Shown piece after piece: positions 1 through 64,000 of a stretch of DNA of 64,000 nucleotides. The translations under genes were made by a program, and so were the position numbers. The DNA comes from Candidatus Saccharimonadota bacterium. GTDB taxonomy: Bacteria > Patescibacteriota > Saccharimonadia > Saccharimonadales > JACDBH01. The DNA is taken from contig JACDBH010000001.1 of the NCBI GenBank assembly GCA_013694995.1, forward strand, positions 66,145 through 130,144. The letters run 5' to 3'. How positions within the stretch are numbered: position 1 is the first letter of the stretch; the number at the start of each line of letters is the position of its first letter. The notes below the pieces were generated by a model. The model saw nothing but the letters and a program-made list of their open reading frames with translations, was not told the DNA's origin and did no database searches.

Positions 1-374
1 CGGCGCATCACCTCAAGGCTAGGCGGCGGAGGCGGAATCATAACTTCCTCAATCCACGCATGGAGCGGGACGGGAACATAGGCTATTTGAGGTGTTGAAT
101 TCCGAAACGTGTATATAGTTTGGCTTTCTTCTTGCGTATGACTTTTAGCAAATTTTACCCACCAACTTTCGGTCCAGTAGACGTGATGTTTATTGCGCTC
201 GGTACTCTCAAAAGAGGGGAGCGTTTCTGGGAAAGTCCAGATTGCTAGCTCGAACATGGAGTCAATATCCGCTATACCGCGGTCATCGACAGGAGTTTCG
301 AATTTGCTCAAATTGTAATCGTAGAGGCACGCTAGGTGCTCGGGGAGGTCAGCAGAAAGCTTGGCCTCCCTCAT
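1..374 (-). CDS. hypothetical protein, N-terminal part (gene runs off the left edge)
   Basis: Hand translation of the minus strand from ATG 374-372 is stop-free down to position 3 (MREAKLSADLPEHLACLYDYNLSKFETPVDDRG...NKHHVYWTESWWVKFAKSH...IPPPPPSLEVMR). It is missing from the ORF track because it has no stop inside the window. There is no clear SD, so the start is uncertain (alternative ATG at 257). Confidence 0.45.
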   Translation of the reverse strand, partial: MREAKLSADLPEHLACLYDYNLSKFETPVDDRGIADIDSMFELAIWTFPETLPSFESTERNKHHVYWTESWWVKFAKSHTQEESQTIYTFRNSTPQIAYVPVPLHAWIEEVMIPPPPPSLEVMR

Positions 375-623
375 ATTTAGTTCGTGAGCCCTTGAATTTT
401 CATGTTAACGCTTATTGTGAGGCAAGCAGTTAACTGAAGTCAACAACTTTAAGAATAGAGAAACTATTGATATATTTTCTAAAAAACAGTATAATCAATC
501 TGTTAATAACTAACTTCTCGGTTGGGGCTCTTAGGCACTCAACCTTGATCCAAAGGAAGTTTTTATATCATCAAGTAAGGCGCGTTCTTATTTTTTGTAT
601 AAATTCGTCAAAGAAAGGAATGA

Positions 624-1013
624 ATGAACCAGTACGAAATTGTCGTATTGTTTGACCCTGGCCTAGAAATAGATCTGGATCGTGCAACGGCAAAAGTGGA
701 GAAAATCTTCACTGATAACGGTGGCAAAGTCACAAACACCGACAACTGGGGCAAGCGCAAGCTTGCGTACCAAATCAAAAAGCAGGATTTTGCAATCTAT
801 GTGTTCTATAACGTAGATGTGCCCGGAGAAGGCATCAAAAAAATCAACGATACGCTTAATATCACCGATGAAGTAGTTCGGTTCTTGATTACTCGTCCCG
901 ATCTTAAGAAGTTTGCTAAAGCAGAGGCCGCCAAGGCAGAAAAAGCTGCCAAGGCTGCCGAACGTGGTGAACGGGCAGGTGCCGAAGAAGAAAAGTCATA
1001 CGACGAAGAATAA
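624..1013 (+). CDS. rpsF: 30S ribosomal protein S6
   Basis: 129-aa ORF. MNQYEIVVLFDP...WGKRKLAYQIKK...FLITR is S6-like. It sits in the canonical rpsF-ssb-rpsR order. A TATAAT-like box lies near 491. Confidence 0.9.
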   Translation: MNQYEIVVLFDPGLEIDLDRATAKVEKIFTDNGGKVTNTDNWGKRKLAYQIKKQDFAIYVFYNVDVPGEGIKKINDTLNITDEVVRFLITRPDLKKFAKAEAAKAEKAAKAAERGERAGAEEEKSYDEE

Positions 1014-1091
1014 AAGCTTGACGCCACTGGGGCTTAGGCGTACTTTAATAATACAAATTAACTAGGACATAGATCCTACAAGGAGGTTTAT

Positions 1092-1565
1092 ATGGCAAGG
1101 TCATTCAACCAAGTCATCTTAATGGGAAACTTAACGCGTGATCCGGAACTCCGGACTACGCCAAACGGCCAAAGCGTCTGTAGCTTTAGTCTGGCGCTTA
1201 ACCGCAGCTATAAAGGCGCGGACGGCGAGTGGAAAGAGGCGACCGATTACATAGATATCGTAGCCTGGGGGCCATTGGGCGAAAGGGTTTCACAATATTT
1301 AAACAAGGGACGTCCTTGTTTGGTAAATGGACGTTTACAATCCCGTAGCTGGGAGCAAGAAGGTCAGAAACGCAGCAAAGTTGAAGTTGTAGCCAATGAT
1401 GTTACATTTCTCGGCGGGCGCGATGGCGGTCAATCTGCTGGTGGGGCAGGTGGTTCAGACGAAAATCAGGAGCCAGCTAAGCCAAGCAAGAAACCGGCTA
1501 AAGACGATGTTGTTATTGAGGATATTGGCGATGAGCCCATCAACCTCGACGACATCCCGTTTTAA
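1092..1565 (+). CDS. ssb: single-stranded DNA-binding protein
   Basis: OB-fold N-terminus (NQVILMGNLTRDPELRTTPNGQSVCSFSLA), a Gly-rich linker and the acidic C-terminal tip DDIPF. AGGAGG lies 7 nt upstream. Confidence 0.92.
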   Translation: MARSFNQVILMGNLTRDPELRTTPNGQSVCSFSLALNRSYKGADGEWKEATDYIDIVAWGPLGERVSQYLNKGRPCLVNGRLQSRSWEQEGQKRSKVEVVANDVTFLGGRDGGQSAGGAGGSDENQEPAKPSKKPAKDDVVIEDIGDEPINLDDIPF

Positions 1566-1878
1566 GGAATTTTAGGGCGCACATCCTGGGTTGAAACCTG
1601 CGGCAAAAGTTCTCACTGTATGTTAAATACAGCTCAAACTTTGTGCTCGGTTTCAACTCCAGGCTGCACTGCCCAAAATACCTTAAAACCAACACTAAAG
1701 AGATAGTAGATTTACAATTTAATTAGTTAAGCGGTTATTTGGGTGAGCGCAGTTCGGGATGGAGAGGGAGGACTTCGGCGGAAGCGTACTTATTGGTACG
1801 CTGTAGCCAAGCCCGGACCTATCCGCCCGAAATGCGCCACACAAATAGGCGCGCGCATAATAAATAAGGAGAGAAAAT

Positions 1879-2082
1879 ATGGCGAAGATATTTAAACACA
1901 GGACAGATGTAGCATTTTTTGACTACAAGGACTTTAAGACCTTGCAGCGTTACGTTAACCAATTCGGTCAGATTGAAACTCGCAAGAAGACTGGCCTTAC
2001 CGAGAGCCAACAGCGGCAGCTTGCACGCTCTATTAAGCGCGCTAGGCACATTGCACTCTTGCCATTCGTAGCACACAGCTAA
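1879..2082 (+). CDS. rpsR: 30S ribosomal protein S18
   Basis: 67 aa. FFDYKDFKTLQRYVNQFGQI...RKKTGLT...QRQLARSIKRARHIALLPF is typical S18. AAGGAGAG SD. Confidence 0.9.
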   Translation: MAKIFKHRTDVAFFDYKDFKTLQRYVNQFGQIETRKKTGLTESQQRQLARSIKRARHIALLPFVAHS

Positions 2083-2160
2083 TTAACATTTTTTGTGCCT
2101 TAATATACTGACAGAACCATAACAATTACCCATACTGGAAACTGTAAAGTAGGAGAGTAT

Positions 2161-2445
2161 ATGGACGAGGCAATCATGCTAACGGACAAGCTCCGTCATC
2201 GGGCAAAAGATAACTGTGATAATCCTGGAGCTGCGCAAGCAGCAGACCTAAAGGAGTTGACTGAGTTACTGTATACGGAGACGAAGCAAAATAAAGACCC
2301 AGATGCGTTGTTTGTACGCGTGAAGGAAGTAGAACAGCACGTCCAAGATTTAAGGGCTACAGAAGGGATATATAGCCTGCCAGATGTTAATGATATGTAT
2401 GACCGTTGCCAAGAACTTAAACAATTATTCAAGGAACTCGCTTAA
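2161..2445 (+). CDS. hypothetical small protein (predicted helical)
   Basis: 94-aa ORF with GGAG upstream. First of three tightly packed small ORFs directly upstream of efp. No motif recognised. Confidence 0.55.
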   Translation: MDEAIMLTDKLRHRAKDNCDNPGAAQAADLKELTELLYTETKQNKDPDALFVRVKEVEQHVQDLRATEGIYSLPDVNDMYDRCQELKQLFKELA

Positions 2446-2450
2446 ATTGT

Positions 2451-2789
2451 ATGCATGATTCAGAAACGTCCTTGTCCGTACAGGTCAAGAAGCTCGAGAA
2501 GTATATTTATACTTTACCAATGGCGAAGCAGTTAAATGTGCTTAGCGGCAAGCAAAGGGAAGCTATGGTAAGACTTCGTGACAGTGTTTCGGACGCGCGA
2601 ACAAGCATTACAAAGTATGCCAGTAGTGACGATAGCGAGCAGCAAGCGCAGGCTTTGCAAGCAGGCATCGAACATATTACAGATGCAAATGATGCAATTT
2701 TGAATGCCAGCCAATATGACTTGCTCGATGCGGCTGATGTCGCGCACTTATCGGCGTTGGCTCAACATATTAAGGAGCGGTTAGAATAA
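2451..2789 (+). CDS. hypothetical small protein
   Basis: 112-aa ORF, 5 nt after the previous stop. No motif recognised. Confidence 0.55.
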   Translation: MHDSETSLSVQVKKLEKYIYTLPMAKQLNVLSGKQREAMVRLRDSVSDARTSITKYASSDDSEQQAQALQAGIEHITDANDAILNASQYDLLDAADVAHLSALAQHIKERLE

Positions 2790-2794
2790 ACCTA

Positions 2795-3112
2795 ATGAAA
2801 AAACCCGATTTGCAACAACTTACTACCGAGCTATTTGAAAAGCTCAAAGGTATCCACCTGACTGGCCAAGCACTTGCTGCGTATCAAACGACAAATAACC
2901 AATCGGTCCTGATGGATTTGCAAAAAAAATCAGCTGCATTAGTTCAAGCAGTCCAGTCCAAACAACCCAAAGGTATGCTTCTAGGTGCCCACGAAGACGT
3001 CGCTGCTGCAATTGATACCGCAGGCATCTTAGGAGTTATCAGCAATGAAGAATTACCAGGCTATTATAAAAAACTTGATGATATTTGGATGGATATAGAG
3101 AAGGGGGAGTAA
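2795..3112 (+). CDS. hypothetical small protein
   Basis: 105-aa ORF. Its stop TAA is immediately followed by the efp ATG (gagTAAATGgca). Confidence 0.55.
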   Translation: MKKPDLQQLTTELFEKLKGIHLTGQALAAYQTTNNQSVLMDLQKKSAALVQAVQSKQPKGMLLGAHEDVAAAIDTAGILGVISNEELPGYYKKLDDIWMDIEKGE

Positions 3113-3679
3113 ATGGCATTTGGTATAACGGATTTAAAAAAAGGACAGATTTTCCAGACTGAAGGCGTACCGTACCGGGTTGTTGAATATAACCAAAAAG
3201 TTATGGGCCGCGGCGGCTCGATTGTAAACGTTAAGATCAAAAGCCTAATTGATGGAAAAGTTCTAGCCCGAACATTCAAGGGTAACGAATTGATCGAGCC
3301 GGCTGATGTCAGCAATCAGACTATCCAGTACCTTTATAACGACGGCCCAACTTACTATTTCATGAATCAAGATAGCTTCGAGCAATTCGAAGTTGCTGCC
3401 GCCATGATTGAAGACCAAGCGGGTTACATGAAGGAGGGAGACCAAGTCCAGGCCCAGTTATTTGACGGTCGTGTAATTAACATTGAACTGCCTAAAAATG
3501 TGTATTTATTAGTTACTTACACCGAATCCGTCGTCAAAGGCGATACGACCAGTTCTGTCCTAAAGGATGCAACGCTCGAAACTGGCATAACGGCCAGAGT
3601 TCCGGCTTTTATAAAACAAGGGGATACCATATCTATTGACACTACGACCGGCGCATACCGTGAACGCAAAAAAGACTAA
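3113..3679 (+). CDS. efp: elongation factor P (Arg at the loop-tip position)
   Basis: 188 aa, alignable by eye with EF-P over its full length (GVPYRVVEY..., YLYNDGPTYYFMNQDSFEQFEV, VKGDT, TGAYRER). The loop reads KVMGRGGS where E. coli has KPGKGQA. Confidence 0.9.
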   Translation: MAFGITDLKKGQIFQTEGVPYRVVEYNQKVMGRGGSIVNVKIKSLIDGKVLARTFKGNELIEPADVSNQTIQYLYNDGPTYYFMNQDSFEQFEVAAAMIEDQAGYMKEGDQVQAQLFDGRVINIELPKNVYLLVTYTESVVKGDTTSSVLKDATLETGITARVPAFIKQGDTISIDTTTGAYRERKKD

Positions 3680-3696
3680 GGGAGTACAATAGTGCT

Positions 3697-4116
3697 ATGG
3701 ATGAGATGCAGGAACAATATGAAAAACCAAAGCGCAAGGCGTTGGACAGCCGGATCGTACGCTCATTTGTTGTCGGCGTAGCTTTGACGCTTCTATCTTT
3801 AGTAATGATCGGCTTTAATTTGAGTACGGCCGGAGGCATCAAGATCAATGACGATGTCAATCGTTATTTTGACACTTGTGTGGGTGAAGGCTTTGTCGAC
3901 AATACGCCACGGATCCGGACTGACGAACGTGGCTTCCCCTTAGCTTATGTCCAAACAAGTCACGTACCTGTTTGTGAAAACACGGGCGTTGAACTAAAGC
4001 GCAGTTCAACAAGATCCGTCGACCTGGGGGCTCTCGGCGCAAATGTACTTTTTTGGACTTGTTCAGCGTTTATTATTCTGCGCCGCTACGGGAAGCGAAA
4101 ACCATCTGAAGCATGA
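3697..4116 (+). CDS. hypothetical membrane protein
   Basis: 139-aa ORF with hydrophobic segments (FVVGVALTLLSLVMIGF; VLFWTCSAFIILRRY). Confidence 0.5.
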   Translation: MDEMQEQYEKPKRKALDSRIVRSFVVGVALTLLSLVMIGFNLSTAGGIKINDDVNRYFDTCVGEGFVDNTPRIRTDERGFPLAYVQTSHVPVCENTGVELKRSSTRSVDLGALGANVLFWTCSAFIILRRYGKRKPSEA

Positions 4117-4241
4117 AACAACGTTGCCAGTATCTTCGCCGCAGAAGTTTGGACTCCTAAGATTTAGTTGTTATAGCAGCTTGACTGTTGAGAGGTACAA
4201 GAATATTATGTGCCTCTAGGCAAAAAGTTAGATTAACTAAA

Positions 4242-4928
4242 ATGAACGAAACAACTACTGCTAAAATTGATTGGGTTTCTGGCAGGTGGGAAAAGAATCG
4301 CAAAAAATACATGGCAACAGTTTTAGGGCCTGCTGTTGCTTGTGCTGAAGAATATTTAAACGAAGTTTTAGGCGTAGAGCCGACTACTACCAGGGTTATT
4401 CCTTACCTCACGATACGGTCCAATTTGGCACGTGGTGTGTCGGTATCTGCAACGGCAATGGAACTTTATTTTTCAAGGATTGAGATTGATAGGAAGAAAC
4501 TTGAGAGCAAAGAATGCGAAATCACATCTACATGCGTGCACGAAATGGCCCATGGAGTACGGGAAAAATATTTTCCAAACACTTCGGTTCTCATCGAACG
4601 CATTGCATCAGAGGGTATTGCTTATACGGCCCAAGCTTATGCTGAACAGGATATATTTGATATCCCATATGAAAAAACCGTACTTCTCGATACCCTTGAA
4701 GTTGAAGCGCTTGCGGATGAACTATACCAGGATCCTGCATGCTTTGAGGTCATACCTGAATTAACCCATGAAGAAGTTTGGGCTAATCCCTGGCTTTATG
4801 CAGCTAAAAAAGTACCTTTTGCATGGGGTCAGCGCCTTGGAATATGGTGTGTCCAATCATTAGTAAAGGATGGTTATGATTTCCCAGCTTTAATGATGAT
4901 GCCCCCTGAAGAGATAATAGCGTTATAA
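4242..4928 (+). CDS. putative zinc metallopeptidase-like protein (HExxH)
   Basis: ORF 4188-4928. The likely ATG is at 4242 (MNETTTAKIDW). Contains CVHEMAHGV (HExxH). The family is not firmly recognised. Confidence 0.5.
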   Translation: MNETTTAKIDWVSGRWEKNRKKYMATVLGPAVACAEEYLNEVLGVEPTTTRVIPYLTIRSNLARGVSVSATAMELYFSRIEIDRKKLESKECEITSTCVHEMAHGVREKYFPNTSVLIERIASEGIAYTAQAYAEQDIFDIPYEKTVLLDTLEVEALADELYQDPACFEVIPELTHEEVWANPWLYAAKKVPFAWGQRLGIWCVQSLVKDGYDFPALMMMPPEEIIAL

Positions 4929-4937
4929 TGAGCGGAT

Positions 4938-5651
4938 ATGAAACAACGGCTTGACCAGTATCTAGCTGCTAGCGGGTTGGTATCAACACGTTCTCAGGCT
5001 GAGAGTTATATCCGTTTAGGTAAGGTTAGGGTGAATGGCAAGATAGTAATTAAAGCTGGCGAACTGGTGGCCGAAACAGCAGCAGTTGAACTTACTTCAA
5101 AGGAGCAGTATGTTTCGCGGGCAGGGCTGAAACTTGCTAGTGTGGCCGAACTATTAAAACTAGATTTTAAAAGCAAAATAGTTCTAGACGTTGGCAGCAG
5201 CACCGGTGGTTTTACGGATTACGCCTTGCAACATGGTGCCGAAAAAGTGATTGCGGTCGATGTGGGTACAAACCAGCTGCACCCCACCTTTCAAGGCCAT
5301 CCAAAGATAGAACTTCACGAACAAACTGACATCCGTGGTTTCCAACCCTCCGAAGTCTCGGATATTATCATTATAGACGTATCTTTCATATCTTTAAAAG
5401 AGATCCTACCTCATATTTCCAAAATTTCAGATGAACATACTCAAATTGTTGCTATGCTAAAACCCCAATTTGAAGCCGGGGACAGCACCAAGCATAAAGG
5501 CGTTATTAAAAATGACAAAATACGACGCCAGATCCTGCAGGACTTTGAAATGTGGAGCCGGAAGTATTTTGTCATCAAAAACAAAGCCGACAGTGAAGTT
5601 GCCGGTGCTAAAGGTAATCAAGAACGATTTTATCTCCTTAAAAAACTCTAG
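4938..5651 (+). CDS. tlyA: TlyA-family rRNA 2'-O-methyltransferase (S4 domain + FtsJ-like)
   Basis: RLDQYLAASGLVSTRSQAESYIRLGKVRVNG (S4 domain) followed by the SAM motif VLDVGSSTGGFTDYAL and VIAVDVGTNQL. Confidence 0.85.
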   Translation: MKQRLDQYLAASGLVSTRSQAESYIRLGKVRVNGKIVIKAGELVAETAAVELTSKEQYVSRAGLKLASVAELLKLDFKSKIVLDVGSSTGGFTDYALQHGAEKVIAVDVGTNQLHPTFQGHPKIELHEQTDIRGFQPSEVSDIIIIDVSFISLKEILPHISKISDEHTQIVAMLKPQFEAGDSTKHKGVIKNDKIRRQILQDFEMWSRKYFVIKNKADSEVAGAKGNQERFYLLKKL

Positions 5652-5670
5652 AACAGAGCTGTCTTAATGT

Positions 5671-6315
5671 TTATAAAAACGAACGAAGCTTGTCTACATC
5701 CTTAAGGACGATTAGACCCTGGGTGGTTATTAGGCCTTTCTTTTCAAGGGCTGTGAGTTCGCGGCTGGTGGTTTCGCGTGAGGCATTAATAGAACTGGCG
5801 ATATCTTGCTGACGCAGCGGGACGTTGATGGTCAGGCCCATAATAGTTTCTTTGCCAAAGCGGTTGGACATAGTCAACAAGAACGATATTAGCCGCTCGC
5901 GCACACTGCGGTATTCCAGATTAATGATGCGTTCCGAATGGATGCGGTACATTTCTATTGTCATATCGAGCAAGGGAGCAAGGGTTTCTCCCTTATTTTT
6001 AAGATGAGCCAAAAATTTCTTTCTATCTATCCGCCAGACTGTCGTAGGTGTCATGGCCTCATAAATGACATGTCGTTCCTGGCCAGTTATAGCCCAAATT
6101 AGAGGGAATAATTCGTGTTCCTTACGGATAATAAGTAGGTTCTCTTCGCCGTACTTGGTTATGTCGTATGCTTTAACGTTTCCAAGCTCTATATAAAAAA
6201 TTCCCGGCGGAGTTTCGCCGGGCCGTATGATAAATTCGCCTCGCCTGTAGGCGAGCCGTGTCCCTTTATGAAACAGCTCCAGTAATGCGGTATTCTGCGC
6301 ATCTGTTGCCAACAT
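5671..6315 (-). CDS. Crp/Fnr-family transcriptional regulator
   Basis: 214 aa. N-terminal cNMP-binding-like beta-roll (GEFIIRPGETPPGIFYIELGNVKAY) and a C-terminal HTH (LRQQDIASSINASRETTSRELTALEKKGLI). Confidence 0.8.
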   Translation of the reverse strand: MLATDAQNTALLELFHKGTRLAYRRGEFIIRPGETPPGIFYIELGNVKAYDITKYGEENLLIIRKEHELFPLIWAITGQERHVIYEAMTPTTVWRIDRKKFLAHLKNKGETLAPLLDMTIEMYRIHSERIINLEYRSVRERLISFLLTMSNRFGKETIMGLTINVPLRQQDIASSINASRETTSRELTALEKKGLITTQGLIVLKDVDKLRSFL

Positions 6316-6461
6316 ATCTTTAGTATGACAGAACTATTGCTACTTACAATCTTTTGAAGGGTTGATTTTATGATAAATATCACACCTGCATCGTGATATT
6401 CGGTACGGAGAAGGCATTTTAAACGGTATATGATGCGTATACATTAAGAGGGAGGTGCAGC

Positions 6462-7028
6462 ATGGTTACGTCACACGAAGTACAGCGTCAGCTTAAAACC
6501 ATCGGCGCCGAGTTCCGATTTTGGGGAAAATCCGAGTTGCGTGAATTGGAACATATCCTCATCCCCGGTGAGCACATCATGTACTGCATGAATGGCCGTT
6601 ATGAAGGCGGTTTTGCGATGCTTTGTATCACCAATCAGCGCATCGTCCTGATCGATAAGAAACCTTTTTACCTGACCCTCGAAGATATACGTTATGACAT
6701 GGTGTCTGAGGTTGATTTTAACCAGCGCTTAATCGATGCCACTATACAGATCTGCACGCTCAACAAGAAAGTTTGGTTCACAGTATTTAAAGCTAAGCTG
6801 TTACGCAAGGCAACTGCCTACATCCAGAACCGCGTAATGGAATTCCGGCAGCAGCATATGATGCAACCGCAGCAAGCAACATCCTCATTGCCATACATTC
6901 AAATCCCAACGGAGCCAGCCACCACGGCGGTCTCGAGCTTTCAGCACCGCATAACAAACCCTTACACGAAGATGCCGCTCATGATGCGCCGCCGGGTTTC
7001 GCGCTTTTACGGTGACGCCCTCAACTAA
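6462..7028 (+). CDS. bacterial PH-domain (YokE/bPH-like) protein
   Basis: LIPGEHIMYCMNGRYEGGFAMLCITNQRIVLIDKKPF is the typical bacterial PH-domain pattern. Confidence 0.6.
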   Translation: MVTSHEVQRQLKTIGAEFRFWGKSELRELEHILIPGEHIMYCMNGRYEGGFAMLCITNQRIVLIDKKPFYLTLEDIRYDMVSEVDFNQRLIDATIQICTLNKKVWFTVFKAKLLRKATAYIQNRVMEFRQQHMMQPQQATSSLPYIQIPTEPATTAVSSFQHRITNPYTKMPLMMRRRVSRFYGDALN

Positions 7029-7099
7029 GCTTTAGACCGTTATACGAAGCCCCATTATCGCGCCCTTAACTGGCATTTAAGTCAGCTCTTCCCAGGTTC

Positions 7100-8179
7100 T
7101 TAGGTATTGAATCTAAATTCTACGATGTCATTGGGCTGCATGATGTAAGTTTTGCCCTCGGTGCGGACTTTGCCAGCCTGTTTAGCGGCTTGCTCTGAAC
7201 CTGCAGAAATAAGGTCATCGTAATCAACTATTTGGGCGGCAATAAAACCGCGTTCAAAGTCACTATGGATGACACCGGCGGCTTGCGGGGCGGTTGCGCC
7301 TTTTTTAACTGTCCAGGCGCGCACTTCTTGTTCGCCGGCAGTTAAATAACTTTGCAAACCTAGCGTATCGTAGGCAGCATGAATGAGCTGGACCAGGCCA
7401 GATTCGTGCTGGCCATAACTTTCAAGTAGCTCGACGCGGTCCGCTTCGTCCAGGCCCCTAAGTTCGCTCTCGAGTTTGGCACAGATAAATACGGCTTTGT
7501 GTGGGGCAACTAGTTTTGCTAATTGCTCTTTTTTGCCACTATCCTGTAAGGTGCCTTCATCAACATTGAATACATAAATAACTGGTTTAATGGTTAACAG
7601 CTGCAAGTCTGAAAGTGCAGTACTGAGTACTTGGTACTGAGTACTGCTGAAAAGCGGCTGTCCACTGTCCAAGAGCTGTCTTGCTAGCCGCAGCGCGTCA
7701 ACTATTGTTGATAGTTTAGGGTCAGCTTTTGCCGCTTTATCAGCTTGGGGCAAGCGCTTTTCTACTGTAGATAAATCCGCAAGCACGAGCTCTGTATTGA
7801 TAACATCGATGTCCTTTTTCGGGTCATGCTGCTCGTCAACATGCAGGACATTTGGGTCTTCAAACGCCCGTACAATATGCGTGATGGCGTTACAGGAGCG
7901 GATATTAGCTAGGAACTGGTTGCCTAAGCCTTCGCCCTCGCTGGCACCGGCAACTAGGCCGGCAATGTCTACAAAAGTAACTGTTGCGGGAATCTTCTTT
8001 TTTGCATTGTATAACTTCTCCAGTTCATCCAACCGCGGGTCAGGGATGGGTACGATGCCGGTATTGGGCTCAATGGTCGCAAACGGATAATTCGCCGCCA
8101 ATATATTATTGTCGGTTAGGGCATTAAACAAGGTCGATTTACCGACATTAGGAAGTCCTACTATCCCTATGCTCAGCAT
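7100..8179 (-). CDS. ychF: redox-regulated ATPase YchF (Obg-like GTPase family)
   Basis: IGIVGLPNVGKSTLFNALT (G1), DIAGLV (G3), and a C-terminal TGS-like end (RTEGKTYIMQPNDIVEFRFN). The start is placed at the internal ATG 8179, 4 codons before the P-loop segment, as in known YchF. The ORF extends to 8218. Confidence 0.9.
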   Translation of the reverse strand: MLSIGIVGLPNVGKSTLFNALTDNNILAANYPFATIEPNTGIVPIPDPRLDELEKLYNAKKKIPATVTFVDIAGLVAGASEGEGLGNQFLANIRSCNAITHIVRAFEDPNVLHVDEQHDPKKDIDVINTELVLADLSTVEKRLPQADKAAKADPKLSTIVDALRLARQLLDSGQPLFSSTQYQVLSTALSDLQLLTIKPVIYVFNVDEGTLQDSGKKEQLAKLVAPHKAVFICAKLESELRGLDEADRVELLESYGQHESGLVQLIHAAYDTLGLQSYLTAGEQEVRAWTVKKGATAPQAAGVIHSDFERGFIAAQIVDYDDLISAGSEQAAKQAGKVRTEGKTYIMQPNDIVEFRFNT

Positions 8180-8245
8180 GTAGCCCAATCTTTCATTTTC
8201 ATCTGTTAATGTTAACACATAAGAAAATGATGTTTTTAAAACCGT

Positions 8246-9655
8246 TTAATTATGAGGGACGTCAGCTTCTGATTTAACGACTTGTACTATTTCGGTTGGG
8301 GGAGCTTCGTGCCCACTAGTATCAAAACCGCAGACAAAGTCAAAATCTTTAAGGTTAACCCCAAACTGATCCCCAAAAGCTTTTTTCTGGAAGGGATCAG
8401 CAAGATTAATATAGGCTGCAAGGTTGCCGACAGAAGAGTACTTGCCGTCTTTTAGGATGTGTCCTTGAGCACCGCTAGTGCCGCCCTCACAACCAACACC
8501 TCTAGGTGAAATGTTGCCAACTACCCACAGCAATTGTAGATTCTTGCCACTTGGAATAGTAAACTGGTCGGTGCCTATAATAGTTGTGGCAAACTCTTCG
8601 CGCTGCTCAGCTTCTGTAGCGCCTGTCTTGACTGGCCAACCGGACAAGTATACGACATTGTTACTTTGGCTAGTGATAGTAGCAATCTCTGTTTCACTCA
8701 AGCTTTGTGCAAAATGCGCGGCTTCTACTTCTTCTAAGCTATGGCCAGGTAACATACCGTAGGCAATATCCTTACTATAGGCATCTTCGGGTATTACCCA
8801 CTGGTTAATCTCTCCGATAGAAACCCTACTAGCCTTGTCATTTCCTTGCATGATATTTGACTCAGGCATGACAACATAACTTTTTCCGTCAGCGTCTTGG
8901 TAGCGAGGAAGCCCCTCAAGGCAGTGATTGGCAGTTGATATAGCAATAATCTCGCCATTAGCATTTTGTATTGTGCTACCTGAACATGCGATTCCGGATA
9001 GAAACACAGTTTCTTTGCCCATGATAGCGGATGCTTCTTGACTTACTTCATAAGCTGTAGGTATCGGTAATTCAATAACAGGCGTAGTTTCCTGGGTGAC
9101 AGAGTCCCCACCAAAAAAAATGCCATCGGATATGGGTGCGATTTCCTCTGTTACAACAGGGGTAGTATCAGCAGTAGCCGTGGATGTATCTGTTACTTCT
9201 TCGGGGGGAGTAGTTTCTAACGGTGTAGCTGGCTCAATTATAGATACCTGAGTCGTTTCAGGAGTTATTTCAGCAGGGCTACTTGTGGTCGGCGGTGCCT
9301 CGACTTGTATTACCTCAGGTGCAGTAGTAGTTGTGGTTGTGCCAGTTTCAAGCGCTACTTGAGGCTTAGCATCTTGAACTACAGAATTAGTAGTAATTGA
9401 CTTAGGTATATTGACCACAACACTAGGTAGGGTATTAGTTTCAATAGCTTCTTTTACGGTAGTAGGGGTAACTGGCAGAGTATCCGGCATGTCCATAGTG
9501 TATGTATGAGCAGCTACATCAGCGGTAGTAAAAGTAGTAGGTTGTTCTGGGTTGGAGCCAGGTAGCAAAGTCACGGCGGCAATGCCAGCAAGAACACCCT
9601 TAGCTATGCGATGCTGGTCTGATATTTGGTTGGGTTCTTGTGGTGTTTCTGTCAT
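8246..9655 (-). CDS. membrane-anchored secreted trypsin-like (S1) serine peptidase with a Thr/Pro-rich stalk
   Basis: 469 aa. N-terminal hydrophobic anchor (GVLAGIAAVTLLPG), then ~180 aa of T/P/E-rich low complexity. The C-terminal domain carries the His motif ISTANHCLEG and the Ser motif CEGGTSGAQG. Confidence 0.6.
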   Translation of the reverse strand: MTETPQEPNQISDQHRIAKGVLAGIAAVTLLPGSNPEQPTTFTTADVAAHTYTMDMPDTLPVTPTTVKEAIETNTLPSVVVNIPKSITTNSVVQDAKPQVALETGTTTTTTAPEVIQVEAPPTTSSPAEITPETTQVSIIEPATPLETTPPEEVTDTSTATADTTPVVTEEIAPISDGIFFGGDSVTQETTPVIELPIPTAYEVSQEASAIMGKETVFLSGIACSGSTIQNANGEIIAISTANHCLEGLPRYQDADGKSYVVMPESNIMQGNDKASRVSIGEINQWVIPEDAYSKDIAYGMLPGHSLEEVEAAHFAQSLSETEIATITSQSNNVVYLSGWPVKTGATEAEQREEFATTIIGTDQFTIPSGKNLQLLWVVGNISPRGVGCEGGTSGAQGHILKDGKYSSVGNLAAYINLADPFQKKAFGDQFGVNLKDFDFVCGFDTSGHEAPPTEIVQVVKSEADVPHN

Positions 9656-9765
9656 GATTTTTGTTTTATTTGAACGTTACTATCATATTAGCATAAAATA
9701 GTAAAAATGTAAATAGGATTGTATTATCTGTATTCACTTAACAGGTTAGGGATAAGCATAAGCTA

Positions 9766-9794
9766 TTGACAAAACAGACATAATTTGCTATAAT
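9766..9794 (+). promoter_or_regulatory. consensus sigma-70-type promoter
   Basis: TTGACA (9766-9771), a 17-nt spacer, then TATAAT (9789-9794). It lies ~250 nt upstream of the LPXTG gene start at 10044. Confidence 0.7.
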
Positions 9795-10043
9795 ACACAG
9801 GTTTAACATTTAGGAGTAACAGAGGTAGAGCTTTTTTAGCTCCTTTTGTCCTAAGAAGTTAACGCAATTTTACACGTCAGACAATATTTGTTTCTCAATC
9901 ATGTTTTTCCGGTTTGTGTAGGCGAACTCAGGATGAGCGCTTTGCAGCTTAAATCTATAGGCTATAGCGGGCTCATTCCCGAGCACATCCCGCTAAGGGT
10001 AAAACCAAACGCGGGCTCGCTCGCACAACCAATCAGGAGAATC

Positions 10044-10943
10044 ATGAACATAAAGAAAGTTTTTGCCCAGTTGGTTGCGCTTGTCGCAGCTATAGTTGGA
10101 GCCACTTTTGCGTTCGTCGCAGTCCCAGTGCATGCACAGGAAGTCGCAAGCAGCCCGCAAGGGGATTGCCTGGAATGGATCGCAGGTGATTCTATCGCTC
10201 CAGATCCCATAACGGGGGAGTTGGTGTTAACCAGCACTATGATCTGCATAAAATACGCCGCGCCGGTCACAGCGATGGTTGCTTATGAATGTGCAACACC
10301 AGCGTCTAATTTGGCAGACCCCAAAGGTCTGGTAATCGGGAAGCTAAATCCGGGGTCTTACGAGATTTTCGGATGGTCGATGGAAGTAAGCACACCTAGC
10401 GGTGTTATATCAGCCAGCTCGACCAGTGGCGGCGACATCAACTTATACGTAACACCGGCCCTCCAGGTCGGCACGTATCAGTGGACTGCGTTGATTGCAA
10501 CTGGTGCCCAAAAGGGTGGCCCACTACAAGGCGCCTTCGAGGTGACCAACGACTGTAACGAGCCATACGCAACGGTCTCTCTCATGAGCCCGCCCTGCAA
10601 TCCGGGGGTGGTTTACATTGAGTCTTTCGAGACAAATGCTCCGATAGGGTCAAACGTACATCTCTACGCCAATGGTGTTGAGGTTCACGTCGGTGAAAAG
10701 GTCAGTGATAGTTCCGCGTTCACGTGGAGCTACGATGGTGGTAATGGCCCGTGGCTAGCCGGTGCTGTAATCAGCAGCACGACTGTTTGCGTCGGTCTGC
10801 CACCTGTCCCACCTGCTCCCGTAGGAGGACTACCGGCCACCGGCACCGCACAGACAGCTGCGACCACGTTCATGGCCCTTGTGGCACTTGGACTAGGTTG
10901 TCTCTGTTTGTGGATCGCTCGCCGACAGCCCACGCAAACCTGA
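10044..10943 (+). CDS. LPXTG-anchored surface protein (LPATG)
   Basis: ATG 10044 is preceded by AGGAGA. Signal peptide MNIKKVFAQLVALVAAIVGATFAFVAVPVHAQE. C-terminal sorting signal LPATG + hydrophobic stretch + ARRQ. The track ORF starts at 9888, but that extension lacks an RBS. Confidence 0.8.
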   Translation: MNIKKVFAQLVALVAAIVGATFAFVAVPVHAQEVASSPQGDCLEWIAGDSIAPDPITGELVLTSTMICIKYAAPVTAMVAYECATPASNLADPKGLVIGKLNPGSYEIFGWSMEVSTPSGVISASSTSGGDINLYVTPALQVGTYQWTALIATGAQKGGPLQGAFEVTNDCNEPYATVSLMSPPCNPGVVYIESFETNAPIGSNVHLYANGVEVHVGEKVSDSSAFTWSYDGGNGPWLAGAVISSTTVCVGLPPVPPAPVGGLPATGTAQTAATTFMALVALGLGCLCLWIARRQPTQT

Positions 10944-11547
10944 GCTGAAAGGCAACGGGACGGATACTCCAAAGACGCTTACCATCCAGGTATGAATTTT
11001 GCGTGGCATCCGTCCCCTAAGCCCATAAGCTCACCGAGAAACAAGACCGTGAAGGTTTTCCTTCGCACTAAGCTCATCCTTTTATAGGATTAAAGCTGTC
11101 TGACGTGTTTCTCCCCTTCGGCTAAAAACATTTAGCCCTGAGGGAGATAAGCAGTTTTCATTACTGTGCAAAAAAAGGGTAGTAATACCGTAAGATATTA
11201 TATTGCTTTTTTAGTATTTAATAGTATAAGATGTTTATCACTCAAGGGAGTACGTTGAGTTTATAATTTGGTTGTTTGCTTTTTGCCACAATTGCAGAAG
11301 ATATTCTGCACTCATGGTAAAAAGTGAGCATGGATTGCCAAAAAAATGATGGGAAAACCTATCGGTAAATGGCAAAAATTACAGTAGCTCCTTTTTACGC
11401 ACTTTGACATGTTAGGTAGGTATTAAATTTGGAATACGGAATTTGCACTAAAATTAGTTAAGTACAAGTTCCGTATTCCAATTAGGGAGTATCGGGCGCA
11501 AGCGGGCGCGGCAATCCAGCCAATCGCAACGACAAGGGAGGAATCCT

Positions 11548-12198
11548 TTGAAAAAGCATAAGTTGGGACAGGCCGCACTGATTGTGTTCGGCATGTTCTC
11601 GTTCATAGTTGGCTTCGCGCCAGCGGCTTTTGCAACCGTGGATCGGGTATGCCCGGGAGACAAAGTGGATGTCAGCGGCTCTTTCGAGTCGATTACGCTC
11701 ACTGCGCCCGAGGGTTACCTCATCAGCGGCTACTGCGTCAAGTCGTCCAGCGTGAACCAAGGCGAGGGCCCAGAGTTTGTAATAGTGGATCCACCCCAGG
11801 CAACTGTGACCATCACGCACAGCTCTGGCAAGGACATCAGTCACTATTCACTCACCCTGGTTCCCAAGCCGGTCGTGACAACCACGACGGTAGCTCCAAC
11901 AACAACCACGATGGCTCCGACCACAACGGTAGGTCCGACGACGTCAGTGGCGCCAACCACAACAATGGCGCCAACTACAACAGCGGCGGCACCGACAACC
12001 ACTGCTGTGGGTCCGACTACCACTAAGCCCACCGGGACTATCCCAGTCGTCACGACAGCTCCAACGCCACCGACAGCACCTCCTACGGGATTGCCTAAGA
12101 CCGGCGTGAGTTCACTGACGACGTTCCTGTTGGGATTGGGCTTATCGTCAGCTGGTGTTGCGGTAATTATGCTCACGCGACGGCGCCCAGCAAGGTGA
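11548..12198 (+). CDS. LPXTG-anchored surface protein (LPKTG) with Thr-rich (A/G)PTTT repeats
   Basis: TTG start after AGGGAGG. Signal peptide MKKHKLGQAALIVFGMFSFIVGFAPAAFA. Tandem VAPTTTTMAPTTTVGPTTS... repeats. LPKTG + hydrophobic stretch + RRRPAR. Confidence 0.8.
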   Translation: MKKHKLGQAALIVFGMFSFIVGFAPAAFATVDRVCPGDKVDVSGSFESITLTAPEGYLISGYCVKSSSVNQGEGPEFVIVDPPQATVTITHSSGKDISHYSLTLVPKPVVTTTTVAPTTTTMAPTTTVGPTTSVAPTTTMAPTTTAAAPTTTAVGPTTTKPTGTIPVVTTAPTPPTAPPTGLPKTGVSSLTTFLLGLGLSSAGVAVIMLTRRRPAR

Positions 12199-12329
12199 GA
12201 AACTGGTAGCCTCGGGGCTCTTTGTTAGCTGTCGCGCCTCGTATGCGTGCATAACAAATCCCTGAGGCCTCAGCCTCCCTCTAACCCTGCCTAACATGTC
12301 CTCAAACTACGTAATTATGAATGAAGTTC

Positions 12330-12356
12330 CCGTAGCATTAAGGCTGCGGTTTTTTG
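12330..12356 (+). terminator. rho-independent terminator
   Basis: CCGTAGC-attaag-GCTGCGG hairpin followed by TTTTTTGTTTT. Confidence 0.6.
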
Positions 12357-12434
12357 TTTTATTTTCAGCTAACAATAATTATAAACGCTCATGTTTGTGT
12401 AAATGCTAACTATGCAATATAATAAGCTTTAGAT

Positions 12435-13712
12435 ATGAGTGACTATGAAGCGGCAGCTATAGCAGTGGAACCAGGTAGGCATCCTCTTATTCGGGGTGTA
12501 ATGGCCGGGACAGCATTACTGAGTTTAATAGGCCCAGACCGAGCAGAAGCTGCACTGCCACCAGTAAATCCTGGTGAAGTTGTAAACCTAACCGGGCTGG
12601 AACCCAATACGATTGCTGTAATTAACCATACAAGTGTTGGCCGCGGAGAGGGATGGTCGGCAATCTATACAACGGAAAACGGCTACCAAGGCAGCTCTGA
12701 TACCAACACTAAATATAATGGCCACGTTTCCCCGAACTTGGCTTTTGTTGATACCGGATCACAAGGCAAGGTGAGCATCTTAACGGGTGTCTCTGCGCAG
12801 GATCAAATCGCGGATGCTATACTTAGTTTTCCAAAAACCGCTGCTACAGACTTTTATCCAAGCCCAAAGCGCACATTAGATACTCGGTCATATAGTGCCA
12901 AGTACGTCGCAAATCAAATAGTGGAAGTTAATTATGGTGCCGAACGTGCAGGTCAGGCGGCAGTAATGAACATCACCGTTGATCTGGCCAAGTCACCATC
13001 ATGGTATGCTGCATATCCATGTGCAGAAGGTTACAACGGCACTTCTAGCGTGAACCCGGACGGAATAGGTGCGCATCCAACAGCCGAAATTGTAATGATC
13101 GATAAAAACGGTAAAGTTTGTATTATGGGTTCGGTTGATGCCTTCGGGCTTATTGTGGATACCTATGGCTTTTTAAAGGGCATACCAATTCAACCACCAA
13201 AGAGAATCCTAGACACTCGTATAAATAAAGACAAAGTTATAAAGGGGCAGGAACGAGTTATAGAATTTGGTTTAGAAAATGCTAATAAAATATTCATAGG
13301 AAAGTTAGCCAGTGATCAGACTGACGGGGCAGGTTGGATATCTGTCTATCCTACCGAAAGCGGTTTTCAGAACACTTCCGTTATAAATCCAGATGGCAAG
13401 AACCCAACCTCAGGCTTGGTGGTCACCATGTTAGATAGCAAGGGAAGAATGAGTATTCTGCTCGGGGCTGCAAATGCGACAGATATCATAATCGATCAGA
13501 GTTCAATATTTGATCCGGCATTACTAGGAATAGATGTAGCTAAAATTGTCCCGCCAAAACGAATCTTAGATAGCCGCGTGAGCCGTCCTGATTTGCCACC
13601 CCCATTCGTCGATCCATGTCCTCCTGGATCGCACGCCGACATGTCTACTTGGCATGATAATAATGGAGATGGTATTGTACAGCGTACCGAGGTACTTTGT
13701 TATTTTAATTAA
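12435..13712 (+). CDS. secreted/anchored protein with three internal ~120-aa repeats
   Basis: 425 aa with an N-terminal hydrophobic segment. Repeat markers: SPKRTLDTR / PPKRILDTR / PPKRILDSR, each with a preceding W(S/Y/I)A/S.YP..(E)(N/G/S)G(Y/F)(Q/N)(G/N)(S/T)S block. Confidence 0.65.
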   Translation: MSDYEAAAIAVEPGRHPLIRGVMAGTALLSLIGPDRAEAALPPVNPGEVVNLTGLEPNTIAVINHTSVGRGEGWSAIYTTENGYQGSSDTNTKYNGHVSPNLAFVDTGSQGKVSILTGVSAQDQIADAILSFPKTAATDFYPSPKRTLDTRSYSAKYVANQIVEVNYGAERAGQAAVMNITVDLAKSPSWYAAYPCAEGYNGTSSVNPDGIGAHPTAEIVMIDKNGKVCIMGSVDAFGLIVDTYGFLKGIPIQPPKRILDTRINKDKVIKGQERVIEFGLENANKIFIGKLASDQTDGAGWISVYPTESGFQNTSVINPDGKNPTSGLVVTMLDSKGRMSILLGAANATDIIIDQSSIFDPALLGIDVAKIVPPKRILDSRVSRPDLPPPFVDPCPPGSHADMSTWHDNNGDGIVQRTEVLCYFN

Positions 13713-13758
13713 TCATTAAAGCTGACCTGTCCATCACGGTTATGGTATGCTTTAAGTA

Positions 13759-14286
13759 ATGAAAAAGCGCAAGCTTATTTTGGTCGGCGTCGGACTCATT
13801 CTTATATCAGCCCTAAGTATAGGTACAGTGCTGAAATTGAATAAAAACAATGAGAATGAATCTAATACTGATAATACTACAGGGCTTGACGCCAACTTTA
13901 AACGAATAGAAAACGCTACAAGAGAATATGACGCGAAGGAAGAAAAGCGTATAGCGGAGCTTGTGTCTAGAGTCACCTCAGTAGATAGTTTAAAAGAATT
14001 AGATGAGGCAGATCAAGCAAAAGTTGGGGTTATTATACTAAGACAATCCGACATCGATCCTGTGCTTGCAAGACAATACGCGGCTTATCTCATGCTACGT
14101 TCAGGCTCCGTCGGTCTGGAGGCTTCTAAGTTTTGTTATAAATTTTCAGAAGGCGACACAGTAGCTCAAATGGTATGTGTGCAACGGGCGAACGAGCTAG
14201 CAAGGGATCAAGGGATTATTAAGCCAGGGGAAACATTGCCGGAGGTGTACTTTAAGGAAACGCCTTCTAGCGAGGAACTTGGATGA
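13759..14286 (+). CDS. hypothetical protein with N-terminal signal/anchor
   Basis: 175 aa. MKKRKLILVGVGLILISALSIG. Its stop overlaps the next start (ATGA). Confidence 0.55.
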   Translation: MKKRKLILVGVGLILISALSIGTVLKLNKNNENESNTDNTTGLDANFKRIENATREYDAKEEKRIAELVSRVTSVDSLKELDEADQAKVGVIILRQSDIDPVLARQYAAYLMLRSGSVGLEASKFCYKFSEGDTVAQMVCVQRANELARDQGIIKPGETLPEVYFKETPSSEELG

Positions 14287-17200
14287 GTATTTTACTTAGA
14301 CTGCTCATACAAAGAAGATATTGGGTATTCGCTACAGGCTTATTGATCTCTTTCTTTATTCTCCTAGGTATCCCTTTCAAAGCGTCGGCACTGATAGGTG
14401 ACTTAACAAATGCGATACCGAATAATGGCTCTGCTCCTTGGCTTGTTGTTACGCGGCCGGGATCGAATGGTATGGATGCACCCAGGCAACATGTTGTAGC
14501 ATATGTCCCTATTACTCTAACAAGTTTTGACTTTAGAATTGAAGATGCATGCGATAGCACAGTAAATGATAATAACGGAACTAATAATAATACTTTTTTT
14601 GATTTTTCAGCTGCAAGTGTAACAGGTGGATATTCTGTAGGTCCTGGAACAATACGAGTTGAATGTACGAGTGGCGTAGATCTTATACTTACGGTTAATA
14701 TAGATCCATCCATTGTATCCACTACGACAATACAAACTTCAGGAGGTCCAGTCTCATACTATGAGCTTCCAATAACTGCTAGAACTGAAACAGAACTCAA
14801 TCCTTATTATGTAAATCGCTTTCGTTATGACGGTGCTACGGGTGGCACCCTTTTTGGTTTCGCAGCAACAAATGGGAACCCCGGTACAAACACCCAACTG
14901 TACACAGGCATTGCTTATTCCAATGCACCCGGAGGTTGGGGATGGGATACGGCACTTACTTTTGCCTTGGAGTGTACTGCTCCAGCGGTTACTACCAGCA
15001 TTTTTTTCTTTGATACGGATCACGTTAATGCCAACAGCTCAAGTTCGCCATATTGGCAAAATAATCTTCAGCCCATGAGATGGCAGCTATGGTCATATGA
15101 TAGAGCCACCGGTGGAGATCAAAGGAACGAAGGTGGCCCTTCCGGACTGGGGGGCGATAATAATCAGCCTGATGCCACACCATTAATAAACTTTACTTCA
15201 GACAGGATATATCAACTAGTTATTACAAATGTAAACTACGTAAATAGTATTCAAATAGCGCTACCCCTTAAGCAGATTCATGCAAAGAGTTCTTGTAATT
15301 CTCCGCCCACAGGTACTAATCCAACCGGCTCATTCTCTATGACGTGTGATCCAGGAACAGGCGTTATTAATGTAACCGTTACGGCCTCGGACGCTGATGG
15401 TGGTAATGTCACTGTCACCGCTAATGTATCTGGGGCAGGAGTACCACCGAGCCGTACAGCCAGTGGTAGTGGTACGTTTGGTATGGGTGGAACTTTCCAG
15501 CGTGCCCCGGATGGTTCAATATACACTGTAACTGGTACGGTTACGGATGATGACGGGGTTACGGTAGATCTTAGGCCTGTTAGTGTTACTTGTGCACGTC
15601 CAGCAATTTCGTACACATGCAGGCTGATGACTAATCCAGTTATCACAGCTGGAATCGAGGTGGGTAGTCCGTTTGATCTGATAATTGTTATTGACCGCAG
15701 TCTTAGTTCAATTTATGAGCTGCCAATTAATAACACGACACACCCTATAACAGTCGGTGACTCACCGCCGGGTCTGAGTGGGGTCGGTCCCTCTGCCGGG
15801 TATACTTATACAGCCAATCCTGGTTCGGTGACTCAAGTTACTGACGGTGGTATATCTAGCAATACACCGAATACATACACAATTGCGGCAAGGGTTGGTG
15901 ACGTTGCATGCCCCCCAATACAGATTATAATCGGCCTAAAATCATATTTGAAAATATATGGCGGGGATGTGTGGGCGGGGGGTGGTTTTGGTGAAGCTTG
16001 CAGTGCTGGTTCTGGTGGGGTAGCCGGTTGGGCTCGTCCTAATGGACAAGGATATGCTGGCGCTTCAAGCCAGTTTACACTTACGGCACTTCTTAACATT
16101 AATGAATTTTACTCAGTTTCAACTCGTCAAATTCCTGAGAATACCGCACCGCCGAAGGGTTTAACATTTGCGAATACTACAGCTGCTGAATATGGCTCCG
16201 GCTTTGGTGGCACTGGACGCTGCATGATTGATTACTATAATGAAACTAAGGACAGTACTTTAAATGCAGCCGCGGCCGCACCATTTCCGCCCTCGACACC
16301 TCCACCGACTTATACAGATGTTGCACCATCAAGCTCTAAAACAGCGTCGAGTACTCTAGGTGGATACAGCTATTCACCCGAGGCAGTAACTGATGGCCTA
16401 TATGGCGTAGCACCAACAGCAGGGAATAAAGGCGAATGGGCTTCAAATGGTGGTGCAAACAATGTTACATGGATTCGCCTGACATGGACTACGCCGGTTA
16501 CATTAAGTAAAATGGATATTTTTGATAGGTCGAACCTGACCGATTGGGTAAGAACGGCTACGGTAACCTTTAGCGACGGAAGTAGTATTGTTATTAATGA
16601 CCCGCCAAATGACGGCGAGACTCCTTTGACCCGTACTTTTTCTGCCCGATCTGTAACCTGGATGCAGTTAACTATTAATGACAAGGGCGGATCGAGTAAT
16701 ACGGGGTTTGGGGAAGTAAGGGCTTATGAAGCGTCCACCACCATTGGTAAAGTACAATATAATATTTCAGGTAATTGGAGCCCTAGTGGGTTTACGATTC
16801 CTAAAGGTGCGCAAGTAGCCGTGTATGTTGACGGTGATGCCTACATAGGCGGTAATATCACACTTGATCCTAGTCCAAGGACTTCAAGGAAAGAAATCCC
16901 GTACTTTGCCTTAATTGTCCGCGGTAATATTTATATAGATAATAATGTGACGCAGATTGATGGATTGTATGTCGCTCAGCCAAATGGGGCTAGCGGCGGT
17001 AGAATATATACCTGCTTTCCGGTTAATCCCCTAGGAAACAAATATACGCTTTCTGAGTTGTATAATAACTGCCAGACACAACTCAGTATCAACGGGGCAT
17101 TACTTGCAGATAAAGTACGTTTCCTGCGCGTTTTTATGTCACTCAAGGACGCTACATTTAATGAACTTCCTAATTTTGCGAACGGCTCAGGTATTTTTAG

Positions 17201-17348
17201 GCCTAGAATCAATAATGCCGCAGAAATAATAAATTATACGCCGGAAATGTACCTAGCAGACAGACCATTTAAGCTGCCGGATGAGACGGCAGGGGATACG
17301 GATGCGTCAAGATATGATGCAATTACTGGGTTACCGCCGATATATTAG
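14283..17348 (+). CDS. large secreted protein (1021 aa) with Ig-like and discoidin-like beta-sandwich segments
   Basis: N-terminal hydrophobic segment (WVFATGLLISFFILLGIPF). TVTASDADGGNVTVTANVSG...TVTGTVTDDDGVTVD is Ig/PKD-like. VTWIRLTWTTPVTLSKMDIFDRSN...VTFSDGSSIVINDPPNDGETPLTRTFSARSVTWMQLTINDKGGSSNTGFGEVRAYE is F5/8-type-C-like. It lies directly upstream of pilM. Confidence 0.7.
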   Translation: MSILLRLLIQRRYWVFATGLLISFFILLGIPFKASALIGDLTNAIPNNGSAPWLVVTRPGSNGMDAPRQHVVAYVPITLTSFDFRIEDACDSTVNDNNGTNNNTFFDFSAASVTGGYSVGPGTIRVECTSGVDLILTVNIDPSIVSTTTIQTSGGPVSYYELPITARTETELNPYYVNRFRYDGATGGTLFGFAATNGNPGTNTQLYTGIAYSNAPGGWGWDTALTFALECTAPAVTTSIFFFDTDHVNANSSSSPYWQNNLQPMRWQLWSYDRATGGDQRNEGGPSGLGGDNNQPDATPLINFTSDRIYQLVITNVNYVNSIQIALPLKQIHAKSSCNSPPTGTNPTGSFSMTCDPGTGVINVTVTASDADGGNVTVTANVSGAGVPPSRTASGSGTFGMGGTFQRAPDGSIYTVTGTVTDDDGVTVDLRPVSVTCARPAISYTCRLMTNPVITAGIEVGSPFDLIIVIDRSLSSIYELPINNTTHPITVGDSPPGLSGVGPSAGYTYTANPGSVTQVTDGGISSNTPNTYTIAARVGDVACPPIQIIIGLKSYLKIYGGDVWAGGGFGEACSAGSGGVAGWARPNGQGYAGASSQFTLTALLNINEFYSVSTRQIPENTAPPKGLTFANTTAAEYGSGFGGTGRCMIDYYNETKDSTLNAAAAAPFPPSTPPPTYTDVAPSSSKTASSTLGGYSYSPEAVTDGLYGVAPTAGNKGEWASNGGANNVTWIRLTWTTPVTLSKMDIFDRSNLTDWVRTATVTFSDGSSIVINDPPNDGETPLTRTFSARSVTWMQLTINDKGGSSNTGFGEVRAYEASTTIGKVQYNISGNWSPSGFTIPKGAQVAVYVDGDAYIGGNITLDPSPRTSRKEIPYFALIVRGNIYIDNNVTQIDGLYVAQPNGASGGRIYTCFPVNPLGNKYTLSELYNNCQTQLSINGALLADKVRFLRVFMSLKDATFNELPNFANGSGIFRPRINNAAEIINYTPEMYLADRPFKLPDETAGDTDASRYDAITGLPPIY

Positions 17349-17515
17349 CCGTAATATTGGTGTGGAAAGTTGCGGTTTTACGTCGTGCTTATGCTATAAT
17401 CGGAATTAATTATGAGTCCAGTTAGCTAACAAATAATTAGCTGGATCATACGGTGGGTATCATGAAAAATATCGAAGTACAAAACTTACAAAAAAGACCA
17501 GGACTCTAAACTAGT

Positions 17516-18556
17516 ATGAGCATACTGAGTGGGGTATCTAATTTCTTCGGCCTTGATATAGGTACTACTGCCGTGCGCGTAGTCCAATTAAGAGGCACCG
17601 GACCAGCTAAAGCTTTGGTTAAGTACGGCTACCTGCCGATAGATAGCAAATTGTCCATGAGTGATTCCAAGACTGATCTGCAAAAGATTGCCCAATCAGT
17701 CAAAGAACTGGTTACCCAAGCAGGGATTACCTCTAAGGAAGTGGCGGTAGGGCTGCCCTCAAGCAAGGTATTTACAACAGTTGCAGAATTTGACAAATTA
17801 TCACCGTCTGAAATGCAAAAAACTCTACAGTACCAAGCTGAATCACTTATCCCTACGCCGCTTAGCGAGAGCAAGATTGACTGGGCACTAATCGGCGAAT
17901 CCCCAAAAGATCCTGCAAAAGTAGAGGTACTTCTAAGTAGTGTAACTAACGAATTTGTTGAAAGCCGACTGGAAATGCTCGAATCCATTGGACTTAATGT
18001 CATAGCATTCGAACCTGACGCTATAGCACTTGTTCGAGCAATGACGGCGGCCGATAATCCATTGCCGGTATTGGTTATCGATATGGGCAGTAAAACTACC
18101 GATATGGTTGTAACAATGGGTGGCGTGCCGCGCCTGACGCGGTCTTTGCCTACAGGCACAGATGCCGTACTGCGTTCTGCTATTCAAAATCTTAATATTG
18201 ACGAGAAACAAGCCCAGCAGTTCGTATTTAAATTCGGCCTTGGCAAGGAGAAGTTAGAGGGGCAAATCTACAACGCAATTATTGGGACTATCGATCTACT
18301 AGTAAACGACATCGAGAAGTCGATTAAATTCTTCCTATCAAAATACCCAACAGTAAAATTTGATCGGATTATTATGACCGGCGGAGCATCAGTGCTACCT
18401 GAGTTTCCGCTGTACATCGCCAACAAATTTGGTATCAATGTTGAAATAGGCAATGCCTGGCGTAACGTTGCATTTCCGGCCGATAGGCAAAATGAACTTT
18501 TGGCTGTATCTAATCATTTTGGTGTTGCAGCAGGGCTGGCGGAGCGAAACGAATGA
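17516..18556 (+). CDS. pilM: type IV pilus assembly protein PilM (actin-like ATPase fold)
   Basis: 346 aa. FGLDIGTTAVRVVQL...VIDMGSKTTDMVV...IIMTGGASVLPEF. Followed by pilN with a 4-nt overlap. Confidence 0.85.
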   Translation: MSILSGVSNFFGLDIGTTAVRVVQLRGTGPAKALVKYGYLPIDSKLSMSDSKTDLQKIAQSVKELVTQAGITSKEVAVGLPSSKVFTTVAEFDKLSPSEMQKTLQYQAESLIPTPLSESKIDWALIGESPKDPAKVEVLLSSVTNEFVESRLEMLESIGLNVIAFEPDAIALVRAMTAADNPLPVLVIDMGSKTTDMVVTMGGVPRLTRSLPTGTDAVLRSAIQNLNIDEKQAQQFVFKFGLGKEKLEGQIYNAIIGTIDLLVNDIEKSIKFFLSKYPTVKFDRIIMTGGASVLPEFPLYIANKFGINVEIGNAWRNVAFPADRQNELLAVSNHFGVAAGLAERNE

Positions 18557-19233
18557 TCCAATTTAACCTCCTTCCTGATATAAAAGTAGAGTTCATGCGC
18601 ACAAAGCGGCTGAAGCGCGTTATTATACTAGGCTCAGTCATTGCATCCATAGTTTCAATATTAATAATGATGGGAATGTTTTCTTTAAATGCAGCTCAAA
18701 ATCTCCACCTCAGTAATCTGGATGAGGATATCAAAAAAATTAAGTCAGAATTTGATGCCAACCCGGACCTCAATAAAATATTGACTGTGCAGAACCAACT
18801 TAATAGTTTGCCCTCGCTTTATGCCAGTCGTCCAGCGGCGACCCGGCTGACAAAATACATCGAACAGACAACCCCAGCCGATATTGGACTAACCAAGATA
18901 GTAGTTAATTTCACAGATTATACAATGGAGGTGTCTGGAAAATCATCGTCACTACAAACAGTTAATACTTATGCAGATACCTTGAAGTTTACGTCTTATA
19001 CCACGGGTAGCGACCAGACGACAGCTTTAGCCTTTAAAGATGTTGTTTTAAGTGAATTCAGCCGGGATGAGATAGCGGAATTTACGATAACTTTAGCTTA
19101 TGATCCGCTTATATTTGATGAGGCGGAAGAAGTAAACCTTGTAATTCCAAGTGCAGTTACTACTCGTTCAGAGCTTGCAAGACCCGGCTTTGACCTATTT
19201 GTAGGTACTCCAACAGAAACAGAGGAGCAATAA
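18553..19233 (+). CDS. pilN: type IV pilus assembly protein PilN-like
   Basis: MIQFNLLPD...KRLKRVIILGSVIASIVSILIMM (the INLLP-type N-terminus plus a TM segment). Position after pilM. Confidence 0.7.
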   Translation: MIQFNLLPDIKVEFMRTKRLKRVIILGSVIASIVSILIMMGMFSLNAAQNLHLSNLDEDIKKIKSEFDANPDLNKILTVQNQLNSLPSLYASRPAATRLTKYIEQTTPADIGLTKIVVNFTDYTMEVSGKSSSLQTVNTYADTLKFTSYTTGSDQTTALAFKDVVLSEFSRDEIAEFTITLAYDPLIFDEAEEVNLVIPSAVTTRSELARPGFDLFVGTPTETEEQ

Positions 19234-19234
19234 T

Positions 19235-19894
19235 ATGGCTACTGCAAAAAAGCAGACCAAACGGGCAAGTGTAGATAAGGATAAAACTACAATATTTGTG
19301 ATTGTGGCTATAGCAGCCTTGCTAGTAACTGGATCGTTGGTTGTAAGTAAGAATCTTTTAAGCCAAGGTAACTATCTCAGCAAGGTAGCTGGTAAAAAAG
19401 AAGTAGCACTAAAACAACTTGAGAATAACAAGCAAGCGGCCTCTACTTTAGAGCAGTCTTATAAAGACTTTGCCAATCAGGATCCTAATCTTATTGGCGG
19501 GACAGTCGCAGGCAAGGGTGAGCGTGATGGTGATAATGCTAAACTTATCCTTGACGCGCTACCTAGCAAGTATGATTTTCCGGCATTGACCGCAAGCATT
19601 GAGAAGATGCTAACTGGCTATTCCATCGAAGAAATAGAAGGCGTGGATGACGCATTATCACAACAATCAGCTGTACCGGCAGGTTCAGTTGAAATGCCTT
19701 TCTCTATGGATATAATTACTAATTATGAAGGTCTTCGGACGCTGCTAGAGAAGCTTGACCGTTCTATTCGTCCTTTTCAGATTACAAAAATTGACTTAAG
19801 TGGCACTAATGCTGCGTTACAATCAAAAATTGAGGCAAAAACCTATTACCAACCTGAAAAAGGCCTGCAAATAACCAATGAAAGCGTAATATGA
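19235..19894 (+). CDS. pilO: type IV pilus assembly protein PilO-like
   Basis: 219 aa. N-terminal TM, then a coiled-coil segment. The call rests mainly on its position between pilN and pilB. Confidence 0.5.
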   Translation: MATAKKQTKRASVDKDKTTIFVIVAIAALLVTGSLVVSKNLLSQGNYLSKVAGKKEVALKQLENNKQAASTLEQSYKDFANQDPNLIGGTVAGKGERDGDNAKLILDALPSKYDFPALTASIEKMLTGYSIEEIEGVDDALSQQSAVPAGSVEMPFSMDIITNYEGLRTLLEKLDRSIRPFQITKIDLSGTNAALQSKIEAKTYYQPEKGLQITNESVI

Positions 19895-20139
19895 AACAAC
19901 AGGATGTAGCAGTTATTATAGCAATTGTGTTTTTTGCAGGAGTGTTTTCAGTAGTGCTTTCAAATAAATTCATATCCCCTCCTAGCAGTAAGCGCACGGC
20001 GGAAGTTGTACAGCCAATTACAGCCGATTTTGTGTTACCGAGTACAGATGTCTTTAACGCTACGGCAGAGAACCCAACTCGGCTAATTGAAATTGCACCA
20101 AATGCAAACAACCAGCCGTTTGCAGATGCAAACAATTAA
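19891..20139 (+). CDS. small membrane protein in the pilus operon
   Basis: 82 aa with one TM (VAVIIAIVFFAGVFSVVL). 4-nt overlap with pilO-like. Confidence 0.5.
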   Translation: MKQQDVAVIIAIVFFAGVFSVVLSNKFISPPSSKRTAEVVQPITADFVLPSTDVFNATAENPTRLIEIAPNANNQPFADANN

Positions 20140-20148
20140 GGAGGCCGA

Positions 20149-21933
20149 ATGAGTGTTTTATCGGCGTCTACTCAAAAGCAAGTAGAGGAACAGCTCGTCA
20201 AAGATGGCTTGCTTGATGATAGCCAACTCAGTTCACTTAAGGCTAAAGCCGAAAAATCCAGTACGCCACTTTTTTCACTTTTGGTTTCGGACGGTATTGT
20301 CGACAACGAAAATCTTACCAAGGCGACTGCTGTAGTCACAAAAGTCCCATATGTAAATTTGACAACAGCAAGGATTGACCCCGAAACACTAGAACTACTG
20401 CCTCACGAGGTAGCCGAGCAATATATGGCTGTCCCTTTGGGCGAAATGCAACACCGTTTAGTAGTAGCGATGCTCGATGCCGATAATGTGCAGGCTGTAG
20501 ATTTTTTAAGCAATAAAATCGGCCGTCCATTGAAGGTATATGCTGCGAGCGAACAGGGTATTCGCAGTGCATTGATGCAGTATAAAGCCAAACTTGATGA
20601 AAACGTAGCCGGAGCGCTTGCAAAAGACGCGGCCTTACCATCTGGAGGTGAAAATCAAGCTACTGACAAAGACAAGAATATTAAAACAATTGTCCAGGAT
20701 TCACCTATTAGCAAAGCGCTCAGCACTATACTTGAGTACTCCGCCAAAAACCGGGCAAGCGATATCCATATTGAACCGCTTGAGAAGGAACTCAAGATCC
20801 GAGTGCGAATAGATGGGGTACTAAGAGAAATCATGAAGTTGCCTAAAAGCACTGAAGCACCGCTTGTGAGCCGCATTAAGATCTTAAGCAACCTCAAGAT
20901 TGACGAACACCGTATCCCACAGGATGGCCAGTTTACTATCAAGGCCGATAATAAAGAAATTGACCTTCGTATTGCCATTTCTCCGGTGGTTTGGGGAGAG
21001 CAGGTCGTTATCCGGCTTTTGGATAAGTCTGGAACCAGTCTGAAATTGGAAGATATGGGTTATACTGGCCGGGCGTTACGTACTATCCGTAAAGGCATCA
21101 GTAACCCTAACGGCATGATTTTGACTTCCGGACCGACCGGTTCGGGTAAGAGCACGAGTCTTTACGCGCTCATCCAGGAAATTAAAAACGACACCATTAA
21201 CATTGTCACACTAGAAGATCCGGTTGAATATAAGATGAGCGGAATTAACCAGATCCAAATTAATGCCGATGTCGGCCTGACTTTCGCAACTGGTTTACGT
21301 TCGGTCTTGCGCCAGGATCCCGATGTTGTGATGGTAGGGGAGATCCGGGATGCAGAAACGGCAGCGTTGGCTGTGCAGGCAGCACTCACGGGCCACCTAG
21401 TCTTTAGTACGCTTCATACCAACTCTGCTGCCGGTATATTACCGCGTTTACTGGATATGGGCGTAGAACCATTTTTGATAGCCAGTACGGTTCGTACAGT
21501 TATTGGTCAACGACTGGTACGCCGTCTAGCAACTCCCGAAGCCTACCAGTCCGATAAAGCAGAAGCTGGTTTAATAAATGAGCATTTAGGCATGCTTTTA
21601 CCAGAAAAGGACTCTGGTGTTGCGGACGTAGCCGAAGATTTAGGCTATGAAACCTTGCCTCTAAGGGGCCAAAGCGCTTATACTTTATTTAAAGGCAAAG
21701 ACACACCGGATGCGCCGGGCGGATATCGCGGACGGGTCGGTTTGTACGAAGTCTTTGAGGTTACGGAATCAATCCAAGACCTCATCATGAAGCGGGCATC
21801 GAGCGCCGAGATCCAGAAGGCAGCTCAGGCAGAAGGTATGATTACTATGCAACAAGATGGATTCTTCAAAGCACTGGCAGGCAAAACTACCATTGCCGAA
21901 ATAACGAGGGTGGCAGCAGATGACGCAGCATAA
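20149..21933 (+). CDS. pilB: type IV pilus extension ATPase PilB (GspE family)
   Basis: 594 aa. N-terminal GspII_E-like region, Walker A LTSGPTGSGKSTSLYA, Asp box, Walker B VVMVGEIRD, His box TGHLVFSTLHTN. Confidence 0.92.
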   Translation: MSVLSASTQKQVEEQLVKDGLLDDSQLSSLKAKAEKSSTPLFSLLVSDGIVDNENLTKATAVVTKVPYVNLTTARIDPETLELLPHEVAEQYMAVPLGEMQHRLVVAMLDADNVQAVDFLSNKIGRPLKVYAASEQGIRSALMQYKAKLDENVAGALAKDAALPSGGENQATDKDKNIKTIVQDSPISKALSTILEYSAKNRASDIHIEPLEKELKIRVRIDGVLREIMKLPKSTEAPLVSRIKILSNLKIDEHRIPQDGQFTIKADNKEIDLRIAISPVVWGEQVVIRLLDKSGTSLKLEDMGYTGRALRTIRKGISNPNGMILTSGPTGSGKSTSLYALIQEIKNDTINIVTLEDPVEYKMSGINQIQINADVGLTFATGLRSVLRQDPDVVMVGEIRDAETAALAVQAALTGHLVFSTLHTNSAAGILPRLLDMGVEPFLIASTVRTVIGQRLVRRLATPEAYQSDKAEAGLINEHLGMLLPEKDSGVADVAEDLGYETLPLRGQSAYTLFKGKDTPDAPGGYRGRVGLYEVFEVTESIQDLIMKRASSAEIQKAAQAEGMITMQQDGFFKALAGKTTIAEITRVAADDAA

Positions 21934-22058
21934 AGGAGCAGCAATGAAATACAGAGTACAGCGTACAGAGCATAAAATAGGCAAATGTAGTGAATATAAA
22001 CTACTCAGTACTCAGTACTTTCTACTAAGCACTATAAATTCTGAAGGGATTTATTAAT

Positions 22059-23132
22059 ATGGCTGCATCAGCCCAACCTCGTATAGAAATCTTGCTGGAA
22101 GAAGTTATCAAAAAGAAAGCATCCGACTTGCACTTACAAGTAGGCCTTCCACCGATGTTAAGGGTAGACGGCTCATTATTGGCTGTCACAGGTGCCGAGC
22201 CGTTGACCGAAGAATCAATTGAGGTACTGATTTTTGCAGTTTTAGATGATGACCAGAAGCAAATACTTCTTAAAGACAAAGAGTTTGACTTTAGCTTTGC
22301 CTTTGGTGATTTGGGACGTTTCCGGGTTAACGCTTTCCACGAACGGGGTAACCTAGCCGCTGCACTTCGCCTTATCCCGAATGAAGTCATGACAGTTGAG
22401 CAACTTGGACTGCCGCCGGTCATCAGTAAATTTACCGAATATCCCCGCGGCCTTGTGCTGGTAACTGGCCCAACCGGCTCAGGTAAGTCAACGACACTTG
22501 CCGCAATGATTCACAAAATCAATGCCGATCGGGCCTGCCATATCGTAACGATTGAGGATCCGATTGAATTTACACATAAAAGTAACCGCTCAGTGATTGT
22601 ACAGCGTGAAGTTCACTATGATACGTTCTCTTTTAGTGCAGCGCTTAGAAGTGCGCTACGCCAAGACCCGGATGTCGTATTGATTGGTGAGATGCGCGAC
22701 CTTGAAACTATAGCTGCGGCGATTACGATTGCTGAAACCGGCCACTTGGTATTTGCGACACTACACACCAATAGTGCCGCCCAAAGCATCGACCGCATGA
22801 TCGACGTCTTTCCACCGCACCAGCAGCCTCAGATAAGGGCACAGCTAAGCAATATACTGATGGCTATCTGTTCCCAACGTCTTATTCCAGCTATTGGTGG
22901 AGGCCGCATGGCTGCTGCTGAAGTCCTAATTGCTACACCGGCTGTGCGTAACATTATCCGCGAAGGTAAGAGTCACCAGCTTGACGCCGTAATACAGACA
23001 GGGGCAGAGTTTGGGATGCAGAGCATGGATAAGACACTTGTCGGGCTAATACACGCTGGTACTATTACTTATGATGAAGCTAGAAATTTTGCTGTCGATA
23101 TATCCGAATTAGACAGGCTTATGAGAGGCTAA
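22059..23132 (+). CDS. pilT: twitching-motility retraction ATPase PilT
   Basis: 357 aa. ASDLHLQVGLPPMLRVDG, VTGPTGSGKSTTLAAMI, VVLIGEMRD, TGHLVFATLHTNSAAQSIDR, AxxNIIREGK. Confidence 0.92.
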   Translation: MAASAQPRIEILLEEVIKKKASDLHLQVGLPPMLRVDGSLLAVTGAEPLTEESIEVLIFAVLDDDQKQILLKDKEFDFSFAFGDLGRFRVNAFHERGNLAAALRLIPNEVMTVEQLGLPPVISKFTEYPRGLVLVTGPTGSGKSTTLAAMIHKINADRACHIVTIEDPIEFTHKSNRSVIVQREVHYDTFSFSAALRSALRQDPDVVLIGEMRDLETIAAAITIAETGHLVFATLHTNSAAQSIDRMIDVFPPHQQPQIRAQLSNILMAICSQRLIPAIGGGRMAAAEVLIATPAVRNIIREGKSHQLDAVIQTGAEFGMQSMDKTLVGLIHAGTITYDEARNFAVDISELDRLMRG

Positions 23133-23235
23133 TGATGAGTTTAAAGTCAAAAGTTCATAAAGTTTATAAAGAAGAAAGCAGTACACTTTCTACTTTTGAC
23201 TTGTTACTTTTGACTAGAAAGGCCGAAGGTCTTTC

Positions 23236-24462
23236 ATGTTGACCTTTAGCTACACAGCCCGGGACAGCAAGACCGGAGCAAAAATAAGTGCGGAAGTCCA
23301 AGCTGACAGTGAAAACGCTGCTGCTAAACTTATCCGTCAGGAAGGCCTTTCACCACTCGAAATACATATAAAAGATGGAACAAGCAATAACCCCATTTCT
23401 AAATTTAAAAATAGGGTCAAATCCAAAGACCGCATATTGTTTGCACGCCAACTATCTACGCTGATTAATGCCGGTCTGCCGTTGGTTCAGAGCATGCGTA
23501 GTGTATTTGACCAGACCCAAAGTAAGCCATTAAAGATTATAGTTGGCAAAATTATTAATGACATTGAAGCTGGTGGTACATTTTCTAGTTCTTTAGCCCG
23601 CCACCCCAAAGTGTTTAACCAAATTTTTGTTAGCCTGATTGCAGCTGGTGAAGTATCTGGTACACTCGATACCGCACTAGAGCGCGTGGCTTTCCAGCAA
23701 GAAAAAGATGCTGAAATTATGAGCAAAGTACGCGGAGCTATGGCATATCCGGCCATTGTTTTGCTCGTCATGACAGCTGTTATCGGCTTTATGGTTGTGA
23801 GTGTTTTGCCCCAAGTAGAGAGTATTTATAAGGAAATGCCTGGTGCCCAGCTGCCGATTTCTACCAAGCTTTTACTTCTATTATCACATTTCGTAATTGA
23901 CTATTGGTGGGCAGTTCTAATCTTCCTAGGTGTAATGATCTTCATAACTACCAAATGGGCGCGTACAGGCCCAGGCAAGCTAATAATAGACCGGGCTAAG
24001 ATGAAAATGTGGCCGATTGGGCAGTTGTTTATGAAGCTTTATATGGCGCGCTTTGCCCGCACCGGCACGACACTGGTTGCAAGTGGCGTACCGCTGCTGC
24101 AGATGTTAGAGATTACAGCAAAGTCAATCAGTAATGTTCACATTGAGGCCGCACTCATTCAAGCTATGGATAAAGTCCGGGGCGGTAAAGCGCTGTCTAC
24201 CGCTATAGAAGGCGACCCAAATTTCCTTGATTTAGTACCTAAGATGCTGCAGATAGGTGAGCAATCCGGGCAGATTGAGCAAATGCTAGCTAAAATTGCT
24301 GAATACTTTGAGAAAGAGGTAGATAATCAGATTAAGACAATATCAACAATTATCGAGCCAGTTATGATGGTGCTTTTAGGCATAGTTGCCTTTATCCTTG
24401 TAGGAGCTATTCTGCTACCTATCTATGGCTTAGCAGGCCAATCCGGGCTTGGAGGGGGATAA
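23236..24462 (+). CDS. pilC: type IV pilus platform protein PilC (GspF family)
   Basis: 408 aa. Duplicated GspF repeats (FARQLSTLINAGLPLVQS; FARTGTTLVASGVPLLQM) and three TM blocks. Confidence 0.9.
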   Translation: MLTFSYTARDSKTGAKISAEVQADSENAAAKLIRQEGLSPLEIHIKDGTSNNPISKFKNRVKSKDRILFARQLSTLINAGLPLVQSMRSVFDQTQSKPLKIIVGKIINDIEAGGTFSSSLARHPKVFNQIFVSLIAAGEVSGTLDTALERVAFQQEKDAEIMSKVRGAMAYPAIVLLVMTAVIGFMVVSVLPQVESIYKEMPGAQLPISTKLLLLLSHFVIDYWWAVLIFLGVMIFITTKWARTGPGKLIIDRAKMKMWPIGQLFMKLYMARFARTGTTLVASGVPLLQMLEITAKSISNVHIEAALIQAMDKVRGGKALSTAIEGDPNFLDLVPKMLQIGEQSGQIEQMLAKIAEYFEKEVDNQIKTISTIIEPVMMVLLGIVAFILVGAILLPIYGLAGQSGLGGG

Positions 24463-24557
24463 CAGATAACAAAAAAGCTTGTGTTTTAAAAAGCAGCCAT
24501 GTATTATCAATTCATAATAGAAGTAACACAATAGTCGTCAAAGGGGGCATTTGCACT

Positions 24558-25013
24558 ATGTTCAAGAAACTACATAAAGATAACAGAGGGTTCACAATCA
24601 TCGAAGTTTTGATTGTACTTGCAATCGCTGGGTTAATAATGCTGATAGTATTCTTAGCGGTACCAGCTCTACAGCGCAACCAGCGTAACAACGCTCGTAC
24701 GGGTGATGCAGCACGCATCGCTGCTGCAGTCTCCGAATGTCTTGCCAATAGAAATGGGCGGACTGATTCTTGTAACGAATTAGTATTAGATGCAAATTTC
24801 GTGTCCACTACAGCTAGTGAGCTTCAAGTTGGGACAATGAATCAGCTGACGGGTGGACTTACGGGAGGCTCGACAATCACCAGTGGAATACTGGCTTTCG
24901 GTACCATATGCGATCCTACCACAACGAATAGCACTACACTTGGTGCTACGGCGCGTTCGTTCACGCTCGTATTTAAGCTTGAACCTGATATCAGTCGTTG
25001 TATAACCTCTTAA
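24558..25013 (+). CDS. pilA: major type IV pilin (prepilin)
   Basis: Class III signal MFKKLHKDNRG|FTIIEVLIVLAIAGLIMLIVF with Gly-1, Phe+1, Glu+5. A strong terminator follows immediately. Confidence 0.85.
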   Translation: MFKKLHKDNRGFTIIEVLIVLAIAGLIMLIVFLAVPALQRNQRNNARTGDAARIAAAVSECLANRNGRTDSCNELVLDANFVSTTASELQVGTMNQLTGGLTGGSTITSGILAFGTICDPTTTNSTTLGATARSFTLVFKLEPDISRCITS

Positions 25014-25030
25014 AATAAGATAGTAATACA

Positions 25031-25063
25031 TTCAAAATGAGCCTCTGATAGGCTCATTTTGAA
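25031..25063 (+). terminator. rho-independent terminator after the pilin gene
   Basis: Perfect 13-bp stem TTCAAAATGAGCC / GGCTCATTTTGAA with a 7-nt loop and a T-rich 3' arm. Confidence 0.65.
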
Positions 25064-25082
25064 TTGTGTTACTATAACGCTA

Positions 25083-25949
25083 ATGATTTATGTAATATTG
25101 AGTATAGTAGGTCTATGCCTAGGTAGTTTTGTGAATGCATTTGTCTGGCGACTGCATGAGCAAGGAGAAGGGAATAGGGCAAGGGGTCGAGGGTCAAGTA
25201 AAAAAGGTAATAAACTTGATCCTAAGCGACTTTCAATCCTGAAAGGCCGGTCCATGTGCCCGCATTGCAAACATGAGCTTGCCGCCAAAGATTTAGTACC
25301 AGTTTTAAGCTGGCTTAGCCTAAAGGGTAAGTGCCGTTACTGTCATAAACCCATATCATGGCAATATCCACTAGTCGAGCTTATTACCGCAGGATTGTTC
25401 ATAGTTTCTTATCTTTTCTGGCCGCTATCTCCAGTCTCCAGTCTCCAATCTTCAGTCAACTTTATAGTGTGGTTAGTAATATTAGTTGGTTTTATGGCGC
25501 TCATCGTCTATGACTTCAAGTGGATGCTGCTGCCGAACCGGATAATCTATCCTCTTATAGCTATAAGTATCGCTCTCGTATCGTTTAATGTTATTTTTAC
25601 CGGCAACTTAAGTTTGCTACTACAAACTGGTTTAAGCGTTTTGATTGCTGGCGGAATATTTTATGCCATTTTTGCAGTTTCTGACGGTAAATGGATAGGT
25701 GGTGGGGATGTAAAGCTAGGGTTTTTAATCGGCTTGCTTCTCATGGATCCCTACCAGTCTTTTTTAGTATTATTTCTATCGTCAATTATTGGAACAATAG
25801 TAGTTGTACCTGGGATGTTGCTTAAAAAGGTCACTGTACGAAGTCGCATACCTTTTGGCCCGTTCCTTATCATAGCCGCTATTATTGTTCGACTGTTCGG
25901 AGCATCAATTGTTACCTGGTATAAGAGCGTATTGTTACTTCAAGCTTGA
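25083..25949 (+). CDS. pilD: prepilin peptidase / N-methyltransferase PilD
   Basis: GRSMCPHCKHELAAKDLVPVLSWLSLKGKCRYCHKPISWQYPLVEL (Cys-box), multiple TMs, GGGDVKL active-site region. The start is moved to ATG 25083 because the track start (25059) lies inside the pilin terminator. Confidence 0.88.
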   Translation: MIYVILSIVGLCLGSFVNAFVWRLHEQGEGNRARGRGSSKKGNKLDPKRLSILKGRSMCPHCKHELAAKDLVPVLSWLSLKGKCRYCHKPISWQYPLVELITAGLFIVSYLFWPLSPVSSLQSSVNFIVWLVILVGFMALIVYDFKWMLLPNRIIYPLIAISIALVSFNVIFTGNLSLLLQTGLSVLIAGGIFYAIFAVSDGKWIGGGDVKLGFLIGLLLMDPYQSFLVLFLSSIIGTIVVVPGMLLKKVTVRSRIPFGPFLIIAAIIVRLFGASIVTWYKSVLLLQA

Positions 25950-25986
25950 GCAGTCAAGAATTCAACGCTTATGCTATACTACAGGT

Positions 25987-26811
25987 ATGAATCGGTGGCT
26001 GCAGGCAAAGCTGCCTGATAAGACGAAGCGTCAAAAAAAGTCTGAAGCAGGCTACACTATTACTGAAGTTATGATTGTTCTGGTCGTCAGTGCGGCTATG
26101 TTCACGGCAATTGTTGTCGGATTCCGAGGTCGACAAGCCGAAGTAGAATTTACCCAAGCAGTAAGAAACTTTGAGGCAAAAATACAGAATATGCAAAGTG
26201 ATGTTGTAAATGGCTATTACCCCAACGGCTTTGCCTGTACGGCAAGCGGAGTCAGCCGTCCAAACGTTAATAATTCATCGGTAAGTACGGATCCTGGTAC
26301 TCAAATCAACTGCATTTTTATGGGAAAATTATGGATTTCAGATACGAGTAGCAGTGAGGTTAGGACAATTTTAGGTAAAAGACAGGTTAGCGGAGTAGAT
26401 ATAACCACCACCAATAACAACCTCAGACAAATTAACAGAGACGGTTTGGCCGATATTTATAACCATAGTTTTGGCCTGGAAATTAGACAGGTATTTGCGG
26501 CTGACGGGATTACTCATTTAGGGGTCTTTGGCTACTTATTCCAACTTAGCGGCGGGGTAGCAACGGATTCATCTTCCAGTGGCAAGACTATTTTGTTATA
26601 TGGACTGCCAAATAGTGATCTGGATCATAATTTACTGGCAAGCGGTAATGAACTTGATAATTTACAACTGCAGCCTAATGGTATATTGATATGCTTACGT
26701 GGCGCCAACGGCCGCAGAGCACAGATTAGAATTGGTGAAAGTGGTAGCCAAACATCCATAAATACCGAGATTAATATTGGACCGGCGGAGATTCCCTGTG
26801 GAAACGCGTAA
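25987..26811 (+). CDS. minor (pseudo)pilin
   Basis: ATG 25987 gives MNRWLQAKLPDKTKRQKKSEAG|YTITEVMIVLVVSAAMF (Gly-1, Glu+5). The track extension to 25885 overlaps pilD. Confidence 0.75.
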   Translation: MNRWLQAKLPDKTKRQKKSEAGYTITEVMIVLVVSAAMFTAIVVGFRGRQAEVEFTQAVRNFEAKIQNMQSDVVNGYYPNGFACTASGVSRPNVNNSSVSTDPGTQINCIFMGKLWISDTSSSEVRTILGKRQVSGVDITTTNNNLRQINRDGLADIYNHSFGLEIRQVFAADGITHLGVFGYLFQLSGGVATDSSSSGKTILLYGLPNSDLDHNLLASGNELDNLQLQPNGILICLRGANGRRAQIRIGESGSQTSINTEINIGPAEIPCGNA

Positions 26812-27265
26812 AAGACATCAAAGCGGCGATACTATCGTAGAAGTCTTAATTGCCATCGCCGTTATTACCAGTGTTTTGGGCACAGCTTTTGGGACGATGA
26901 ACCGCAATATGCTAATACTACGAGACAACCAGGAGCGTACAGAATCTACAAAGTTAGCCCAGGGTCAGATCGAGAGCTTAAAAGCCGCCTGGGATAATAC
27001 GTCCCAAAAAGCGCAAATTACTGGCCAATCAAGCTTTGGTTTCTGTATGAATGGCACAACAGTCGTGGATCTAACCGGCAATGCTGCTCCAACCGACATA
27101 ACAAGCGCAGATGACTTTGCTAACTATCCAGCGGAATGCAAGAAGTCGTATTACAACATTGGTATTAAGCGATTATCAGGCAAAACATACCGGGTATACG
27201 TACGTTACGACAGAGTTGGCGGCGGTCCGCGCTCAGAAATAATGATGGTGTATACATTGCCATGA
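26798..27265 (+). CDS. minor (pseudo)pilin
   Basis: Prepilin-like (V)ETRKRHQSG|DTIVEVLIAIAVITSVLG with Glu+5. GTG 26798 has GGAG 8 nt upstream. The ORF is open from 26777. Confidence 0.65.
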   Translation: METRKRHQSGDTIVEVLIAIAVITSVLGTAFGTMNRNMLILRDNQERTESTKLAQGQIESLKAAWDNTSQKAQITGQSSFGFCMNGTTVVDLTGNAAPTDITSADDFANYPAECKKSYYNIGIKRLSGKTYRVYVRYDRVGGGPRSEIMMVYTLP

Positions 27266-27918
27266 GTAAGTATGTTAAAAATCAGCACGGGTTTACGATT
27301 ATAGAGCTGATGATTGCCACAGCCGTGTTCTCATTAGTCTTATTGGTTTGTGCGGCAGCGGTTGCGCATGTCGGACGTATATACTACAAAGGAATTGTTA
27401 CTAGTAGGACTCAAGATACTGCCCGGCGTATAAACCAAGAAGTGTCAACGGTCGCCCAGTTTACAGGCTCTTCTGGAATTAGATCCACAGGTCCTGTAAC
27501 TCTCAGCGGTATTGATACCTATGCATATTGTATTGGGAATACGCGCTTTAGCTACGCAAAAGATAAAGCCCTGGGAACTGGTCTAGGAAAGTCAGCACAT
27601 GTCTTATGGAAGGACTCACATGGTCAAACAGAAGCTTGTATACCACTTGACCTTACCCAAACAATACCTGGTGGGGCAGATGGGTCAGAACTTTTAGGGC
27701 CAAATATGCGGCTGCCCATATTCAGTGTGGTTGCGGCCAACAAGCTTGTTACTATAAACTTGACAGTTACTTATGGTGATAGCAGCGATTTATTTATTCC
27801 GGAGGATTTAGCTGCAGTACCGGCTATCCCAGCATATACAATCTGCAAGGGATTATTGGTTGGCGGCCAATTTTGTGCAGTTTCATCAATTAATACTAGT
27901 GTACTGAAACGTTTATAG
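27262..27918 (+). CDS. minor (pseudo)pilin
   Basis: MSKYVKNQHG|FTIIELMIATAVFSLVLLV (Gly-1, Phe+1, Glu+5). 4-nt overlap with the previous gene. Confidence 0.75.
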   Translation: MSKYVKNQHGFTIIELMIATAVFSLVLLVCAAAVAHVGRIYYKGIVTSRTQDTARRINQEVSTVAQFTGSSGIRSTGPVTLSGIDTYAYCIGNTRFSYAKDKALGTGLGKSAHVLWKDSHGQTEACIPLDLTQTIPGGADGSELLGPNMRLPIFSVVAANKLVTINLTVTYGDSSDLFIPEDLAAVPAIPAYTICKGLLVGGQFCAVSSINTSVLKRL

Positions 27919-27925
27919 TTATTGT

Positions 27926-29020
27926 ATGATAAGAGTAATTATGAAAAGCCCCATGAGGAGTAATGCGCTAAAAGAAAAGGGATTTATATCCATTTTTACA
28001 GCCATGATTATTATGGGCATTTTGACGCTTCTAGTAATCGGGTTTTCGTTTGCGACTCGCCAGGCTCAGCGCCGTACACTTGATGATCTTCTTAGTCTCC
28101 AGGCTTTTTATGCAGCGGAATCAGGAGTGAATGAAGCAATCGCTGCTTTAAAAATCACACCTAACGAGTCTAAAGACACATGCGACGGAAGTGGTAGTTT
28201 CAACCCAGGATCATTTTCTTATAATGTCGATAACTCAATTGGGCTAAGCTATACATGTCTACTTGTAGACAGCACGGTGGATGATTACGTTAAGGACGAG
28301 ATACCAGTTGTGTCTACCTATAACTCTAACCCCATAGTTATACCGGTTAATACGCCTGCCAACATTACTAATATCGACTTTGCATGGGGTAGTACGGATT
28401 CGTCGGCTACTGCCCGAAACAATGTATTCTCGTCAAATAGTCCACAGTTGCCACCAGCATCTGTTTGGGGTAGCAATATAGGCATGCTCCGTATTGATTT
28501 GGTACCGGCGACTAACCTTGCTCGTGCCAACTTGACCGAAGGCTCATACACATTCTTTTTGTATCCTACCAGTAATACGGGTGCGGCCTATCCTCCTAAT
28601 AATAACGTAGCTGTCTTGAATGGACCATATCAAAGAGGTGGCACGTTAGTAACGCGTTGTACTTCAGCGCTTCCATACCCCTGCAGAGGAACAGTCAATC
28701 TTTTAGGAGCGCCAGCTGGCTCTAGCTATTATATGCGCATACAGGCTTACTACAACTCGGTAAAGTTCAGAATGTCCCCACGTATGGAATTGAGGGGATT
28801 ACAAGCTGTCGTGGACTCAACTGGTAAAGCAAACGATATATTTAGACGAATCCAAGTCCGAGTACCTTTGTATGATATACCCGGGCATGAGCCATTTGGT
28901 TTATCAGTAGCTGACTCTATATGTAAACGATTGGTTGCCGCCCCGCCAGTAGGAGGCGTAGGAGGCACGGCAATTTTGGCTCCTGCATTTATGCCAGCTG
29001 GGTCTTGTAATATAGATTAG
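27926..29020 (+). CDS. PilX-like pilus-associated protein (prepilin-like N-terminus without Glu+5)
   Basis: 364 aa. ...KEKG|FISIFTAMIIMGILTLLVIGF followed by LQAFYAAESGVNEAIAAL, as in the PilX N-terminal domain. Last gene of the pilus operon. Confidence 0.55.
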   Translation: MIRVIMKSPMRSNALKEKGFISIFTAMIIMGILTLLVIGFSFATRQAQRRTLDDLLSLQAFYAAESGVNEAIAALKITPNESKDTCDGSGSFNPGSFSYNVDNSIGLSYTCLLVDSTVDDYVKDEIPVVSTYNSNPIVIPVNTPANITNIDFAWGSTDSSATARNNVFSSNSPQLPPASVWGSNIGMLRIDLVPATNLARANLTEGSYTFFLYPTSNTGAAYPPNNNVAVLNGPYQRGGTLVTRCTSALPYPCRGTVNLLGAPAGSSYYMRIQAYYNSVKFRMSPRMELRGLQAVVDSTGKANDIFRRIQVRVPLYDIPGHEPFGLSVADSICKRLVAAPPVGGVGGTAILAPAFMPAGSCNID

Positions 29021-29937
29021 TTCTTGGTTTTACCGTGGAACTGTTCGTGTACTTTCTTGAGGTGCGGGTCGGTGACATGGGTGTATATTTGGGTTGTAGC
29101 AATGTTACTATGGCCCAGCATGGCTTGAACGGACCTAAGGTCTGCGCCGTTCATCAACAGATCAGTAGCAAAGCTGTGCCTCAGCGTATGCGGGCTGACA
29201 TGCTTGGTTATGCCTGCAAGCAGGGCATAACGGGCAACGAGTCTTTGGACGCTGCGAGCCGTCAGGCGGTAGAAATTACCGTCTAAACTTACTTTTTTAG
29301 CTCCGCTCATGCGCATAAATAGCGGTTTAGAGTTATCCTGCCGCCTAGATATTAACTTTTCAAGCCAATCTGCGGCTTCTTGGCTAATAAAAATCGGCCG
29401 GTCTTTTTGTCCCTTGCCGCGAACCATGAATTCTTTGCGTTTTAAATTAACATGATCCCGGTCAAGTCCGACCAACTCTGATACACGTAGGCCACTCGAG
29501 AAAAGCAACTCCAATATTGCCCGGTCCCTAAGCCCTGTTAATAAGCTAGTGTCAGGTTGGGCAAATAAGCGGTCTAACTCTTCGGGATTTAAGAATGTAA
29601 CTTGTTTGCGGACAACCTTAGCCAGCTCGACTTTATCGGGTGCAAGGGCAGGGATGTCGCGTTTGACGCAGTACTTTAAAAAACTGCGTAGGGCGATAAG
29701 GTGATAATTCTGCGTGTTCTTCTGTAGTTCGTCCGATACATTGGTCCCAAGCCGATTAAGCCATAGCCGCCATTTTCTAAGTAGTTCAGAATCGATCTGA
29801 GAGATTTTTATATCGTCACCGGCAAAGTCCAGTAGTCGAGTAAGGTAGTGGTCGTAGTTCTGGATAGTCTTTTGAGAGCGGTTTTGCTCTATTTCCAGGT
29901 ATTCCAAAAAGTCCGTCTTAAGTTTGCTTACAAGCAT
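29017..29937 (-). CDS. xerC: tyrosine recombinase XerC/XerD-like
   Basis: 306 aa. N-terminal SAM-like domain. C-terminal catalytic residues in ...GLRVSELVGL..., HTLRHSFATDLL, LGHSNIATTQIYTHV. Confidence 0.85.
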   Translation of the reverse strand: MLVSKLKTDFLEYLEIEQNRSQKTIQNYDHYLTRLLDFAGDDIKISQIDSELLRKWRLWLNRLGTNVSDELQKNTQNYHLIALRSFLKYCVKRDIPALAPDKVELAKVVRKQVTFLNPEELDRLFAQPDTSLLTGLRDRAILELLFSSGLRVSELVGLDRDHVNLKRKEFMVRGKGQKDRPIFISQEAADWLEKLISRRQDNSKPLFMRMSGAKKVSLDGNFYRLTARSVQRLVARYALLAGITKHVSPHTLRHSFATDLLMNGADLRSVQAMLGHSNIATTQIYTHVTDPHLKKVHEQFHGKTKN

Positions 29938-29939
29938 AC

Positions 29940-30248
29940 CTAGTAGTAGACTTTCTGCAGGATTAAATCAGTTGACAATTGTTCTCTTAGCATACGGCGT
30001 AAAGCTCTTTTACCTGCCGAAGATTTAAGGTAATGTTCACGGCGACGAGCATCATCTTCGTTTAGGTGTGCTTCATAATATAATAGTTCCCAGGGGATAT
30101 AAGGCTTGGTGGAGCGATTTAATCCTTTATTATGTACTGTTAAGCGCTTTTTTAAGTCATGCGTAAAGCCTACATATAGATTTCCATTTATAGTAGAACG
30201 CAAAAGATATACGTAATAGAACATTGCAGAAAGCTCACTACTAGGCAT
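29940..30248 (-). CDS. GIY-YIG nuclease-domain protein (UPF0213-like)
   Basis: 102 aa. FYYVYLLRSTINGNLYVGFTHDLKKRLTVHN...REHYLKS is the GIY-YIG pattern. Confidence 0.75.
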   Translation of the reverse strand: MPSSELSAMFYYVYLLRSTINGNLYVGFTHDLKKRLTVHNKGLNRSTKPYIPWELLYYEAHLNEDDARRREHYLKSSAGKRALRRMLREQLSTDLILQKVYY

Positions 30249-30377
30249 AATCTTATTCTAAAGCATAGCTAACAGATGTAAAGCTGAGTAATATAAGTGT
30301 TCAATCCCGTATCTGTTAGAGTTATGAAAAACTGCTTTTATCTGGTACAATGACTCTTAAGTTAAACGGGAAACAAG

Positions 30378-30890
30378 ATGGAACGCACTCTGATAATATT
30401 GAAACCCGATGCTGTTAAAAGAGGCATTATTGGTGATATACTTTCACGCTTTGAACGTGTAGGCCTAAAAATTGTCGGTGCCAAGATGCTGAGACCCGAT
30501 CAAGAGCACTATCACCATCACTATGAAGGCATAAGCAAAATGGTCTCACGGCGCGGCCAGAAAGCTTTTGATGTTACTTTAGAAATGATGCAAGAAGGAC
30601 CCGTTATCGTCATGGTGCTAGAAGGCATAGAGGCAGTGTCTCTTGTACGTAAAATGGTAGGCACTACCGAACCTAAATCCGCACAGCCCGGTACCATACG
30701 GGGCGACTACGCACACATCAGCTTTGTACATGCCGATAAGGAGAGCATCGGCACACCCAATATTATTCACGCCTCAGGCGATGAAAAGGAAGCAGAAGCA
30801 GAGATCGCCCACTGGTTCAGCGATAGCGAACTTTTCGACTATGAAACCGTCTACGAAGTCTACACTCTAGCAAAATCGCGTAAAAAGTAA
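30378..30890 (+). CDS. ndk: nucleoside diphosphate kinase
   Basis: MERTLIILKPDAVKRGIIGDILSRFERVGLKIVGAKM...GTIRGDYA...NIIHASGD (active-site His). Confidence 0.9.
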   Translation: MERTLIILKPDAVKRGIIGDILSRFERVGLKIVGAKMLRPDQEHYHHHYEGISKMVSRRGQKAFDVTLEMMQEGPVIVMVLEGIEAVSLVRKMVGTTEPKSAQPGTIRGDYAHISFVHADKESIGTPNIIHASGDEKEAEAEIAHWFSDSELFDYETVYEVYTLAKSRKK

Positions 30891-30942
30891 TAAGTCATTC
30901 GCTAAATTACAGTTTTACGGTGTAAAATAGCTGTGTTGACGA

Positions 30943-31017
30943 GCCCCTGTAGTTCAATGGATAAAATAACTCCGTCCTAAGGAGAAGCTCTAGGTTCGAA
31001 TCCTGGCAGGGGCACCA
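30943..31017 (+). tRNA. tRNA-Arg (anticodon CCT), CCA encoded
   Basis: Acceptor GCCCCTG/CAGGGGC, T-arm CTAGG-TTCGAAT-CCTGG, anticodon loop gTCCTAa. The D-stem is weak (3 bp + mismatch), and there is one A-A mismatch at the top of the anticodon stem. Confidence 0.75.
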
Positions 31018-31160
31018 ACTTTTAAAAATGAGCAACGAAGCTGGTTATTAAAAGTTGGTCCGCAGGATTCGAACCGGTAGGCATGTGTAGCCAGTGGCTG
31101 CACATGTTTTCTATGCTTGCCTCAGCGAATGGATTAATCCATGAGCGCATAGATGACATG

Positions 31161-31181
31161 CGAATCCTGGCAGGGGCACCA
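31161..31181 (+). repeat. exact 21-nt duplicate of the tRNA-Arg 3' end
   Basis: CGAATCCTGGCAGGGGCACCA at 30997-31017 recurs at 31161-31181. The intervening 143 nt contain an inverted T-arm-like GGATTCGAACC (31066-31076) and a CATGTG...CACATG hairpin. Confidence 0.85.
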
Positions 31182-31229
31182 TCATATTGCATTCTGGTAC
31201 CCATAAAGCAAAACCTATACAATACTCTT

Positions 31230-31790
31230 ATGGCAAAACCCGGCCCTGTACAGTACTTTAAGGAACAATTCGAAGACGAAGAGGTATTGCTGGTATTCCG
31301 TAAACACCCGGTTGTCATGCGGCGCGGGCTTATCTATTCTTCAGTTGCAATTCTTTTGGGCACAGTACCATCACTTATCAAACCTGAATTCAGCTGGTTT
31401 TTTGGAGGGCTAGGAGCAGGCTTTTTACTTGCTATAATAGTATTTTTCCCTTTCTGGGTCAGCTGGTACTACAGCGTGTACATTATAACCAACCAGCGCA
31501 TGATTCAAATTACGCAAAAGGGAATGTTCCACCGTAGTATGGTTGGGCTGGGCCTTAATCAGATTCAAATGGTAAATTACGAAATCGGTGGCTTCCAGGA
31601 GACACTGCTGGGGTTTGGTACAATAATGATACAGACTTTCGTCGGGAGCCTAACTATTCATGAAGTACATCATCCGGCAAAGATCCAGAAGGAACTACTA
31701 CATATATTAAGGGACTTAGGAATTGATGCTAGTACGTCTCCAATGGGAGCGGTCGAAGCTGCAAATGGAGCATTAGAGGAAACAGAATGA
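31230..31790 (+). CDS. membrane protein with bacterial PH domain (YdbS/YdbT-like)
   Basis: ATG 31230 (MAKPGPVQYFKEQFEDEEVLLVFRKHP), two TMs, then ITNQRMIQITQKG. The track extension to 31083 crosses the tRNA-derived repeat. Confidence 0.65.
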   Translation: MAKPGPVQYFKEQFEDEEVLLVFRKHPVVMRRGLIYSSVAILLGTVPSLIKPEFSWFFGGLGAGFLLAIIVFFPFWVSWYYSVYIITNQRMIQITQKGMFHRSMVGLGLNQIQMVNYEIGGFQETLLGFGTIMIQTFVGSLTIHEVHHPAKIQKELLHILRDLGIDASTSPMGAVEAANGALEETE

Positions 31791-32860
31791 AAAAACGTTT
31801 GAAAAAATTACGAGATGCGGCCGGTATGCCCTTTAGGAAATTGCGCCGCAAGGACAAAGATGTCTTAGAAAACACAAAAGTCTCCATGATTACCAATGAC
31901 ACTATAGCTGAGCACCGTGAGGAAGTCTTGGCAGGTGCTCGTAAGTATATTTATCCGCTGCAACACTCGAAGCATCGCATAGTAATACTTTCATCTGTCA
32001 TTTTTGCAGTAACTGTCATTGCTTTTTCGGTTTATTCGCTGCTTTCATTGTACCGTTTTCAGACAACGTCAACATTTATGTACCGGGTGACTCAGGTTAT
32101 TCCTTTTCCGGTCGCAAAAGTTGACAATAAGTTTGTAACCTATGAGAATTATTTGTTCGAACTTCGCCATTACATACATTACTATCGTACTCAACAAAAG
32201 CTTAGTTTTGACACCGATGAGGGCAAACAAGAACTAAAAGACTTTAAAAAACAGGCCATGGACCGGGTTATAAATGACACATTTGTTAAACAACTAGCTG
32301 AAAAAAACGGCGTGCAAGTTACAAATCAGGAAGTAGACCGCGAAATAGCAGTGTTAAGGCAGCAGAACAGGCTAGGTACCAACGATAAAGTTTTCGAGGA
32401 TGTGCTCAGAGATTTCTGGGGTTGGTCACTTAGTGATTTCCGGCGCTCAGTACGTCAGCAACTACTGGCTCGGAAAATAGTCAGCAAGCTGGATAATAGC
32501 GCGCACGATCGGGCGGAAGCGGCGCTGTCGGCCACAAGGGCAGGGAGAGAATTCGCGGATGTAGCAAAAGAATATTCGGATGATACTTCAACCAAGGAAA
32601 CAGGGGGGGATTACGGGATTGTCATAGATGAATCAAGCCGCGACGTTGCCGCAAAAGTAACTGAGGTTATTTTCAATCAGGAGGCAGGGAAAGTGTCGGA
32701 GATTATTGATACCGGCTACTCACTGGAAATTATTAAGACATTGTCATTCGAAGGTGATAAGGCCCGCGCCGCTCACATCCAGATTAATTTCAAGGACATA
32801 AGTGAATACATCATGCCTCTTCAAGAAGCCCAGACGCCACGGTATTGTTTAAAAGTATAG
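31787..32860 (+). CDS. PpiC/parvulin-type peptidyl-prolyl isomerase (PrsA/SurA-like), membrane-anchored
   Basis: 357 aa. N-terminal TM (IVILSSVIFAVTVIAFSVY), SurA-N-like helical part, parvulin core REFADVAKEYSDDTSTKETGGDYGIV. Confidence 0.7.
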   Translation: MKKRLKKLRDAAGMPFRKLRRKDKDVLENTKVSMITNDTIAEHREEVLAGARKYIYPLQHSKHRIVILSSVIFAVTVIAFSVYSLLSLYRFQTTSTFMYRVTQVIPFPVAKVDNKFVTYENYLFELRHYIHYYRTQQKLSFDTDEGKQELKDFKKQAMDRVINDTFVKQLAEKNGVQVTNQEVDREIAVLRQQNRLGTNDKVFEDVLRDFWGWSLSDFRRSVRQQLLARKIVSKLDNSAHDRAEAALSATRAGREFADVAKEYSDDTSTKETGGDYGIVIDESSRDVAAKVTEVIFNQEAGKVSEIIDTGYSLEIIKTLSFEGDKARAAHIQINFKDISEYIMPLQEAQTPRYCLKV

Positions 32861-32958
32861 TAATCTTCCCGGTAAGAAAATGATTTCTGGTGGTTAAACG
32901 CCTGACAGATGAGGATTAATCGCTTAGTTTTGCTATCCATAACGGACAAAGTCTGGAA

Positions 32959-33288
32959 CTATTTTTGTCTAATTATTTCCAGCAAGCCACGAGCTGCTTC
33001 TAATGCATTAGGCTGAACGTCGGGACTTTGCTCAAGCAATTCAAGACTCATAACTATGTCTGCCTTGCTACGTTCTATTTCGCCGCCCTTTAGATATATA
33101 ACCAGGTCTTTTTGATCTTCACCCGTTGAGAGTTGACTGTGCACATCAAGAAAAGTAGTTAATTGGCTTTCAGCTTTAGTATTTATTCCAGTCGAAGATA
33201 GAGCATCGCGAGCCGTAGCTATTTGTAGCCTACCTTGAAGAAACAACTCATCTGGACCAAGTTCTCGCATAATAAAAACACTATACAA
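32959..33288 (-). CDS. hypothetical protein
   Basis: 109-aa ORF (alternative start 33270, MRELGPDE). No motif recognised. Confidence 0.45.
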   Translation of the reverse strand: MYSVFIMRELGPDELFLQGRLQIATARDALSSTGINTKAESQLTTFLDVHSQLSTGEDQKDLVIYLKGGEIERSKADIVMSLELLEQSPDVQPNALEAARGLLEIIRQK

Positions 33289-33312
33289 TTATATCTGTAT
33301 AGTGTAAATATC

Positions 33313-33389
33313 TGGCGGGGCCGACCGGATTCGAACCGGCGATCTCCTCCGTGACAGGGAGGCATGTTAGGCCTCTACACCACGGCCCC
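33313..33389 (-). tRNA. tRNA-Asp (anticodon GTC), CCA encoded
   Basis: The minus strand reads GGGGCCGTGGTGTAGAGGCCTAACATGCCTCCCTGTCACGGAGGAGATCGCCGGTTCGAATCCGGTCGGCCCCGCCA, a clean cloverleaf. Confidence 0.92.
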
Positions 33390-33452
33390 TCGTCGGATGT
33401 TGCGCCATTACCTCGTTTTGCCCTAAAGTGCAAAAGCTTCGGCTTATGGCTT

Positions 33453-33620
33453 GCATCCTCCTCTCGAATTTGCTATTCCTCTAGCAAATTCGGAAAGACA
33501 TCTAAACATGGAACTTGGTCGGTTCCTCCTCTCGGTTTCAAGAATCCTCTCTTGAAACCGGAAAGACCAACAGACCAAGCCGTCTCCTCTCAGTTGCCCG
33601 AACGGCCGGCAAGTGGTCTG
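33453..33620 (-). repeat. array of conserved-architecture hairpin units upstream of tRNA-Asp (candidate ncRNA or processed leader)
   Basis: Minus-strand units: TGTCTTTC-CGAATTTGCTA-GAGGAA-TAGCAAATTCG-AGAGGAGGATGC (33500-33453) and TGGTCTTTC-CGGTTTCAAGA-GAGGAT-TCTTGAAACCG-AGAGGAGGAACC (33569-33521). A degenerate third unit sits at 33620-33580. Confidence 0.6.
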
Positions 33621-33867
33621 GTTCGATCAACTGGGTTAGCTTCAAAGAACAAAAAAGCTTGGAACGCTATGTCCAAGCAAATACGCCTGTCACTACGTTT
33701 CAAATAATTCTATCAGAACAGGGGTAATAACGCAAATACCCGTAATACCTAATTGCAAAACCAGCGTTTAGCACAGAAAATATTGCTTAATCAATTTATT
33801 GCAAAGAGTACAAACCGCTAAAATCTGAAGGACTCTGGTATAATTGCCCCTGTTCATTACGTGATAC

Positions 33868-33943
33868 GCCGGAGTAACTCAGTTGGTAGAGTAGCTGTTT
33901 CGTAAATAGCAAGTCGTGGGTTCGAGTCCCATCTCCGGCTCCA
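33868..33943 (+). tRNA. tRNA-Thr (anticodon CGT), CCA encoded
   Basis: GCCGGAG...CTCCGGC-T-CCA acceptor, D-arm CTCAGTTGGTAGAG, anticodon loop TTCGTAA, T-arm GTGGGTTCGAGTCCCAT. An extended -10 (TGGTATAAT) lies at ~33838. Confidence 0.92.
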
Positions 33944-33947
33944 GGTT

Positions 33948-33998
33948 TGTCTTTGCCGGCTTTGCGAGAGGATTCGCAAAAGCCGAATAGCGAAGAGA
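33948..33998 (+). repeat. fourth hairpin unit of the same family, plus orientation, just after tRNA-Thr
   Basis: TGTCTTTGC-CGGCTTTGCGA-GAGGAT-TCGCAAAAGCCG-AATAGCGAAGAGACC. It has the same flank, stem length and loop as the minus-strand units, with an unrelated stem sequence. Confidence 0.6.
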
Positions 33999-34032
33999 CC
34001 TTAGCTCAGTAACCTAACCATTACGCCTCGAC

Positions 34033-34085
34033 GCGGGTATCGTATAACGGCTATTATCATCCTTCCAGAAGGATAAAACGAGGGT
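34033..34085 (+). pseudogene. partial tRNA-Gly copy (positions ~1-53 only)
   Basis: GCGGGTATCGTATAACGGCTATTAT is identical to the first 25 nt of the intact tRNA-Gly. The anticodon region is altered (ttccagaa, 8-nt loop). Similarity stops inside the T-arm (..ACGAGGGT|gagaag). Confidence 0.7.
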
Positions 34086-34227
34086 GAGAAGTGCCAGCGG
34101 CACTTCGCAAGGCCGGAAGCCCTGCGTGGCTTGGCAGCCACCAGAGCTGAGGCGGGGTCGCAAAATTTTTCTGATAGAAAAATATCTGTGACCGACTCGG
34201 AGTCGAACCAGGTATAAACTTTAACGC

Positions 34228-34302
34228 GCGGGTATCGTATAACGGCTATTATGTATCCTTCCCAAGGATAAAACGAGGGTTCGACTCCCTCTACCCGCAC
34301 CA
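34228..34302 (+). tRNA. tRNA-Gly (anticodon CCC), CCA encoded
   Basis: GCGGGTA...TACCCGC-A-CCA acceptor, anticodon arm TATCC-TTCCCAA-GGATA, T-arm GAGGG-TTCGACT-CCCTC. The D-stem is weak (G-T, T-A, A-T, T-T). Confidence 0.8.
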
Positions 34303-34465
34303 TATAATACTATCCAGCTTGTTTGGGTAGTATTATATGTCTGAGTTAGAGAAAGCCAACTGCTTGGCTTTCGTAGGGAGTCGAACAGCCGGAGCCATGT
34401 CTGAGTTTGCTCCTTAAAGGAGCAAGGCGAAGACGGCGAGGCGGGCCAGCAAGCATTTTTCGTCA

Positions 34466-34508
34466 GATAAAATGACTTGTGGGTCGAACTCTCCCTCTAC
34501 CCGCACCA
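34466..34508 (+). pseudogene. degenerate 3' partial tRNA-Gly copy
   Basis: GATAAAATGACTTGTGGGTCGAACTCTCCCTCTACCCGCACCA versus GATAAAACGAGGGTTCGACTCCCTCTACCCGCACCA in the intact gene. The T-arm no longer pairs. Confidence 0.65.
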
Positions 34509-34592
34509 GTAGAGAGCAAAAATGGGTCGCTTGTGGTTAATAATATTGTTCGCTTCAACACCCAGGGTCAGCTATAATGAGAACTAATTCTT

Positions 34593-34949
34593 ATGACAAT
34601 TCCAAGCAGATATTTTCATAACCGTTCGGTGTTGTTGCTGCTCATTATTAACAGCATCCTGCTGGTGATAGGCGTGCTACTGATACTCTTTAGGTTGGAT
34701 TCCGATACAACCACAAGTTATATCCTAGAATACCGAGCGAATCTGGTTATAGGAGACTACAAAATAGGCTCGAGCCTGGATATGGCCGGCTTTATATTTT
34801 TCATGTTAATTAACTTCTTTTTATCAATAATCTTAAGCCTTAGGACATTCGGGTTGCGTAAACATGTGGCAGTCATGATTTTAGGGATCTCCAGTCTTAT
34901 CACGCTATTAACTATAATTGTTAGCAATGCTTTGATGGCTCTGAGATGA
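34593..34949 (+). CDS. hypothetical multi-pass membrane protein
   Basis: 118 aa with three or four hydrophobic helices. 4-nt overlap with the downstream GT2 gene. Confidence 0.55.
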   Translation: MTIPSRYFHNRSVLLLLIINSILLVIGVLLILFRLDSDTTTSYILEYRANLVIGDYKIGSSLDMAGFIFFMLINFFLSIILSLRTFGLRKHVAVMILGISSLITLLTIIVSNALMALR

Positions 34950-36535
34950 AAAATCTGGAGATACCCTATGCTGAAGAACGAAACTGGAAATACAGGTTCT
35001 GGGAAATAGTACCGGGTGCCCTCAGCTGGACTATATTACTCATGCCATTTATATTAAGTATTTTTAATCCGACGCTTTTTGCAATCTTTATCATCGCTTA
35101 TCTACTAGTGTGGTTTATTAAAGGCATAGTGATGAGTCTTCGTTCCGTACAAGGCTACAGATTACTCACTCGTCAGCAGAACCTAAACTGGGAGTTATTA
35201 CTTGATGACTTGGAGGCGAAAGAACTAACTCACCCACACGGTAAGAACCCTAAGTGGCATATCAATAACCTTGAGCGCCTAAAGGACTTTCCGCTTTTCT
35301 GCCGCCCAAGTGAGCTATACCACACCGTTATTATTGCTACTTATAACGAAAGTCGTGATACGCTCGAACCCACTATTCAGTCTGTATTAAAGTCAAAATA
35401 TGACATGAAAAAGGTAATTCTTATTCTAGCCTACGAAGAGCGTGGTGGGACTGAGGTAGAATCCCAGGCTAAAGCTTTGATAAGCGAGTACGCGCAGTAT
35501 TTTAAGCATGCGGAAGCAGTTAAGCATCCTAATGATATACCTGGTGAAGTCATAGGCAAGGGAGGCAATATAACTTTTGCCGGCCGTGTACTGCAAAAAT
35601 ATCTGGCTAGCGAGCACACAGATCCAGGACATGTGGCAGTAACGACCCTGGATGCCGATAACCGCCCCCACCCATGGTATCTGGCTGCTCTGACATATAC
35701 TTTTTGTAGTACAGAAGATCCCAGGTATGTCTCGTACCAGCCAATACCCCTATTTCTGAACAATATCTGGGATGCACCCTCCATGATGCGCGTAATCGCT
35801 ACAGGCAACTCATTTTGGAATATAGTACTGAGCTTGAGGCCGCATATGCTGCGTAACTTCAGCTCTCATGCTCAAAGCATGCAAGCGCTGATAGACACAG
35901 ATTTTTGGAGTGTACGGACAATTGTAGAAGACGGACATCAGTACTGGCGCACTTATTTCCGCTTTAACGGCAAGCACGAGGTATATCCAATATTCATACC
36001 AATTTACCAAGATGCCGTATTAGCTAGTACTTATCGTAAGACTCTTAAGGCTCAGTTCATCCAAATCCGCCGCTGGGCTTGGGGAGCGAGCGACATAGCA
36101 TATGCTGCCCATATGGGCTTTAGAAGAGGTAACAAGGTGCCAAAGCTGGAATTCTTAATGAAATTCATGCGACTTATGGAAGGGCATGTATCCTGGGCGA
36201 CTGCTTCGCTCTTAATACTTGTCGCACCGCTTATCCCGGTCGTAATTCAGCCCGAGAATTTTGTCGCCAATCAGTTGCCGCGGCTTGCCAGCACCATTCA
36301 GACCGTCGCTTTGGTAGGTATTTTTGTTAGTCTACTTTTAAGCTTAAAATTCTTGCCTCCACGGCCCGAACGCTATAAACGGCACCGCAATGTCTTCATG
36401 GTCTTGCAATGGGCGCTACTGCCGGTTACGACCATTATGTATAACACCTTGGCGGCTATCTATTCTCAGACACGTTTGATGTTTGGCAAGTACCTCGGTA
36501 AATTCGACGTAACTGAGAAGGCAGTCAAAAAGTAG
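34946..36535 (+). CDS. membrane glycosyltransferase family 2 (processive, cellulose-synthase-like fold)
   Basis: 529 aa. VIIATYNESRDTLEPTI, TLDADNRP (DxD region), QIRRWAWG (QxxRW), with flanking TM helices. Confidence 0.8.
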   Translation: MKNLEIPYAEERNWKYRFWEIVPGALSWTILLMPFILSIFNPTLFAIFIIAYLLVWFIKGIVMSLRSVQGYRLLTRQQNLNWELLLDDLEAKELTHPHGKNPKWHINNLERLKDFPLFCRPSELYHTVIIATYNESRDTLEPTIQSVLKSKYDMKKVILILAYEERGGTEVESQAKALISEYAQYFKHAEAVKHPNDIPGEVIGKGGNITFAGRVLQKYLASEHTDPGHVAVTTLDADNRPHPWYLAALTYTFCSTEDPRYVSYQPIPLFLNNIWDAPSMMRVIATGNSFWNIVLSLRPHMLRNFSSHAQSMQALIDTDFWSVRTIVEDGHQYWRTYFRFNGKHEVYPIFIPIYQDAVLASTYRKTLKAQFIQIRRWAWGASDIAYAAHMGFRRGNKVPKLEFLMKFMRLMEGHVSWATASLLILVAPLIPVVIQPENFVANQLPRLASTIQTVALVGIFVSLLLSLKFLPPRPERYKRHRNVFMVLQWALLPVTTIMYNTLAAIYSQTRLMFGKYLGKFDVTEKAVKK

Positions 36536-36585
36536 GGTCAGCGGTAATAAGTTAATCTGCCATTATCTGTACTGAACGATTTACG

Positions 36586-37014
36586 CTAGAACATTTTCAG
36601 AGCTTTTTGGTGGTAGGCTTTGTAAGTAGTAGCGGCCAGCGGGTCAAATCGCCTTAAAGTTTCATAGGATACTTTGGCAAGATCTTCAGTTAGTAAGTAG
36701 CCTTTAGAGGCTAATTTGTTATGCAACAGGCGGCCAATTACTGTTTCGGTTAAGGCAGTTGAACTATTGAGGGAGTCCGGGCGATGGCCTAGAGATTTAT
36801 AAATGCTTAAAAATAATTTGTCCCGCATAAAAGGCTGTAACTTATGTTCTGCACACGACTCAACTAGTAGTGCTGCTGTATAGTCAGGCCTTTCAAGAGT
36901 AGTAAATTGTGCGACGCATACTTCACAGCCCCTGCGACGCCATACAGAAGGGTTGCGTGCCTTTGGCCGAGAGTTAAGGACTCTAGTTTCACATCCGCAA
37001 TATATACAAACCAT
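36586..37014 (-). CDS. nrdR: transcriptional repressor NrdR-like (zinc ribbon + ATP-cone)
   Basis: MVCIYCGCETRVLNSRP...RRRGCEVCVAQFTTLERP matches the NrdR zinc-ribbon pattern. 142 aa. Confidence 0.7.
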   Translation of the reverse strand: MVCIYCGCETRVLNSRPKARNPSVWRRRGCEVCVAQFTTLERPDYTAALLVESCAEHKLQPFMRDKLFLSIYKSLGHRPDSLNSSTALTETVIGRLLHNKLASKGYLLTEDLAKVSYETLRRFDPLAATTYKAYHQKALKMF

Positions 37015-37080
37015 GTCAACATATTGTCATAACGCTATATATATTACCAGTGGAAAACAATTAAAATATTGGGGATAAAC

Positions 37081-37108
37081 AAAAACCGCGAACAAATTCG
37101 CGGTTTTT
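37081..37108. terminator. bidirectional rho-independent terminator
   Basis: AAAAACCGCGAA-caaa-TTCGCGGTTTTT: a perfect stem flanked by an A-run and a T-run. Confidence 0.7.
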
Positions 37109-37141
37109 AATTTTCCACCTCTGTTACAAATTCACGTTTGT

Positions 37142-37246
37142 TTAAGCTCGTTGCCTACGCAGACGTTGCTTAACGGGTTTACCTTTGAGTAGCTCTTCGT
37201 AGAACAACTTAAAGCCGTCAAGCGAGATTGGTTGAGATTCACTCAC
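37142..37246 (-). CDS. possible small ORF (34 aa), unrecognised
   Basis: GTG start with GGGAG 6 nt upstream. MSESQPISLDGFKLFYEELLKGKPVKQRLRRQRA. It ends 34 nt before the 37081 terminator. Below the track's length cutoff. Confidence 0.25.
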   Translation of the reverse strand: MSESQPISLDGFKLFYEELLKGKPVKQRLRRQRA

Positions 37247-37391
37247 CAAAAACTCCCGATTAACACGCTTATGTTAACATAAAAGACAAATAAAGTCAAT
37301 GATTATGCTATAATTACATCATAATGAGCGAAAAACAAATGTGTTTAATTTTCTGAAAAATGTGTAATTGCACGAAGTATAATTAACACCT

Positions 37392-38486
37392 GTGAGCGAC
37401 GTAAAAACTACATTTTTTGAACAAAAGTCTGTTAACCATGATGGGAGCCGTATGGGAATTCTACATACTAGACGAGGTGACGTAAAAACACCGACTTTCA
37501 TGCCCGACGGGACGCGAGGAGTGGTTAAAAGTCTGACAGCTGAACAGGTTAAATCCACAGGAGTCGACATCGTACTTGCTAATACCTACCATTTACACCT
37601 GCAGCCAGGTGAAAAAGTAGTGCAAAAGCTTGGTGGGTTGCATGAGTTTGGTAAGTGGCAGGGACCGATTTTGACTGATTCGGGCGGGTTTCAGGTGTTT
37701 TCTTTAAGCAAACTACGCAAAATTACCGAAGAAGGTGTGACATTTAAGCATCCAGTCACTGGCGAGATGCGCCTATTGACCCCAGAGACTTCTATGCAGA
37801 TTCAACTTGCGCTCGGCAGCGATATGATTGTTGCCTTTGATCACCTCACCGGGCTAGACGAAACCTCTATTAAAGACACGCATGAGGCATTTGAGCGGAC
37901 GCACCGCTGGCTGGAGCGCTGTATAACTGAATACAATCGGCTTACGGCCGATATGCCCCCTGAGGAGCGGCCGATACTGTTCGGCGTAGTTCAAGGTGGC
38001 TTAGACAAAAACTTGCGCAAAAAGAGTCTGGAAATCGTCCAGGCGAGCGGCGTTGCCGGCATCGCCATCGGCGGGCTGTCGGTGGGTGAATCCAAAGAAG
38101 AGATGTATAAAATCCTTGAACACCTGGCGCCTTTGTATGACGATTCTGGGCGACCGCGGTTTCTGCTGGGCGTAGGTGCCCCGCCCGATATCCGCTACGC
38201 CATCGAACACGGCATCGATATGCTGGATTGCGTGCTACCGACGCGTAACGCCCGCCACGCCACGGTGTGGGTTGAAGGTGACAAGAAGCTGCATCTGACG
38301 AACGCCCAATATATAGAGGACGCCGGCCCGATTGACGAAAGCTGCGATTGCTATACCTGTAAATCCGGATACAGCAAAGGATTCCTGCGGCACCAGTTCA
38401 AGGTGAGCGAACCACTGGCTGGCAGTCTGTGCAGCATCCATAACCTGCGCTACTTGCAGCGCATCTGCGAGGGTTATCGTGATTAA
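37392..38486 (+). CDS. tgt: queuine tRNA-ribosyltransferase
   Basis: 364 aa. TPTFMPDGTRGVVK, ANTYHLHLQPG, TDSGGFQVFSL, GGLSVGE, zinc site CDCYTC...H. Confidence 0.92.
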   Translation: MSDVKTTFFEQKSVNHDGSRMGILHTRRGDVKTPTFMPDGTRGVVKSLTAEQVKSTGVDIVLANTYHLHLQPGEKVVQKLGGLHEFGKWQGPILTDSGGFQVFSLSKLRKITEEGVTFKHPVTGEMRLLTPETSMQIQLALGSDMIVAFDHLTGLDETSIKDTHEAFERTHRWLERCITEYNRLTADMPPEERPILFGVVQGGLDKNLRKKSLEIVQASGVAGIAIGGLSVGESKEEMYKILEHLAPLYDDSGRPRFLLGVGAPPDIRYAIEHGIDMLDCVLPTRNARHATVWVEGDKKLHLTNAQYIEDAGPIDESCDCYTCKSGYSKGFLRHQFKVSEPLAGSLCSIHNLRYLQRICEGYRD

Positions 38487-39075
38487 TAATGAACTTATCC
38501 GCGGCACCTTGGATTATGAATGGGAAACTGGGTCTGAAGGCGGATATTGGTCTATTGTCGATAAGGACAGTCTTCTCATTGCACCCATTTCACACGGCGT
38601 TTTTGCCGGTACTAAGGTATTTGCTAAGGACAATATTGAACGAAGAGGTAGAGTGCTCTCTGCTATGAATCCGGACGGCAGCGAGTTCGTGATCGCGCAT
38701 GCTGGCGATGTCGTGCAGGCTTTTATAGAGTGGGAAGATGGTGAACAGGAGTTGATGATGTCATCAGATCTGACGCAGCAATCAATTAGTTTCGATGGGA
38801 TATGGGAGGTTAAGGACGGGGATTATCTGACGGTGTACGAAAAAATCATGCCAGCACGGGTTGCTTGGGAGGGGCTGGTCAAGTTTCTTCGCAAAGACCC
38901 TGACACCTATGAGGAACTGGATCCGCCATACGTACAGGAGTCGGCCGATCCAACGATATGGAGGCACTGGTTCTTGTATGCATATCCTGCAACCCTAATG
39001 CGCCCCACGGGGTTTATCCGTCCAAAGTCTATTCCGCCAATTACTGGGTTACGACGTCAAAAACCCAAAGAATAA
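38479..39075 (+). CDS. hypothetical protein
   Basis: 198-aa ORF overlapping the tgt stop by 8 nt. No motif recognised. Confidence 0.5.
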   Translation: MINNELIRGTLDYEWETGSEGGYWSIVDKDSLLIAPISHGVFAGTKVFAKDNIERRGRVLSAMNPDGSEFVIAHAGDVVQAFIEWEDGEQELMMSSDLTQQSISFDGIWEVKDGDYLTVYEKIMPARVAWEGLVKFLRKDPDTYEELDPPYVQESADPTIWRHWFLYAYPATLMRPTGFIRPKSIPPITGLRRQKPKE

Positions 39076-39137
39076 GCCGGTGTCACACCATCAATTGAAA
39101 AAAAGCGGCAAATAAGGTATATTCTAATCTGTTAGGA

Positions 39138-39214
39138 GGGCTCTTAGCTCATTTGGCTAGAGCGCCACATTGACGTTGTGGAGGTGATAGGTTCGAATCC
39201 TATAGGGCCCACCA
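39138..39214 (+). tRNA. tRNA-Val (anticodon GAC), CCA encoded
   Basis: GGGCTCT...AGGGCCC-A-CCA, D-arm AGCTCATTTGGCTAGAGC, anticodon arm CCACA-TTGACGT-TGTGG, T-arm ATAGGTTCGAATCCTAT. A hairpin follows at 39216-39247. Confidence 0.92.
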
Positions 39215-39925
39215 AAAAGACATCTAAATTGCCAGGTGTCTTTTTCTATATGACAGTTAAATGCGTACCGATTTAGAAATACGAACAAACTGTCGCAATT
39301 ATAATTTTTGCGACGACTGTACGTATATGAATATTCATATCATGGAATGAATAGAGAGAGTATAAGTAGATATACACACTATCCACAGGGCAGAAGCCAA
39401 AAATAGCTAAAAACCTGAAATAAGTACTAGCACTATGATGCTAGTACGTGTATAGTAGCTGTTAGGTGAAGTTTTGCGATGTGTTTGTGATACAATACAT
39501 CACGAGCCATGACGTGGAATTCACCAGCCACCGAGCTCCGTCGGCCAACAGAACGTACGTTAACGTGAGGTCAACAAGTCTCTAGAGTATAGAGAGAAGT
39601 CCGGTGGAACCGTCCTGAACCTTTAATCATCTACACATATCTGCACCCCTGGTGCCGTACCTTATCAACAGATGATTAAATGGCTTTCAGGTCCCGAGAC
39701 GCGCTACAAATAGATTTGAGTGTATTTGCGAGAGCATTCAAAACCTATTGTTATGGCGCGTCTTTTAATTTGTCGGACTTTTTGCTCGGCACATTTTGGC
39801 TATGCAACTTCGTGCCGCTGTCACCGTACACTAAAGTACGGCTCGGTTACGGTACTCGTTACAGCACTCAAACTGCACTCGAGCAAAACGCCCGCCTAGT
39901 TTATTAATATTAAGGAGAATGATTT

Positions 39926-41764
39926 ATGGAAAACAAAGATGATTTATATCCAATGCGGCATTCTTTAGCACATATTATGGCAGCGGCTATAAGGCGCCAG
40001 CACGAAGAGGTCAAGCTAGGTATCGGCCCGGTTGTTGAGCATGGGTTTTATTATGATATTGATCTAGATAACAAGAAGTTATCTGAGACAGATTTTCCCG
40101 CAATCGAAGAAGAAATGCGTAAAATTATATCTGAGGATCAACCGTTTGAGCGGAATATGAAGAGTATTGAGGAAGCTGTTAACTGGTCGAAAGAAAGCAA
40201 TCAGCCGTACAAAGAGGAACTCTTGAATGATTTGAAGCGGGCGGGGACTACAGTTGCTAAAGATCTAAGCCCAGATGAATTTGGGACTATCACCGAAGGT
40301 AATACGCTAGTAGACGAAGTTTCTTTCTATACGAATGGTGATTTTACTGATTTATGTCGTGGGCCACATGTCAGCTCAACTAAGAAAGTTGGGGCATTCA
40401 AATTAATGCGGATTGCCGGAGCCTATTGGCGGAGCAAAGAGGGTAATCCTCAGATGCAGAGGATTTACGGCGTAGCTTTTGCAACTCAGAAGGAGCTAGA
40501 AGAATATATGAGTATGCTCGAAGAGGCCAAAAAGCGTGACCATCGTAAATTAGGACAGGAACTGGATCTATTTATCTTCTCTGAAATGGTAGGTTCTGGC
40601 TTACCATTATTCACGCCTCGGGGGACAGTCTTAAGAGAGGAGCTAACAGCATTTTCTAATGAGCTGCGTCAATCAAAAGGCTTTTCCAAGGTGTGGGTGC
40701 CGCATATGACCAAAAGTGACCTATATAAGGCTAGCGGTCACTGGGATAAATTTGGAGACGAGCTTTTCTTAGTTAAAAGCCAGGAAACTAGCGATGAACT
40801 GGTATTAAAACCCATGAACTGCCCGCACCACACCAGGATTTATGCCTCCAAGCAGAGAAGCTACCGTGATTTGCCGATTCGCTACCTCGAAACCACTACT
40901 ATATATAGAGATGAAAAGACCGGCGAACTCGGAGGCCTGAACCGGGTTCGTTCAGCTACACAAGATGACAGTCATGTTTTTTGCCGGCCCGATCAGATCG
41001 AGGACGAGATACGTAGTTTGCTTGAATCAGCAAGAGAGCTATATGAGGCCGTTGGCATGAGTCTCAGGGTGCGACTTTCCTATCGAGATGAGAGCAATGC
41101 ATATTTAGGGTCGGAAGAACTGTGGCAACGAGCACAACAACAGTTAAAGTCAGCCGTAGAATCCAATAGCTTAGAATACTTTGAAATGAATGGTGAAGCA
41201 GCCTTTTATGGCCCAAAAATCGACTTCATGGTTACTGATGCCATAGGGCGAGAGCATCAGTTAGCTACTGTGCAGTTAGATTTTGTCCAGCCTGAGAGGT
41301 TCGGCCTTTTTTATATAGATACAGATGGCAGTGAGCAGCAACCTGTCATGATCCACTGCGCACTCTTAGGTTCGATAGAACGCTTCTTATCAGTCTATAT
41401 AGAGCACACGGCAGGCAAATTCCCGGTCTGGGTTGCACCAGAACAAGTGCGGGTTGCGAGTGTTAATCAAGAAGAGAAAACACTTGAGTTTGTGGCAGAA
41501 ATTCTTAGTAAAGCCCAAAAACTAGGGTTACGAATTGGTTGTGATAATAACAATGAGTCAGTAGGCAAAAAAATCCGTCTAGCAGAAAACATGAAAGTTC
41601 CATATACGATTGTAATAGGCGAAAAGGAAATAGAAACAGGGGAAGTGACCCCTCGCATCCGCAAAGATATGGAGGTCCAATCGCCTAGCTCCATCAGTAT
41701 TGATAACTTCTTCCAAACAGTCGCTAATGAAGCAAAATCCCGGGTCAGTAAGTCCAGCCTATGA
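39926..41764 (+). CDS. thrS: threonine--tRNA ligase (no N-terminal TGS domain)
   Basis: 612 aa. Starts at the editing/second-additional domain (RHSLAHIMAAAI...GPVVEHGFYYDIDL). Class II motifs (FRDE-like YRDEKTGELGGLNRVR, GPKIDF) and an anticodon-binding C-terminus. AAGGAGA SD. Confidence 0.92.
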   Translation: MENKDDLYPMRHSLAHIMAAAIRRQHEEVKLGIGPVVEHGFYYDIDLDNKKLSETDFPAIEEEMRKIISEDQPFERNMKSIEEAVNWSKESNQPYKEELLNDLKRAGTTVAKDLSPDEFGTITEGNTLVDEVSFYTNGDFTDLCRGPHVSSTKKVGAFKLMRIAGAYWRSKEGNPQMQRIYGVAFATQKELEEYMSMLEEAKKRDHRKLGQELDLFIFSEMVGSGLPLFTPRGTVLREELTAFSNELRQSKGFSKVWVPHMTKSDLYKASGHWDKFGDELFLVKSQETSDELVLKPMNCPHHTRIYASKQRSYRDLPIRYLETTTIYRDEKTGELGGLNRVRSATQDDSHVFCRPDQIEDEIRSLLESARELYEAVGMSLRVRLSYRDESNAYLGSEELWQRAQQQLKSAVESNSLEYFEMNGEAAFYGPKIDFMVTDAIGREHQLATVQLDFVQPERFGLFYIDTDGSEQQPVMIHCALLGSIERFLSVYIEHTAGKFPVWVAPEQVRVASVNQEEKTLEFVAEILSKAQKLGLRIGCDNNNESVGKKIRLAENMKVPYTIVIGEKEIETGEVTPRIRKDMEVQSPSSISIDNFFQTVANEAKSRVSKSSL

Positions 41765-42084
41765 CGGATAATAGTTTCCGCAACATGGTGGAAACGGTCG
41801 TCTCCCAGATCCCTAAAGGGAGGGTAATGACCTACGGGCAAATAGCAGCTTTATGCGGTAATGCCCGGGCGGCAAGAATAGTCGGTGGTATCGCTCACTT
41901 TGGTGATCCGACCCTACCATGGCAAAGAGTAGTTAATAAGCAAGGGGGCTTGGCCTCAGGCTATCCTGGTGGGCGGCTGGGTCACAAAGAGCATTTGGAA
42001 TCCGAAGGAGTTAAAGTGCATGGTACGGAAGGGAATTACCGGGTGGGTGTAAAGGAGTTGTTATGGTGCCCCCACAACTTGTAG
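41761..42084 (+). CDS. alkyltransferase-like (ATL) / MGMT-family DNA-binding protein lacking the acceptor Cys
   Basis: 107 aa. IPKGRVMTYGQIAALCGNARAARIVG...LPWQRVVN: the PCHRV motif of Ogt/Ada is replaced by PWQRV. Confidence 0.7.
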   Translation: MTDNSFRNMVETVVSQIPKGRVMTYGQIAALCGNARAARIVGGIAHFGDPTLPWQRVVNKQGGLASGYPGGRLGHKEHLESEGVKVHGTEGNYRVGVKELLWCPHNL

Positions 42085-42929
42085 TAATAGTCGGCGAGAC
42101 AGCTAGTGGCAAAAGCGCTTTAGCGCTGGAAATTGCCAAGAAGTATAATGGTGAAATTATATGTGCTGACTCCAGAACTGTTTATAAAGGAATGGACATT
42201 GGAACGGCAAAGCCAAGCACACTTGAACGGTCAGAGGTAAAGCACCATTTACTGGATATATTAGAGCCAAGCGAGCCTTTTACAGCTGCGAATTTTAAAA
42301 ATCTTGCCAATAAGGCAATAGTGGACATAGTTTCGAAAGGCAAGCTGGCGATTATGGTCGGTGGGACTGGTTTATACATAGACGGAGTTATATTTAATTA
42401 TGCATTTTTACCCCCCGTGCCTACGGAAGAGCGGGAAACACTACAAAAGCTTAGCGTCGCACAATTACAAGAAATATTAAAAACAGAAAAAATACCGCTT
42501 CCATTAAATAAAAAAAATCCACGGCACCTAATAAGGGCGATTGAAACCAATGGCGCGATCGCAGTTAAAAATGGTTTAAGAAAAAACACGATTATTTTGG
42601 GTATTCGTAACAACAATCAATTATTGGAAGATACAATAATACAACGCACTAAAACCATGTTTGAACACGGTTTAGAGCGCGAAGTTCAAGATCTTGCTAA
42701 TAAGTATGGCTGGGACGCACCCGGTATGAGTGCAGTAGGGTATCATGAGTGGTTTACTTATTTTGTTCGTAAAAATGATTTAGACCAGACCAAGCAGTTA
42801 ATCCAGCAACACACTCTTCAGTATGCTAGAAGGCAACGCACTTGGTTCCGTAGAAACCCACATATAGCCTGGGTACAAAATAAACAAGAAGCTATACAAT
42901 TGGTAGAGACTTTTTTACAACATAAGTAG
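42063..42929 (+). CDS. miaA: tRNA dimethylallyltransferase
   Basis: VVIVGETASGKSALALEIAKKYNGEIICADSRTVYKGMDIGTAKPS; ...YARRQRTWFRR. Confidence 0.9.
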   Translation: MVPPQLVVIVGETASGKSALALEIAKKYNGEIICADSRTVYKGMDIGTAKPSTLERSEVKHHLLDILEPSEPFTAANFKNLANKAIVDIVSKGKLAIMVGGTGLYIDGVIFNYAFLPPVPTEERETLQKLSVAQLQEILKTEKIPLPLNKKNPRHLIRAIETNGAIAVKNGLRKNTIILGIRNNNQLLEDTIIQRTKTMFEHGLEREVQDLANKYGWDAPGMSAVGYHEWFTYFVRKNDLDQTKQLIQQHTLQYARRQRTWFRRNPHIAWVQNKQEAIQLVETFLQHK

Positions 42930-42983
42930 ACATGAATTAATTAATTAACCCCTATTATTTGCAAAGTATGTTAAGCTATAAGC

Positions 42984-43598
42984 ATGGTTGAGCAACTATT
43001 TGGATCGAAGACTCGAGTCAAGCTACTGAGGTTGTTTTATAGCAATCCAAACCGTTCATTTTATGTTCGAGAAATAACTAGGAAGATAGACGAGCAAATA
43101 AATTCAGTAAGACGTGAGCTTTCCAACTTGCTCAGCATTGGCATCATTTCGTCCGATACCACAAACAATCGTTTGTATTATGAAGTCAATCAATCCTATG
43201 AGTTCTACCAGCCACTTGGGCTTATTTTCGGTGGTGTCGAATTACCAGCTGAGGCCAAGGATGAAGTCGCTCCGCCGCCAAAAGCCCAGTCTAAAGATCC
43301 GATGCTTGTAGAACTTTCACAAATCGGAAACATTGAACTGGCGATTTATACAGGCCAGTTCACCCGCGATGAAACCAGCGGTATTGATATGCTGATTGTA
43401 GGAGATGTGAATCAGACCAAGCTTCAGAAGTTCATGCAGCTGCTTGAAGAGCAGGAGAAGAAAGAAGTACGGTATGTTGTTATGGGTATCAGCGAGTTTA
43501 CGTATCGCCGTCAGGTAAAGGACCGCTTTATCACTACGGTCTTAGCGGCCAAGAATCAAGTATTAATAGATAAGAAACAGTTAGTAGAAGAGGAGTAG
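42984..43598 (+). CDS. winged-helix transcriptional regulator-like protein
   Basis: FGSKTRVKLLRLFYSNPNRSFYVREITRKIDEQINSVRRELSNLLSIGII resembles ArsR/MarR-type wHTH. The C-terminal domain is unrecognised. Confidence 0.55.
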   Translation: MVEQLFGSKTRVKLLRLFYSNPNRSFYVREITRKIDEQINSVRRELSNLLSIGIISSDTTNNRLYYEVNQSYEFYQPLGLIFGGVELPAEAKDEVAPPPKAQSKDPMLVELSQIGNIELAIYTGQFTRDETSGIDMLIVGDVNQTKLQKFMQLLEEQEKKEVRYVVMGISEFTYRRQVKDRFITTVLAAKNQVLIDKKQLVEEE

Positions 43599-43603
43599 GC
43601 AAC

Positions 43604-44227
43604 ATGGAGCTTCAATACTTTGGAGGCAATTGTATTAGTATATCAATGAAACAGGCAACTATTGTTATTGATGATAATCTTGAGGCGTTAGGCCTTAAGA
43701 GCGTCATGAAGCCGGATTCTATAGCTCTTTATACATCCGAGGTACCGGTGTTGTCGCAAGCCCGCCTTGTTATTTCCGACCCAGGCGAGTATGAAGTTTC
43801 GGGAATCTCTATCTTCGGTATCGCCGCTCGTGGCCATATGGATGAAACTGACAAGCAGACAGCTACTATATATAAGATACAGTTTGATGATTTACGAGTA
43901 GCAGTAATCGGCCACATCCATCCGGATCTGACCGAAGACCATCTGGAGGAGATTGGTACTATAGATATCCTTATAACCCCAGTCGGCGGTAACAGTTACA
44001 CTCTGGATGCGATAGGTGCATTACAAATAATTAAGAAAATAGAGCCGAAGCTAATCATACCGACCCATTATGATGACTCGAAGATTAAATATCCGGTTCC
44101 TCAGCAGTCGCTGGCTGAAGCGCTTAAAGGTTTGAGCATGGAACCAAAAGAAACCTTGGCGAAATTCAAACCTAAGCCCGCCGACTTTGGCGAAGCCGCC
44201 CAGCTTATCATTCTTGAACGCCAGTAA
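43604..44227 (+). CDS. MBL-fold hydrolase-like protein
   Basis: 207 aa. MELQYFGGNCISISMKQATIVIDD...VIGHIHPD...IPTHYD resembles UPF0173-type metallo-beta-lactamase-fold proteins. The motif set is incomplete by eye. Confidence 0.5.
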   Translation: MELQYFGGNCISISMKQATIVIDDNLEALGLKSVMKPDSIALYTSEVPVLSQARLVISDPGEYEVSGISIFGIAARGHMDETDKQTATIYKIQFDDLRVAVIGHIHPDLTEDHLEEIGTIDILITPVGGNSYTLDAIGALQIIKKIEPKLIIPTHYDDSKIKYPVPQQSLAEALKGLSMEPKETLAKFKPKPADFGEAAQLIILERQ

Positions 44228-44456
44228 GTACAGCTATTAGCTTATAGCTGAAAGTAAAAAAAAGAGCCACATGAGCCCGCTGGTTACTAAGAATTAATTG
44301 TTTGCATTTGCGAGTGTACCACAAGGCGCCAATGACTAACGATTCTTAGGTTAAGATTTTGGATGTAGCACGAGGCGGCAGTGAAGCATGGACTGAGCCG
44401 TATCTAAATACGGTGAAGGAACCCTGGAACTGGCAACGAAGTGAAACGCCAAAAGC

Positions 44457-44648
44457 TTAAACCAAGAGGCCTTTTTTCTTGAGGGTGCGGATAGCTTGCG
44501 TACTAAGTTTCATAGTCACTTTTTTGCCATCAACGGTGAAAGTCTTGGTCTGCAGGTTAGGTTTCCAGACTTTTTGGGTATGGCGCTGCGAAAAGCTCAC
44601 GTTGTGGCCGTATTGTTTGCCTTTGCCGGTTAATTCACAGCGCTGCAT
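44457..44648 (-). CDS. rpmB: 50S ribosomal protein L28
   Basis: MQRCELTGKGKQYGHNVSFSQRHTQKVWKPNLQ... is L28. Confidence 0.9.
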   Translation of the reverse strand: MQRCELTGKGKQYGHNVSFSQRHTQKVWKPNLQTKTFTVDGKKVTMKLSTQAIRTLKKKGLLV

Positions 44649-44754
44649 TTTAATCCTTACATTAGTTATATCGTTGATTCAGGGGGTAATTGTATCTGTT
44701 TTTGGGAAAAAGGTCAAGAGGTTAGAGCGGCTGGCTGGTATAATATTAGCTAAG

Positions 44755-45387
44755 ATGTTTGATAATTTATCGGCTGTTCAATTGCTCGTTGTATTCGGAT
44801 CATTACTGATTGGTATGACGGTGCATGAAGCTATGCATGCCTTTGCAGGCCATTGGTTGGGTGATTCTACAGCCTTTGAAGAAGGGCGTTTAACCTTAAA
44901 CCCATTAAAACACATCGATCTTTATACAACGGTTCTTTTGCCTATGATACTGATCCTTTTCGGTCTTCCACCGATATTTGCGGCTAAGCCAGTACCTTTC
45001 AACCCTAACCGTGTCCGTTATGACGAGTTTGGTGTTGCATTAGTAGGTTTAGCAGGGCCGTTCACTAATCTTGCCATGGCCTGTATTGCGGGCTTGATAT
45101 TCCGGCTGGTGCCGATTGCCAGCAATGGTATTTCGGATGCGTTGGTTATATTTACACTGATTAACGTCGGACTGTTCGTATTCAATATGATTCCATTCCC
45201 ACCACTGGATGGTTCTAGGTTACTCTACGCTTTTGCTCCCGAACCGTTGCAACGGGTTATGCGCTCGATTGAGGGGTTTGGGTTTGGAGCCATTCTGCTC
45301 TTTATATTCATTATCTATCAGTTCGTAGCACCGGTGGTGGGCGCAGTTATGGAAGGAATTTTGCGGATTATAGTAGGTATAGGCTAG
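44755..45387 (+). CDS. site-2 protease (M50) family membrane metalloprotease
   Basis: ATG 44755 follows a TATAAT box (44738-44743). MTVHEAMHAFAGHWLGD (HExxH) and NMIPFPPLDGSRLL (the second M50 motif). The track extension to 44479 is antisense to rpmB. Confidence 0.8.
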   Translation: MFDNLSAVQLLVVFGSLLIGMTVHEAMHAFAGHWLGDSTAFEEGRLTLNPLKHIDLYTTVLLPMILILFGLPPIFAAKPVPFNPNRVRYDEFGVALVGLAGPFTNLAMACIAGLIFRLVPIASNGISDALVIFTLINVGLFVFNMIPFPPLDGSRLLYAFAPEPLQRVMRSIEGFGFGAILLFIFIIYQFVAPVVGAVMEGILRIIVGIG

Positions 45388-45948
45388 CCGGCAAGTCCTT
45401 GGGTATGAGACAATACCAGTAGGCTGGGAATAGCCAACTATATGATAATCTGAATACTTATCATATGGGAGCTCAAGATTTTTGCAGGCCGTGGCCGGCA
45501 AGTGCGAGCACCCACCTAGAGCTAAACACTCCAGGTTGTCAGTGTTGGCCCCAGCCCTATGCATCACGCTAGCATCGTTTCGAGCAAAGCTCGAAGCCGA
45601 GCTAGCGTTTTTGGTGTTATGCGGCTGTTAAAGCCTGCGCTACTCCCTCACCGTATTTAAATATGGCTCGGTCCGTTGCTCATTTTAAAACCACTTAACA
45701 CCAAATGCATAGGGCTGGACGTCCGTGGTGTTTATAAGAGGTAGATACGGTATAATTGCATTTAGTTAATATTTTGACAGGATGTAGTTGAGGCTTATTG
45801 GGAAGAGCAGCCCGAGGTCTGTGGCTTTAACAATCAGCCAAACCAGACAGTTAGTTTGCCGTTTGGAGGATTGAGAAGAGGAACAGACCAAAAAGTAAAG
45901 CTTTGAAACTTTTGTTTCAAAACAAGCTAAAAGGTCGAGTTCCTACGA

Positions 45949-46024
45949 CAGGGTATAGCTTAGTTGGTAAAGCGCCGGGCTGGGGGTCCGGAGACCGGAG
46001 GTTCAAGTCCTCTTACCCTGACCA
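45949..46024 (+). tRNA. tRNA-Pro (anticodon GGG), CCA encoded
   Basis: CAGGGTA...TACCCTG-A-CCA, D-arm AGCTTAGTTGGTAAAGC, anticodon arm CCGGG-CTGGGGG-TCCGG, T-arm CGGAGGTTCAAGTCCTCT. A long hairpin (46026-46098) follows. Confidence 0.9.
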
Positions 46025-46192
46025 TGCAAAAGCCCGACCTTTGATTCTGAAATAACAGCAAGAACTTCTATTTCAGAATTTTATGGTCGGCTTTTGCTTT
46101 TTGAGGCCAAAGAATCTTCTTTTTGGCCGGTAAATTGAAGTGGCTCATCCAAGAACTGTTAACTGTTAGCTGTATACTGTAAAATATCCTTT

Positions 46193-46870
46193 ATGTGGAA
46201 AAAACAAAACAACCAGCTTTATAAAGAGTTTAGCTTCAAGGATTTTGATGCGGCCTTTGCTTTTATGGTGGAAGTTGCCAAAGTTGCGCAGCGGCTAAAC
46301 CACCATCCTCGTTGGTTGAACGAATGGAACAAGGTCCAGTTCTGGCTGTACAGCCACAGTGCAGGGGCTATTACGCCCCAAGATGAGGCCTTGGCGGGAG
46401 AAATCGATATGGTATTCGAGCACCAAAAACTAGCCGAACAAAACGCGCCATTACCAAAATTAAAAGAGATAAAAATCTTTGCTGATGGTGGCTCGAGAGG
46501 CAACCCCGGGCCCTCGGCTGGCGGCTATGTTATCTTGGATATGGACGATAATGTTGTAAAAAGAAACGGCAAGTATTTAGGCATTACAACCAATAACCAA
46601 GCCGAATACCATTCCATTAAAGGTGGCCTGGAAGCCGCTGTTGCCATGGGTGCTAAAGTAGCCCATGTCTATATGGACAGCATGCTGGTTGTTAATCAGA
46701 TGAAGGGCGTGTATAAGGTGAGAAATCGTGATTTGTGGCCGATTCATCAGGCTATTAAGACGCTTGTAACTTCTTTTGAACGCATTAACTTTACCCATGT
46801 GCCAAGGGAAATGAATAAACTAGCCGATGCTATGGTAAACGAGACGCTCGATTCGGTAAAAGATAAGTAA
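46193..46870 (+). CDS. rnhA: fusion protein: pterin-4a-carbinolamine dehydratase-like domain + RNase HI domain
   Basis: The N-terminus FSFKDFDAAFAFMVEVAKVAQRLNHHPRWLNEWNKVQFWLYSHSAGAITPQDEALAGEID is PCD/DCoH-like. The C-terminus IFADGGSRGNPGPSAGGYVI...TNNQAEYHSI...VYMDSMLVVNQM...HVPREMNKLADAMVN is RNase HI (DEDD residues present). Confidence 0.75.
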   Translation: MWKKQNNQLYKEFSFKDFDAAFAFMVEVAKVAQRLNHHPRWLNEWNKVQFWLYSHSAGAITPQDEALAGEIDMVFEHQKLAEQNAPLPKLKEIKIFADGGSRGNPGPSAGGYVILDMDDNVVKRNGKYLGITTNNQAEYHSIKGGLEAAVAMGAKVAHVYMDSMLVVNQMKGVYKVRNRDLWPIHQAIKTLVTSFERINFTHVPREMNKLADAMVNETLDSVKDK

Positions 46871-47077
46871 CAAAATGACCGCCTATTTCAGGCGGCCATT
46901 ATGATGTAGGCCAGATGATCTATAAGCCGGGTTCTGTTTAGAACTAGCCCAGGCCTGCACATTTAGCAAATAGCAGGTCCAAGCTTCATGCTGTACCTAT
47001 CGTGCGTCAACATATCTTTAGATATGCCTCTTTACGATAAGTTCAACCTAAAACTCGTCAGCAACTATTTTGCTTTT

Positions 47078-47514
47078 TAATGTTCAGACCAGGGCCAGCT
47101 CCTGCTAATCATCTATCTAGGCTTAGGATTGCTCCTAAGCTCAAGCGGTTTTTGTTGACGAGCCCCGGCGGGAAACCTTGATGGGACTTATCTCCTTGCA
47201 GCGGACAGGGTTTACCTCTTCTACACGTCACCGTGCAGAACTGTGGGCTCTTACCCCACTCGTTTCATCCTTACCGTCAGCGCTCCGCCCTGACAAGTCG
47301 AAAGTTTGCAAAGTATAAAGTTTGAAAGTCATATGAATTTCAAACTTTAGGAACTTTTAACTTTTTAACTTGCCGGTGCGAAGCACGGCGGCGGTATCGT
47401 TTCTGTGGCACTTTCCCTGAGGTTACCCTCGGTTGCCGTTAACAACTGTCTTTCCCTACGCTGCCCGGACTTTCCTCTCGCGTATAAACGCGGGCGATTA
47501 GCCGAACATCTGAC
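47078..47514 (-). ncRNA. rnpB: RNase P RNA (bacterial type), approximate ends
   Basis: The minus strand contains GAGAGGAAAGTCCGGGC (plus-strand coordinates 47463-47479). P2 pairing is GCTAATC/GATTAGC. P1 pairing is ATGTTC/GAACAT (47504-47509 with 47080-47085). The 3' CCTAGATAGATGATTAGC...GGCCCTGGTCTGAAC resembles the P4 3' strand. A TATAAT box lies just upstream (plus 47521-47526). No ORF anywhere in this region. Confidence 0.8.
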
Positions 47515-47549
47515 AACCATATTATAGCATAAACAGATTAAAAAGGGAG

Positions 47550-47924
47550 TTATTTTTCAGCGGCTTTGACTTGGCTTACATCAGCGGAGGCTGAGTTGAC
47601 TACTGCAGTGAAAGCTGCTGGTTCGTTGACGGCCAGTTCGGCCAATACTTTTCGGTTGAGGTCGATATGAGTCCCTTTGAGGGCGGCGATAAGCTTGCTG
47701 TAAGTTGTGCCGTTTATGCGTGCAGCGGCATTAATACGAGCATTCCATAGAGAACGAAAAGTGCGCTTCTTGTTACGGCGGTCACGATAGGCGTGCTGCA
47801 GGCCTTTTACGACAGCCTGGCGGCCACGTTTGACACTTGAACGGTTGGGACGCGTCATCCCTTTAGTGGCGTGACGGATTTTCTGGTGGCGCTGGTGGGA
47901 TGTAACGCCTCTCTTAACGCGCAT
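47550..47924 (-). CDS. rplT: 50S ribosomal protein L20
   Basis: [22 protein letters not shown]...[24 protein letters not shown]. Confidence 0.92.
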
Positions 47925-47926
47925 AG

Positions 47927-48121
47927 TTAGGCTCCTAGTTTCAGTTTAATATTCTTAGCTGATTTGCCGGTCATTTCTTGCAAGCCAGCAAAAGTCCGTT
48001 TGCGTGAAGCACTTTTCTTTTGTAGAAGGTGGTTACCAGATGCATGGCGCATCAGCACCTTGTCGTTCTTGGTAATCCGTACTCTTTTTTTGGTACCTTT
48101 ATGAGTTTTTAGTTTGGGCAT
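47927..48121 (-). CDS. rpmI: 50S ribosomal protein L35
   Basis: [37 protein letters not shown]. Confidence 0.9.
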
Positions 48122-48629
48122 GGCTGTTACTCCTTATGACGAATATTAGCTGTTTACCGTTTAGTTGTGGTAGTTGATCAACATTTACCTTTTCCCCGAA
48201 GCTTTCAATCACTCTGTCAGCTAGTTTGAAACCGAGGTCGCGGTGTGCATTTTCCCGTCCCCGGTAGACTACTGCAATCTTTACTTTATGACCTTCGTCC
48301 AAAAACTCGGTAATCTTGCGAAGTTTGACGCCGAGGTCATGATCACTAATCTTCAGCCCAAAACGCATCTGCTTGACTTCAAAAGTCTTGGTGTTACGTT
48401 TGTTCTTCTGAAGCTGCTTAGTTTTCTGGTAATTGTACTTGCCCCAGTTAACAATTTTGGCGACCGGAGGGTTTGCTTCCGGTGAAATCTCAACCAGGTC
48501 AAGATCGGCAGATTCAGCGGCACGTAATGCTTCGACTCTAGACATAACTCCAAGCTGGCGGCCTTCCTCATCGATGACTCTCAGCTCAGGTGCCCGAATA
48601 GCTTCATTCAGGCGTGTGGTTTTGTTGAT
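48099..48629 (-). CDS. infC: translation initiation factor IF-3, non-AUG (AUC) start
   Basis: The track ORF begins at an internal Met (48545). The frame stays open upstream to a TAG at 48633-48635 and encodes INKTTRLNEAIRAPELRVIDEEGRQLGV, the conserved IF3 N-terminus. The only plausible start is ATC 48629-48627, with GGAGAAG 6 nt upstream of it. Confidence 0.8.
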   Translation of the reverse strand: MNKTTRLNEAIRAPELRVIDEEGRQLGVMSRVEALRAAESADLDLVEISPEANPPVAKIVNWGKYNYQKTKQLQKNKRNTKTFEVKQMRFGLKISDHDLGVKLRKITEFLDEGHKVKIAVVYRGRENAHRDLGFKLADRVIESFGEKVNVDQLPQLNGKQLIFVIRSNSHAQTKNS

Positions 48630-48719
48630 AAACTACTTCTCCTCATTCATTGGTGAATTTGAGTAACATTCTAACAGATACCGTACCAGTGGTCAAGGTG
48701 CTAAAGTTATCCACCACCT

Positions 48720-50237
48720 TTAGCTAATAATAACTTTAGGGCGGTATTGTAGGGCCTCGGCTATATGTATATCATCAACATTAACAGACTCTGCTAAATC
48801 AGCAATTGTACGGGCTACTTTGACGGCTCTCATGTAAGCCCGGGCAGATAACCGTAGCTGCTCACTGGCTCTATCAATAAGCTGCTTGGCACTATCAGTT
48901 AGCAATGCGGCTTGTTTAGTGCTTCTGGTATTAAGAGAACCGTTCAGGCTGCCTTTATTATGTTGCCGTTCTCGCTGGAGTTTGCGTGCAGCGCTGACTC
49001 GACTAACGATACGGCTACTGGTTTCTTCGCTAGATTCAAGGGCAAGTAGAGTACTGTGCTCGACCGGATCGACATCAACATACAAGTCAATACGATCCAA
49101 TATTGGCCCCGATAGTTTCTTTTCGTACTTAAGGACTTGCTGGGGTGTACAAATACAAGGCTTATCGCTGCCGTAATAACCACATGGGCAGGGGTTCTTG
49201 GTAGCAACAAGAATAAAGTCGGCCGGGAAGACCAAACTGTCCTTGGCCCGCGCTATTGAAATTACTTTATCTTCAAGTGGTTGGCGGAGTGTTTCTATGG
49301 TTGTGCGAGCAAACTCCGGTAGCTCATCCAAAAATAATACGCCATGATGCGCCAGGCTTACCTCACCGGGATGGGGCTTGGAGCCACCGCCAATGACAGC
49401 TACGTTGCTGGCGCTATGGTGGGGACTACGGAAGGGCCGGTTGGTAATAATACGGTCGAAGTGTTGGTGTGACAAGCTATGCAGGTGAGTGACAATAAGC
49501 ATTTCCTCACGGCTCATCTGAGGCAGAATCGTGGGCAGGGCTTTGGCGAGCATACTCTTACCTGTACCGGGGGCTCCCGAAAGCAGGACGTTGTGCTGTC
49601 CGGCAGCGGCAATTTCTAGGGCGCGTTTGGCGTTGGATTGTCCAACTACATCTGAAAAATCAGTCTCATATGACATAACTGTGCCTAACGAGGGCAACTT
49701 ATCTACAGCTTTGAACTTATCACCCGGGATATTCAAAACTCTTATAAACTCAGACAGACTGTCGAGCGCCAATATTCTAATATCTGGAATAAGTTGTACC
49801 TGAGCTAAGTTAGCCCGAGGGATGACAAATTGCCGGAAGCCCTGGCTTTTAGCTACTAATACTTTCCCAATCAGACCGCGAATAGGCCTGATAGATCCAT
49901 CAAGACCCAATTCGCCAAAGAATAAGGCACTATTAAAAGCTTCATCGAGTTTTATTTGTTGAGTGGCCTGCAGAATGGCCGCAGCCATAGCAAGATCAAG
50001 ACTACTGCCATCTTTGGGGATATCGGCCGGTGCCAAGTTTAGAGTAATGCGCTTGCGGGGCAGGTTAAGCTTGCTGCTAGTGAAAGCGCCGCGTAATCGC
50101 TCACGAGCTTCATCAACCGCTTTATTGGCTACGCCAACAATTACGATATTGGGCAGGTTGTTTGATAAATGGCATTCGGCTTCAACAACCGTACCATCCA
50201 TGCCTTGTTCAATTAGACTGCGGACTGCCACTCCCAT
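48720..50237 (-). CDS. comM: ComM/YifB-family Mg-chelatase-like AAA+ ATPase
   Basis: GMDGTVVEAECHLSNNLPNIVIVGVANKAVDEARERL, Walker A LSGAPGTGKSMLA, Walker B VLFLDELPEF, C-terminal ChlI-like region. The start is placed at ATG 50237 (M17 of the track ORF), which has a TTGCCT-16 nt-TACAAT promoter just upstream. Confidence 0.88.
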   Translation of the reverse strand: MGVAVRSLIEQGMDGTVVEAECHLSNNLPNIVIVGVANKAVDEARERLRGAFTSSKLNLPRKRITLNLAPADIPKDGSSLDLAMAAAILQATQQIKLDEAFNSALFFGELGLDGSIRPIRGLIGKVLVAKSQGFRQFVIPRANLAQVQLIPDIRILALDSLSEFIRVLNIPGDKFKAVDKLPSLGTVMSYETDFSDVVGQSNAKRALEIAAAGQHNVLLSGAPGTGKSMLAKALPTILPQMSREEMLIVTHLHSLSHQHFDRIITNRPFRSPHHSASNVAVIGGGSKPHPGEVSLAHHGVLFLDELPEFARTTIETLRQPLEDKVISIARAKDSLVFPADFILVATKNPCPCGYYGSDKPCICTPQQVLKYEKKLSGPILDRIDLYVDVDPVEHSTLLALESSEETSSRIVSRVSAARKLQRERQHNKGSLNGSLNTRSTKQAALLTDSAKQLIDRASEQLRLSARAYMRAVKVARTIADLAESVNVDDIHIAEALQYRPKVIIS

Positions 50238-51766
50238 AATGAATTTGATTGTAAGCATAAAGCAGCAATAGGCAAGCATGAGCATCTATTTTTTAATAAA
50301 AACGGAAAAAGAAAAAACCCACTGATATTTTGCAGCGGGCTTTTTGATGTGGGTAGTGTTGTTTTGTCTTTTTAAAGTGTTTGTCTATTTTTTAGTGGTG
50401 ATAACAGCTTGCGAGAAACTGTTATCACCGATGTTCTTTTTGTTTTTGAGCACTTTTTTTATTCAGTGCTGAATACATCTTATAAAGCCTTAATAATAGT
50501 GTCAATAAGATTGTGCTTTTAATATCTGTGTATAACTTTTCCGTAGGTAAAATAAAGGTAGATTATAACCGAGTTTATATGTAATTTTTACTCCCCCAGT
50601 CGTACCAAAACTACCAACTAGCACTATTGTACCGGACCACTTGTTCTAAGGAGCTGGTTGGTAAGCTTATTCATGTAGGGTGGATATATTTAAGATTAAA
50701 GCCGAATCATAACGTAGAAAAGGTATGCCTAATTAAACAATTAAGTTCAATTAGGCTACGGCCATACTTTGTTAGGTAGAATCCACCCACGCTGGTACTT
50801 ATTGACCATAAAAATTAAAACATATAGTCATACCTAAGTGGGTTATAACGAAGCATATTAAGTTAGTTTCTGTAAATCAAAAATGTATGACCATACGACC
50901 CATCCATTAGAGTTTGAGTAGCTTGCATATAAAGTTTTAGGTAATAAGCATAAATCGGCTATGAATTATTAATAAAACCTAAAAATATATAAAACTGCTA
51001 CGGACGCGTTATGTAGGTAATATAAAGACAATCAAAAATAAAGTCTGTATTGTACATGGACGCTTTTAAAAATCGTTTGGAAGTGGGTTGTTAGCAAAAA
51101 GGAGGGGGCTGGTATAAGTAAATTGCAGTAGCTAATTAAAGCACTTGGGTCATTATTGTAGTATTATCTACATATTCTTAATATATATCATGTTAATAAT
51201 TACTACAGGCTGATTATGCTCTTGTATGACTTGTGTACACAATATGTTTATAAGTAATAAGAGACAGCAAAATAAAGAAATAAACATCTTAATAAATTTC
51301 TAAAGTCTAATGGTTAATCTATCAAGGCAGAAAACAGGAACGTTAGTGGTTCAAAACGCACAATTATCTCACAACAGGGCCTTAGATAACCTAATAATTC
51401 AGATACACCAAGCTTACATAATGGATGTAGTACAAAATACACAAATCAAAGAGTTAAATAATACAACAAAAAATATAGCACATATAACAGGGAATACGTT
51501 GATTTAAAGACATCAATAGTATTGACAATAGTAGTTTACTGAAGTATGATGCAGGAGTGATGCAACAAATAAAAACCTTCCCAAACTCTTCATAACAAAA
51601 TAAGAACATCGCTTGCTACCCGCTAAACGGGTAACGAGCGGTCAGTCAAAGCCTTTGGACGGTAAGCGCTATAAAATAATAATTTATCGAGCGGATTTAC
51701 CGTCCGGGCTCCAAAAAAACATGTCTTTTTATAAAAAACCTCTATCAAATAAAAACGAACAAAAAT

Positions 51767-52147
51767 ATGAACTCTAAACATACATTTAAAAAGCAGGTTA
51801 CGATGTGCCTAAGTAGCTTCTTGGTCTTAGGTATTTTTGTATTATCGACAAACCCAAGAGATTTGTCGGCTGCCTTATTATTAGTACTACCTTTACTAGT
51901 TTATTTAACTGTATATTCTGCTTCTAGATTAACCGCAAACTACTTTTTTAGCACTTCTAAGATTAGGGTACATTCAGTAAGTGCGATAATTGCGGCCGGG
52001 CCAACGCTGATGGTTATCTTGGGATCTTTAGGCCAGTTAGGTGTGCAGGATATTTTATTAGCATGCATGTTATGTGCTGGACTCGGTTGGTATTTACGCC
52101 GCTTACCTCGAGCTACGCAAAGAGACCTAGCGCTTGCTAGACAATAA
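51767..52147 (+). CDS. hypothetical 4-TM membrane protein
   Basis: 126 aa with four hydrophobic helices. First ORF after the 1.5-kb AT-rich gap. Confidence 0.5.
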   Translation: MNSKHTFKKQVTMCLSSFLVLGIFVLSTNPRDLSAALLLVLPLLVYLTVYSASRLTANYFFSTSKIRVHSVSAIIAAGPTLMVILGSLGQLGVQDILLACMLCAGLGWYLRRLPRATQRDLALARQ

Positions 52148-52223
52148 ATTATAGCTAGCAACTTCCTGTCGACGGTTTCTATCTGTAACTGACACTATCT
52201 GTTTGGTATACTAATATATAAGC

Positions 52224-52607
52224 ATGAACCCGAATAAGCCACAGCCTAGTTTTGAATTGCCGACGCCTGTACAGTCCGGTGAGAACAAGCCTGATGTTTC
52301 GGCTGAAGTTGCACCGGCCCATAGTGAACAGCACCCGTCTATTCCAGCGGCTGTTCCTTCAAGCCTGCCTCAAACCCCACCTCTCACCGCACCAACTCCT
52401 ACTCCGCCATCACTGGATCCCCAAGGGCAGAGCCCGCTAATCGCCGATGATGCGGATCTTATCGAAAAGGAGTGGGTAGAAAAAGCAAAACGAATTGTAG
52501 CGGGTACAAAGCAAGATCCTTACGCTCAGAACCGGGAGATAAACCGCTTTAAGGCAGATTATATGAAAAAGAGATATAACAAGGACGTTAAGATTGATGA
52601 ATCATAG
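52224..52607 (+). CDS. hypothetical protein, Pro-rich N-terminus and basic helical C-terminus
   Basis: 127 aa. PTPVQSGENKPD...TPPLTAPTPTPPSL, then IEKEWVEKAKRIVAGTKQDPYAQNREINRFKADYMKKRY. Confidence 0.5.
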   Translation: MNPNKPQPSFELPTPVQSGENKPDVSAEVAPAHSEQHPSIPAAVPSSLPQTPPLTAPTPTPPSLDPQGQSPLIADDADLIEKEWVEKAKRIVAGTKQDPYAQNREINRFKADYMKKRYNKDVKIDES

Positions 52608-52625
52608 GTGGCGGGTACTTAATAT

Positions 52626-55613
52626 ATGAGTGGCTTTCTTTTAACACTGGTAATCCTATTAGGCATCCTGATTGGAGCCGGCCTAGTGATTTTTTATCAT
52701 TCCCGTAAACTTCTAAGGGAACAGAAGAACTATGAGCGCAGCCTTAAAATGGTGCCACTGCTGATACATTTGCCACCGACTAGTGATGATATCGAAAAAG
52801 GCTCACGTGATGTGCGCGACGTGACCGACGAGACCATTAGCAAGGCCCAAATTGTTTACAACATTATCGCCAGCACATATAAGAAGAGTTTTAAAGACAA
52901 GTTCTATGGGCAGCGACATTTCAGCTTTGAAATAGTGGGGGTAAAAGGGTTTGTGTACCTTTATGCCGCAGTACCAATATCAATGCTGGACGTCGTCAGG
53001 CAGGCAATTGTCAGTGCTTATCCATCGGTACGATTGGAGGAAGTTTCTGAACATAATATCTTTAGCCCCGTTGGCAAGATGAGTGGGACTATGGGCGGTG
53101 AGCTAACGCTGAAAGAAAATTATGCCTATCCTATTGCTACCTACCAGGATCTGAAACGCGATGCCCTACAGAGTGTATTAAACGCGCTGTCGACCCTTGA
53201 TAAAGAAGATGGCGCTGGAATACAAATAATGATGCGGCCAGCTGACAGTAGCTGGCGCAAGAATGCTGCCGCCGTGGCATCCAAGAAACGAAAAGGTAAT
53301 GACTCTAAGAAGAGCGGGGCGGCCATTCTGCAGTTTTCTCGCGATGTATTGACCGCAGCGGTAAAGCCGCCGGAAGAAAAGGGTGGAAAGCCCGAGGAAA
53401 AGAAAGAGCTATCTGGCATGGAACAGGCTGTATTAGATGCGATTGATGATAAAACACGCTATCCGGGCTTTGAGGTACTCATCCGCGTGGTCGCCAGTTC
53501 CAATATTTCACAACGGTCGCAGAGTATTCTTAACAACATAGTTGCCAGTTTCGCGCTTTTTGATGCACCTGGTAAGAATGGCTTCAAATTTACTCCAGCT
53601 AAGGATATAGAAAGCTTTACGACGGCTTATATAATGCGGTTCTTTCCGCAAGAGAATAAGCAAAATATCTTGAATGCTGTTGAACTTGCAACACTTTTCC
53701 ATTTCCCAGACCAAGCCAGTATACCGACTACTCAGCTGGAACGCCAAGCAAGCAAACAAGTTGATGGCCCACGCAACATCTCTGAAGATGGAATGATGCT
53801 TGGCTATAATATTTTTAGAGGATCTAAAAAAAGAATCAATCTGGATCCAGAAGACCGCCGCCGCCATATTTATGCGGTCGGGCAGACCGGTACAGGTAAA
53901 TCGACTTTTCTGGAAAACCTTGCTCTTCAGGATATGCTGAATGGTAATGGCTTTGCTTTTATTGATCCGCACGGTGACGTCGTGGAGAATCTTATGGCAA
54001 TGGTGCCGAGAGAACGCACTGAAGACGTAATTTATTTCAATCCATCTGATATGGAGTACCCTCTAGGCCTTAATATGTTTGAGTTTGATCATCCTGACCA
54101 GATAGACTTCTTGATCCAGGAGACTATCGGCATGCTCTATAAACTCTACGATCCCCAGCGACAAGGTATTATTGGTCCGCGTTACGAGCATTTGTTTAGA
54201 AGTGCCGCTCAAACCGTAATGGCCGACCCGGCCGGTGGTAGTTTTATCGATATACCAAAACTCTTCAACGATGACGCTTATGTAAAAAGCAAGCTCAAGC
54301 ATGTAACTGATCCTACGGTGCTTGACTTCTGGCTTAAGGAAATGCCTGCCAGCCAGCGGAGTAATGAGTTCGGCGAAGTCAAGAGCTGGTTCGTGAGCAA
54401 GTTCGGTGCCTTTCTTAGCAACCAGATGATGCGCAATATCATAGGCCAGACCAAGAGCTCGTTCAACTTGCGGGACATAATGGATAATAAGAAAATTCTA
54501 TTAGTAAACCTGAGCAAAGGGCGAACAGGCGAATTAAACTCCAAGCTGTTAGGTATGATCTTCGTCATGAAGTTTCAGGCTGCGGCTATGTCTCGGGCCT
54601 CCATACCCGAAGATGAACGGGTAGACTTTAGCCTCTATGTTGACGAGTTCCAGAACTTTTCAACCGATTCATTCGCCACCATCTTAAGTGAAGCCCGTAA
54701 GTACCGCCTCAGCCTTATAGTTGCAAACCAGTTCACGACTCAGCTTACTGAGGAGATTAGGGATGCGGTAATCGGTAACATTGGTACCATTGTCTCTTTC
54801 CGCGTAGGTACTAATGATGCTGAGTTTCTGGCGAAATACTTCGCACCCGTGTTTGATATACATGACCTGCAGAGAATCCCAAACTTCAATTCAGTTACAC
54901 GAATGCTGATTGGTGGCGTACCGAGCCAGCCGTTTAGTATGGCCACCTTGCCGCCTCTAGGTAAACCCAACCCACAGCTGGCGGTCGCGCTTAAGCAACT
55001 ATCGGCCGCCAAATTTGGCCGTCCCCGTGCTAGAGTTGAATCGGAAATATTTACCCGCCTGAGGACTGTCGAGCCCGCCAGGCCACCAGCAGATACTAAT
55101 CCTTTCGCTAAGGCGCCAGGTTCACCATTTAGCCCTCCAGCGGCTTCTAAAACATCAGGAGGCTCTTTCTTGGACGAATGGCTTGCCAAGCGCCAGTCGG
55201 CTGGGGGCCCGGTAACACCTACGCCTTTTGCTTCGCCCAGCTCTAATTTTGCCGGCCCAGCCCGAAATTCATTGCCTTCCTCTGTGCAACCAAACCCTAT
55301 TCCAAATCCCTTAACTCCCTTACAACCCAGCGTCAACACAGGTAGCACCATCGGGTACATGGACGCAAAATCTAATAACATCTCAAGTAATGAAGTTGAA
55401 CAGGAAGAAGCTCTTAAAATAGCAGAAAAGCTGAAACAAGAGCTGGGCCAGCACGCGCCAGCCACTGCAAACTCAGGGGTATCACTGCCGGCTGCAGAAC
55501 CCAAAGAGCCTGAAAATAGCGACACGATCTCTATTGATCAAGACGGTAATTTCACTAAACCTTCTGAAAGCCTGGAAGTATTACCGGAACCTACGGATAA
55601 TCCAGCTACTTAA
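52626..55613 (+). CDS. VirD4/TraD-like (HerA/FtsK-superfamily) membrane-anchored P-loop ATPase, type IV coupling-protein-like
   Basis: 995 aa. N-terminal TM (FLLTLVILLGILIGAGLVIFY), Walker A YAVGQTGTGKSTFLENL followed by FIDPHGD, Walker B FSLYVDEFQNF, LIVANQF. Long Pro/Ser-rich disordered C-terminus. Confidence 0.7.
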   Translation: MSGFLLTLVILLGILIGAGLVIFYHSRKLLREQKNYERSLKMVPLLIHLPPTSDDIEKGSRDVRDVTDETISKAQIVYNIIASTYKKSFKDKFYGQRHFSFEIVGVKGFVYLYAAVPISMLDVVRQAIVSAYPSVRLEEVSEHNIFSPVGKMSGTMGGELTLKENYAYPIATYQDLKRDALQSVLNALSTLDKEDGAGIQIMMRPADSSWRKNAAAVASKKRKGNDSKKSGAAILQFSRDVLTAAVKPPEEKGGKPEEKKELSGMEQAVLDAIDDKTRYPGFEVLIRVVASSNISQRSQSILNNIVASFALFDAPGKNGFKFTPAKDIESFTTAYIMRFFPQENKQNILNAVELATLFHFPDQASIPTTQLERQASKQVDGPRNISEDGMMLGYNIFRGSKKRINLDPEDRRRHIYAVGQTGTGKSTFLENLALQDMLNGNGFAFIDPHGDVVENLMAMVPRERTEDVIYFNPSDMEYPLGLNMFEFDHPDQIDFLIQETIGMLYKLYDPQRQGIIGPRYEHLFRSAAQTVMADPAGGSFIDIPKLFNDDAYVKSKLKHVTDPTVLDFWLKEMPASQRSNEFGEVKSWFVSKFGAFLSNQMMRNIIGQTKSSFNLRDIMDNKKILLVNLSKGRTGELNSKLLGMIFVMKFQAAAMSRASIPEDERVDFSLYVDEFQNFSTDSFATILSEARKYRLSLIVANQFTTQLTEEIRDAVIGNIGTIVSFRVGTNDAEFLAKYFAPVFDIHDLQRIPNFNSVTRMLIGGVPSQPFSMATLPPLGKPNPQLAVALKQLSAAKFGRPRARVESEIFTRLRTVEPARPPADTNPFAKAPGSPFSPPAASKTSGGSFLDEWLAKRQSAGGPVTPTPFASPSSNFAGPARNSLPSSVQPNPIPNPLTPLQPSVNTGSTIGYMDAKSNNISSNEVEQEEALKIAEKLKQELGQHAPATANSGVSLPAAEPKEPENSDTISIDQDGNFTKPSESLEVLPEPTDNPAT

Positions 55614-56182
55614 GGCCGGCGCCTTAGTAAGACTCGCACCAAAAATTCAACTACTAAACCTATGAAGAAACCGGCCAGGAATAATAATACGAAAAGTAGA
55701 AAGTTGAACTCGTATCCATAATGTCGGGCTATCCAAAGGGAAGCACTACTGCCCAAGAAAGCCATAATACCTCCTGCAAGTACCCCTGACGGTCGGGCAA
55801 CTGTTTTGCCTCCGGCTTCAGATATAGCTTCAACGGCTGGATTGTGCATAATACGACTCAAAACTCGGGCGGGAGGTGACATATGACTCCTGGCCCGTTT
55901 GAGAGTGCGCTGGTAGGCTATATTCTTGAGTTCGCGGTTAATATAAGCCGGTTGCTCGTGGCTGTCGGGCTTGGTTTCAGAGCTGTGCTTTTCTAAAACG
56001 TCTTTCGCGCTCTCGGCTTCATTCTCTGCATCTTGGCGGAGGCTTTCTATCTTCTCTGCATGCTCGTGTTTGGCATTCTGACCCTTTTCGATGGTTTGTT
56101 TAAGGGCTTCCTGATGGCGTCTATGTAACTCCTCAATTGAAACTGGGTTCTGTTCAGGGCTAATAGGAGCTCGTTCGCTCAT
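55610..56182 (-). CDS. hypothetical membrane protein (charged N-terminal half, two C-terminal TMs)
   Basis: The likely start is ATG 56182 (MSERAPISPEQ). The C-terminus reads GGIMAFLGSSASLWIA...FLLFVLLFLAGFFIGLVVEFLV. Convergent with the ATPase gene (4-nt overlap of ends). Confidence 0.5.
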   Translation of the reverse strand: MSERAPISPEQNPVSIEELHRRHQEALKQTIEKGQNAKHEHAEKIESLRQDAENEAESAKDVLEKHSSETKPDSHEQPAYINRELKNIAYQRTLKRARSHMSPPARVLSRIMHNPAVEAISEAGGKTVARPSGVLAGGIMAFLGSSASLWIARHYGYEFNFLLFVLLFLAGFFIGLVVEFLVRVLLRRRP

Positions 56183-56183
56183 T

Positions 56184-58181
56184 TTATAATCCACCCGTAT
56201 GCGCAAAATCAGTGCGGATTAGCTCTAATTCTTGTACCAGTAGCCGACTGCGGGCGAAGAAGTAAGCCACTATTGCCGTAGCCGCAAAGCCAATAATCAA
56301 GCTGGTGCCAGGTCCGGTGTTCGGTAGGCGTTCGGTAATATATTCGGCACTTTTTGGCAGCGGGCAATTGATATTGATGTCTAGCTGGTTGCCGAACTTA
56401 TTACTTATCTTGCAGTCAAAAGCAGTGGTCATAGCGCCCGGTTGATTAGTAGAAGGGATAGGGGTCTTAAGTTTAACGCGGAACTGGTTAGCTATGTCGC
56501 TATTTGCGCTGACTGTTTGGCTGTTCCAGCTCAAAGTTTTGGCAGTGGCATCAAATGTACCACCTTGCTGGGTTAGGAATGCTTGATCAAGCTCAGCATA
56601 ATCCAGGATGTCACCGATATAGTCGCTGACATTAACGTTTGCCCGGCCGTAATCATAGCTGTTATGGGTTATAAGGCTGTATTCTATGGTGTCTCCAGCT
56701 TTAGCTTTGCTGCCGGGGGTAGCGTTGCTGTCTAGGTTTTGGGTTAGATTGCGTGCAATCTTGCTTTGGGACAGTGATTGGTCCGGTTCTGAATCTATAG
56801 GCGCGCTGCATAATACTGTCTGATCAGTTTGGCCAGTGCCATTACCTATTTTGTAATTCGCAACAACAGTAGCGTTATAAGCGCCATCCTTATATATGTG
56901 TGCCACAGTATTTTCGTAGGATGTTGAACTTATGGTTTCCACCCTGGAGCCATCACCGTAGTCATAAACGTAGCTTTGTATTGAAGTAAGGCTTGGGTTA
57001 CTGGACGTCAGGACTGTCTTGAGTGTAAAGCTTTTAGTTGTACGGTTTATGTCCGAGTTGGTAATTACGCAGGCTACGATTGGTGTAACACAGCGGGCAT
57101 CGGATTTTAGTAAACTTGTATCAAGCTCGCACTTTGGCTCCGGTGTCGGCTCTGGAGTTGGCTCGACTATTGGTTCGGCTGGCGGAGGAGAAAGAAAAGT
57201 AAGACAGACATCGGGCTCGCCTCCATCAGATACGGCAGGGGCATTCCCGGAGGAGAGCCGTGCGGTGTTACAGGCCCTAGTACCATTTACGGTTCCATTC
57301 TTGAATTTTACCCTGATAAGCAAGAAAGTATTGAGCTCCGCCGTATAAGGTGCGTCGGGCAGAGGCATGGTGATAACCCCATTGCTTATGGGCAAGTCAG
57401 CTGGACCATCAATAATTTCAAGATTAGAATCTAGTGGGTCGGTCATGACTATGTTGTTCGCCGGGTACGAATCAGCTACGTTATTTCTATAATCAAACCT
57501 ATAAACTATGCTTTCTTCGGGCCGCAGCACCTTCGAGCCTTCAATGGTTTTTCTCAGCTGGAGGCTAGGGGTATTGAGGCTAGGCTGGCCGACCTGTGTA
57601 AAGTTACCGCAATCTACAAGTATCCAAAACTTTTTACCGTTCTTAATGCCTTCAAATGCCTTGTAAGTATTGAAACTATTAACTATGTCCCATGCACGTA
57701 GCTGGCGTAGGTACACTGTTGTAGAGCCGGCCTGTACGGGTATCTCACTTTGTTTATATATATCATTGATCTCTGCTGCTTTCGAAACTGCCGAGAGAGA
57801 TGTACGGCCTGTCGTCCAGTAATCTGCGCTGTCTGAGCGGATAGTTGAATTAGGATACATGGGCAGGGCAGCAATATCCTCGCGGGTAAGTCCGAAGCGG
57901 CTATATATAGCAGCAACATTCTGATCACTGGTACCACCGTCCCAAGCCCGCAGAATGTCATCACGCGTCCTTAACCCATTAATAATATAATCATTGGAGT
58001 AGGCTAGGGACTTTTCTGGTGGGGCTACAACTGCAAAAACCTGGATAAACATAGCTAGAGCCACAAAACCGAATCCTAAGCGGCGTATTGACTCCTCAGC
58101 ATGCATGCGGTTGGCATAAAAAGTAACTGTCCCTATTAGGCTAGGGTTGAACGGCAGGTTACTGACTAGTTTGCGGAACAT
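56184..58181 (-). CDS. LPXTG-anchored (LPNTG) large surface protein with DUF11-like repeat region
   Basis: 665 aa. N-terminal TM (LGFGFVALAMFIQVFAVVA), MTDPLDSNLEIIDGP (DUF11-like), PEP-rich linker. C-terminus has LPNTG + hydrophobic stretch + ARSR. Confidence 0.7.
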   Translation of the reverse strand: MFRKLVSNLPFNPSLIGTVTFYANRMHAEESIRRLGFGFVALAMFIQVFAVVAPPEKSLAYSNDYIINGLRTRDDILRAWDGGTSDQNVAAIYSRFGLTREDIAALPMYPNSTIRSDSADYWTTGRTSLSAVSKAAEINDIYKQSEIPVQAGSTTVYLRQLRAWDIVNSFNTYKAFEGIKNGKKFWILVDCGNFTQVGQPSLNTPSLQLRKTIEGSKVLRPEESIVYRFDYRNNVADSYPANNIVMTDPLDSNLEIIDGPADLPISNGVITMPLPDAPYTAELNTFLLIRVKFKNGTVNGTRACNTARLSSGNAPAVSDGGEPDVCLTFLSPPPAEPIVEPTPEPTPEPKCELDTSLLKSDARCVTPIVACVITNSDINRTTKSFTLKTVLTSSNPSLTSIQSYVYDYGDGSRVETISSTSYENTVAHIYKDGAYNATVVANYKIGNGTGQTDQTVLCSAPIDSEPDQSLSQSKIARNLTQNLDSNATPGSKAKAGDTIEYSLITHNSYDYGRANVNVSDYIGDILDYAELDQAFLTQQGGTFDATAKTLSWNSQTVSANSDIANQFRVKLKTPIPSTNQPGAMTTAFDCKISNKFGNQLDININCPLPKSAEYITERLPNTGPGTSLIIGFAATAIVAYFFARSRLLVQELELIRTDFAHTGGL

Positions 58182-58229
58182 TGTTTTTTTAAATGTTTAT
58201 TTATTATTTAATGTGTTCATGCTTATTGA

Positions 58230-60293
<2,064 letters not shown>

Positions 60294-60307
60294 CAAGGGA
60301 ATATTTT

Positions 60308-62857
60308 ATGGACGAAACCGAAAGACGCATGAAGCCGATTGATCCACTGAACCACTCCAAGACGATGGTTTTAAGGTCAGTTGAAGATGAGATGGAGACT
60401 AGTTACCTGCAATATTCGATGAGCGTTATTGTAGCCCGGGCACTACCAGACGTCCGTGACGGCCTCAAGCCGGTCCACCGCCGTATTTTGTACGTTATGG
60501 ACAAGACAGGGCTTCGCAGCACCGGAAAGCATACCAAGAGCGCCCAGATAGTTGGAGAAGTCATGGGTAAGTACCATCCGCATGGCGACACGGCGATTTA
60601 TGACTCCATGGTACGCCTAGCACAGCCGTTCAGCACTCGCTATATGCTGGTTGACGGCCAGGGTAACTTTGGTTCGATGGATGGGGACCCGCCTGCTGCC
60701 TACCGCTATACCGAAGCTCGTATGACAAAGGCATCAGAGGCCATGATCGAAGACATCGATAAGGATACAGTGCCGTTTAGAGACAACTTCGACGGATCAC
60801 AGCAAGAACCCGAGGTATTACCGGCCAAGCTACCTAATCTTCTTTTGAACGGGCAAGTCGGTATCGCTGTCGGTATGGCGACCAGCATCCCACCCCATAA
60901 CCTCGGTGAGTTAGTAGACGCTACCGTAACCCAGATAGATAATCCCGACGCTACCTTAGATGATCTGATGAAACACGTCAAAGGTCCGGATTTTCCAACC
61001 GGCGGCATCATCTATGGTAAAGAGTCGATAAGAACTGCATTTGCGACCGGCCGCGGTGGCGTTATAGTCCGCGGCGTCGCTAACATCGAAGAAACCAGCA
61101 AAAACCGTCAGCGGATAATAATCAGCGAGATTCCTTATGCTGTAAACAAGGCCGGACTGGTCGAAAAGATTGCCGACCTTGTTAAGGATAAGAAAGTCAA
61201 TGGTATATCGGATATACGGGACGAAAGTGCTCGTGGCTCTGTCAGGGTTGTTATCGATCTTAAGAAAGACGCCTACCCTAAGAAACTTCTCAACCAGCTC
61301 TATAAACTGACACCGCTACAGACGGCCTTTCACTACAACATGTTGGCGCTTATCGATGGTATACAGCCTCGCGTCCTCGGTCTGCAAGATATTATCCAAG
61401 AATACCTGAAGCATCGCCAGATAGTAGTACGTCGGCGGACTGAGTTTGAACTTCGTAAAGCGAAAGATCGGGCTCATATCCTTGAAGGACTTAAGATTGC
61501 CCTGGACCACATCGATGAAGTAATCGCTACTATCCGCGCTTCACAGACAACAGACGAGGCCCAGGCTAATTTAATCAAGAAGTTTACTTTGACCGAGATT
61601 CAGGCCAAAGCAATCCTAGCTATGCAACTTCGTACGCTCGCAGGATTGGAACGGCAGAAGATAGAAGACGAGCTAGCTGAACTTCTCAAGATTATTGCCA
61701 GCCTCGAAGGGATCCTGAATAGTGAAAAGGAAATATTCAAGATAATCCGGGCAGAATTATTGGAGATGAAAAAGCAGTTCGGAGATGCACGCCGCACGGT
61801 TGTCGTACCGCAGGAATTAGGCAAGTTATCTGACGAAGATCTGGTTCCGGATGAACAGGTTGTTGTAACTCTTACAGCGAATAATTACATCAAGCGTAGT
61901 TCGATTACAGATTACAAAAAGCAAGGTAGGGGGGGTAAAGGCCGAAGGGGCATGGCTACGAGGGAGGAAGATGTGATTGATCATGTTGTTAATACCTCAA
62001 CGCATGACTACCTGTTATTCTTCACAAACAAGGGTAGGGTATTCCGACTAAAAACTTATGAAGTACCCGCCGTTGGATTAAATGCCAAAGGCATAGCAAT
62101 TGTTAACCTATTGCAATTACAACCAGAGGAAACCGTCAGCGCTGTCATTAACGTCAGTAAGACTGTCGAAGCCGGGCATCTGATGATGTGTACTGTCAGG
62201 GGCGTCGTCAAGAAGACACCGTTTGAACAGTACAAAAATGTTCGTAACAGCGGGCTAATCACTATAAACTTGGATCAAGGTGATGAACTGAAGTGGATCC
62301 GAACTACCAGCGGCGACAATGAGGTGGTTATCAGTACTTCCCAGGGGCAGGCAATTCGTTTTCACGAAAAGGACGTTCGCCCGATGGGGCGTACCTCCAG
62401 GGGTGTCCGTGGTATCCGACTTCGCAGCGAAGACCGGGTAATTGGCATGGATATAGTCGAGACAGACACCAGTATATTCGTAATCTCGGAGTTCGGTTAT
62501 GGCAAGCGGACCAAAATCTCGCAGTTTACGGCTCATGCCCGTGGTGGTGTCGGTATCCGTTCGGCTGTTGTTAACAAAAAGACAGGTAATCTTGTGAGCG
62601 TCAAAGCGCTTACTGAGGCTGCTAATGAGGTCATCATCATTTCGACCCAAGGCCAGACTATTAGGCTTGGTCTCAAGGATATCCCTGAGCTTGGTCGGGC
62701 TACCCAAGGTGTCCGCATTATGCGCCTCAATGACAACGACAATGTTGCCTCATTAGCGTTACTTGATAAGTCTCTTGAGGTAGGTGAAGACGAAGAGATG
62801 GAAGATGACGGCTCGCCGGAAGTGGCTGCAACTAAGACAACCCCAATTACTGAATAG
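60308..62857 (+). CDS. gyrA: DNA gyrase subunit A
   Basis: [49 protein letters not shown] (active-site Tyr), C-terminal beta-pinwheel repeats, acidic tail. Confidence 0.95.
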
Positions 62858-62951
62858 AGCCCAGTCAGTTAACCCTCTAAACTTTTCTACCGATCTTAAT
62901 AGCTCTAGGAAGTTTTATTCTTTCTATATTAAGTACTATAATTCAATTATT

Positions 62952-63242
62952 ATGATAGTAAGAAGTAAGTCAGTCGTAGCACTGGTTCTTATTGCCGCTG
63001 CAGTGGTAGGGCTTGGAGCTTGGTATTTACTGAAAGACCAAGAAAACCCGAGCCTAATTAGCCCAAACCAACAGGTTCCTTCACAGCAGGAAATTCCCGG
63101 TACACAACTCGAAGCTAATACGGAAACCAATGAACAACTAGAAGCATGCTTGAAAGCAGTTGACTCGCAAGAAAAATCTTTTGAAGCCACCGACACTCTG
63201 CTTCAAGAATACGCCCAAGACTGTTATGACAAGTATCGCTAG
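62952..63242 (+). CDS. small secreted/anchored hypothetical protein
   Basis: ATG 62952 gives MIVRSKSVVALVLIAAAVVGLGAWYLL... (96 aa). The track extension to 62784 overlaps gyrA. Confidence 0.45.
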   Translation: MIVRSKSVVALVLIAAAVVGLGAWYLLKDQENPSLISPNQQVPSQQEIPGTQLEANTETNEQLEACLKAVDSQEKSFEATDTLLQEYAQDCYDKYR

Positions 63243-63307
63243 ATTGCTTATGATTTTCCAGGGGTAAGCATAATGCTTTTGTTACAACAGATTCTGCCGT
63301 GTTGCTC

Positions 63308-63336
63308 TTGACTGACGACCTAAGAGCAGGTAGTAT
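63308..63336 (+). promoter_or_regulatory. candidate rRNA operon promoter
   Basis: TTGACT (63308-63313), a 17-nt spacer, then TAGTAT (63331-63336). About 190 nt upstream of the 16S 5' end. Confidence 0.5.
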
Positions 63337-63525
63337 TGGATGAGCACTTTTAGAGGTTTCTGTTATGTTGTCTCTAAAAAAGCTCCTTAAAAACTAGGAT
63401 AGTGCAAATCAACGTCAGTTTTTTTGAATTGTTTTTAATAGAGACGTTTAGGGTTTACCCTGGACAGTCTCAAGTCAGTTTCGACTGATGCTAATGACAA
63501 ATTCTTTTTCTAGAGCAATCTAGAT

Positions 63526-64000
<475 letters not shown>

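Follow-up and report, generated by a model that had tools for sequence, protein, structure and literature searches.

Bacterial tRNA 5' leaders are usually short and regarded as throw-away. In the 64,000-nt stretch of Saccharibacteria DNA analyzed here (the window), an earlier note had pointed to hairpins with GAGGAW loops in the spacers of several tRNA genes, which raises the question of whether selection acts on these structures and, if so, in which molecule and to what end. The hairpins are real and are part of a previously undescribed folded RNA module that lies between the promoter and the tRNA in some Saccharibacteria tRNA genes. The module has a defined structure and strand, sits exclusively in tRNA leaders, is modular in build, and shows a patchy, duplicative distribution.

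The H1 hairpin and its covariation

The hairpin (here H1) occurs in three copies in the window. Copy A (33450..33503, minus strand) reads TGTCTTTC, an 11-bp stem (33482-33492 with 33465-33475) around the loop GAGGAA (33476-33481), and AGAGGAGGA; written out around its core (33465-33492), tGTCTTTC is followed by CGAATTTGCTA, GAGGAA, TAGCAAATTCG, and AGAGGAGGA. Copy B (33514..33580, minus strand; core 33533-33560) consists of gGTCTTTC, CGGTTTCAAGA, GAGGAT, TCTTGAAACCG, and AGAGGAGGA, within an extended hairpin, CTTGGTCTGTTGGTCTTTC, whose 11-bp stem (33550-33560 with 33533-33543) and loop (33544-33549) are followed by AGAGGAGGAACCGACCAAG. Copy C (33943..34002, plus strand) is made up of GTCTTTGC, CGGCTTTGCGA, GAGGAT, TCGCAAAAGCCG, and AATAGCGAAGAGAC (33949-33999), with a lower stem (GTCTTTGC:GCGAAGAGAC) and an upper stem (33957-33967 with 33974-33985) around the loop at 33968-33973. 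The single architecture claimed for all three units held for copies A and B, with their perfect 11-bp stems and GAGGAW loops, but not entirely for copy C, in which an extra A in the 3' arm leaves one bulged A in the upper stem. Nor are the stems unrelated in sequence, as had been thought: the copies agree at 5 to 8 of the 11 positions (consensus CGRNTTYRMKA). Between copies A and B, 6 of the 11 stem positions differ, each with a compensating change in the opposite arm. The window contains 3 hairpins with a perfect 11-bp stem and a 6-nt loop against 0.02 expected, and copies A and B account for two of them. The predicted fold of copy B reaches -36.2 kcal/mol (z -5.2), and our covariance model R1 scored copies B, A, and C at 89.5, 62.2, and 58.1 bits, respectively.

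Two assignments changed on closer analysis. Copy C had been placed just after tRNA-Thr; it is better read as part of the leader of a tRNA-Gly(UCC) gene, of which the 5' 53 nt (34033..34085, plus strand; read from the sequence) almost exactly match the beginning of tRNA-Gly(CCC) (34228-34302). The supposed degenerate family member at 33571..33620 (minus strand) is a different hairpin containing GAGAGGAGA: its common part with the H1 units is limited to CTGAGAGGAGAC (79% over 19 nt), its fold is another one, and R1 did not find it at E<=10.

In the predicted H1 folds, the flank UCUUU(C) is paired with the opposite flank, (A)GAGGA, two U.G pairs included, which gives an irregular hairpin of 17 to 26 pairs with the purine GGAGG tail largely inside the lower stem. 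Because the purine flank pairs with UCUUU, the tails are not free, contrary to the single-stranded state previously assumed. Each H1 loop holds one GGA and the 3' flank one or two more, largely paired, for a total of 1 to 3 per unit; the tail of copy C has none. H1 is followed by AGAGGAGGA or AAUAGCG, and a terminator scan did not call it; H1 as an intrinsic terminator was rejected since no U run directly follows the hairpin.

Across six H1 copies (the three above and three from other contigs, L025, L029, and L039), compensatory changes were found in 14 of 26 pairs and 84% of cells were paired, a level of covariation reached by none of 500 shuffles and one that collapses when the register is slid. 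This bears out the earlier proposal of selection on a nucleic-acid structure. Whether that structure was RNA or extruded DNA had been left undecided; here the evidence favors RNA on the tRNA strand, given that the sense strand is predicted to fold more stably in all six H1 copies (and in 4 of 5 copies of the second hairpin, D2, described below) and that the H1 folds contain 14 G.U pairs in the sense orientation versus 2 in the antisense. These predicted folds thus support an RNA acting on the tRNA strand. In the older copies (A, C, and L039), the loop, its closing A-U pair, and the UCUUU flank were kept while the stems diverged with compensation.

Copies on other contigs and the two-hairpin leader module

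A strict pattern scan of metagenomes, with a pattern that made no mention of tRNAs, returned 23 matches, and only 3 of these had complementary stems. All 3 came from related Saccharibacteria, each followed 73 to 89 nt downstream by a tRNA gene on the same strand: tRNA-Asp in L025, tRNA-Ser-GCU in L029, and tRNA-Arg-UCG in L039. The other 20 matches, as well as all 6 matches among species-representative genomes, had noncomplementary stems, as expected by chance, and were set aside. The three independent copies answer the question of whether the family extends beyond this locus. All six H1 copies are 47 to 143 nt upstream of a tRNA on its own strand, and we conclude from their shared place in tRNA 5' leaders that the module is tied to tRNA precursors. 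Within about 84 kb of this genome, only the three H1 copies were present, all in tRNA leaders, with none found elsewhere by R1; on about 230 kb of Saccharibacteria DNA, R1 likewise returned no copies beyond the six in its alignment. Three scans of viral contigs gave nothing, or coding matches of the EEEPTK type, and a blastn search of 33300-34320 against a phage collection gave tRNA matches only. Rfam models run over the whole window gave no match to the module at gathering scores; with the cutoff relaxed to E<=10 for 33250-34650, the output consisted of tRNAs and of microRNA-like hairpins at noise level, in line with the initial impression that this is not a described motif.

H1 proved to be the 5' half of a larger leader module, the 3' half of which (D2) is a covarying composite hairpin ending 5 nt before the mature tRNA. 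Upstream of tRNA-Asp(GUC) (33313..33389, minus strand; ARAGORN and the Rfam tRNA model), D2 occupies 33395..33456 (minus strand) and is predicted, from minimum-free-energy folds, to form GGAUG:CAUCC, GCCAU:AUGGC, and GCC:GGU, then H2 (UUUUGC..GCAAAA); the linker GACGA (33390..33394, minus strand) separates it from the mature 5' end, the presumed RNase P site. Homologues of this D2 were found in L025, in L029, in the tRNA-Pro leader of the window, and in the leader of a tRNA-Ala within the rRNA spacer, a processed polycistronic precursor. Their helices differ in sequence with pairing kept: GGAAC:GUUCC, GGAUG:CAUCC, or AACC:GGUU in the first; CGACC:GGUCG or GCCAU:AUGGC in the second; and AAC:GUU, GCC:GGU, AUC:GAU, or AGU:GCU in the third. 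D2 folds are predicted to have 18 to 23 pairs, and D2 is both the best-conserved part of the module and free of GGA. The linker is the same as, or near-identical to, GACGA in L025 and L029, GACGU in L039 and before tRNA-Ala, and UACGA before tRNA-Pro. A K-turn in the D2 internal loop was considered and discarded, as the 2b.2n position did not fit on inspection.

The echo noticed earlier in the tRNA-Pro leader is a true homologue: 45873-45948 is 74 to 76% identical over 76 nt to the leaders of L025 and L029 (E about 1e-12). There, D2 plus linker (45878..45948, plus strand; last 31 nt 90% identical to L025 and L029) immediately precedes the tRNA-Pro gene (45949-46024, plus strand) and follows a long irregular H1-like hairpin (45816..45889, plus strand) whose base, GGUCUGU..CUUU // AGAG..GAACAGACC, is as in H1 and whose apical part differs, with no GAGGAW loop.

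Promoters were assigned from conservation and consensus. That of the tRNA-Asp unit (33707..33735, minus strand) would comprise TTGCGT (33730-33735), a 17-nt spacer with ACCCCTGTT, and TGaTAGAAT with the -10 element at 33707-33712, giving a leader of about 310 nt. The same promoter, TTGCTTttttacccctgttytgaTAnnAT, lies upstream of tRNA-Asp in L025, L056, and L058, and in the latter two the tRNA begins only about 20 to 45 nt downstream. With the promoter kept in relatives and the tRNA directly after it, the module would sit inside the transcription unit. A candidate promoter in L029 (TTCACT-16-TGgTATAAT, 10/12 matches) lies about 13 nt upstream of H1. With promoters assigned in this way, all 6 H1 and all 5 D2 copies share the strand of their tRNA and lie downstream of its promoter, before mature position +1. 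Early in the window leader is a terminator-like hairpin, GCTTGGA..TCCAAGC plus a T6 run (33647..33678, minus strand), followed by a boxA-like TGTTCTTTGAAGC (about 33638-33650, minus strand); the hairpin and U run are kept in L025 with a changed stem sequence. Coding alternatives were dropped: a 118-aa open reading frame (33351-33707, plus strand) matched nothing in Pfam and was not called as a gene, and the SD-like tracts have no start codon at a usable downstream distance for leader peptides. Pfam found no Nop domain in the flanking open reading frames, and no transposase adjoins the module.

The distribution of the module is patchy. Orthologous loci were reached via the neighboring 103-aa protein and via NrdR; the tRNA-Asp leaders of L004 and L012, in which that protein is 65 to 81% identical, have no module, so the structural conservation in close relatives that the earlier note had looked for was not seen at this locus. 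The module is also absent from the orthologous tRNA-Asp leaders of more distant relatives (L056-L062), where the same promoter is followed by short leaders. This combination of a kept promoter and short leaders implies that the module is inserted, dispensable, and duplicating, and its absence from orthologous leaders that it is not needed for tRNA maturation. Most tRNA genes, orthologous ones in relatives included, are without it. Where the module is present, copies can be very similar: those before tRNA-Asp in L025 and tRNA-Ser in L029 are 92.5% identical over 120 nt, and the H1 cores of L025 and L039, from the same sample, are 94% identical, compared with only 54% identity between the FolC of L039 and that of the window organism. 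In the window tRNA-Asp leader, a B-type H1 lies upstream of an older, complete A-type module (copy A plus D2). Identity to the tRNA-Asp leader of L025 is 95% for the B-type hairpin, where one compensatory change (A-U to G-C) was seen, and 71% over 111 nt for the A-type module. The same genomes carry a separate family of inserts of about 125 nt at tRNA 3' ends, with duplicated tRNA ends, and no similarity was found between these and the leader module.

A possible role in pre-tRNA leaders, and rival explanations

We tentatively propose, at rather less than even confidence, that the module is a cis-acting structured RNA of the pre-tRNA 5' leader that determines precursor stability or processing. 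The full module would read UGKUCUUU-C, 11-bp stem, GAGGAW, complementary stem, and A-GAGGA..., then D2 (three short covarying helices around H2), GACGA, and the tRNA. Transcribed from the tRNA's own promoter, and hence, we infer, together with the tRNA, it would fold as a pair of irregular rods, each about two helical turns long, to be removed by the RNase P cut at the tRNA 5' end. The closed helices could stop a long purine-rich leader from disturbing tRNA folding; they might also cap the 5' end against RNase J-type decay, offer an entry site for a double-strand-specific nuclease, or both, with the invariant loop and the UCUUU flank as the contact for a putative factor. The genome encodes RNase J, PNPase, and RNase P RNA; insertions in the RNase P RNA, inspected for a partner of the H1 loop, showed no obvious UCCUC site. 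The suggestion that the hairpins are tRNA-precursor processing signals remains viable. Against the proposed cis role, generic protection or RNase III entry leaves the invariant GAGGAW loop and UCUUU flank unaccounted for, the identities of 92.5% and 94% look like recent spread rather than slow constraint, a terminator-like hairpin stands between promoter and module in the window and L025, and the orthologous tRNA-Asp leaders of relatives lack the module.

Several of these points fit a selfish or semi-selfish palindromic mini-element, REP- or MITE-like, that spreads by duplication, recombination, or transposition, an explanation we consider rather unlikely. The perfection of the hairpins would then stem from template-switch "correction" of quasi-palindromes, or from selection only against precursor misfolding, and tRNA leaders would be the one place where the element survives, since anything located there is discarded by RNase P. 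Its presence in the window, L025, L029, and L039 and absence from orthologous leaders of L004, L012, L056, L058, L061, and L062 agree with such spread, as do the near-identity of copies before different tRNAs, the stacking of a B-type H1 on an older A-type module, the excess of H1 core over FolC identity between contigs, and the inserts at tRNA 3' ends in the same genomes. What it explains poorly is the fixed orientation to the tRNA in 6/6 copies, the module boundary exactly at tRNA position +1, and the retention of loop, closing A-U pair, and flank in copies A, C, and L039 despite compensated stem divergence; the G.U pairs, moreover, give a strand specificity at the RNA level that DNA-level palindrome correction does not predict, and neither inspection by eye nor a repeat search revealed terminal inverted repeats or target duplications at the module borders, where no transposase adjoins. 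A DNA-level operator or cruciform, or mere chance, is scarcely credible: perfect 11-bp inverted repeats with a 6-bp spacer would suit the former, yet the G.U strand asymmetry and the independent copies on three other contigs oppose it, the stem sequences differ between copies so that there is no common operator, and the hairpins far outnumber the chance expectation given above.

A distinctly improbable option is a trans-acting leader RNA that stays stable after the RNase P cut, accumulates in proportion to tRNA transcription, and titrates a CsrA/RsmA-type protein or the 16S 3' tail through its GGA loop and GGAGGA tract. The loop GAGGAU/A agrees with the CsrA hexaloop consensus, ARGGAU, at 5 of its 6 positions. 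A second GGA follows 15 to 20 nt further on, where two U.G pairs and a C.A mismatch make the lower stem less stable; pairing is possible between GAGAGGAGG and the 16S tail of this genome, CCUCCUUUC; and the window has tandem copies. Functional tRNA spacer RNAs also have precedents, reportedly including 3'ETS-leuZ. Another is a 5'ETS fragment (PMC9514646), and csrA is reportedly one of the highly expressed genes of ultra-small groundwater prokaryotes (PMC9938205). However, most of the tail sequence is paired, GGA is absent from the tail of copy C and from all of D2, the best-conserved part, the GAGGAW loop is missing in the tRNA-Pro version, and 1 to 3 GGA per unit compare with 7 to 22 in Csr/Rsm RNAs. 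The csrA search suggested in the earlier note, run by tblastn with CsrA queries from E. coli and B. subtilis and extended to Hfq, found neither gene in about 530 kb, about 230 kb of it Saccharibacteria DNA, and the Rfam models of CsrB, CsrC, RsmX, RsmY, and RsmZ gave no match at gathering score or E<=10. With GGAGG mostly paired, few GGA, and no independent small-RNA gene, the module does not look like the Csr/Rsm-type sponge or anti-SD decoy envisaged there. There is a slim prospect that the leader is a stable product, set free by RNase P in a one-for-one ratio with certain tRNAs, whose loop and GGAGGA tract couple tRNA transcription to global translation control in a symbiont with a minimal genome by capturing a GGA- or SD-reading partner, or else a mobile element, defined by its structure, that homes precisely to the tRNA 5' boundary. 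Very unlikely is a nut- or rrn-like element in which UGKUCUUU would be a boxA-like NusB/NusE site and the hairpin a boxB-like site modifying RNA polymerase on stable-RNA operons. In its favor, the module lies near the promoter, in the leader of a stable-RNA unit that is not translated; UGGUCUUU fits 7 of 8 positions of the E. coli boxA consensus, UGCUCUUU; a variable stem capped by an unchanging purine-rich loop is reminiscent of boxB; and a better boxA-like UGUUCUUUGAAGC directly follows a hairpin in the window leader, the same order as in the 16S leader of this genome (hairpin, then AGCUCCUUAAAAAC). Yet no predicted fold leaves the UCUUU flank unpaired (UGKUCUUUC pairs with GAGAGGA), the genome's own rrn boxA (GCUCCUUAAAAA) differs, the transcription units are just 0.2 to 0.4 kb long, the terminator-like hairpin lies upstream rather than downstream of H1, and most tRNA genes and the relatives' orthologues do without the module.

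The leaders described here, of 130 to 310 nt, carry a two-hairpin module with clear covariation that is common to at least six tRNA species in Saccharibacteria, organisms with very small genomes and little spare noncoding DNA. If it acts in cis, as we tentatively propose, an unrecognized step in tRNA precursor handling would exist in Saccharibacteria; a released leader acting in trans would be a new way of tying regulation to tRNA synthesis, and a selfish origin would mean that tRNA leaders can be a safe harbor for structured inserts. Under every reading, the module is a clean candidate for a new RNA family, with H1 and D2 as two covariance-model seeds.

Comparison with known systems

Like REP/BIME and MITE elements, the module contains a short palindromic multicopy unit that is patchy between strains and forms hairpins in transcripts. 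Unlike them, it is confined to tRNA leaders, always co-oriented, and built of compensated stems with a fixed loop and flank, and neither inverted ends nor a transposase, of the RAYT type or any other, were seen at the module; REP/BIME- or MITE-type dispersal was rejected, as only 3 H1 copies occur in about 84 kb of the genome, all in tRNA leaders. With the Csr/Rsm sponges (CsrB, RsmY, RsmZ) it shares a GGA in a hairpin loop, more GGA nearby, and a likely high expression, but its stems are at least 11 bp, its few GGA are mostly paired, it has no match to those families in Rfam, and it is not free-standing: it lies between the tRNA promoter and the tRNA, with no terminator after it. The lambda nut and rrn boxB-boxA sites resemble it in having a U-rich, CUCUUU-like tract beside a variable-stem hairpin with a fixed purine-rich loop in a promoter-proximal leader; in the module, by contrast, the boxA-like tract is paired and unlike the genome's own rrn boxA, and the hairpin is much longer than boxB.

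TIGR stem arrays, reported from CPR bacteria, likewise consist of hairpin units in tandem that combine short conserved motifs with variable parts. In these units, box C/D motifs flank two unpaired spacers, and the units stand beside a Tas (Nop-domain) gene (PMC12045711). A TIGR stem array was rejected here, as the variable part of the module is a continuous duplex and no Nop-domain gene is nearby. RNase III hairpins (T7 R1.1, rRNA spacer stems) also lie in the spacers of stable-RNA precursors as irregular helices, interrupted by internal loops and about two turns long, and the predicted H1 and D2 folds, with 18 to 26 and 18 to 23 pairs, respectively, would provide the at least ~20 bp of mostly continuous duplex that characterizes them; RNase III sites, however, need no conserved loop. 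Bacterial tRNA external transcribed spacers (3'ETS-leuZ of E. coli, 5'ETS fragments) are similar in being non-tRNA sequence within a tRNA unit, produced along with the tRNA and liberated by the enzymes that process it. Whereas those spacers base-pair with small RNAs and are single loci rather than a structured multi-tRNA family, the module described here is a covarying, two-hairpin structure that recurs before Asp, Ser, Arg, Gly, Pro, and Ala tRNAs.

Hairpin H1 and its copies

The window is part of a Candidatus Saccharibacteria metagenome-assembled genome, and its proteins occur, under “Candidatus Saccharibacteria bacterium” names, on contigs of GCA_020063845.1. It holds three units of hairpin H1 (loop GAGGAW), in the 478-bp gap of a divergent tRNA-Asp (33313-33389, minus strand) and tRNA-Thr (33868-33943, plus strand) pair and in the stretch directly 3' of tRNA-Thr; no fourth copy was found in the window. 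Read on the minus strand, units A and B run tGTCTTTC-CGAATTTGCTA-GAGGAA-TAGCAAATTCG-AGAGGAGGA and gGTCTTTC-CGGTTTCAAGA-GAGGAT-TCTTGAAACCG-AGAGGAGGA, while plus-strand unit C has GTCTTTGC, stem CGGCTTTGCGA and loop GAGGAT. An earlier note had described the stems as perfect and unrelated in sequence: A and B are indeed perfect, but C is not, because its 3' arm has one extra A, and the stems prove to have 5 to 8 of 11 positions in common. The “degenerate unit” that the note placed in the family (33571-33620) is a different hairpin, not detected by the covariance model. Perfect 11-bp stems with a 6-nt loop occur three times in the window versus 0.02 expected, A and B being two of the three. In predicted folds, the conserved flanks also pair together (UCUUU with GGAGA, AAGGA, or AAGAG, via U.G pairs), and by this modeling the true H1 structure is predicted to be an irregular hairpin of 18 to 26 pairs; unit B has arms of 30 nt and a predicted fold of -36 kcal/mol.

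A strict search pattern fixed only the flanks, the CG base, the closing pair, and the loop, leaving 8 free positions per arm. Its 6 matches in 185,579 species-representative genomes all had noncomplementary stems and are chance occurrences. Metagenome contigs gave 23 matches, 20 with 2 to 6 of 8 positions complementary and three with 7 to 8 of 8; all three of the latter lay 73 to 89 nt 5' of a tRNA gene and on its strand, upstream of tRNA-Asp (contig L025), tRNA-Ser GCU (L029), and tRNA-Arg UCG (L039). Unit C likewise has the 5' part of a tRNA-Gly(UCC) gene starting 47 nt downstream, so all six copies are tRNA 5'-leader elements. L039 comes from a Saccharibacterium whose FolC shares only 54% identity with its counterpart in the window organism's lineage. 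The H1 family is real but, as sampled with this strict pattern, narrowly distributed.

Covariation and the full leader module

Across the six-copy alignment, 84% of cells were paired and both sides had changed in 14 of 26 pairs; none of 500 shuffles matched the observed pairing values, and sliding the register abolished the signal. Coming from six related sequences, such covariation is strong support for the structure, not proof. The tRNA-sense fold was more stable than the antisense fold in every copy (by 1.1 to 8.6 kcal/mol), and sense folds contained 14 G.U pairs versus 2 in antisense, which places the selected structure in RNA read from the tRNA strand. Invariant in all six were the GAGGAW loop, its closing A-U pair, the CG at the stem base, and the UCUUU flank.

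Leader alignment revealed a second hairpin, D2, that follows H1 to complete the leader module and stops 5 nt (GACGA) short of the mature tRNA. D2 is predicted to fold as a composite hairpin, three short helices enclosing hairpin H2, and each helix keeps its pairing through sequence change: GGAAC:GUUCC, GGAUG:CAUCC, and AACC:GGUU in one; CGACC:GGUCG and GCCAU:AUGGC in another; and AAC:GUU, GCC:GGU, AUC:GAU, and AGU:GCU in the third. It was found after unit A in the window tRNA-Asp leader, in L025 and L029, 5' of tRNA-Ala in the 16S-23S spacer of the window genome, and in the window tRNA-Pro leader. The last had been noted as a looser echo of the family; it does carry D2, but H1 is replaced there by a longer irregular hairpin with the same base and no GAGGAW loop.

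Transcription, distribution, and neighboring loci

The putative tRNA-Asp promoter (TTGC(G/T)T, a 17-nt spacer with ACCCCTGTT, TAnnAT) is conserved in the window, L025, and the more distant relatives L056 and L058. Its distance to the tRNA is ~20 to 45 nt in L056 and L058 versus a leader of 190 to 310 nt, module included, in the window and L025; in L029, a near-consensus extended -10 promoter lies ~13 nt 5' of H1. From this arrangement we infer that the tRNA transcript would include the module and that RNase P, whose RNA is encoded in the window, would cut it away.

A motif, TTRCCCCTGTT, adjoins tRNA promoters in the window (33717-33727, minus; 33844-33854, plus), L025 (8343-8353), L029 (159-169), L056, and L058, lying in the promoter spacer of tRNA-Asp and tRNA-Ser(UGA) and just 3' of the tRNA-Thr -10. 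It forms an inverted repeat (33716-33728/33843-33855) and may be a regulatory site that these promoters share. The tRNA-Asp leader begins with the same 28 nt (GAAACGTAGTGACAGGCGTATTTGCTTG) in the window (33630-33700 region, minus) and in L025 (8283-8335, minus); a terminator-like hairpin and U run follow, 5' of the module, and next in the window a boxA-like TGTTCTTTGAAGC. This part of the leader could be an attenuator or a short RNA of its own.

The module was absent from the orthologous tRNA-Asp leaders of L004 and L012 (relatives via a neighboring 103-aa protein, 65 to 81% identical) and from those of the more distant L056, L058, L061, and L062. Existing copies can be nearly identical: 92.5% over 120 nt between L025 (Asp) and L029 (Ser), and 94% over the H1 core between L025 and L039, from one sample. 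In the window, the tRNA-Asp leader carries both a B-type H1, 95% identical to L025, and an older, complete module of A type that is 71% identical. We conclude that tRNA leaders can do without the module and that it duplicates or moves among them; older copies still keep the structure, the invariant loop, and the flank.

An odd tRNA-Gly arrangement occupies 34033-34509 (plus): a 53-nt 5' fragment of tRNA-Gly(UCC) from 34033 that breaks off within the T stem, a structured, GC-rich insert of 142 nt, a complete tRNA-Gly(CCC) (34228-34302, plus), a 179-nt insert, and a tRNA-Gly 3' fragment, GGTCGAACTCTCCCTCTACCCGCACCA. Both inserts contain GAGGCGGG..GCAA..TTTTTC..AGA.AAAAT. Structured inserts of ~125 nt, each ending in a duplicated tRNA 3' end, lie directly 3' of tRNA genes in the window genome (L063, 15604-15775, ~1.9 kb past the window's right end), L029 (127-377, minus), and L004 (644-840). 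Between the tRNA-Ala and tRNA-Ser copies, identity is 78% over 101 nt. The inserts as a family resemble miniature integrative elements, or remnants of such elements, and show no sequence relationship to the leader module. Beside intact tRNA genes, L062 has a tRNA-like 5' piece in its tRNA-Pro leader (835-910, minus) and L004 a tRNA-Thr 3' half (239-306), suggesting that tRNA loci of the group are often rearranged.

The class A RNase P RNA (46907-47513, minus) spans 607 nt versus 367 model positions, with insertions of ~100 nt (AU-rich, in P12) and ~160 nt (near the 3' end). A noncoding, hairpin-rich stretch of ~700 nt (39215-39925, plus) separates tRNA-Val from the threonyl-tRNA synthetase gene and has no Rfam match, the T-box included. 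The very long 16S-23S spacer (L063, 14755-16273) has 574 nt 5' of tRNA-Ile and 670 nt 3' of tRNA-Ala, and a LAGLIDADG endonuclease ORF directly after the 23S match (L063, 19535-20017) points to an intervening sequence within that operon of rRNA genes. In the 16S leader (63351-63400, plus), a hairpin (TTTTAGAG..CTCTAAAA) and then AGCTCCTTAAAAAC lie 3' of a TTGACT-17-TAGTAT promoter and likely form a boxB-boxA antitermination site.

Possible roles of the module

These observations are consistent with a structured element in the 5' leader of tRNA precursors; tentatively, we think it most likely that the module acts in cis on how stable the precursor is or how it is processed. It might do so as closed two-turn helices, by capping the 5' end against RNase J (encoded in the window genome), or as an entry site for a double-strand nuclease. 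The main rival, a selfish palindromic insert tolerated in leaders, is supported by the patchy, duplicative pattern but weakened by the strictly kept orientation, by G.U pairs that are specific to RNA, and by the invariant loop; we consider it rather unlikely.

The earlier proposal of a protein sponge or ribosomal decoy is possible but improbable: the loop is near the CsrA hexaloop consensus, and base pairing is possible between GAGAGGAGG and the 16S tail CCUCCUUUC, yet the tails are mostly paired, neither copy C nor the tRNA-Pro version has the motifs, GGA does not occur in D2, and csrA was not found by tblastn in ~530 kb, ~230 kb of it from Saccharibacteria. More doubtful still is a nut-like, boxA-boxB reading, against which count the pairing of the boxA-like tract and its difference from the rrn boxA of this genome. 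Also considered and rejected were TIGR stem arrays, terminators, coding sequence, and DNA operators. Rfam 15 gave no match to the hairpins (whole window at gathering scores; 33250-34650 at E<=10), and a full-text literature search for Saccharibacteria tRNA-leader hairpins found no paper. We class the module, preferred here as a cis-acting leader element, with the structured spacers of stable-RNA precursors.

Follow-up and report, generated by a model that had tools for sequence, protein, structure and literature searches.

Two candidate structured RNAs at the ends of a long AT-rich, ORF-free intergenic block in Saccharibacteria

The long AT-rich block that separates comM from a divergently oriented operon in the 64,000-nt stretch of a Candidatus Saccharibacteria (TM7) metagenome-assembled genome analysed here (the window) does not appear to be one element. 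Comparison with relatives resolves it into four parts (RNA A, a DnaA-box motif, a spacer and RNA B), and the sequence points to two structured RNAs that would be transcribed outward from a shared control region, with a fast-evolving spacer of about 1 kb wedged between them. Both RNAs seem to be previously undescribed and conserved across the phylum; RNA A is probably a stand-alone small RNA and RNA B is probably a cis-regulatory leader. We consider it likely, with some reservation, that the block is a divergent intergenic control region inflated by unconstrained DNA, with its functional content at the two ends. The original prediction had offered four explanations (a large ncRNA, an origin or transfer-origin-like region, a decayed foreign insertion and an unusually large regulatory region), of which the last comes closest, once a divergent layout, two predicted promoters, an operator-like box and two RNAs are added to it.

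The interval 50286-51766 comprises 1,481 nt without any ORF of at least 80 aa, the longest such stretch in the window, and the block is both the largest and the most AT-rich ORF-free stretch found there. Its GC content varies between 0.29 and 0.37 compared to 0.43-0.55 in the flanks (overall, 0.326 for the block and 0.451 for the window), and the longest ORF inside it has 65 aa. Each frame carries 30-56 stops, with TAA, TAG and TGA all present in 6/6 frames, so that no single stop reassignment rescues an ORF and stop-codon reassignment could be discarded as an explanation. The original prediction had described an AT-rich block without a real ORF, beyond rescue by stop reassignment, and a comM start at 50237; the first two statements are borne out by these figures and the third is consistent with the N-terminus of the family. 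It had also listed five sequence elements, each of which was found at its coordinates, and three of them are far beyond chance expectation and conserved in relatives. The hairpin at 50318-50339, taken as a minus-strand terminator for a transcript leaving the block, has indeed an equivalent in 19 of the 22 related loci (a hairpin and T-run 33-73 nt past the core of RNA A, variable in sequence); the inverted repeat at 50397-50429 is a covarying hairpin, and a covarying RNA core of several helices occupies the self-complementary segment at 51600-51710. The remaining two, a 15-mer repeat and the 8-bp inverted repeat GCCTAATT/AATTAGGC, lose their standing as signals: a 15-mer repeat with at most one mismatch arises in 17% of dinucleotide shuffles, inverted repeats of the second kind are expected 1.16 times per shuffle, and both are unconserved and fall inside the unconserved spacer or at its edge. 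The features are the following:

50248-50275, minus strand: putative comM promoter, TTGCCT, 16-nt spacer, TACAAT (promoter scan 9/12)
50304-50470, minus strand: RNA A, predicted transcript of ~167 nt (alignments A3 and A6, covariation, model R2)
50312-50345, minus strand: predicted intrinsic terminator of RNA A, a GC-rich hairpin with a 13-pair stem, then the T-run UUUUUUCUUUUU
50429-50397, minus strand: hairpin P2 of RNA A, with invariant apex UUCUCGCAAG
50448-50438, minus strand: invariant single-stranded CAAAAACAAAA of RNA A
50470-50449, minus strand: hairpin P1 of RNA A
50477-50505, minus strand: predicted RNA A promoter, TTGACA, 17-nt spacer, TAAGAT (promoter scan 10/12, second best in the block)
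50525-50538, minus strand: conserved box AGTTATACACAGAT, with the exact DnaA-box consensus TTATNCACA at 50527-50535
50545-51515, unstranded: variable AT-rich spacer, 971 nt, GC 0.319, non-coding, no detectable homolog
51522-51550, plus strand: predicted RNA B promoter, TTGACA, 17-nt spacer, TATGAT (promoter scan 11/12, best in the block)
51557-51766, plus strand: RNA B, predicted transcript and 5' leader (alignments A4 and A5, covariation, model R1)
51603-51718, plus strand: structured core of RNA B, about 115 nt
51767-55613, plus strand: downstream operon encoding a 126-aa multi-pass membrane protein, a 127-aa Pro-rich protein and a 995-aa DUF8128 ATPase

The comparison set consisted of 22 syntenic loci from relatives, anchored on ComM or on the small protein, with ComM identities of 52-76% and saturated fourfold-degenerate sites (identity 0.29-0.38). 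Under either anchor the order comM, gap, small genes is conserved in the 22 loci, and the segment has the same orientation in all of them. Against this saturated neutral background the block contains two conserved islands only, the cores of RNA A and RNA B, with identities to the window of 59-94% and 60-82% respectively; the alignment to relatives that had been proposed as a check shows two conserved ends and an unconserved central ~1 kb. The two best promoter matches of the block point outward at these islands, with comM, infC, rpmI and rplT on one side and the orphan operon on the other. Regarding the searches for further loci, a scan of genome contigs with ComM peptides gave an unrelated Clostridium locus as its sole match, and a metagenome scan with over-general peptide patterns yielded loci of which ~12/80 were from Saccharibacteria.

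Neither RNA corresponds to a known family in the Rfam comparisons, which had been suggested as a further check. Rfam 15 gave no gathering-level match in the block, its permissive mode returned only chance matches there (E >= 1.4, 15-24 bits compared to gathering scores of 44-100), nothing overlapped the islands in seven relatives, and a scan of the whole window at E <= 0.1 showed no match to either RNA. 6S, SRP, tmRNA, the L20 leader and ribozymes were set aside, as none has an Rfam match in the window or the relatives. Literature searches on DUF8128 and on Saccharibacteria ncRNAs already described yielded nothing of relevance, and according to a transcriptome preprint on TM7x, Saccharibacteria have no validated small RNAs (doi 10.1101/2022.03.25.485537).

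On the minus strand, a sigma-70-type promoter would drive RNA A leftward, from a start site placed by the position of its -10 element, and the intrinsic terminator would end the transcript before comM. The -35 element TTGAC and a -10 element reading TAAGAT, TACTAT or TAATAT are conserved in register in all relatives with sufficient upstream sequence. In addition to its hairpins, RNA A carries an invariant single-stranded CAAAAACAAAAA stretch and, between P2 and the terminator, a C/A-rich, G-poor linker; AUG is absent from the 167-nt sequence. The structure is backed by compensatory changes, since 95.9% of cells are paired and 34 double-change cells were counted compared to 9.1 in shuffles (0/500), with double changes in 9/19 pairs. 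When the partners were slid against each other, pairing fell to 32-49% (28-49% for both RNAs taken together). The full transcript including the terminator hairpin has a fold z of -7.2, and with model R2 the 22 distinct Saccharibacteria loci reach 66-106 bits, compared to at most 25.5 bits elsewhere; on viral contigs no copy of RNA B and no true copy of RNA A was found (best 24 bits). Across both RNAs, covariance-model (CM) scores are 66-120 bits on the sense strand compared to <=27 bits on the antisense strand. The ratio of G·U to A·C pairs in RNA A, 16:7, is moderate strand evidence, and its strand is assigned mainly by the orientation of promoter and terminator.

RNA A has thus the layout of a stand-alone small RNA gene as far as prediction goes, a short non-coding transcript bounded by its own promoter and its own terminator, and it is most likely stand-alone because this terminator precedes comM and comM has a separate proximal promoter. 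The latter is a putative one, of the pattern CTTGCY...TACAAT, which appears conserved in relatives of the window clade (alignment A3); its -10 ends 10 nt before the comM ATG (50237), which would leave comM with a very short 5' UTR or none. RNA A may act by base-pairing with targets, or may bind a protein via the invariant loop and an (AAN)n-like stretch; within the window, sites complementary to its invariant motifs are at chance level.

The same succession of promoter, conserved structure, terminator and gene is also the classic attenuator layout, and RNA A lies upstream of comM in 22/22 loci, with infC-rpmI-rplT downstream of comM. In Firmicutes, infC-rpmI-rplT is controlled by L20-binding attenuating leaders. 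RNA A could accordingly be read as a cis attenuator (a riboswitch or a leader binding an r-protein or another protein) that controls comM and the co-oriented infC-rpmI-rplT via the terminator, which we hold to be unlikely. A separate promoter-like TTGCY...TACAAT is conserved between terminator and comM, the distance from RNA A to comM ranges from ~50 to ~660 nt, the 50-60-nt linker has almost no G and is unable to pair with the variable terminator arms as an antiterminator, and a match to the Rfam L20_leader is absent. A stand-alone small RNA is therefore the reading retained for RNA A.

On the plus strand, a second outward promoter, whose -35 TTGAC and -10 TAnnnT are conserved in register (alignment A4), would drive RNA B. 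The transcript is predicted to start with a C/A-rich motif (ACAAATAAAAAC in the window, CAAAAACAAAAAC in most relatives), followed by a variable linker and by the core, which appears to fold into a four-helix structure with invariant unpaired nucleotides. In this core, P1 (CGCUU/GAGCG) encloses the hairpin P2 with its UAAA loop, and a long P3/P4 hairpin carries a conserved GA bulge; no variation is seen in GGUCAGUCA, the UAAA loop or the GGAUUU bulge region. The motif CAAAAAYAAAAAC is common to both RNAs. Covariation is strong: 96.8% of cells are paired, with 47 double-change cells compared to 15.8 in shuffles (0/500) and double changes in 12/27 pairs. RNA B has a fold z of -4.75, 18 loci reach 71-120 bits with model R1, compared to <=27 bits antisense or elsewhere, and the ratio of G·U to A·C pairs is 30:0, which fixes RNA B on the plus strand.

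Wherever a locus reaches far enough, RNA B is found on the sense strand upstream of the same pair of small genes, whose products are Saccharibacteria-specific, and in the window 48 nt separate its core from the ATG at 51767. The Pro-rich protein of the operon has a conserved C-terminal domain and belongs to an orphan family, and the DUF8128 ATPase belongs to the HerA/FtsK/VirD4 superfamily; the ATPase follows the small genes in the window clade and in loci L090, L180 and L182, and does not in L010, L013 and L015. Position in a 5' UTR before a consistent gene family, together with an aptamer-like covarying fold with invariant unpaired nucleotides, suggests that RNA B acts in cis as a ligand- or protein-sensing leader of the operon. 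In 6/17 loci a terminator directly follows the core, and in others the RNA runs straight into the start codon, as would be expected of one sensor domain with different expression platforms; the core ends 43-74 nt before the start codon in terminator-less loci and up to 215 nt before it in terminator-bearing ones. Neither a convincing antiterminator or anti-sequestor pairing nor, in terminator-less loci, a sequestering helix was found; a 7-nt antiterminator complement was seen by eye in L010 and not in L013, L015, L016 or L009.

It is possible, if somewhat unlikely, that RNA B works in trans as a stand-alone small RNA and is no more than a neighbour of the small-protein operon. The terminators in 6/17 loci are strong intrinsic ones within 7-13 nt of the core, in L013 and L180 the start codon comes 141-215 nt further on, -10-like boxes lie just upstream of some start codons, and the 5' motif is shared with RNA A, which looks like an sRNA. 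However, 11/17 loci have no terminator and only 43-74 nt from core to start codon, the window has no detectable promoter in this interval, and RNA B keeps the same orientation and position relative to this gene pair throughout. With neither terminator nor intervening promoter, RNA B would be co-transcribed with the operon in the window, and a cis-acting leader is the reading that we carry forward. In the six terminator-bearing loci themselves, the terminators and the -10-like boxes fit a stand-alone sRNA equally well.

Between the two RNAs, the box AGTTATACACAGAT is centred near -61 from the start site assigned to RNA A, 21 nt upstream of its -35, so that a conserved DnaA-box-like operator would precede the RNA A promoter. 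The exact box is present in 17/22 loci at 21-31 nt upstream of this -35, it is the only exact DnaA box in nearly every locus of 9-17 kb, and in compact loci it sits between the two divergent promoters. DnaA boxes with <=1 mismatch are at chance across the window (62 observed, 65 expected). The box is a candidate transcription-factor site, and as the conserved motif (AGTTATRCACAG) is longer than a DnaA box, it could belong to another regulator.

A DnaA box next to AT-rich DNA between divergent genes, with gyrB/gyrA 6.5 kb downstream, also recalls a bacterial oriC, the box and an AT-rich unwinding region being its working parts, and an origin had been among the explanations first offered. We regard this as highly improbable. 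The box is exact and phylum-conserved, but unlike in an oriC it forms no cluster, the block and each relative locus having a single exact TTATNCACA. Both flanks of the block have positive GC skew, and cumulative skew, which had been named as a whole-genome check, rises monotonically in the window from 0.1 to 3.2 with no inflection at 50-52 kb and no change of sign; genes at 0-46 kb are co-oriented with those past the block. Moreover, neither dnaA nor dnaN was found among the neighbours scanned, and the AT-rich part is dispensable, shrinking to almost nothing in some relatives (only 165-230 nt from core to core in L010, L015 and L016). An oriC was rejected on these grounds, the missing skew switch, box cluster and dnaA/dnaN neighbours above all.

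We give just as little credence to the hairpins as DNA-level signals (an oriT or a single-stranded site of the VirD4-like ATPase) or to the block as an invertible promoter segment with inverted CAAAAACAAAA repeats. The block does adjoin a coupling-protein-like ATPase, inverted repeats of 11-14 nt flank both promoters in many loci, and positions 50429-50446 and 51594-51611 of the window form an inverted pair of 18 nt with 83% complementarity. The 30:0 ratio of RNA B and the strand asymmetry of the CM scores argue for RNA rather than DNA pairing, in which inverted repeats would be strand-symmetric. No relaxase, mobilisation gene or recombinase lies nearby, the neighbours being comM, infC, rpmI, rplT and the orphan operon of a chromosomal locus that is syntenic across the phylum, and the ATPase is absent downstream in L010, L013 and L015 despite the presence of RNA B. 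The transfer-origin-like region of the original prediction thus fails on RNA-type pairing and the missing relaxase, and the invertible switch on the missing recombinase and the same orientation of the segment in 22/22 loci.

The spacer contains the GCCTAATT hairpin, the second copy of the 15-mer and the 65-aa ORF, and its alignment to the spacers of relatives scores the same as shuffled sequence. No similarity to the relatives' gaps or to the rest of the window was found by blastn, nhmmer or tblastx, no plasmid or phage similarity by blastn, and no six-frame Pfam match at E <= 1 with stops masked; a search of 5.8 billion proteins gave no homolog of the 65-aa ORF, and no peptides or small proteins shared among spacers were found. 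From core to core, some relatives have 165-230 nt and others about 900-1,340 nt (165-1,344 nt phylum-wide). Spacer GC is consistently 5-13 points below the locus mean and also below the fourfold-site GC of 0.438. The spacers of L088 and L089 show faint collinear homology (z about 6), which points to vertical descent. The spacer thus appears to be lineage-specific, vertically inherited, AT-rich DNA diverged to saturation, in which no specific sequence function was detected.

A spacer of about 0.7-1.3 kb persists in many lineages of a streamlined genome despite saturating divergence, and this persistence together with the low GC (0.32 compared to 0.44 at fourfold sites) hints at a constraint that 'junk' leaves unexplained. 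It is conceivable, though doubtful, that the spacer is not inert and holds fast-evolving lineage-specific genes (small proteins or sRNAs); equally doubtful is a need for a length of AT-rich DNA between the promoters, whether to let inverted CAAAAACAAAA sites loop together, to bind nucleoid proteins or to buffer topology. Lengths of 0.7-1.3 kb in at least 11 loci, the depressed GC, the minus-strand promoter-like sites and the terminator-like hairpin 50756-50727 seen inside by scan, and RNA fold z-scores of -2.4 and -1.9 would fit such a role. These z-scores rest on 20 shuffles only, however, the internal hairpin and repeat are at chance level, no peptides or sequences are shared, and the short core-to-core distances in L010, L015 and L016 indicate that no spacer length is required phylum-wide. 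A-tract phasing or curvature was dropped, as AA/TT helical phasing is inconsistent among spacers (p < 0.1 in 3/8), and shared small proteins were dropped as none were found.

An ancient foreign insertion between the promoters, a mobile element or gene since decayed, is quite unlikely as the origin of the spacer. AT content is higher in the spacer than in the host genome, and the spacer has a fixed insertion point between the box and the promoter of RNA B and is present in some lineages and nearly absent in others. On the other hand, it has no extra copies and no terminal repeats, and the search for pseudogene remnants found no trace in any frame of the block, in tblastx to the relatives' gaps or in the 65-aa ORF, so that the decayed foreign insertion put forward originally has gained no positive evidence from Pfam, phage and plasmid similarity or shared peptides; divergence would erase any trace of it, which makes this reading hard to test. 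The large ncRNA also put forward is wrong in scale: two small RNAs (~167 nt, and a core of ~115 nt) lie at either end of ~1 kb of unconserved sequence, and a single large RNA was rejected because of this unconserved middle and its weak fold z-scores. Unconstrained filler within a divergent control region is accordingly the reading that we prefer for the spacer.

Saccharibacteria and other bacteria of the Candidate Phyla Radiation (CPR) have tiny, densely coded genomes, and two covariation-backed, phylum-conserved RNAs without an Rfam counterpart would count among the earliest candidate riboregulators of this large and poorly understood branch. Both adjoin genes plausibly tied to DNA uptake or translocation (comM and the HerA/VirD4-superfamily ATPase), processes of importance to life as an epibiont and to natural transformation, by which these organisms are genetically manipulated. 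RNA B offers a handle on an orphan operon, as its sensor may reveal the operon's stimulus, and the conserved single DnaA box is a testable link to the replication initiator. A broader picture can be drawn, in which RNA B is a new Saccharibacteria-specific class of riboswitch or protein-sensing leader of the phylum-specific operon for a membrane protein and a DNA-translocase-like protein, the CPR has in RNA A its first conserved regulatory RNA acting in trans, and both RNAs are co-regulated via the DnaA-box operator and share the CAAAAACAAAAAC recognition motif, as a dedicated two-RNA module through which epibionts link replication status to DNA uptake or to functions of the cell surface (comM, the DUF8128 ATPase); taken jointly, these proposals are distinctly unlikely to hold all at once. 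The block also teaches some caution, in that a striking long AT-rich ORF-free block can be two small functional elements plus filler and not one large element.

Among known systems, the block resembles OLE, GOLLD, ROOL and HEARO in being a long ORF-free stretch with structured RNA in a compact genome. It differs from these large structured ncRNAs in that conservation is limited to two short terminal segments on opposite strands, in that the middle kilobase (971 nt) aligns no better than shuffled sequence, and in matching no Rfam family. What RNA B shares with orphan riboswitch candidates and protein-binding 5' leaders is a multi-helix core that covaries and keeps certain unpaired nucleotides invariant, a position always in sense and upstream of the same gene family, and a terminator in some lineages with direct run-in in others; it differs in matching no Rfam family and in showing no convincing switching helices. 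DnaA acts as a transcription factor at promoter boxes of dnaA, nrdAB and other genes in model bacteria, and here likewise one exact TTATNCACA box, conserved across the phylum, lies a short fixed distance upstream of a predicted promoter. Bacterial sRNAs that end in a terminator and expose single-stranded seed or protein-binding stretches include CrcZ/CrcY (A-rich, CA-motif protein sponges) and RoxS (a C-rich-seed sRNA of Firmicutes). RNA A matches no Rfam family in sequence or structure and, unlike these, shows no enrichment of complementary targets in the window, but it has in common with them a sigma-70-type promoter, few hairpins, invariant unpaired C/A-rich (AAN)n-like stretches, an intrinsic terminator and no coding potential. 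By analogy, RNA A may be viewed as a terminator-ended bacterial sRNA that is conserved across a whole phylum.

The window comes from the chromosome of a MAG of Candidatus Saccharibacteria (TM7, CPR/Patescibacteria), whose L20 gene (47550-47924) finds a match with identical gene order on JAITZI010000027.1 (GCA_020063845.1) and whose ComM carries a Candidatus Saccharibacteria annotation. Between comM and a plus-strand operon of small genes, the original prediction had placed an AT-rich 1.5-kb block devoid of any real ORF, and this was confirmed by the GC profile (0.29-0.37 over ~50200-51850 vs 0.43-0.55 in both flanks), by a longest ORF of 65 aa and by the stop counts (30 to 56 in each of the six frames, with TAA, TAG and TGA present in every frame). 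The block (50286-51766; 1,481 nt, GC 0.325) is the longest and most AT-rich stretch of the window without an ORF of at least 80 aa, most of the other long ORF-free gaps being occupied by tRNAs, RNase P RNA or rRNA; all five sequence elements listed in that prediction were found in place. Two further AT-rich stretches, 10973-11453 (GC 0.378) and 37015-37318 (GC 0.359), hold neither an ORF of at least 80 aa nor an RNA annotation.

Syntenic loci of Saccharibacteria relatives (22 in all) were gathered in two ways, through ComM homologs (76% down to 52% identity) and, independently, through homologs of the second small protein of the operon. Every fetched locus has comM and the small-gene operon pointing away from each other on either side of a gap without genes. 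At the fourfold-degenerate sites of comM, the window and its relatives share only 29-38% identity, indicating that neutral sites are saturated and that any sequence still alignable is under constraint. A four-way gap alignment and nhmmer revealed exactly two conserved islands in these gaps, one at each end and none between them: island A on the minus strand (RNA A, predicted transcript 50470-50304) and island B on the plus strand (RNA B, predicted transcript 51557-51766), whose cores show 59-94% and 60-82% identity to the window, respectively.

Features of the block and its neighbours
Left of the block, minus strand: comM, infC, rpmI, rplT and RNase P RNA
Between the A terminator and comM, minus strand: putative comM promoter (TTGCCT, 16-nt spacer, TACAAT), conserved, ending 10 nt before the comM ATG
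50345-50312, minus strand: predicted RNA A terminator, GC-rich hairpin and U-run
Between P2 and the terminator: RNA A linker, 50-60 nt, C/A-rich with almost no G
Minus strand: RNA A P2, 13-bp hairpin with invariant apex UUCUCGCAAG, the perfect inverted repeat of the original prediction
Minus strand: RNA A single-stranded stretch CAAAAACAAAAA, invariant
Minus strand: RNA A P1, 5-bp hairpin with A-rich loop
50505-50477, minus strand: predicted RNA A promoter (-35 TTGACA, 17-nt spacer, -10 TAAGAT), second-best promoter match in the block, register kept in all relatives
50525-50538, minus strand: phylum-conserved box AGTTATACACAGAT (also cited as AGTTATRCACAG; consensus AGTTAT[A/G]CACAG), 21 nt upstream of the -35 of A
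51522-51550, plus strand: predicted RNA B promoter (-35 TTGACA, 17-nt spacer, -10 TATGAT), best promoter match in the block (11/12)
Plus strand: RNA B 5′ C/A-rich motif, ACAAATAAAAAC in the window and CAAAAACAAAAAC in most relatives, followed by a variable linker
51603-51718, plus strand: RNA B core, ~115 nt
Within the B core: P1 (CGCUY/GAGCG) around the P2 hairpin with UAAA loop
Within the B core: invariant GGUCAGUCA between the P1/P2 unit and P3
Within the B core: P3 and a long P4 with conserved GA bulge and variable AU-rich tip
Right of the block, plus strand: two small orphan genes, 995-aa DUF8128 ATPase, gyrB, gyrA and the start of 16S rRNA

Several side observations concern other genes. 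The RNase P RNA (46907-47513, minus strand; class A, 202 bits) measures 607 nt, while its length is 333-366 nt in four relatives (L016, L017, L009, L015) and 519-551 nt in two others (L090, L010), which implies large insertions in the ribozyme gene of some Saccharibacteria lineages. The 475 nt at the start of the 16S rRNA (63526-64000, plus strand) match model positions 1-427 only, implying a ~48-nt insertion in the 5′ (V1) region at ~63590-63680. The infC ORF (48099-48545, minus strand), when delimited by ATG, GTG or TTG, misses about 22 positions at the beginning of the IF3 N-terminal domain, as would fit the uncommon start codon (AUU/AUA-type) that infC genes typically use. A type IV pilus cluster (PilM, PilB-like ATPase, PilT-like ATPase and PilC) lies at 17516-24462 on the plus strand. 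Additionally, the distant relative L015 carries a sub-threshold 6S RNA match adjoining a tRNA (8089-8231, minus strand; 33 bits vs a gathering score of 46), and no equivalent match was seen in the window.

In the RNA A structure, 95.9% of cells are paired, many compensatory changes fall in P2, and 34 double-change cells were counted vs 9.1 ± 2.5 in shuffles (0/500), with pairing down to 32-49% in the slid-partner control. The predicted 167-nt transcript has a fold z of -7.2 and contains no AUG. The hairpin beside comM had originally been taken as a minus-strand terminator, and this reading holds; a hairpin and U-run follow A, and an equivalent hairpin and T-run, of different sequence in each locus, lies 33-73 nt past the A core in 19 of the 22 loci. 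That RNA A, ending upstream of comM on the same strand, would be an attenuator for this gene remains a rival; the reading adopted here is that RNA A is a putative small-RNA gene of its own and not a leader of comM, because comM has a separate conserved promoter-like element and the A-to-comM distance varies from ~50 to ~660 nt across loci. The position of the -10-like TACAAT, only 10 nt before the ATG, suggests a very short leader or a leaderless mRNA for comM.

The RNA B alignment has 96.8% of cells paired, double changes in 12 of 27 pairs, 47 double-change cells vs 15.8 ± 2.9 in shuffles (0/500), 28-45% pairing in slid controls and a transcript fold z of -4.75. Among its paired cells, G·U occurs 30 times and A·C never, placing the structure on the plus-strand RNA and not on the antisense strand or the DNA. 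Homologs of the same two genes always lie downstream: the product of the first, about 115-130 aa long, is a multi-pass membrane protein, and that of the second (52224-52607, plus strand) is Pro-rich, 127 aa long and conserved in its C-terminal domain (ADDxDLIEKEWVxKAKxIV..DPYxQNRE..FKADYxKKRYNKDIK). The latter is part of an orphan family (915 members, all from Saccharibacteria/Patescibacteria) and gave no Pfam, NCBIfam or PADLOC match. The DUF8128 ATPase, with only a distant likeness to HerA/FtsK/TraD/VirD4 (far under every curated cut-off), follows B in many lineages, not all. A terminator stands directly 3′ of the B core in six of 17 loci, and the chief competing reading of RNA B is that of a stand-alone sRNA; the other 11 loci, including the window, have none, and in 10 of these 11 (those with a callable start) the gap from core to start codon is 43-74 nt. 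A promoter scan of the window detected none between the B core and the start codon. One conserved core with varied 3′ arrangements, always before one gene family, is best fitted by a cis-regulatory leader, which would be a riboswitch or a protein-binding leader, and a search for switching helices gave no convincing ones. Directly before the start of the first small gene lies an AAAAAGCGAACA-like motif (51750-51766, plus strand), conserved in the clade of the window (L003, L005, L086, L088, L089), and no Shine-Dalgarno sequence is present there; together they suggest a leaderless or very short-leader mRNA.

The 5′ parts of both RNAs have CAAAAAYAAAAAC in common (50438-50448, minus strand, and 51563-51576, plus strand, in the window; 3598-3608, minus strand, and 3836-3846, plus strand, in L015), and in many loci the two DNA copies make up an inverted repeat of 11-14 nt on either side of the pair of divergent promoters. 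A search of the 64-kb window for the exact 11-mer gave a single occurrence, so that CAAAAAYAAAAAC is not a feature of the genome in general. The motif, which is similar to an (AAN)n tract, may be a site through which both RNAs bind a protein, two DNA operators, or something else. An invertible switch finds no support, all 22 loci having the same orientation.

The conserved box contains the exact DnaA-box consensus TTATNCACA (50527-50535); it is exact in 17 of the 22 loci, where its distance to the -35 of A, on the upstream side, is always 21-31 nt, and nearly all of the 9-17-kb loci have no other exact box. In compact relatives it sits between the two back-to-back promoters. Its centre at ~ -61 from the inferred A start is a typical activator position, and it is a candidate transcription-factor site. 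A replication origin, one of the explanations first offered for the block, is not supported: the box is single, with no cluster (62 relaxed DnaA boxes window-wide vs 65 expected), GC skew has a positive sign left and right of the block, with the cumulative skew climbing steadily through it and no switch, and neither dnaA nor dnaN was found among the neighbours scanned. Additionally, genes at 0-46 kb are oriented as those past the block, and the AT-rich part is almost missing in some relatives.

The stretch of 971 nt from the box to the B promoter (50545-51515, GC 0.319) was negative in each of the following searches. No similarity was found by blastn, nhmmer or tblastx to the gaps of relatives or the rest of the window, nor to plasmids and phages; the six-frame Pfam scan gave no match at E <= 1, the spacers share no peptides, and the 65-aa ORF has no homolog. 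Alignment to the spacers of relatives scores as shuffled sequence does, and only the L088/L089 pair of relatives keeps faint collinear traces (z ~6), suggesting that the spacer descended vertically and decayed instead of being inserted repeatedly. The A and B cores are separated by 165-230 nt in L010, L015 and L016, by 350-630 nt in four other loci and by 880-1,344 nt in the clade of the window, L090 and L182, the extra DNA always lying between the box and the B promoter. A-tract phasing is inconsistent and spacer fold z-scores are weak. With these tests null, and with the 15-mer repeat and the GCCTAATT hairpin, both listed originally among the ordered elements, at chance level and unconserved, the spacer is regarded as expandable and without specific sequence function. 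This explanation does not cover the persistence of ~1 kb in a streamlined genome despite divergence to saturation, nor the low GC (0.32 vs 0.44 at fourfold sites). The hairpin GCCUAAUU...AAUUAGGC (50727-50756, minus strand) has a U-rich tail and a terminator-like score on the minus strand, and lies inside a longer local hairpin in which GGGTGGAT (~50679) pairs with ATCCACCC (~50781); unconserved in relatives, it may mark where a transcript ends in this lineage or have arisen by chance. The original interpretation is partly supported: the terminator and the regulatory region stood, whereas the origin did not, nor did the large ncRNA, only the two end islands being conserved, or the pseudogene, for which no Pfam match, tblastx similarity or shared peptides were found.

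Covariance models built from the A and B alignments detected each RNA exactly once in every Saccharibacteria locus (B 71-120 bits, A 66-106 bits; antisense matches <=27 bits), including the loci outside training (L090, L092, L180, L181 and L182, plus L013 for A). The models found nothing meaningful in 68 comM loci of other bacteria, and neither RNA was found on IMG/VR viral contigs. The Rfam scan with Infernal that had been proposed (Rfam 15; window and seven relatives) matched neither RNA to a family at gathering or permissive thresholds. RNA A, RNA B and the box are outside every curated family, and no description of these motifs was found in the literature; a TM7x transcriptome preprint (doi 10.1101/2022.03.25.485537) states that no small RNAs have been validated in Saccharibacteria. 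The two candidate RNA families are solid and new, with strong comparative support drawn entirely from sequence. They and the box are newly found examples of known element types, which are essentially uncharted in this phylum: RNA A would work like a classical terminator-ended bacterial sRNA and RNA B like the orphan riboswitch/leader candidates, and the box upstream of A resembles the single DnaA boxes that take part in transcriptional control.
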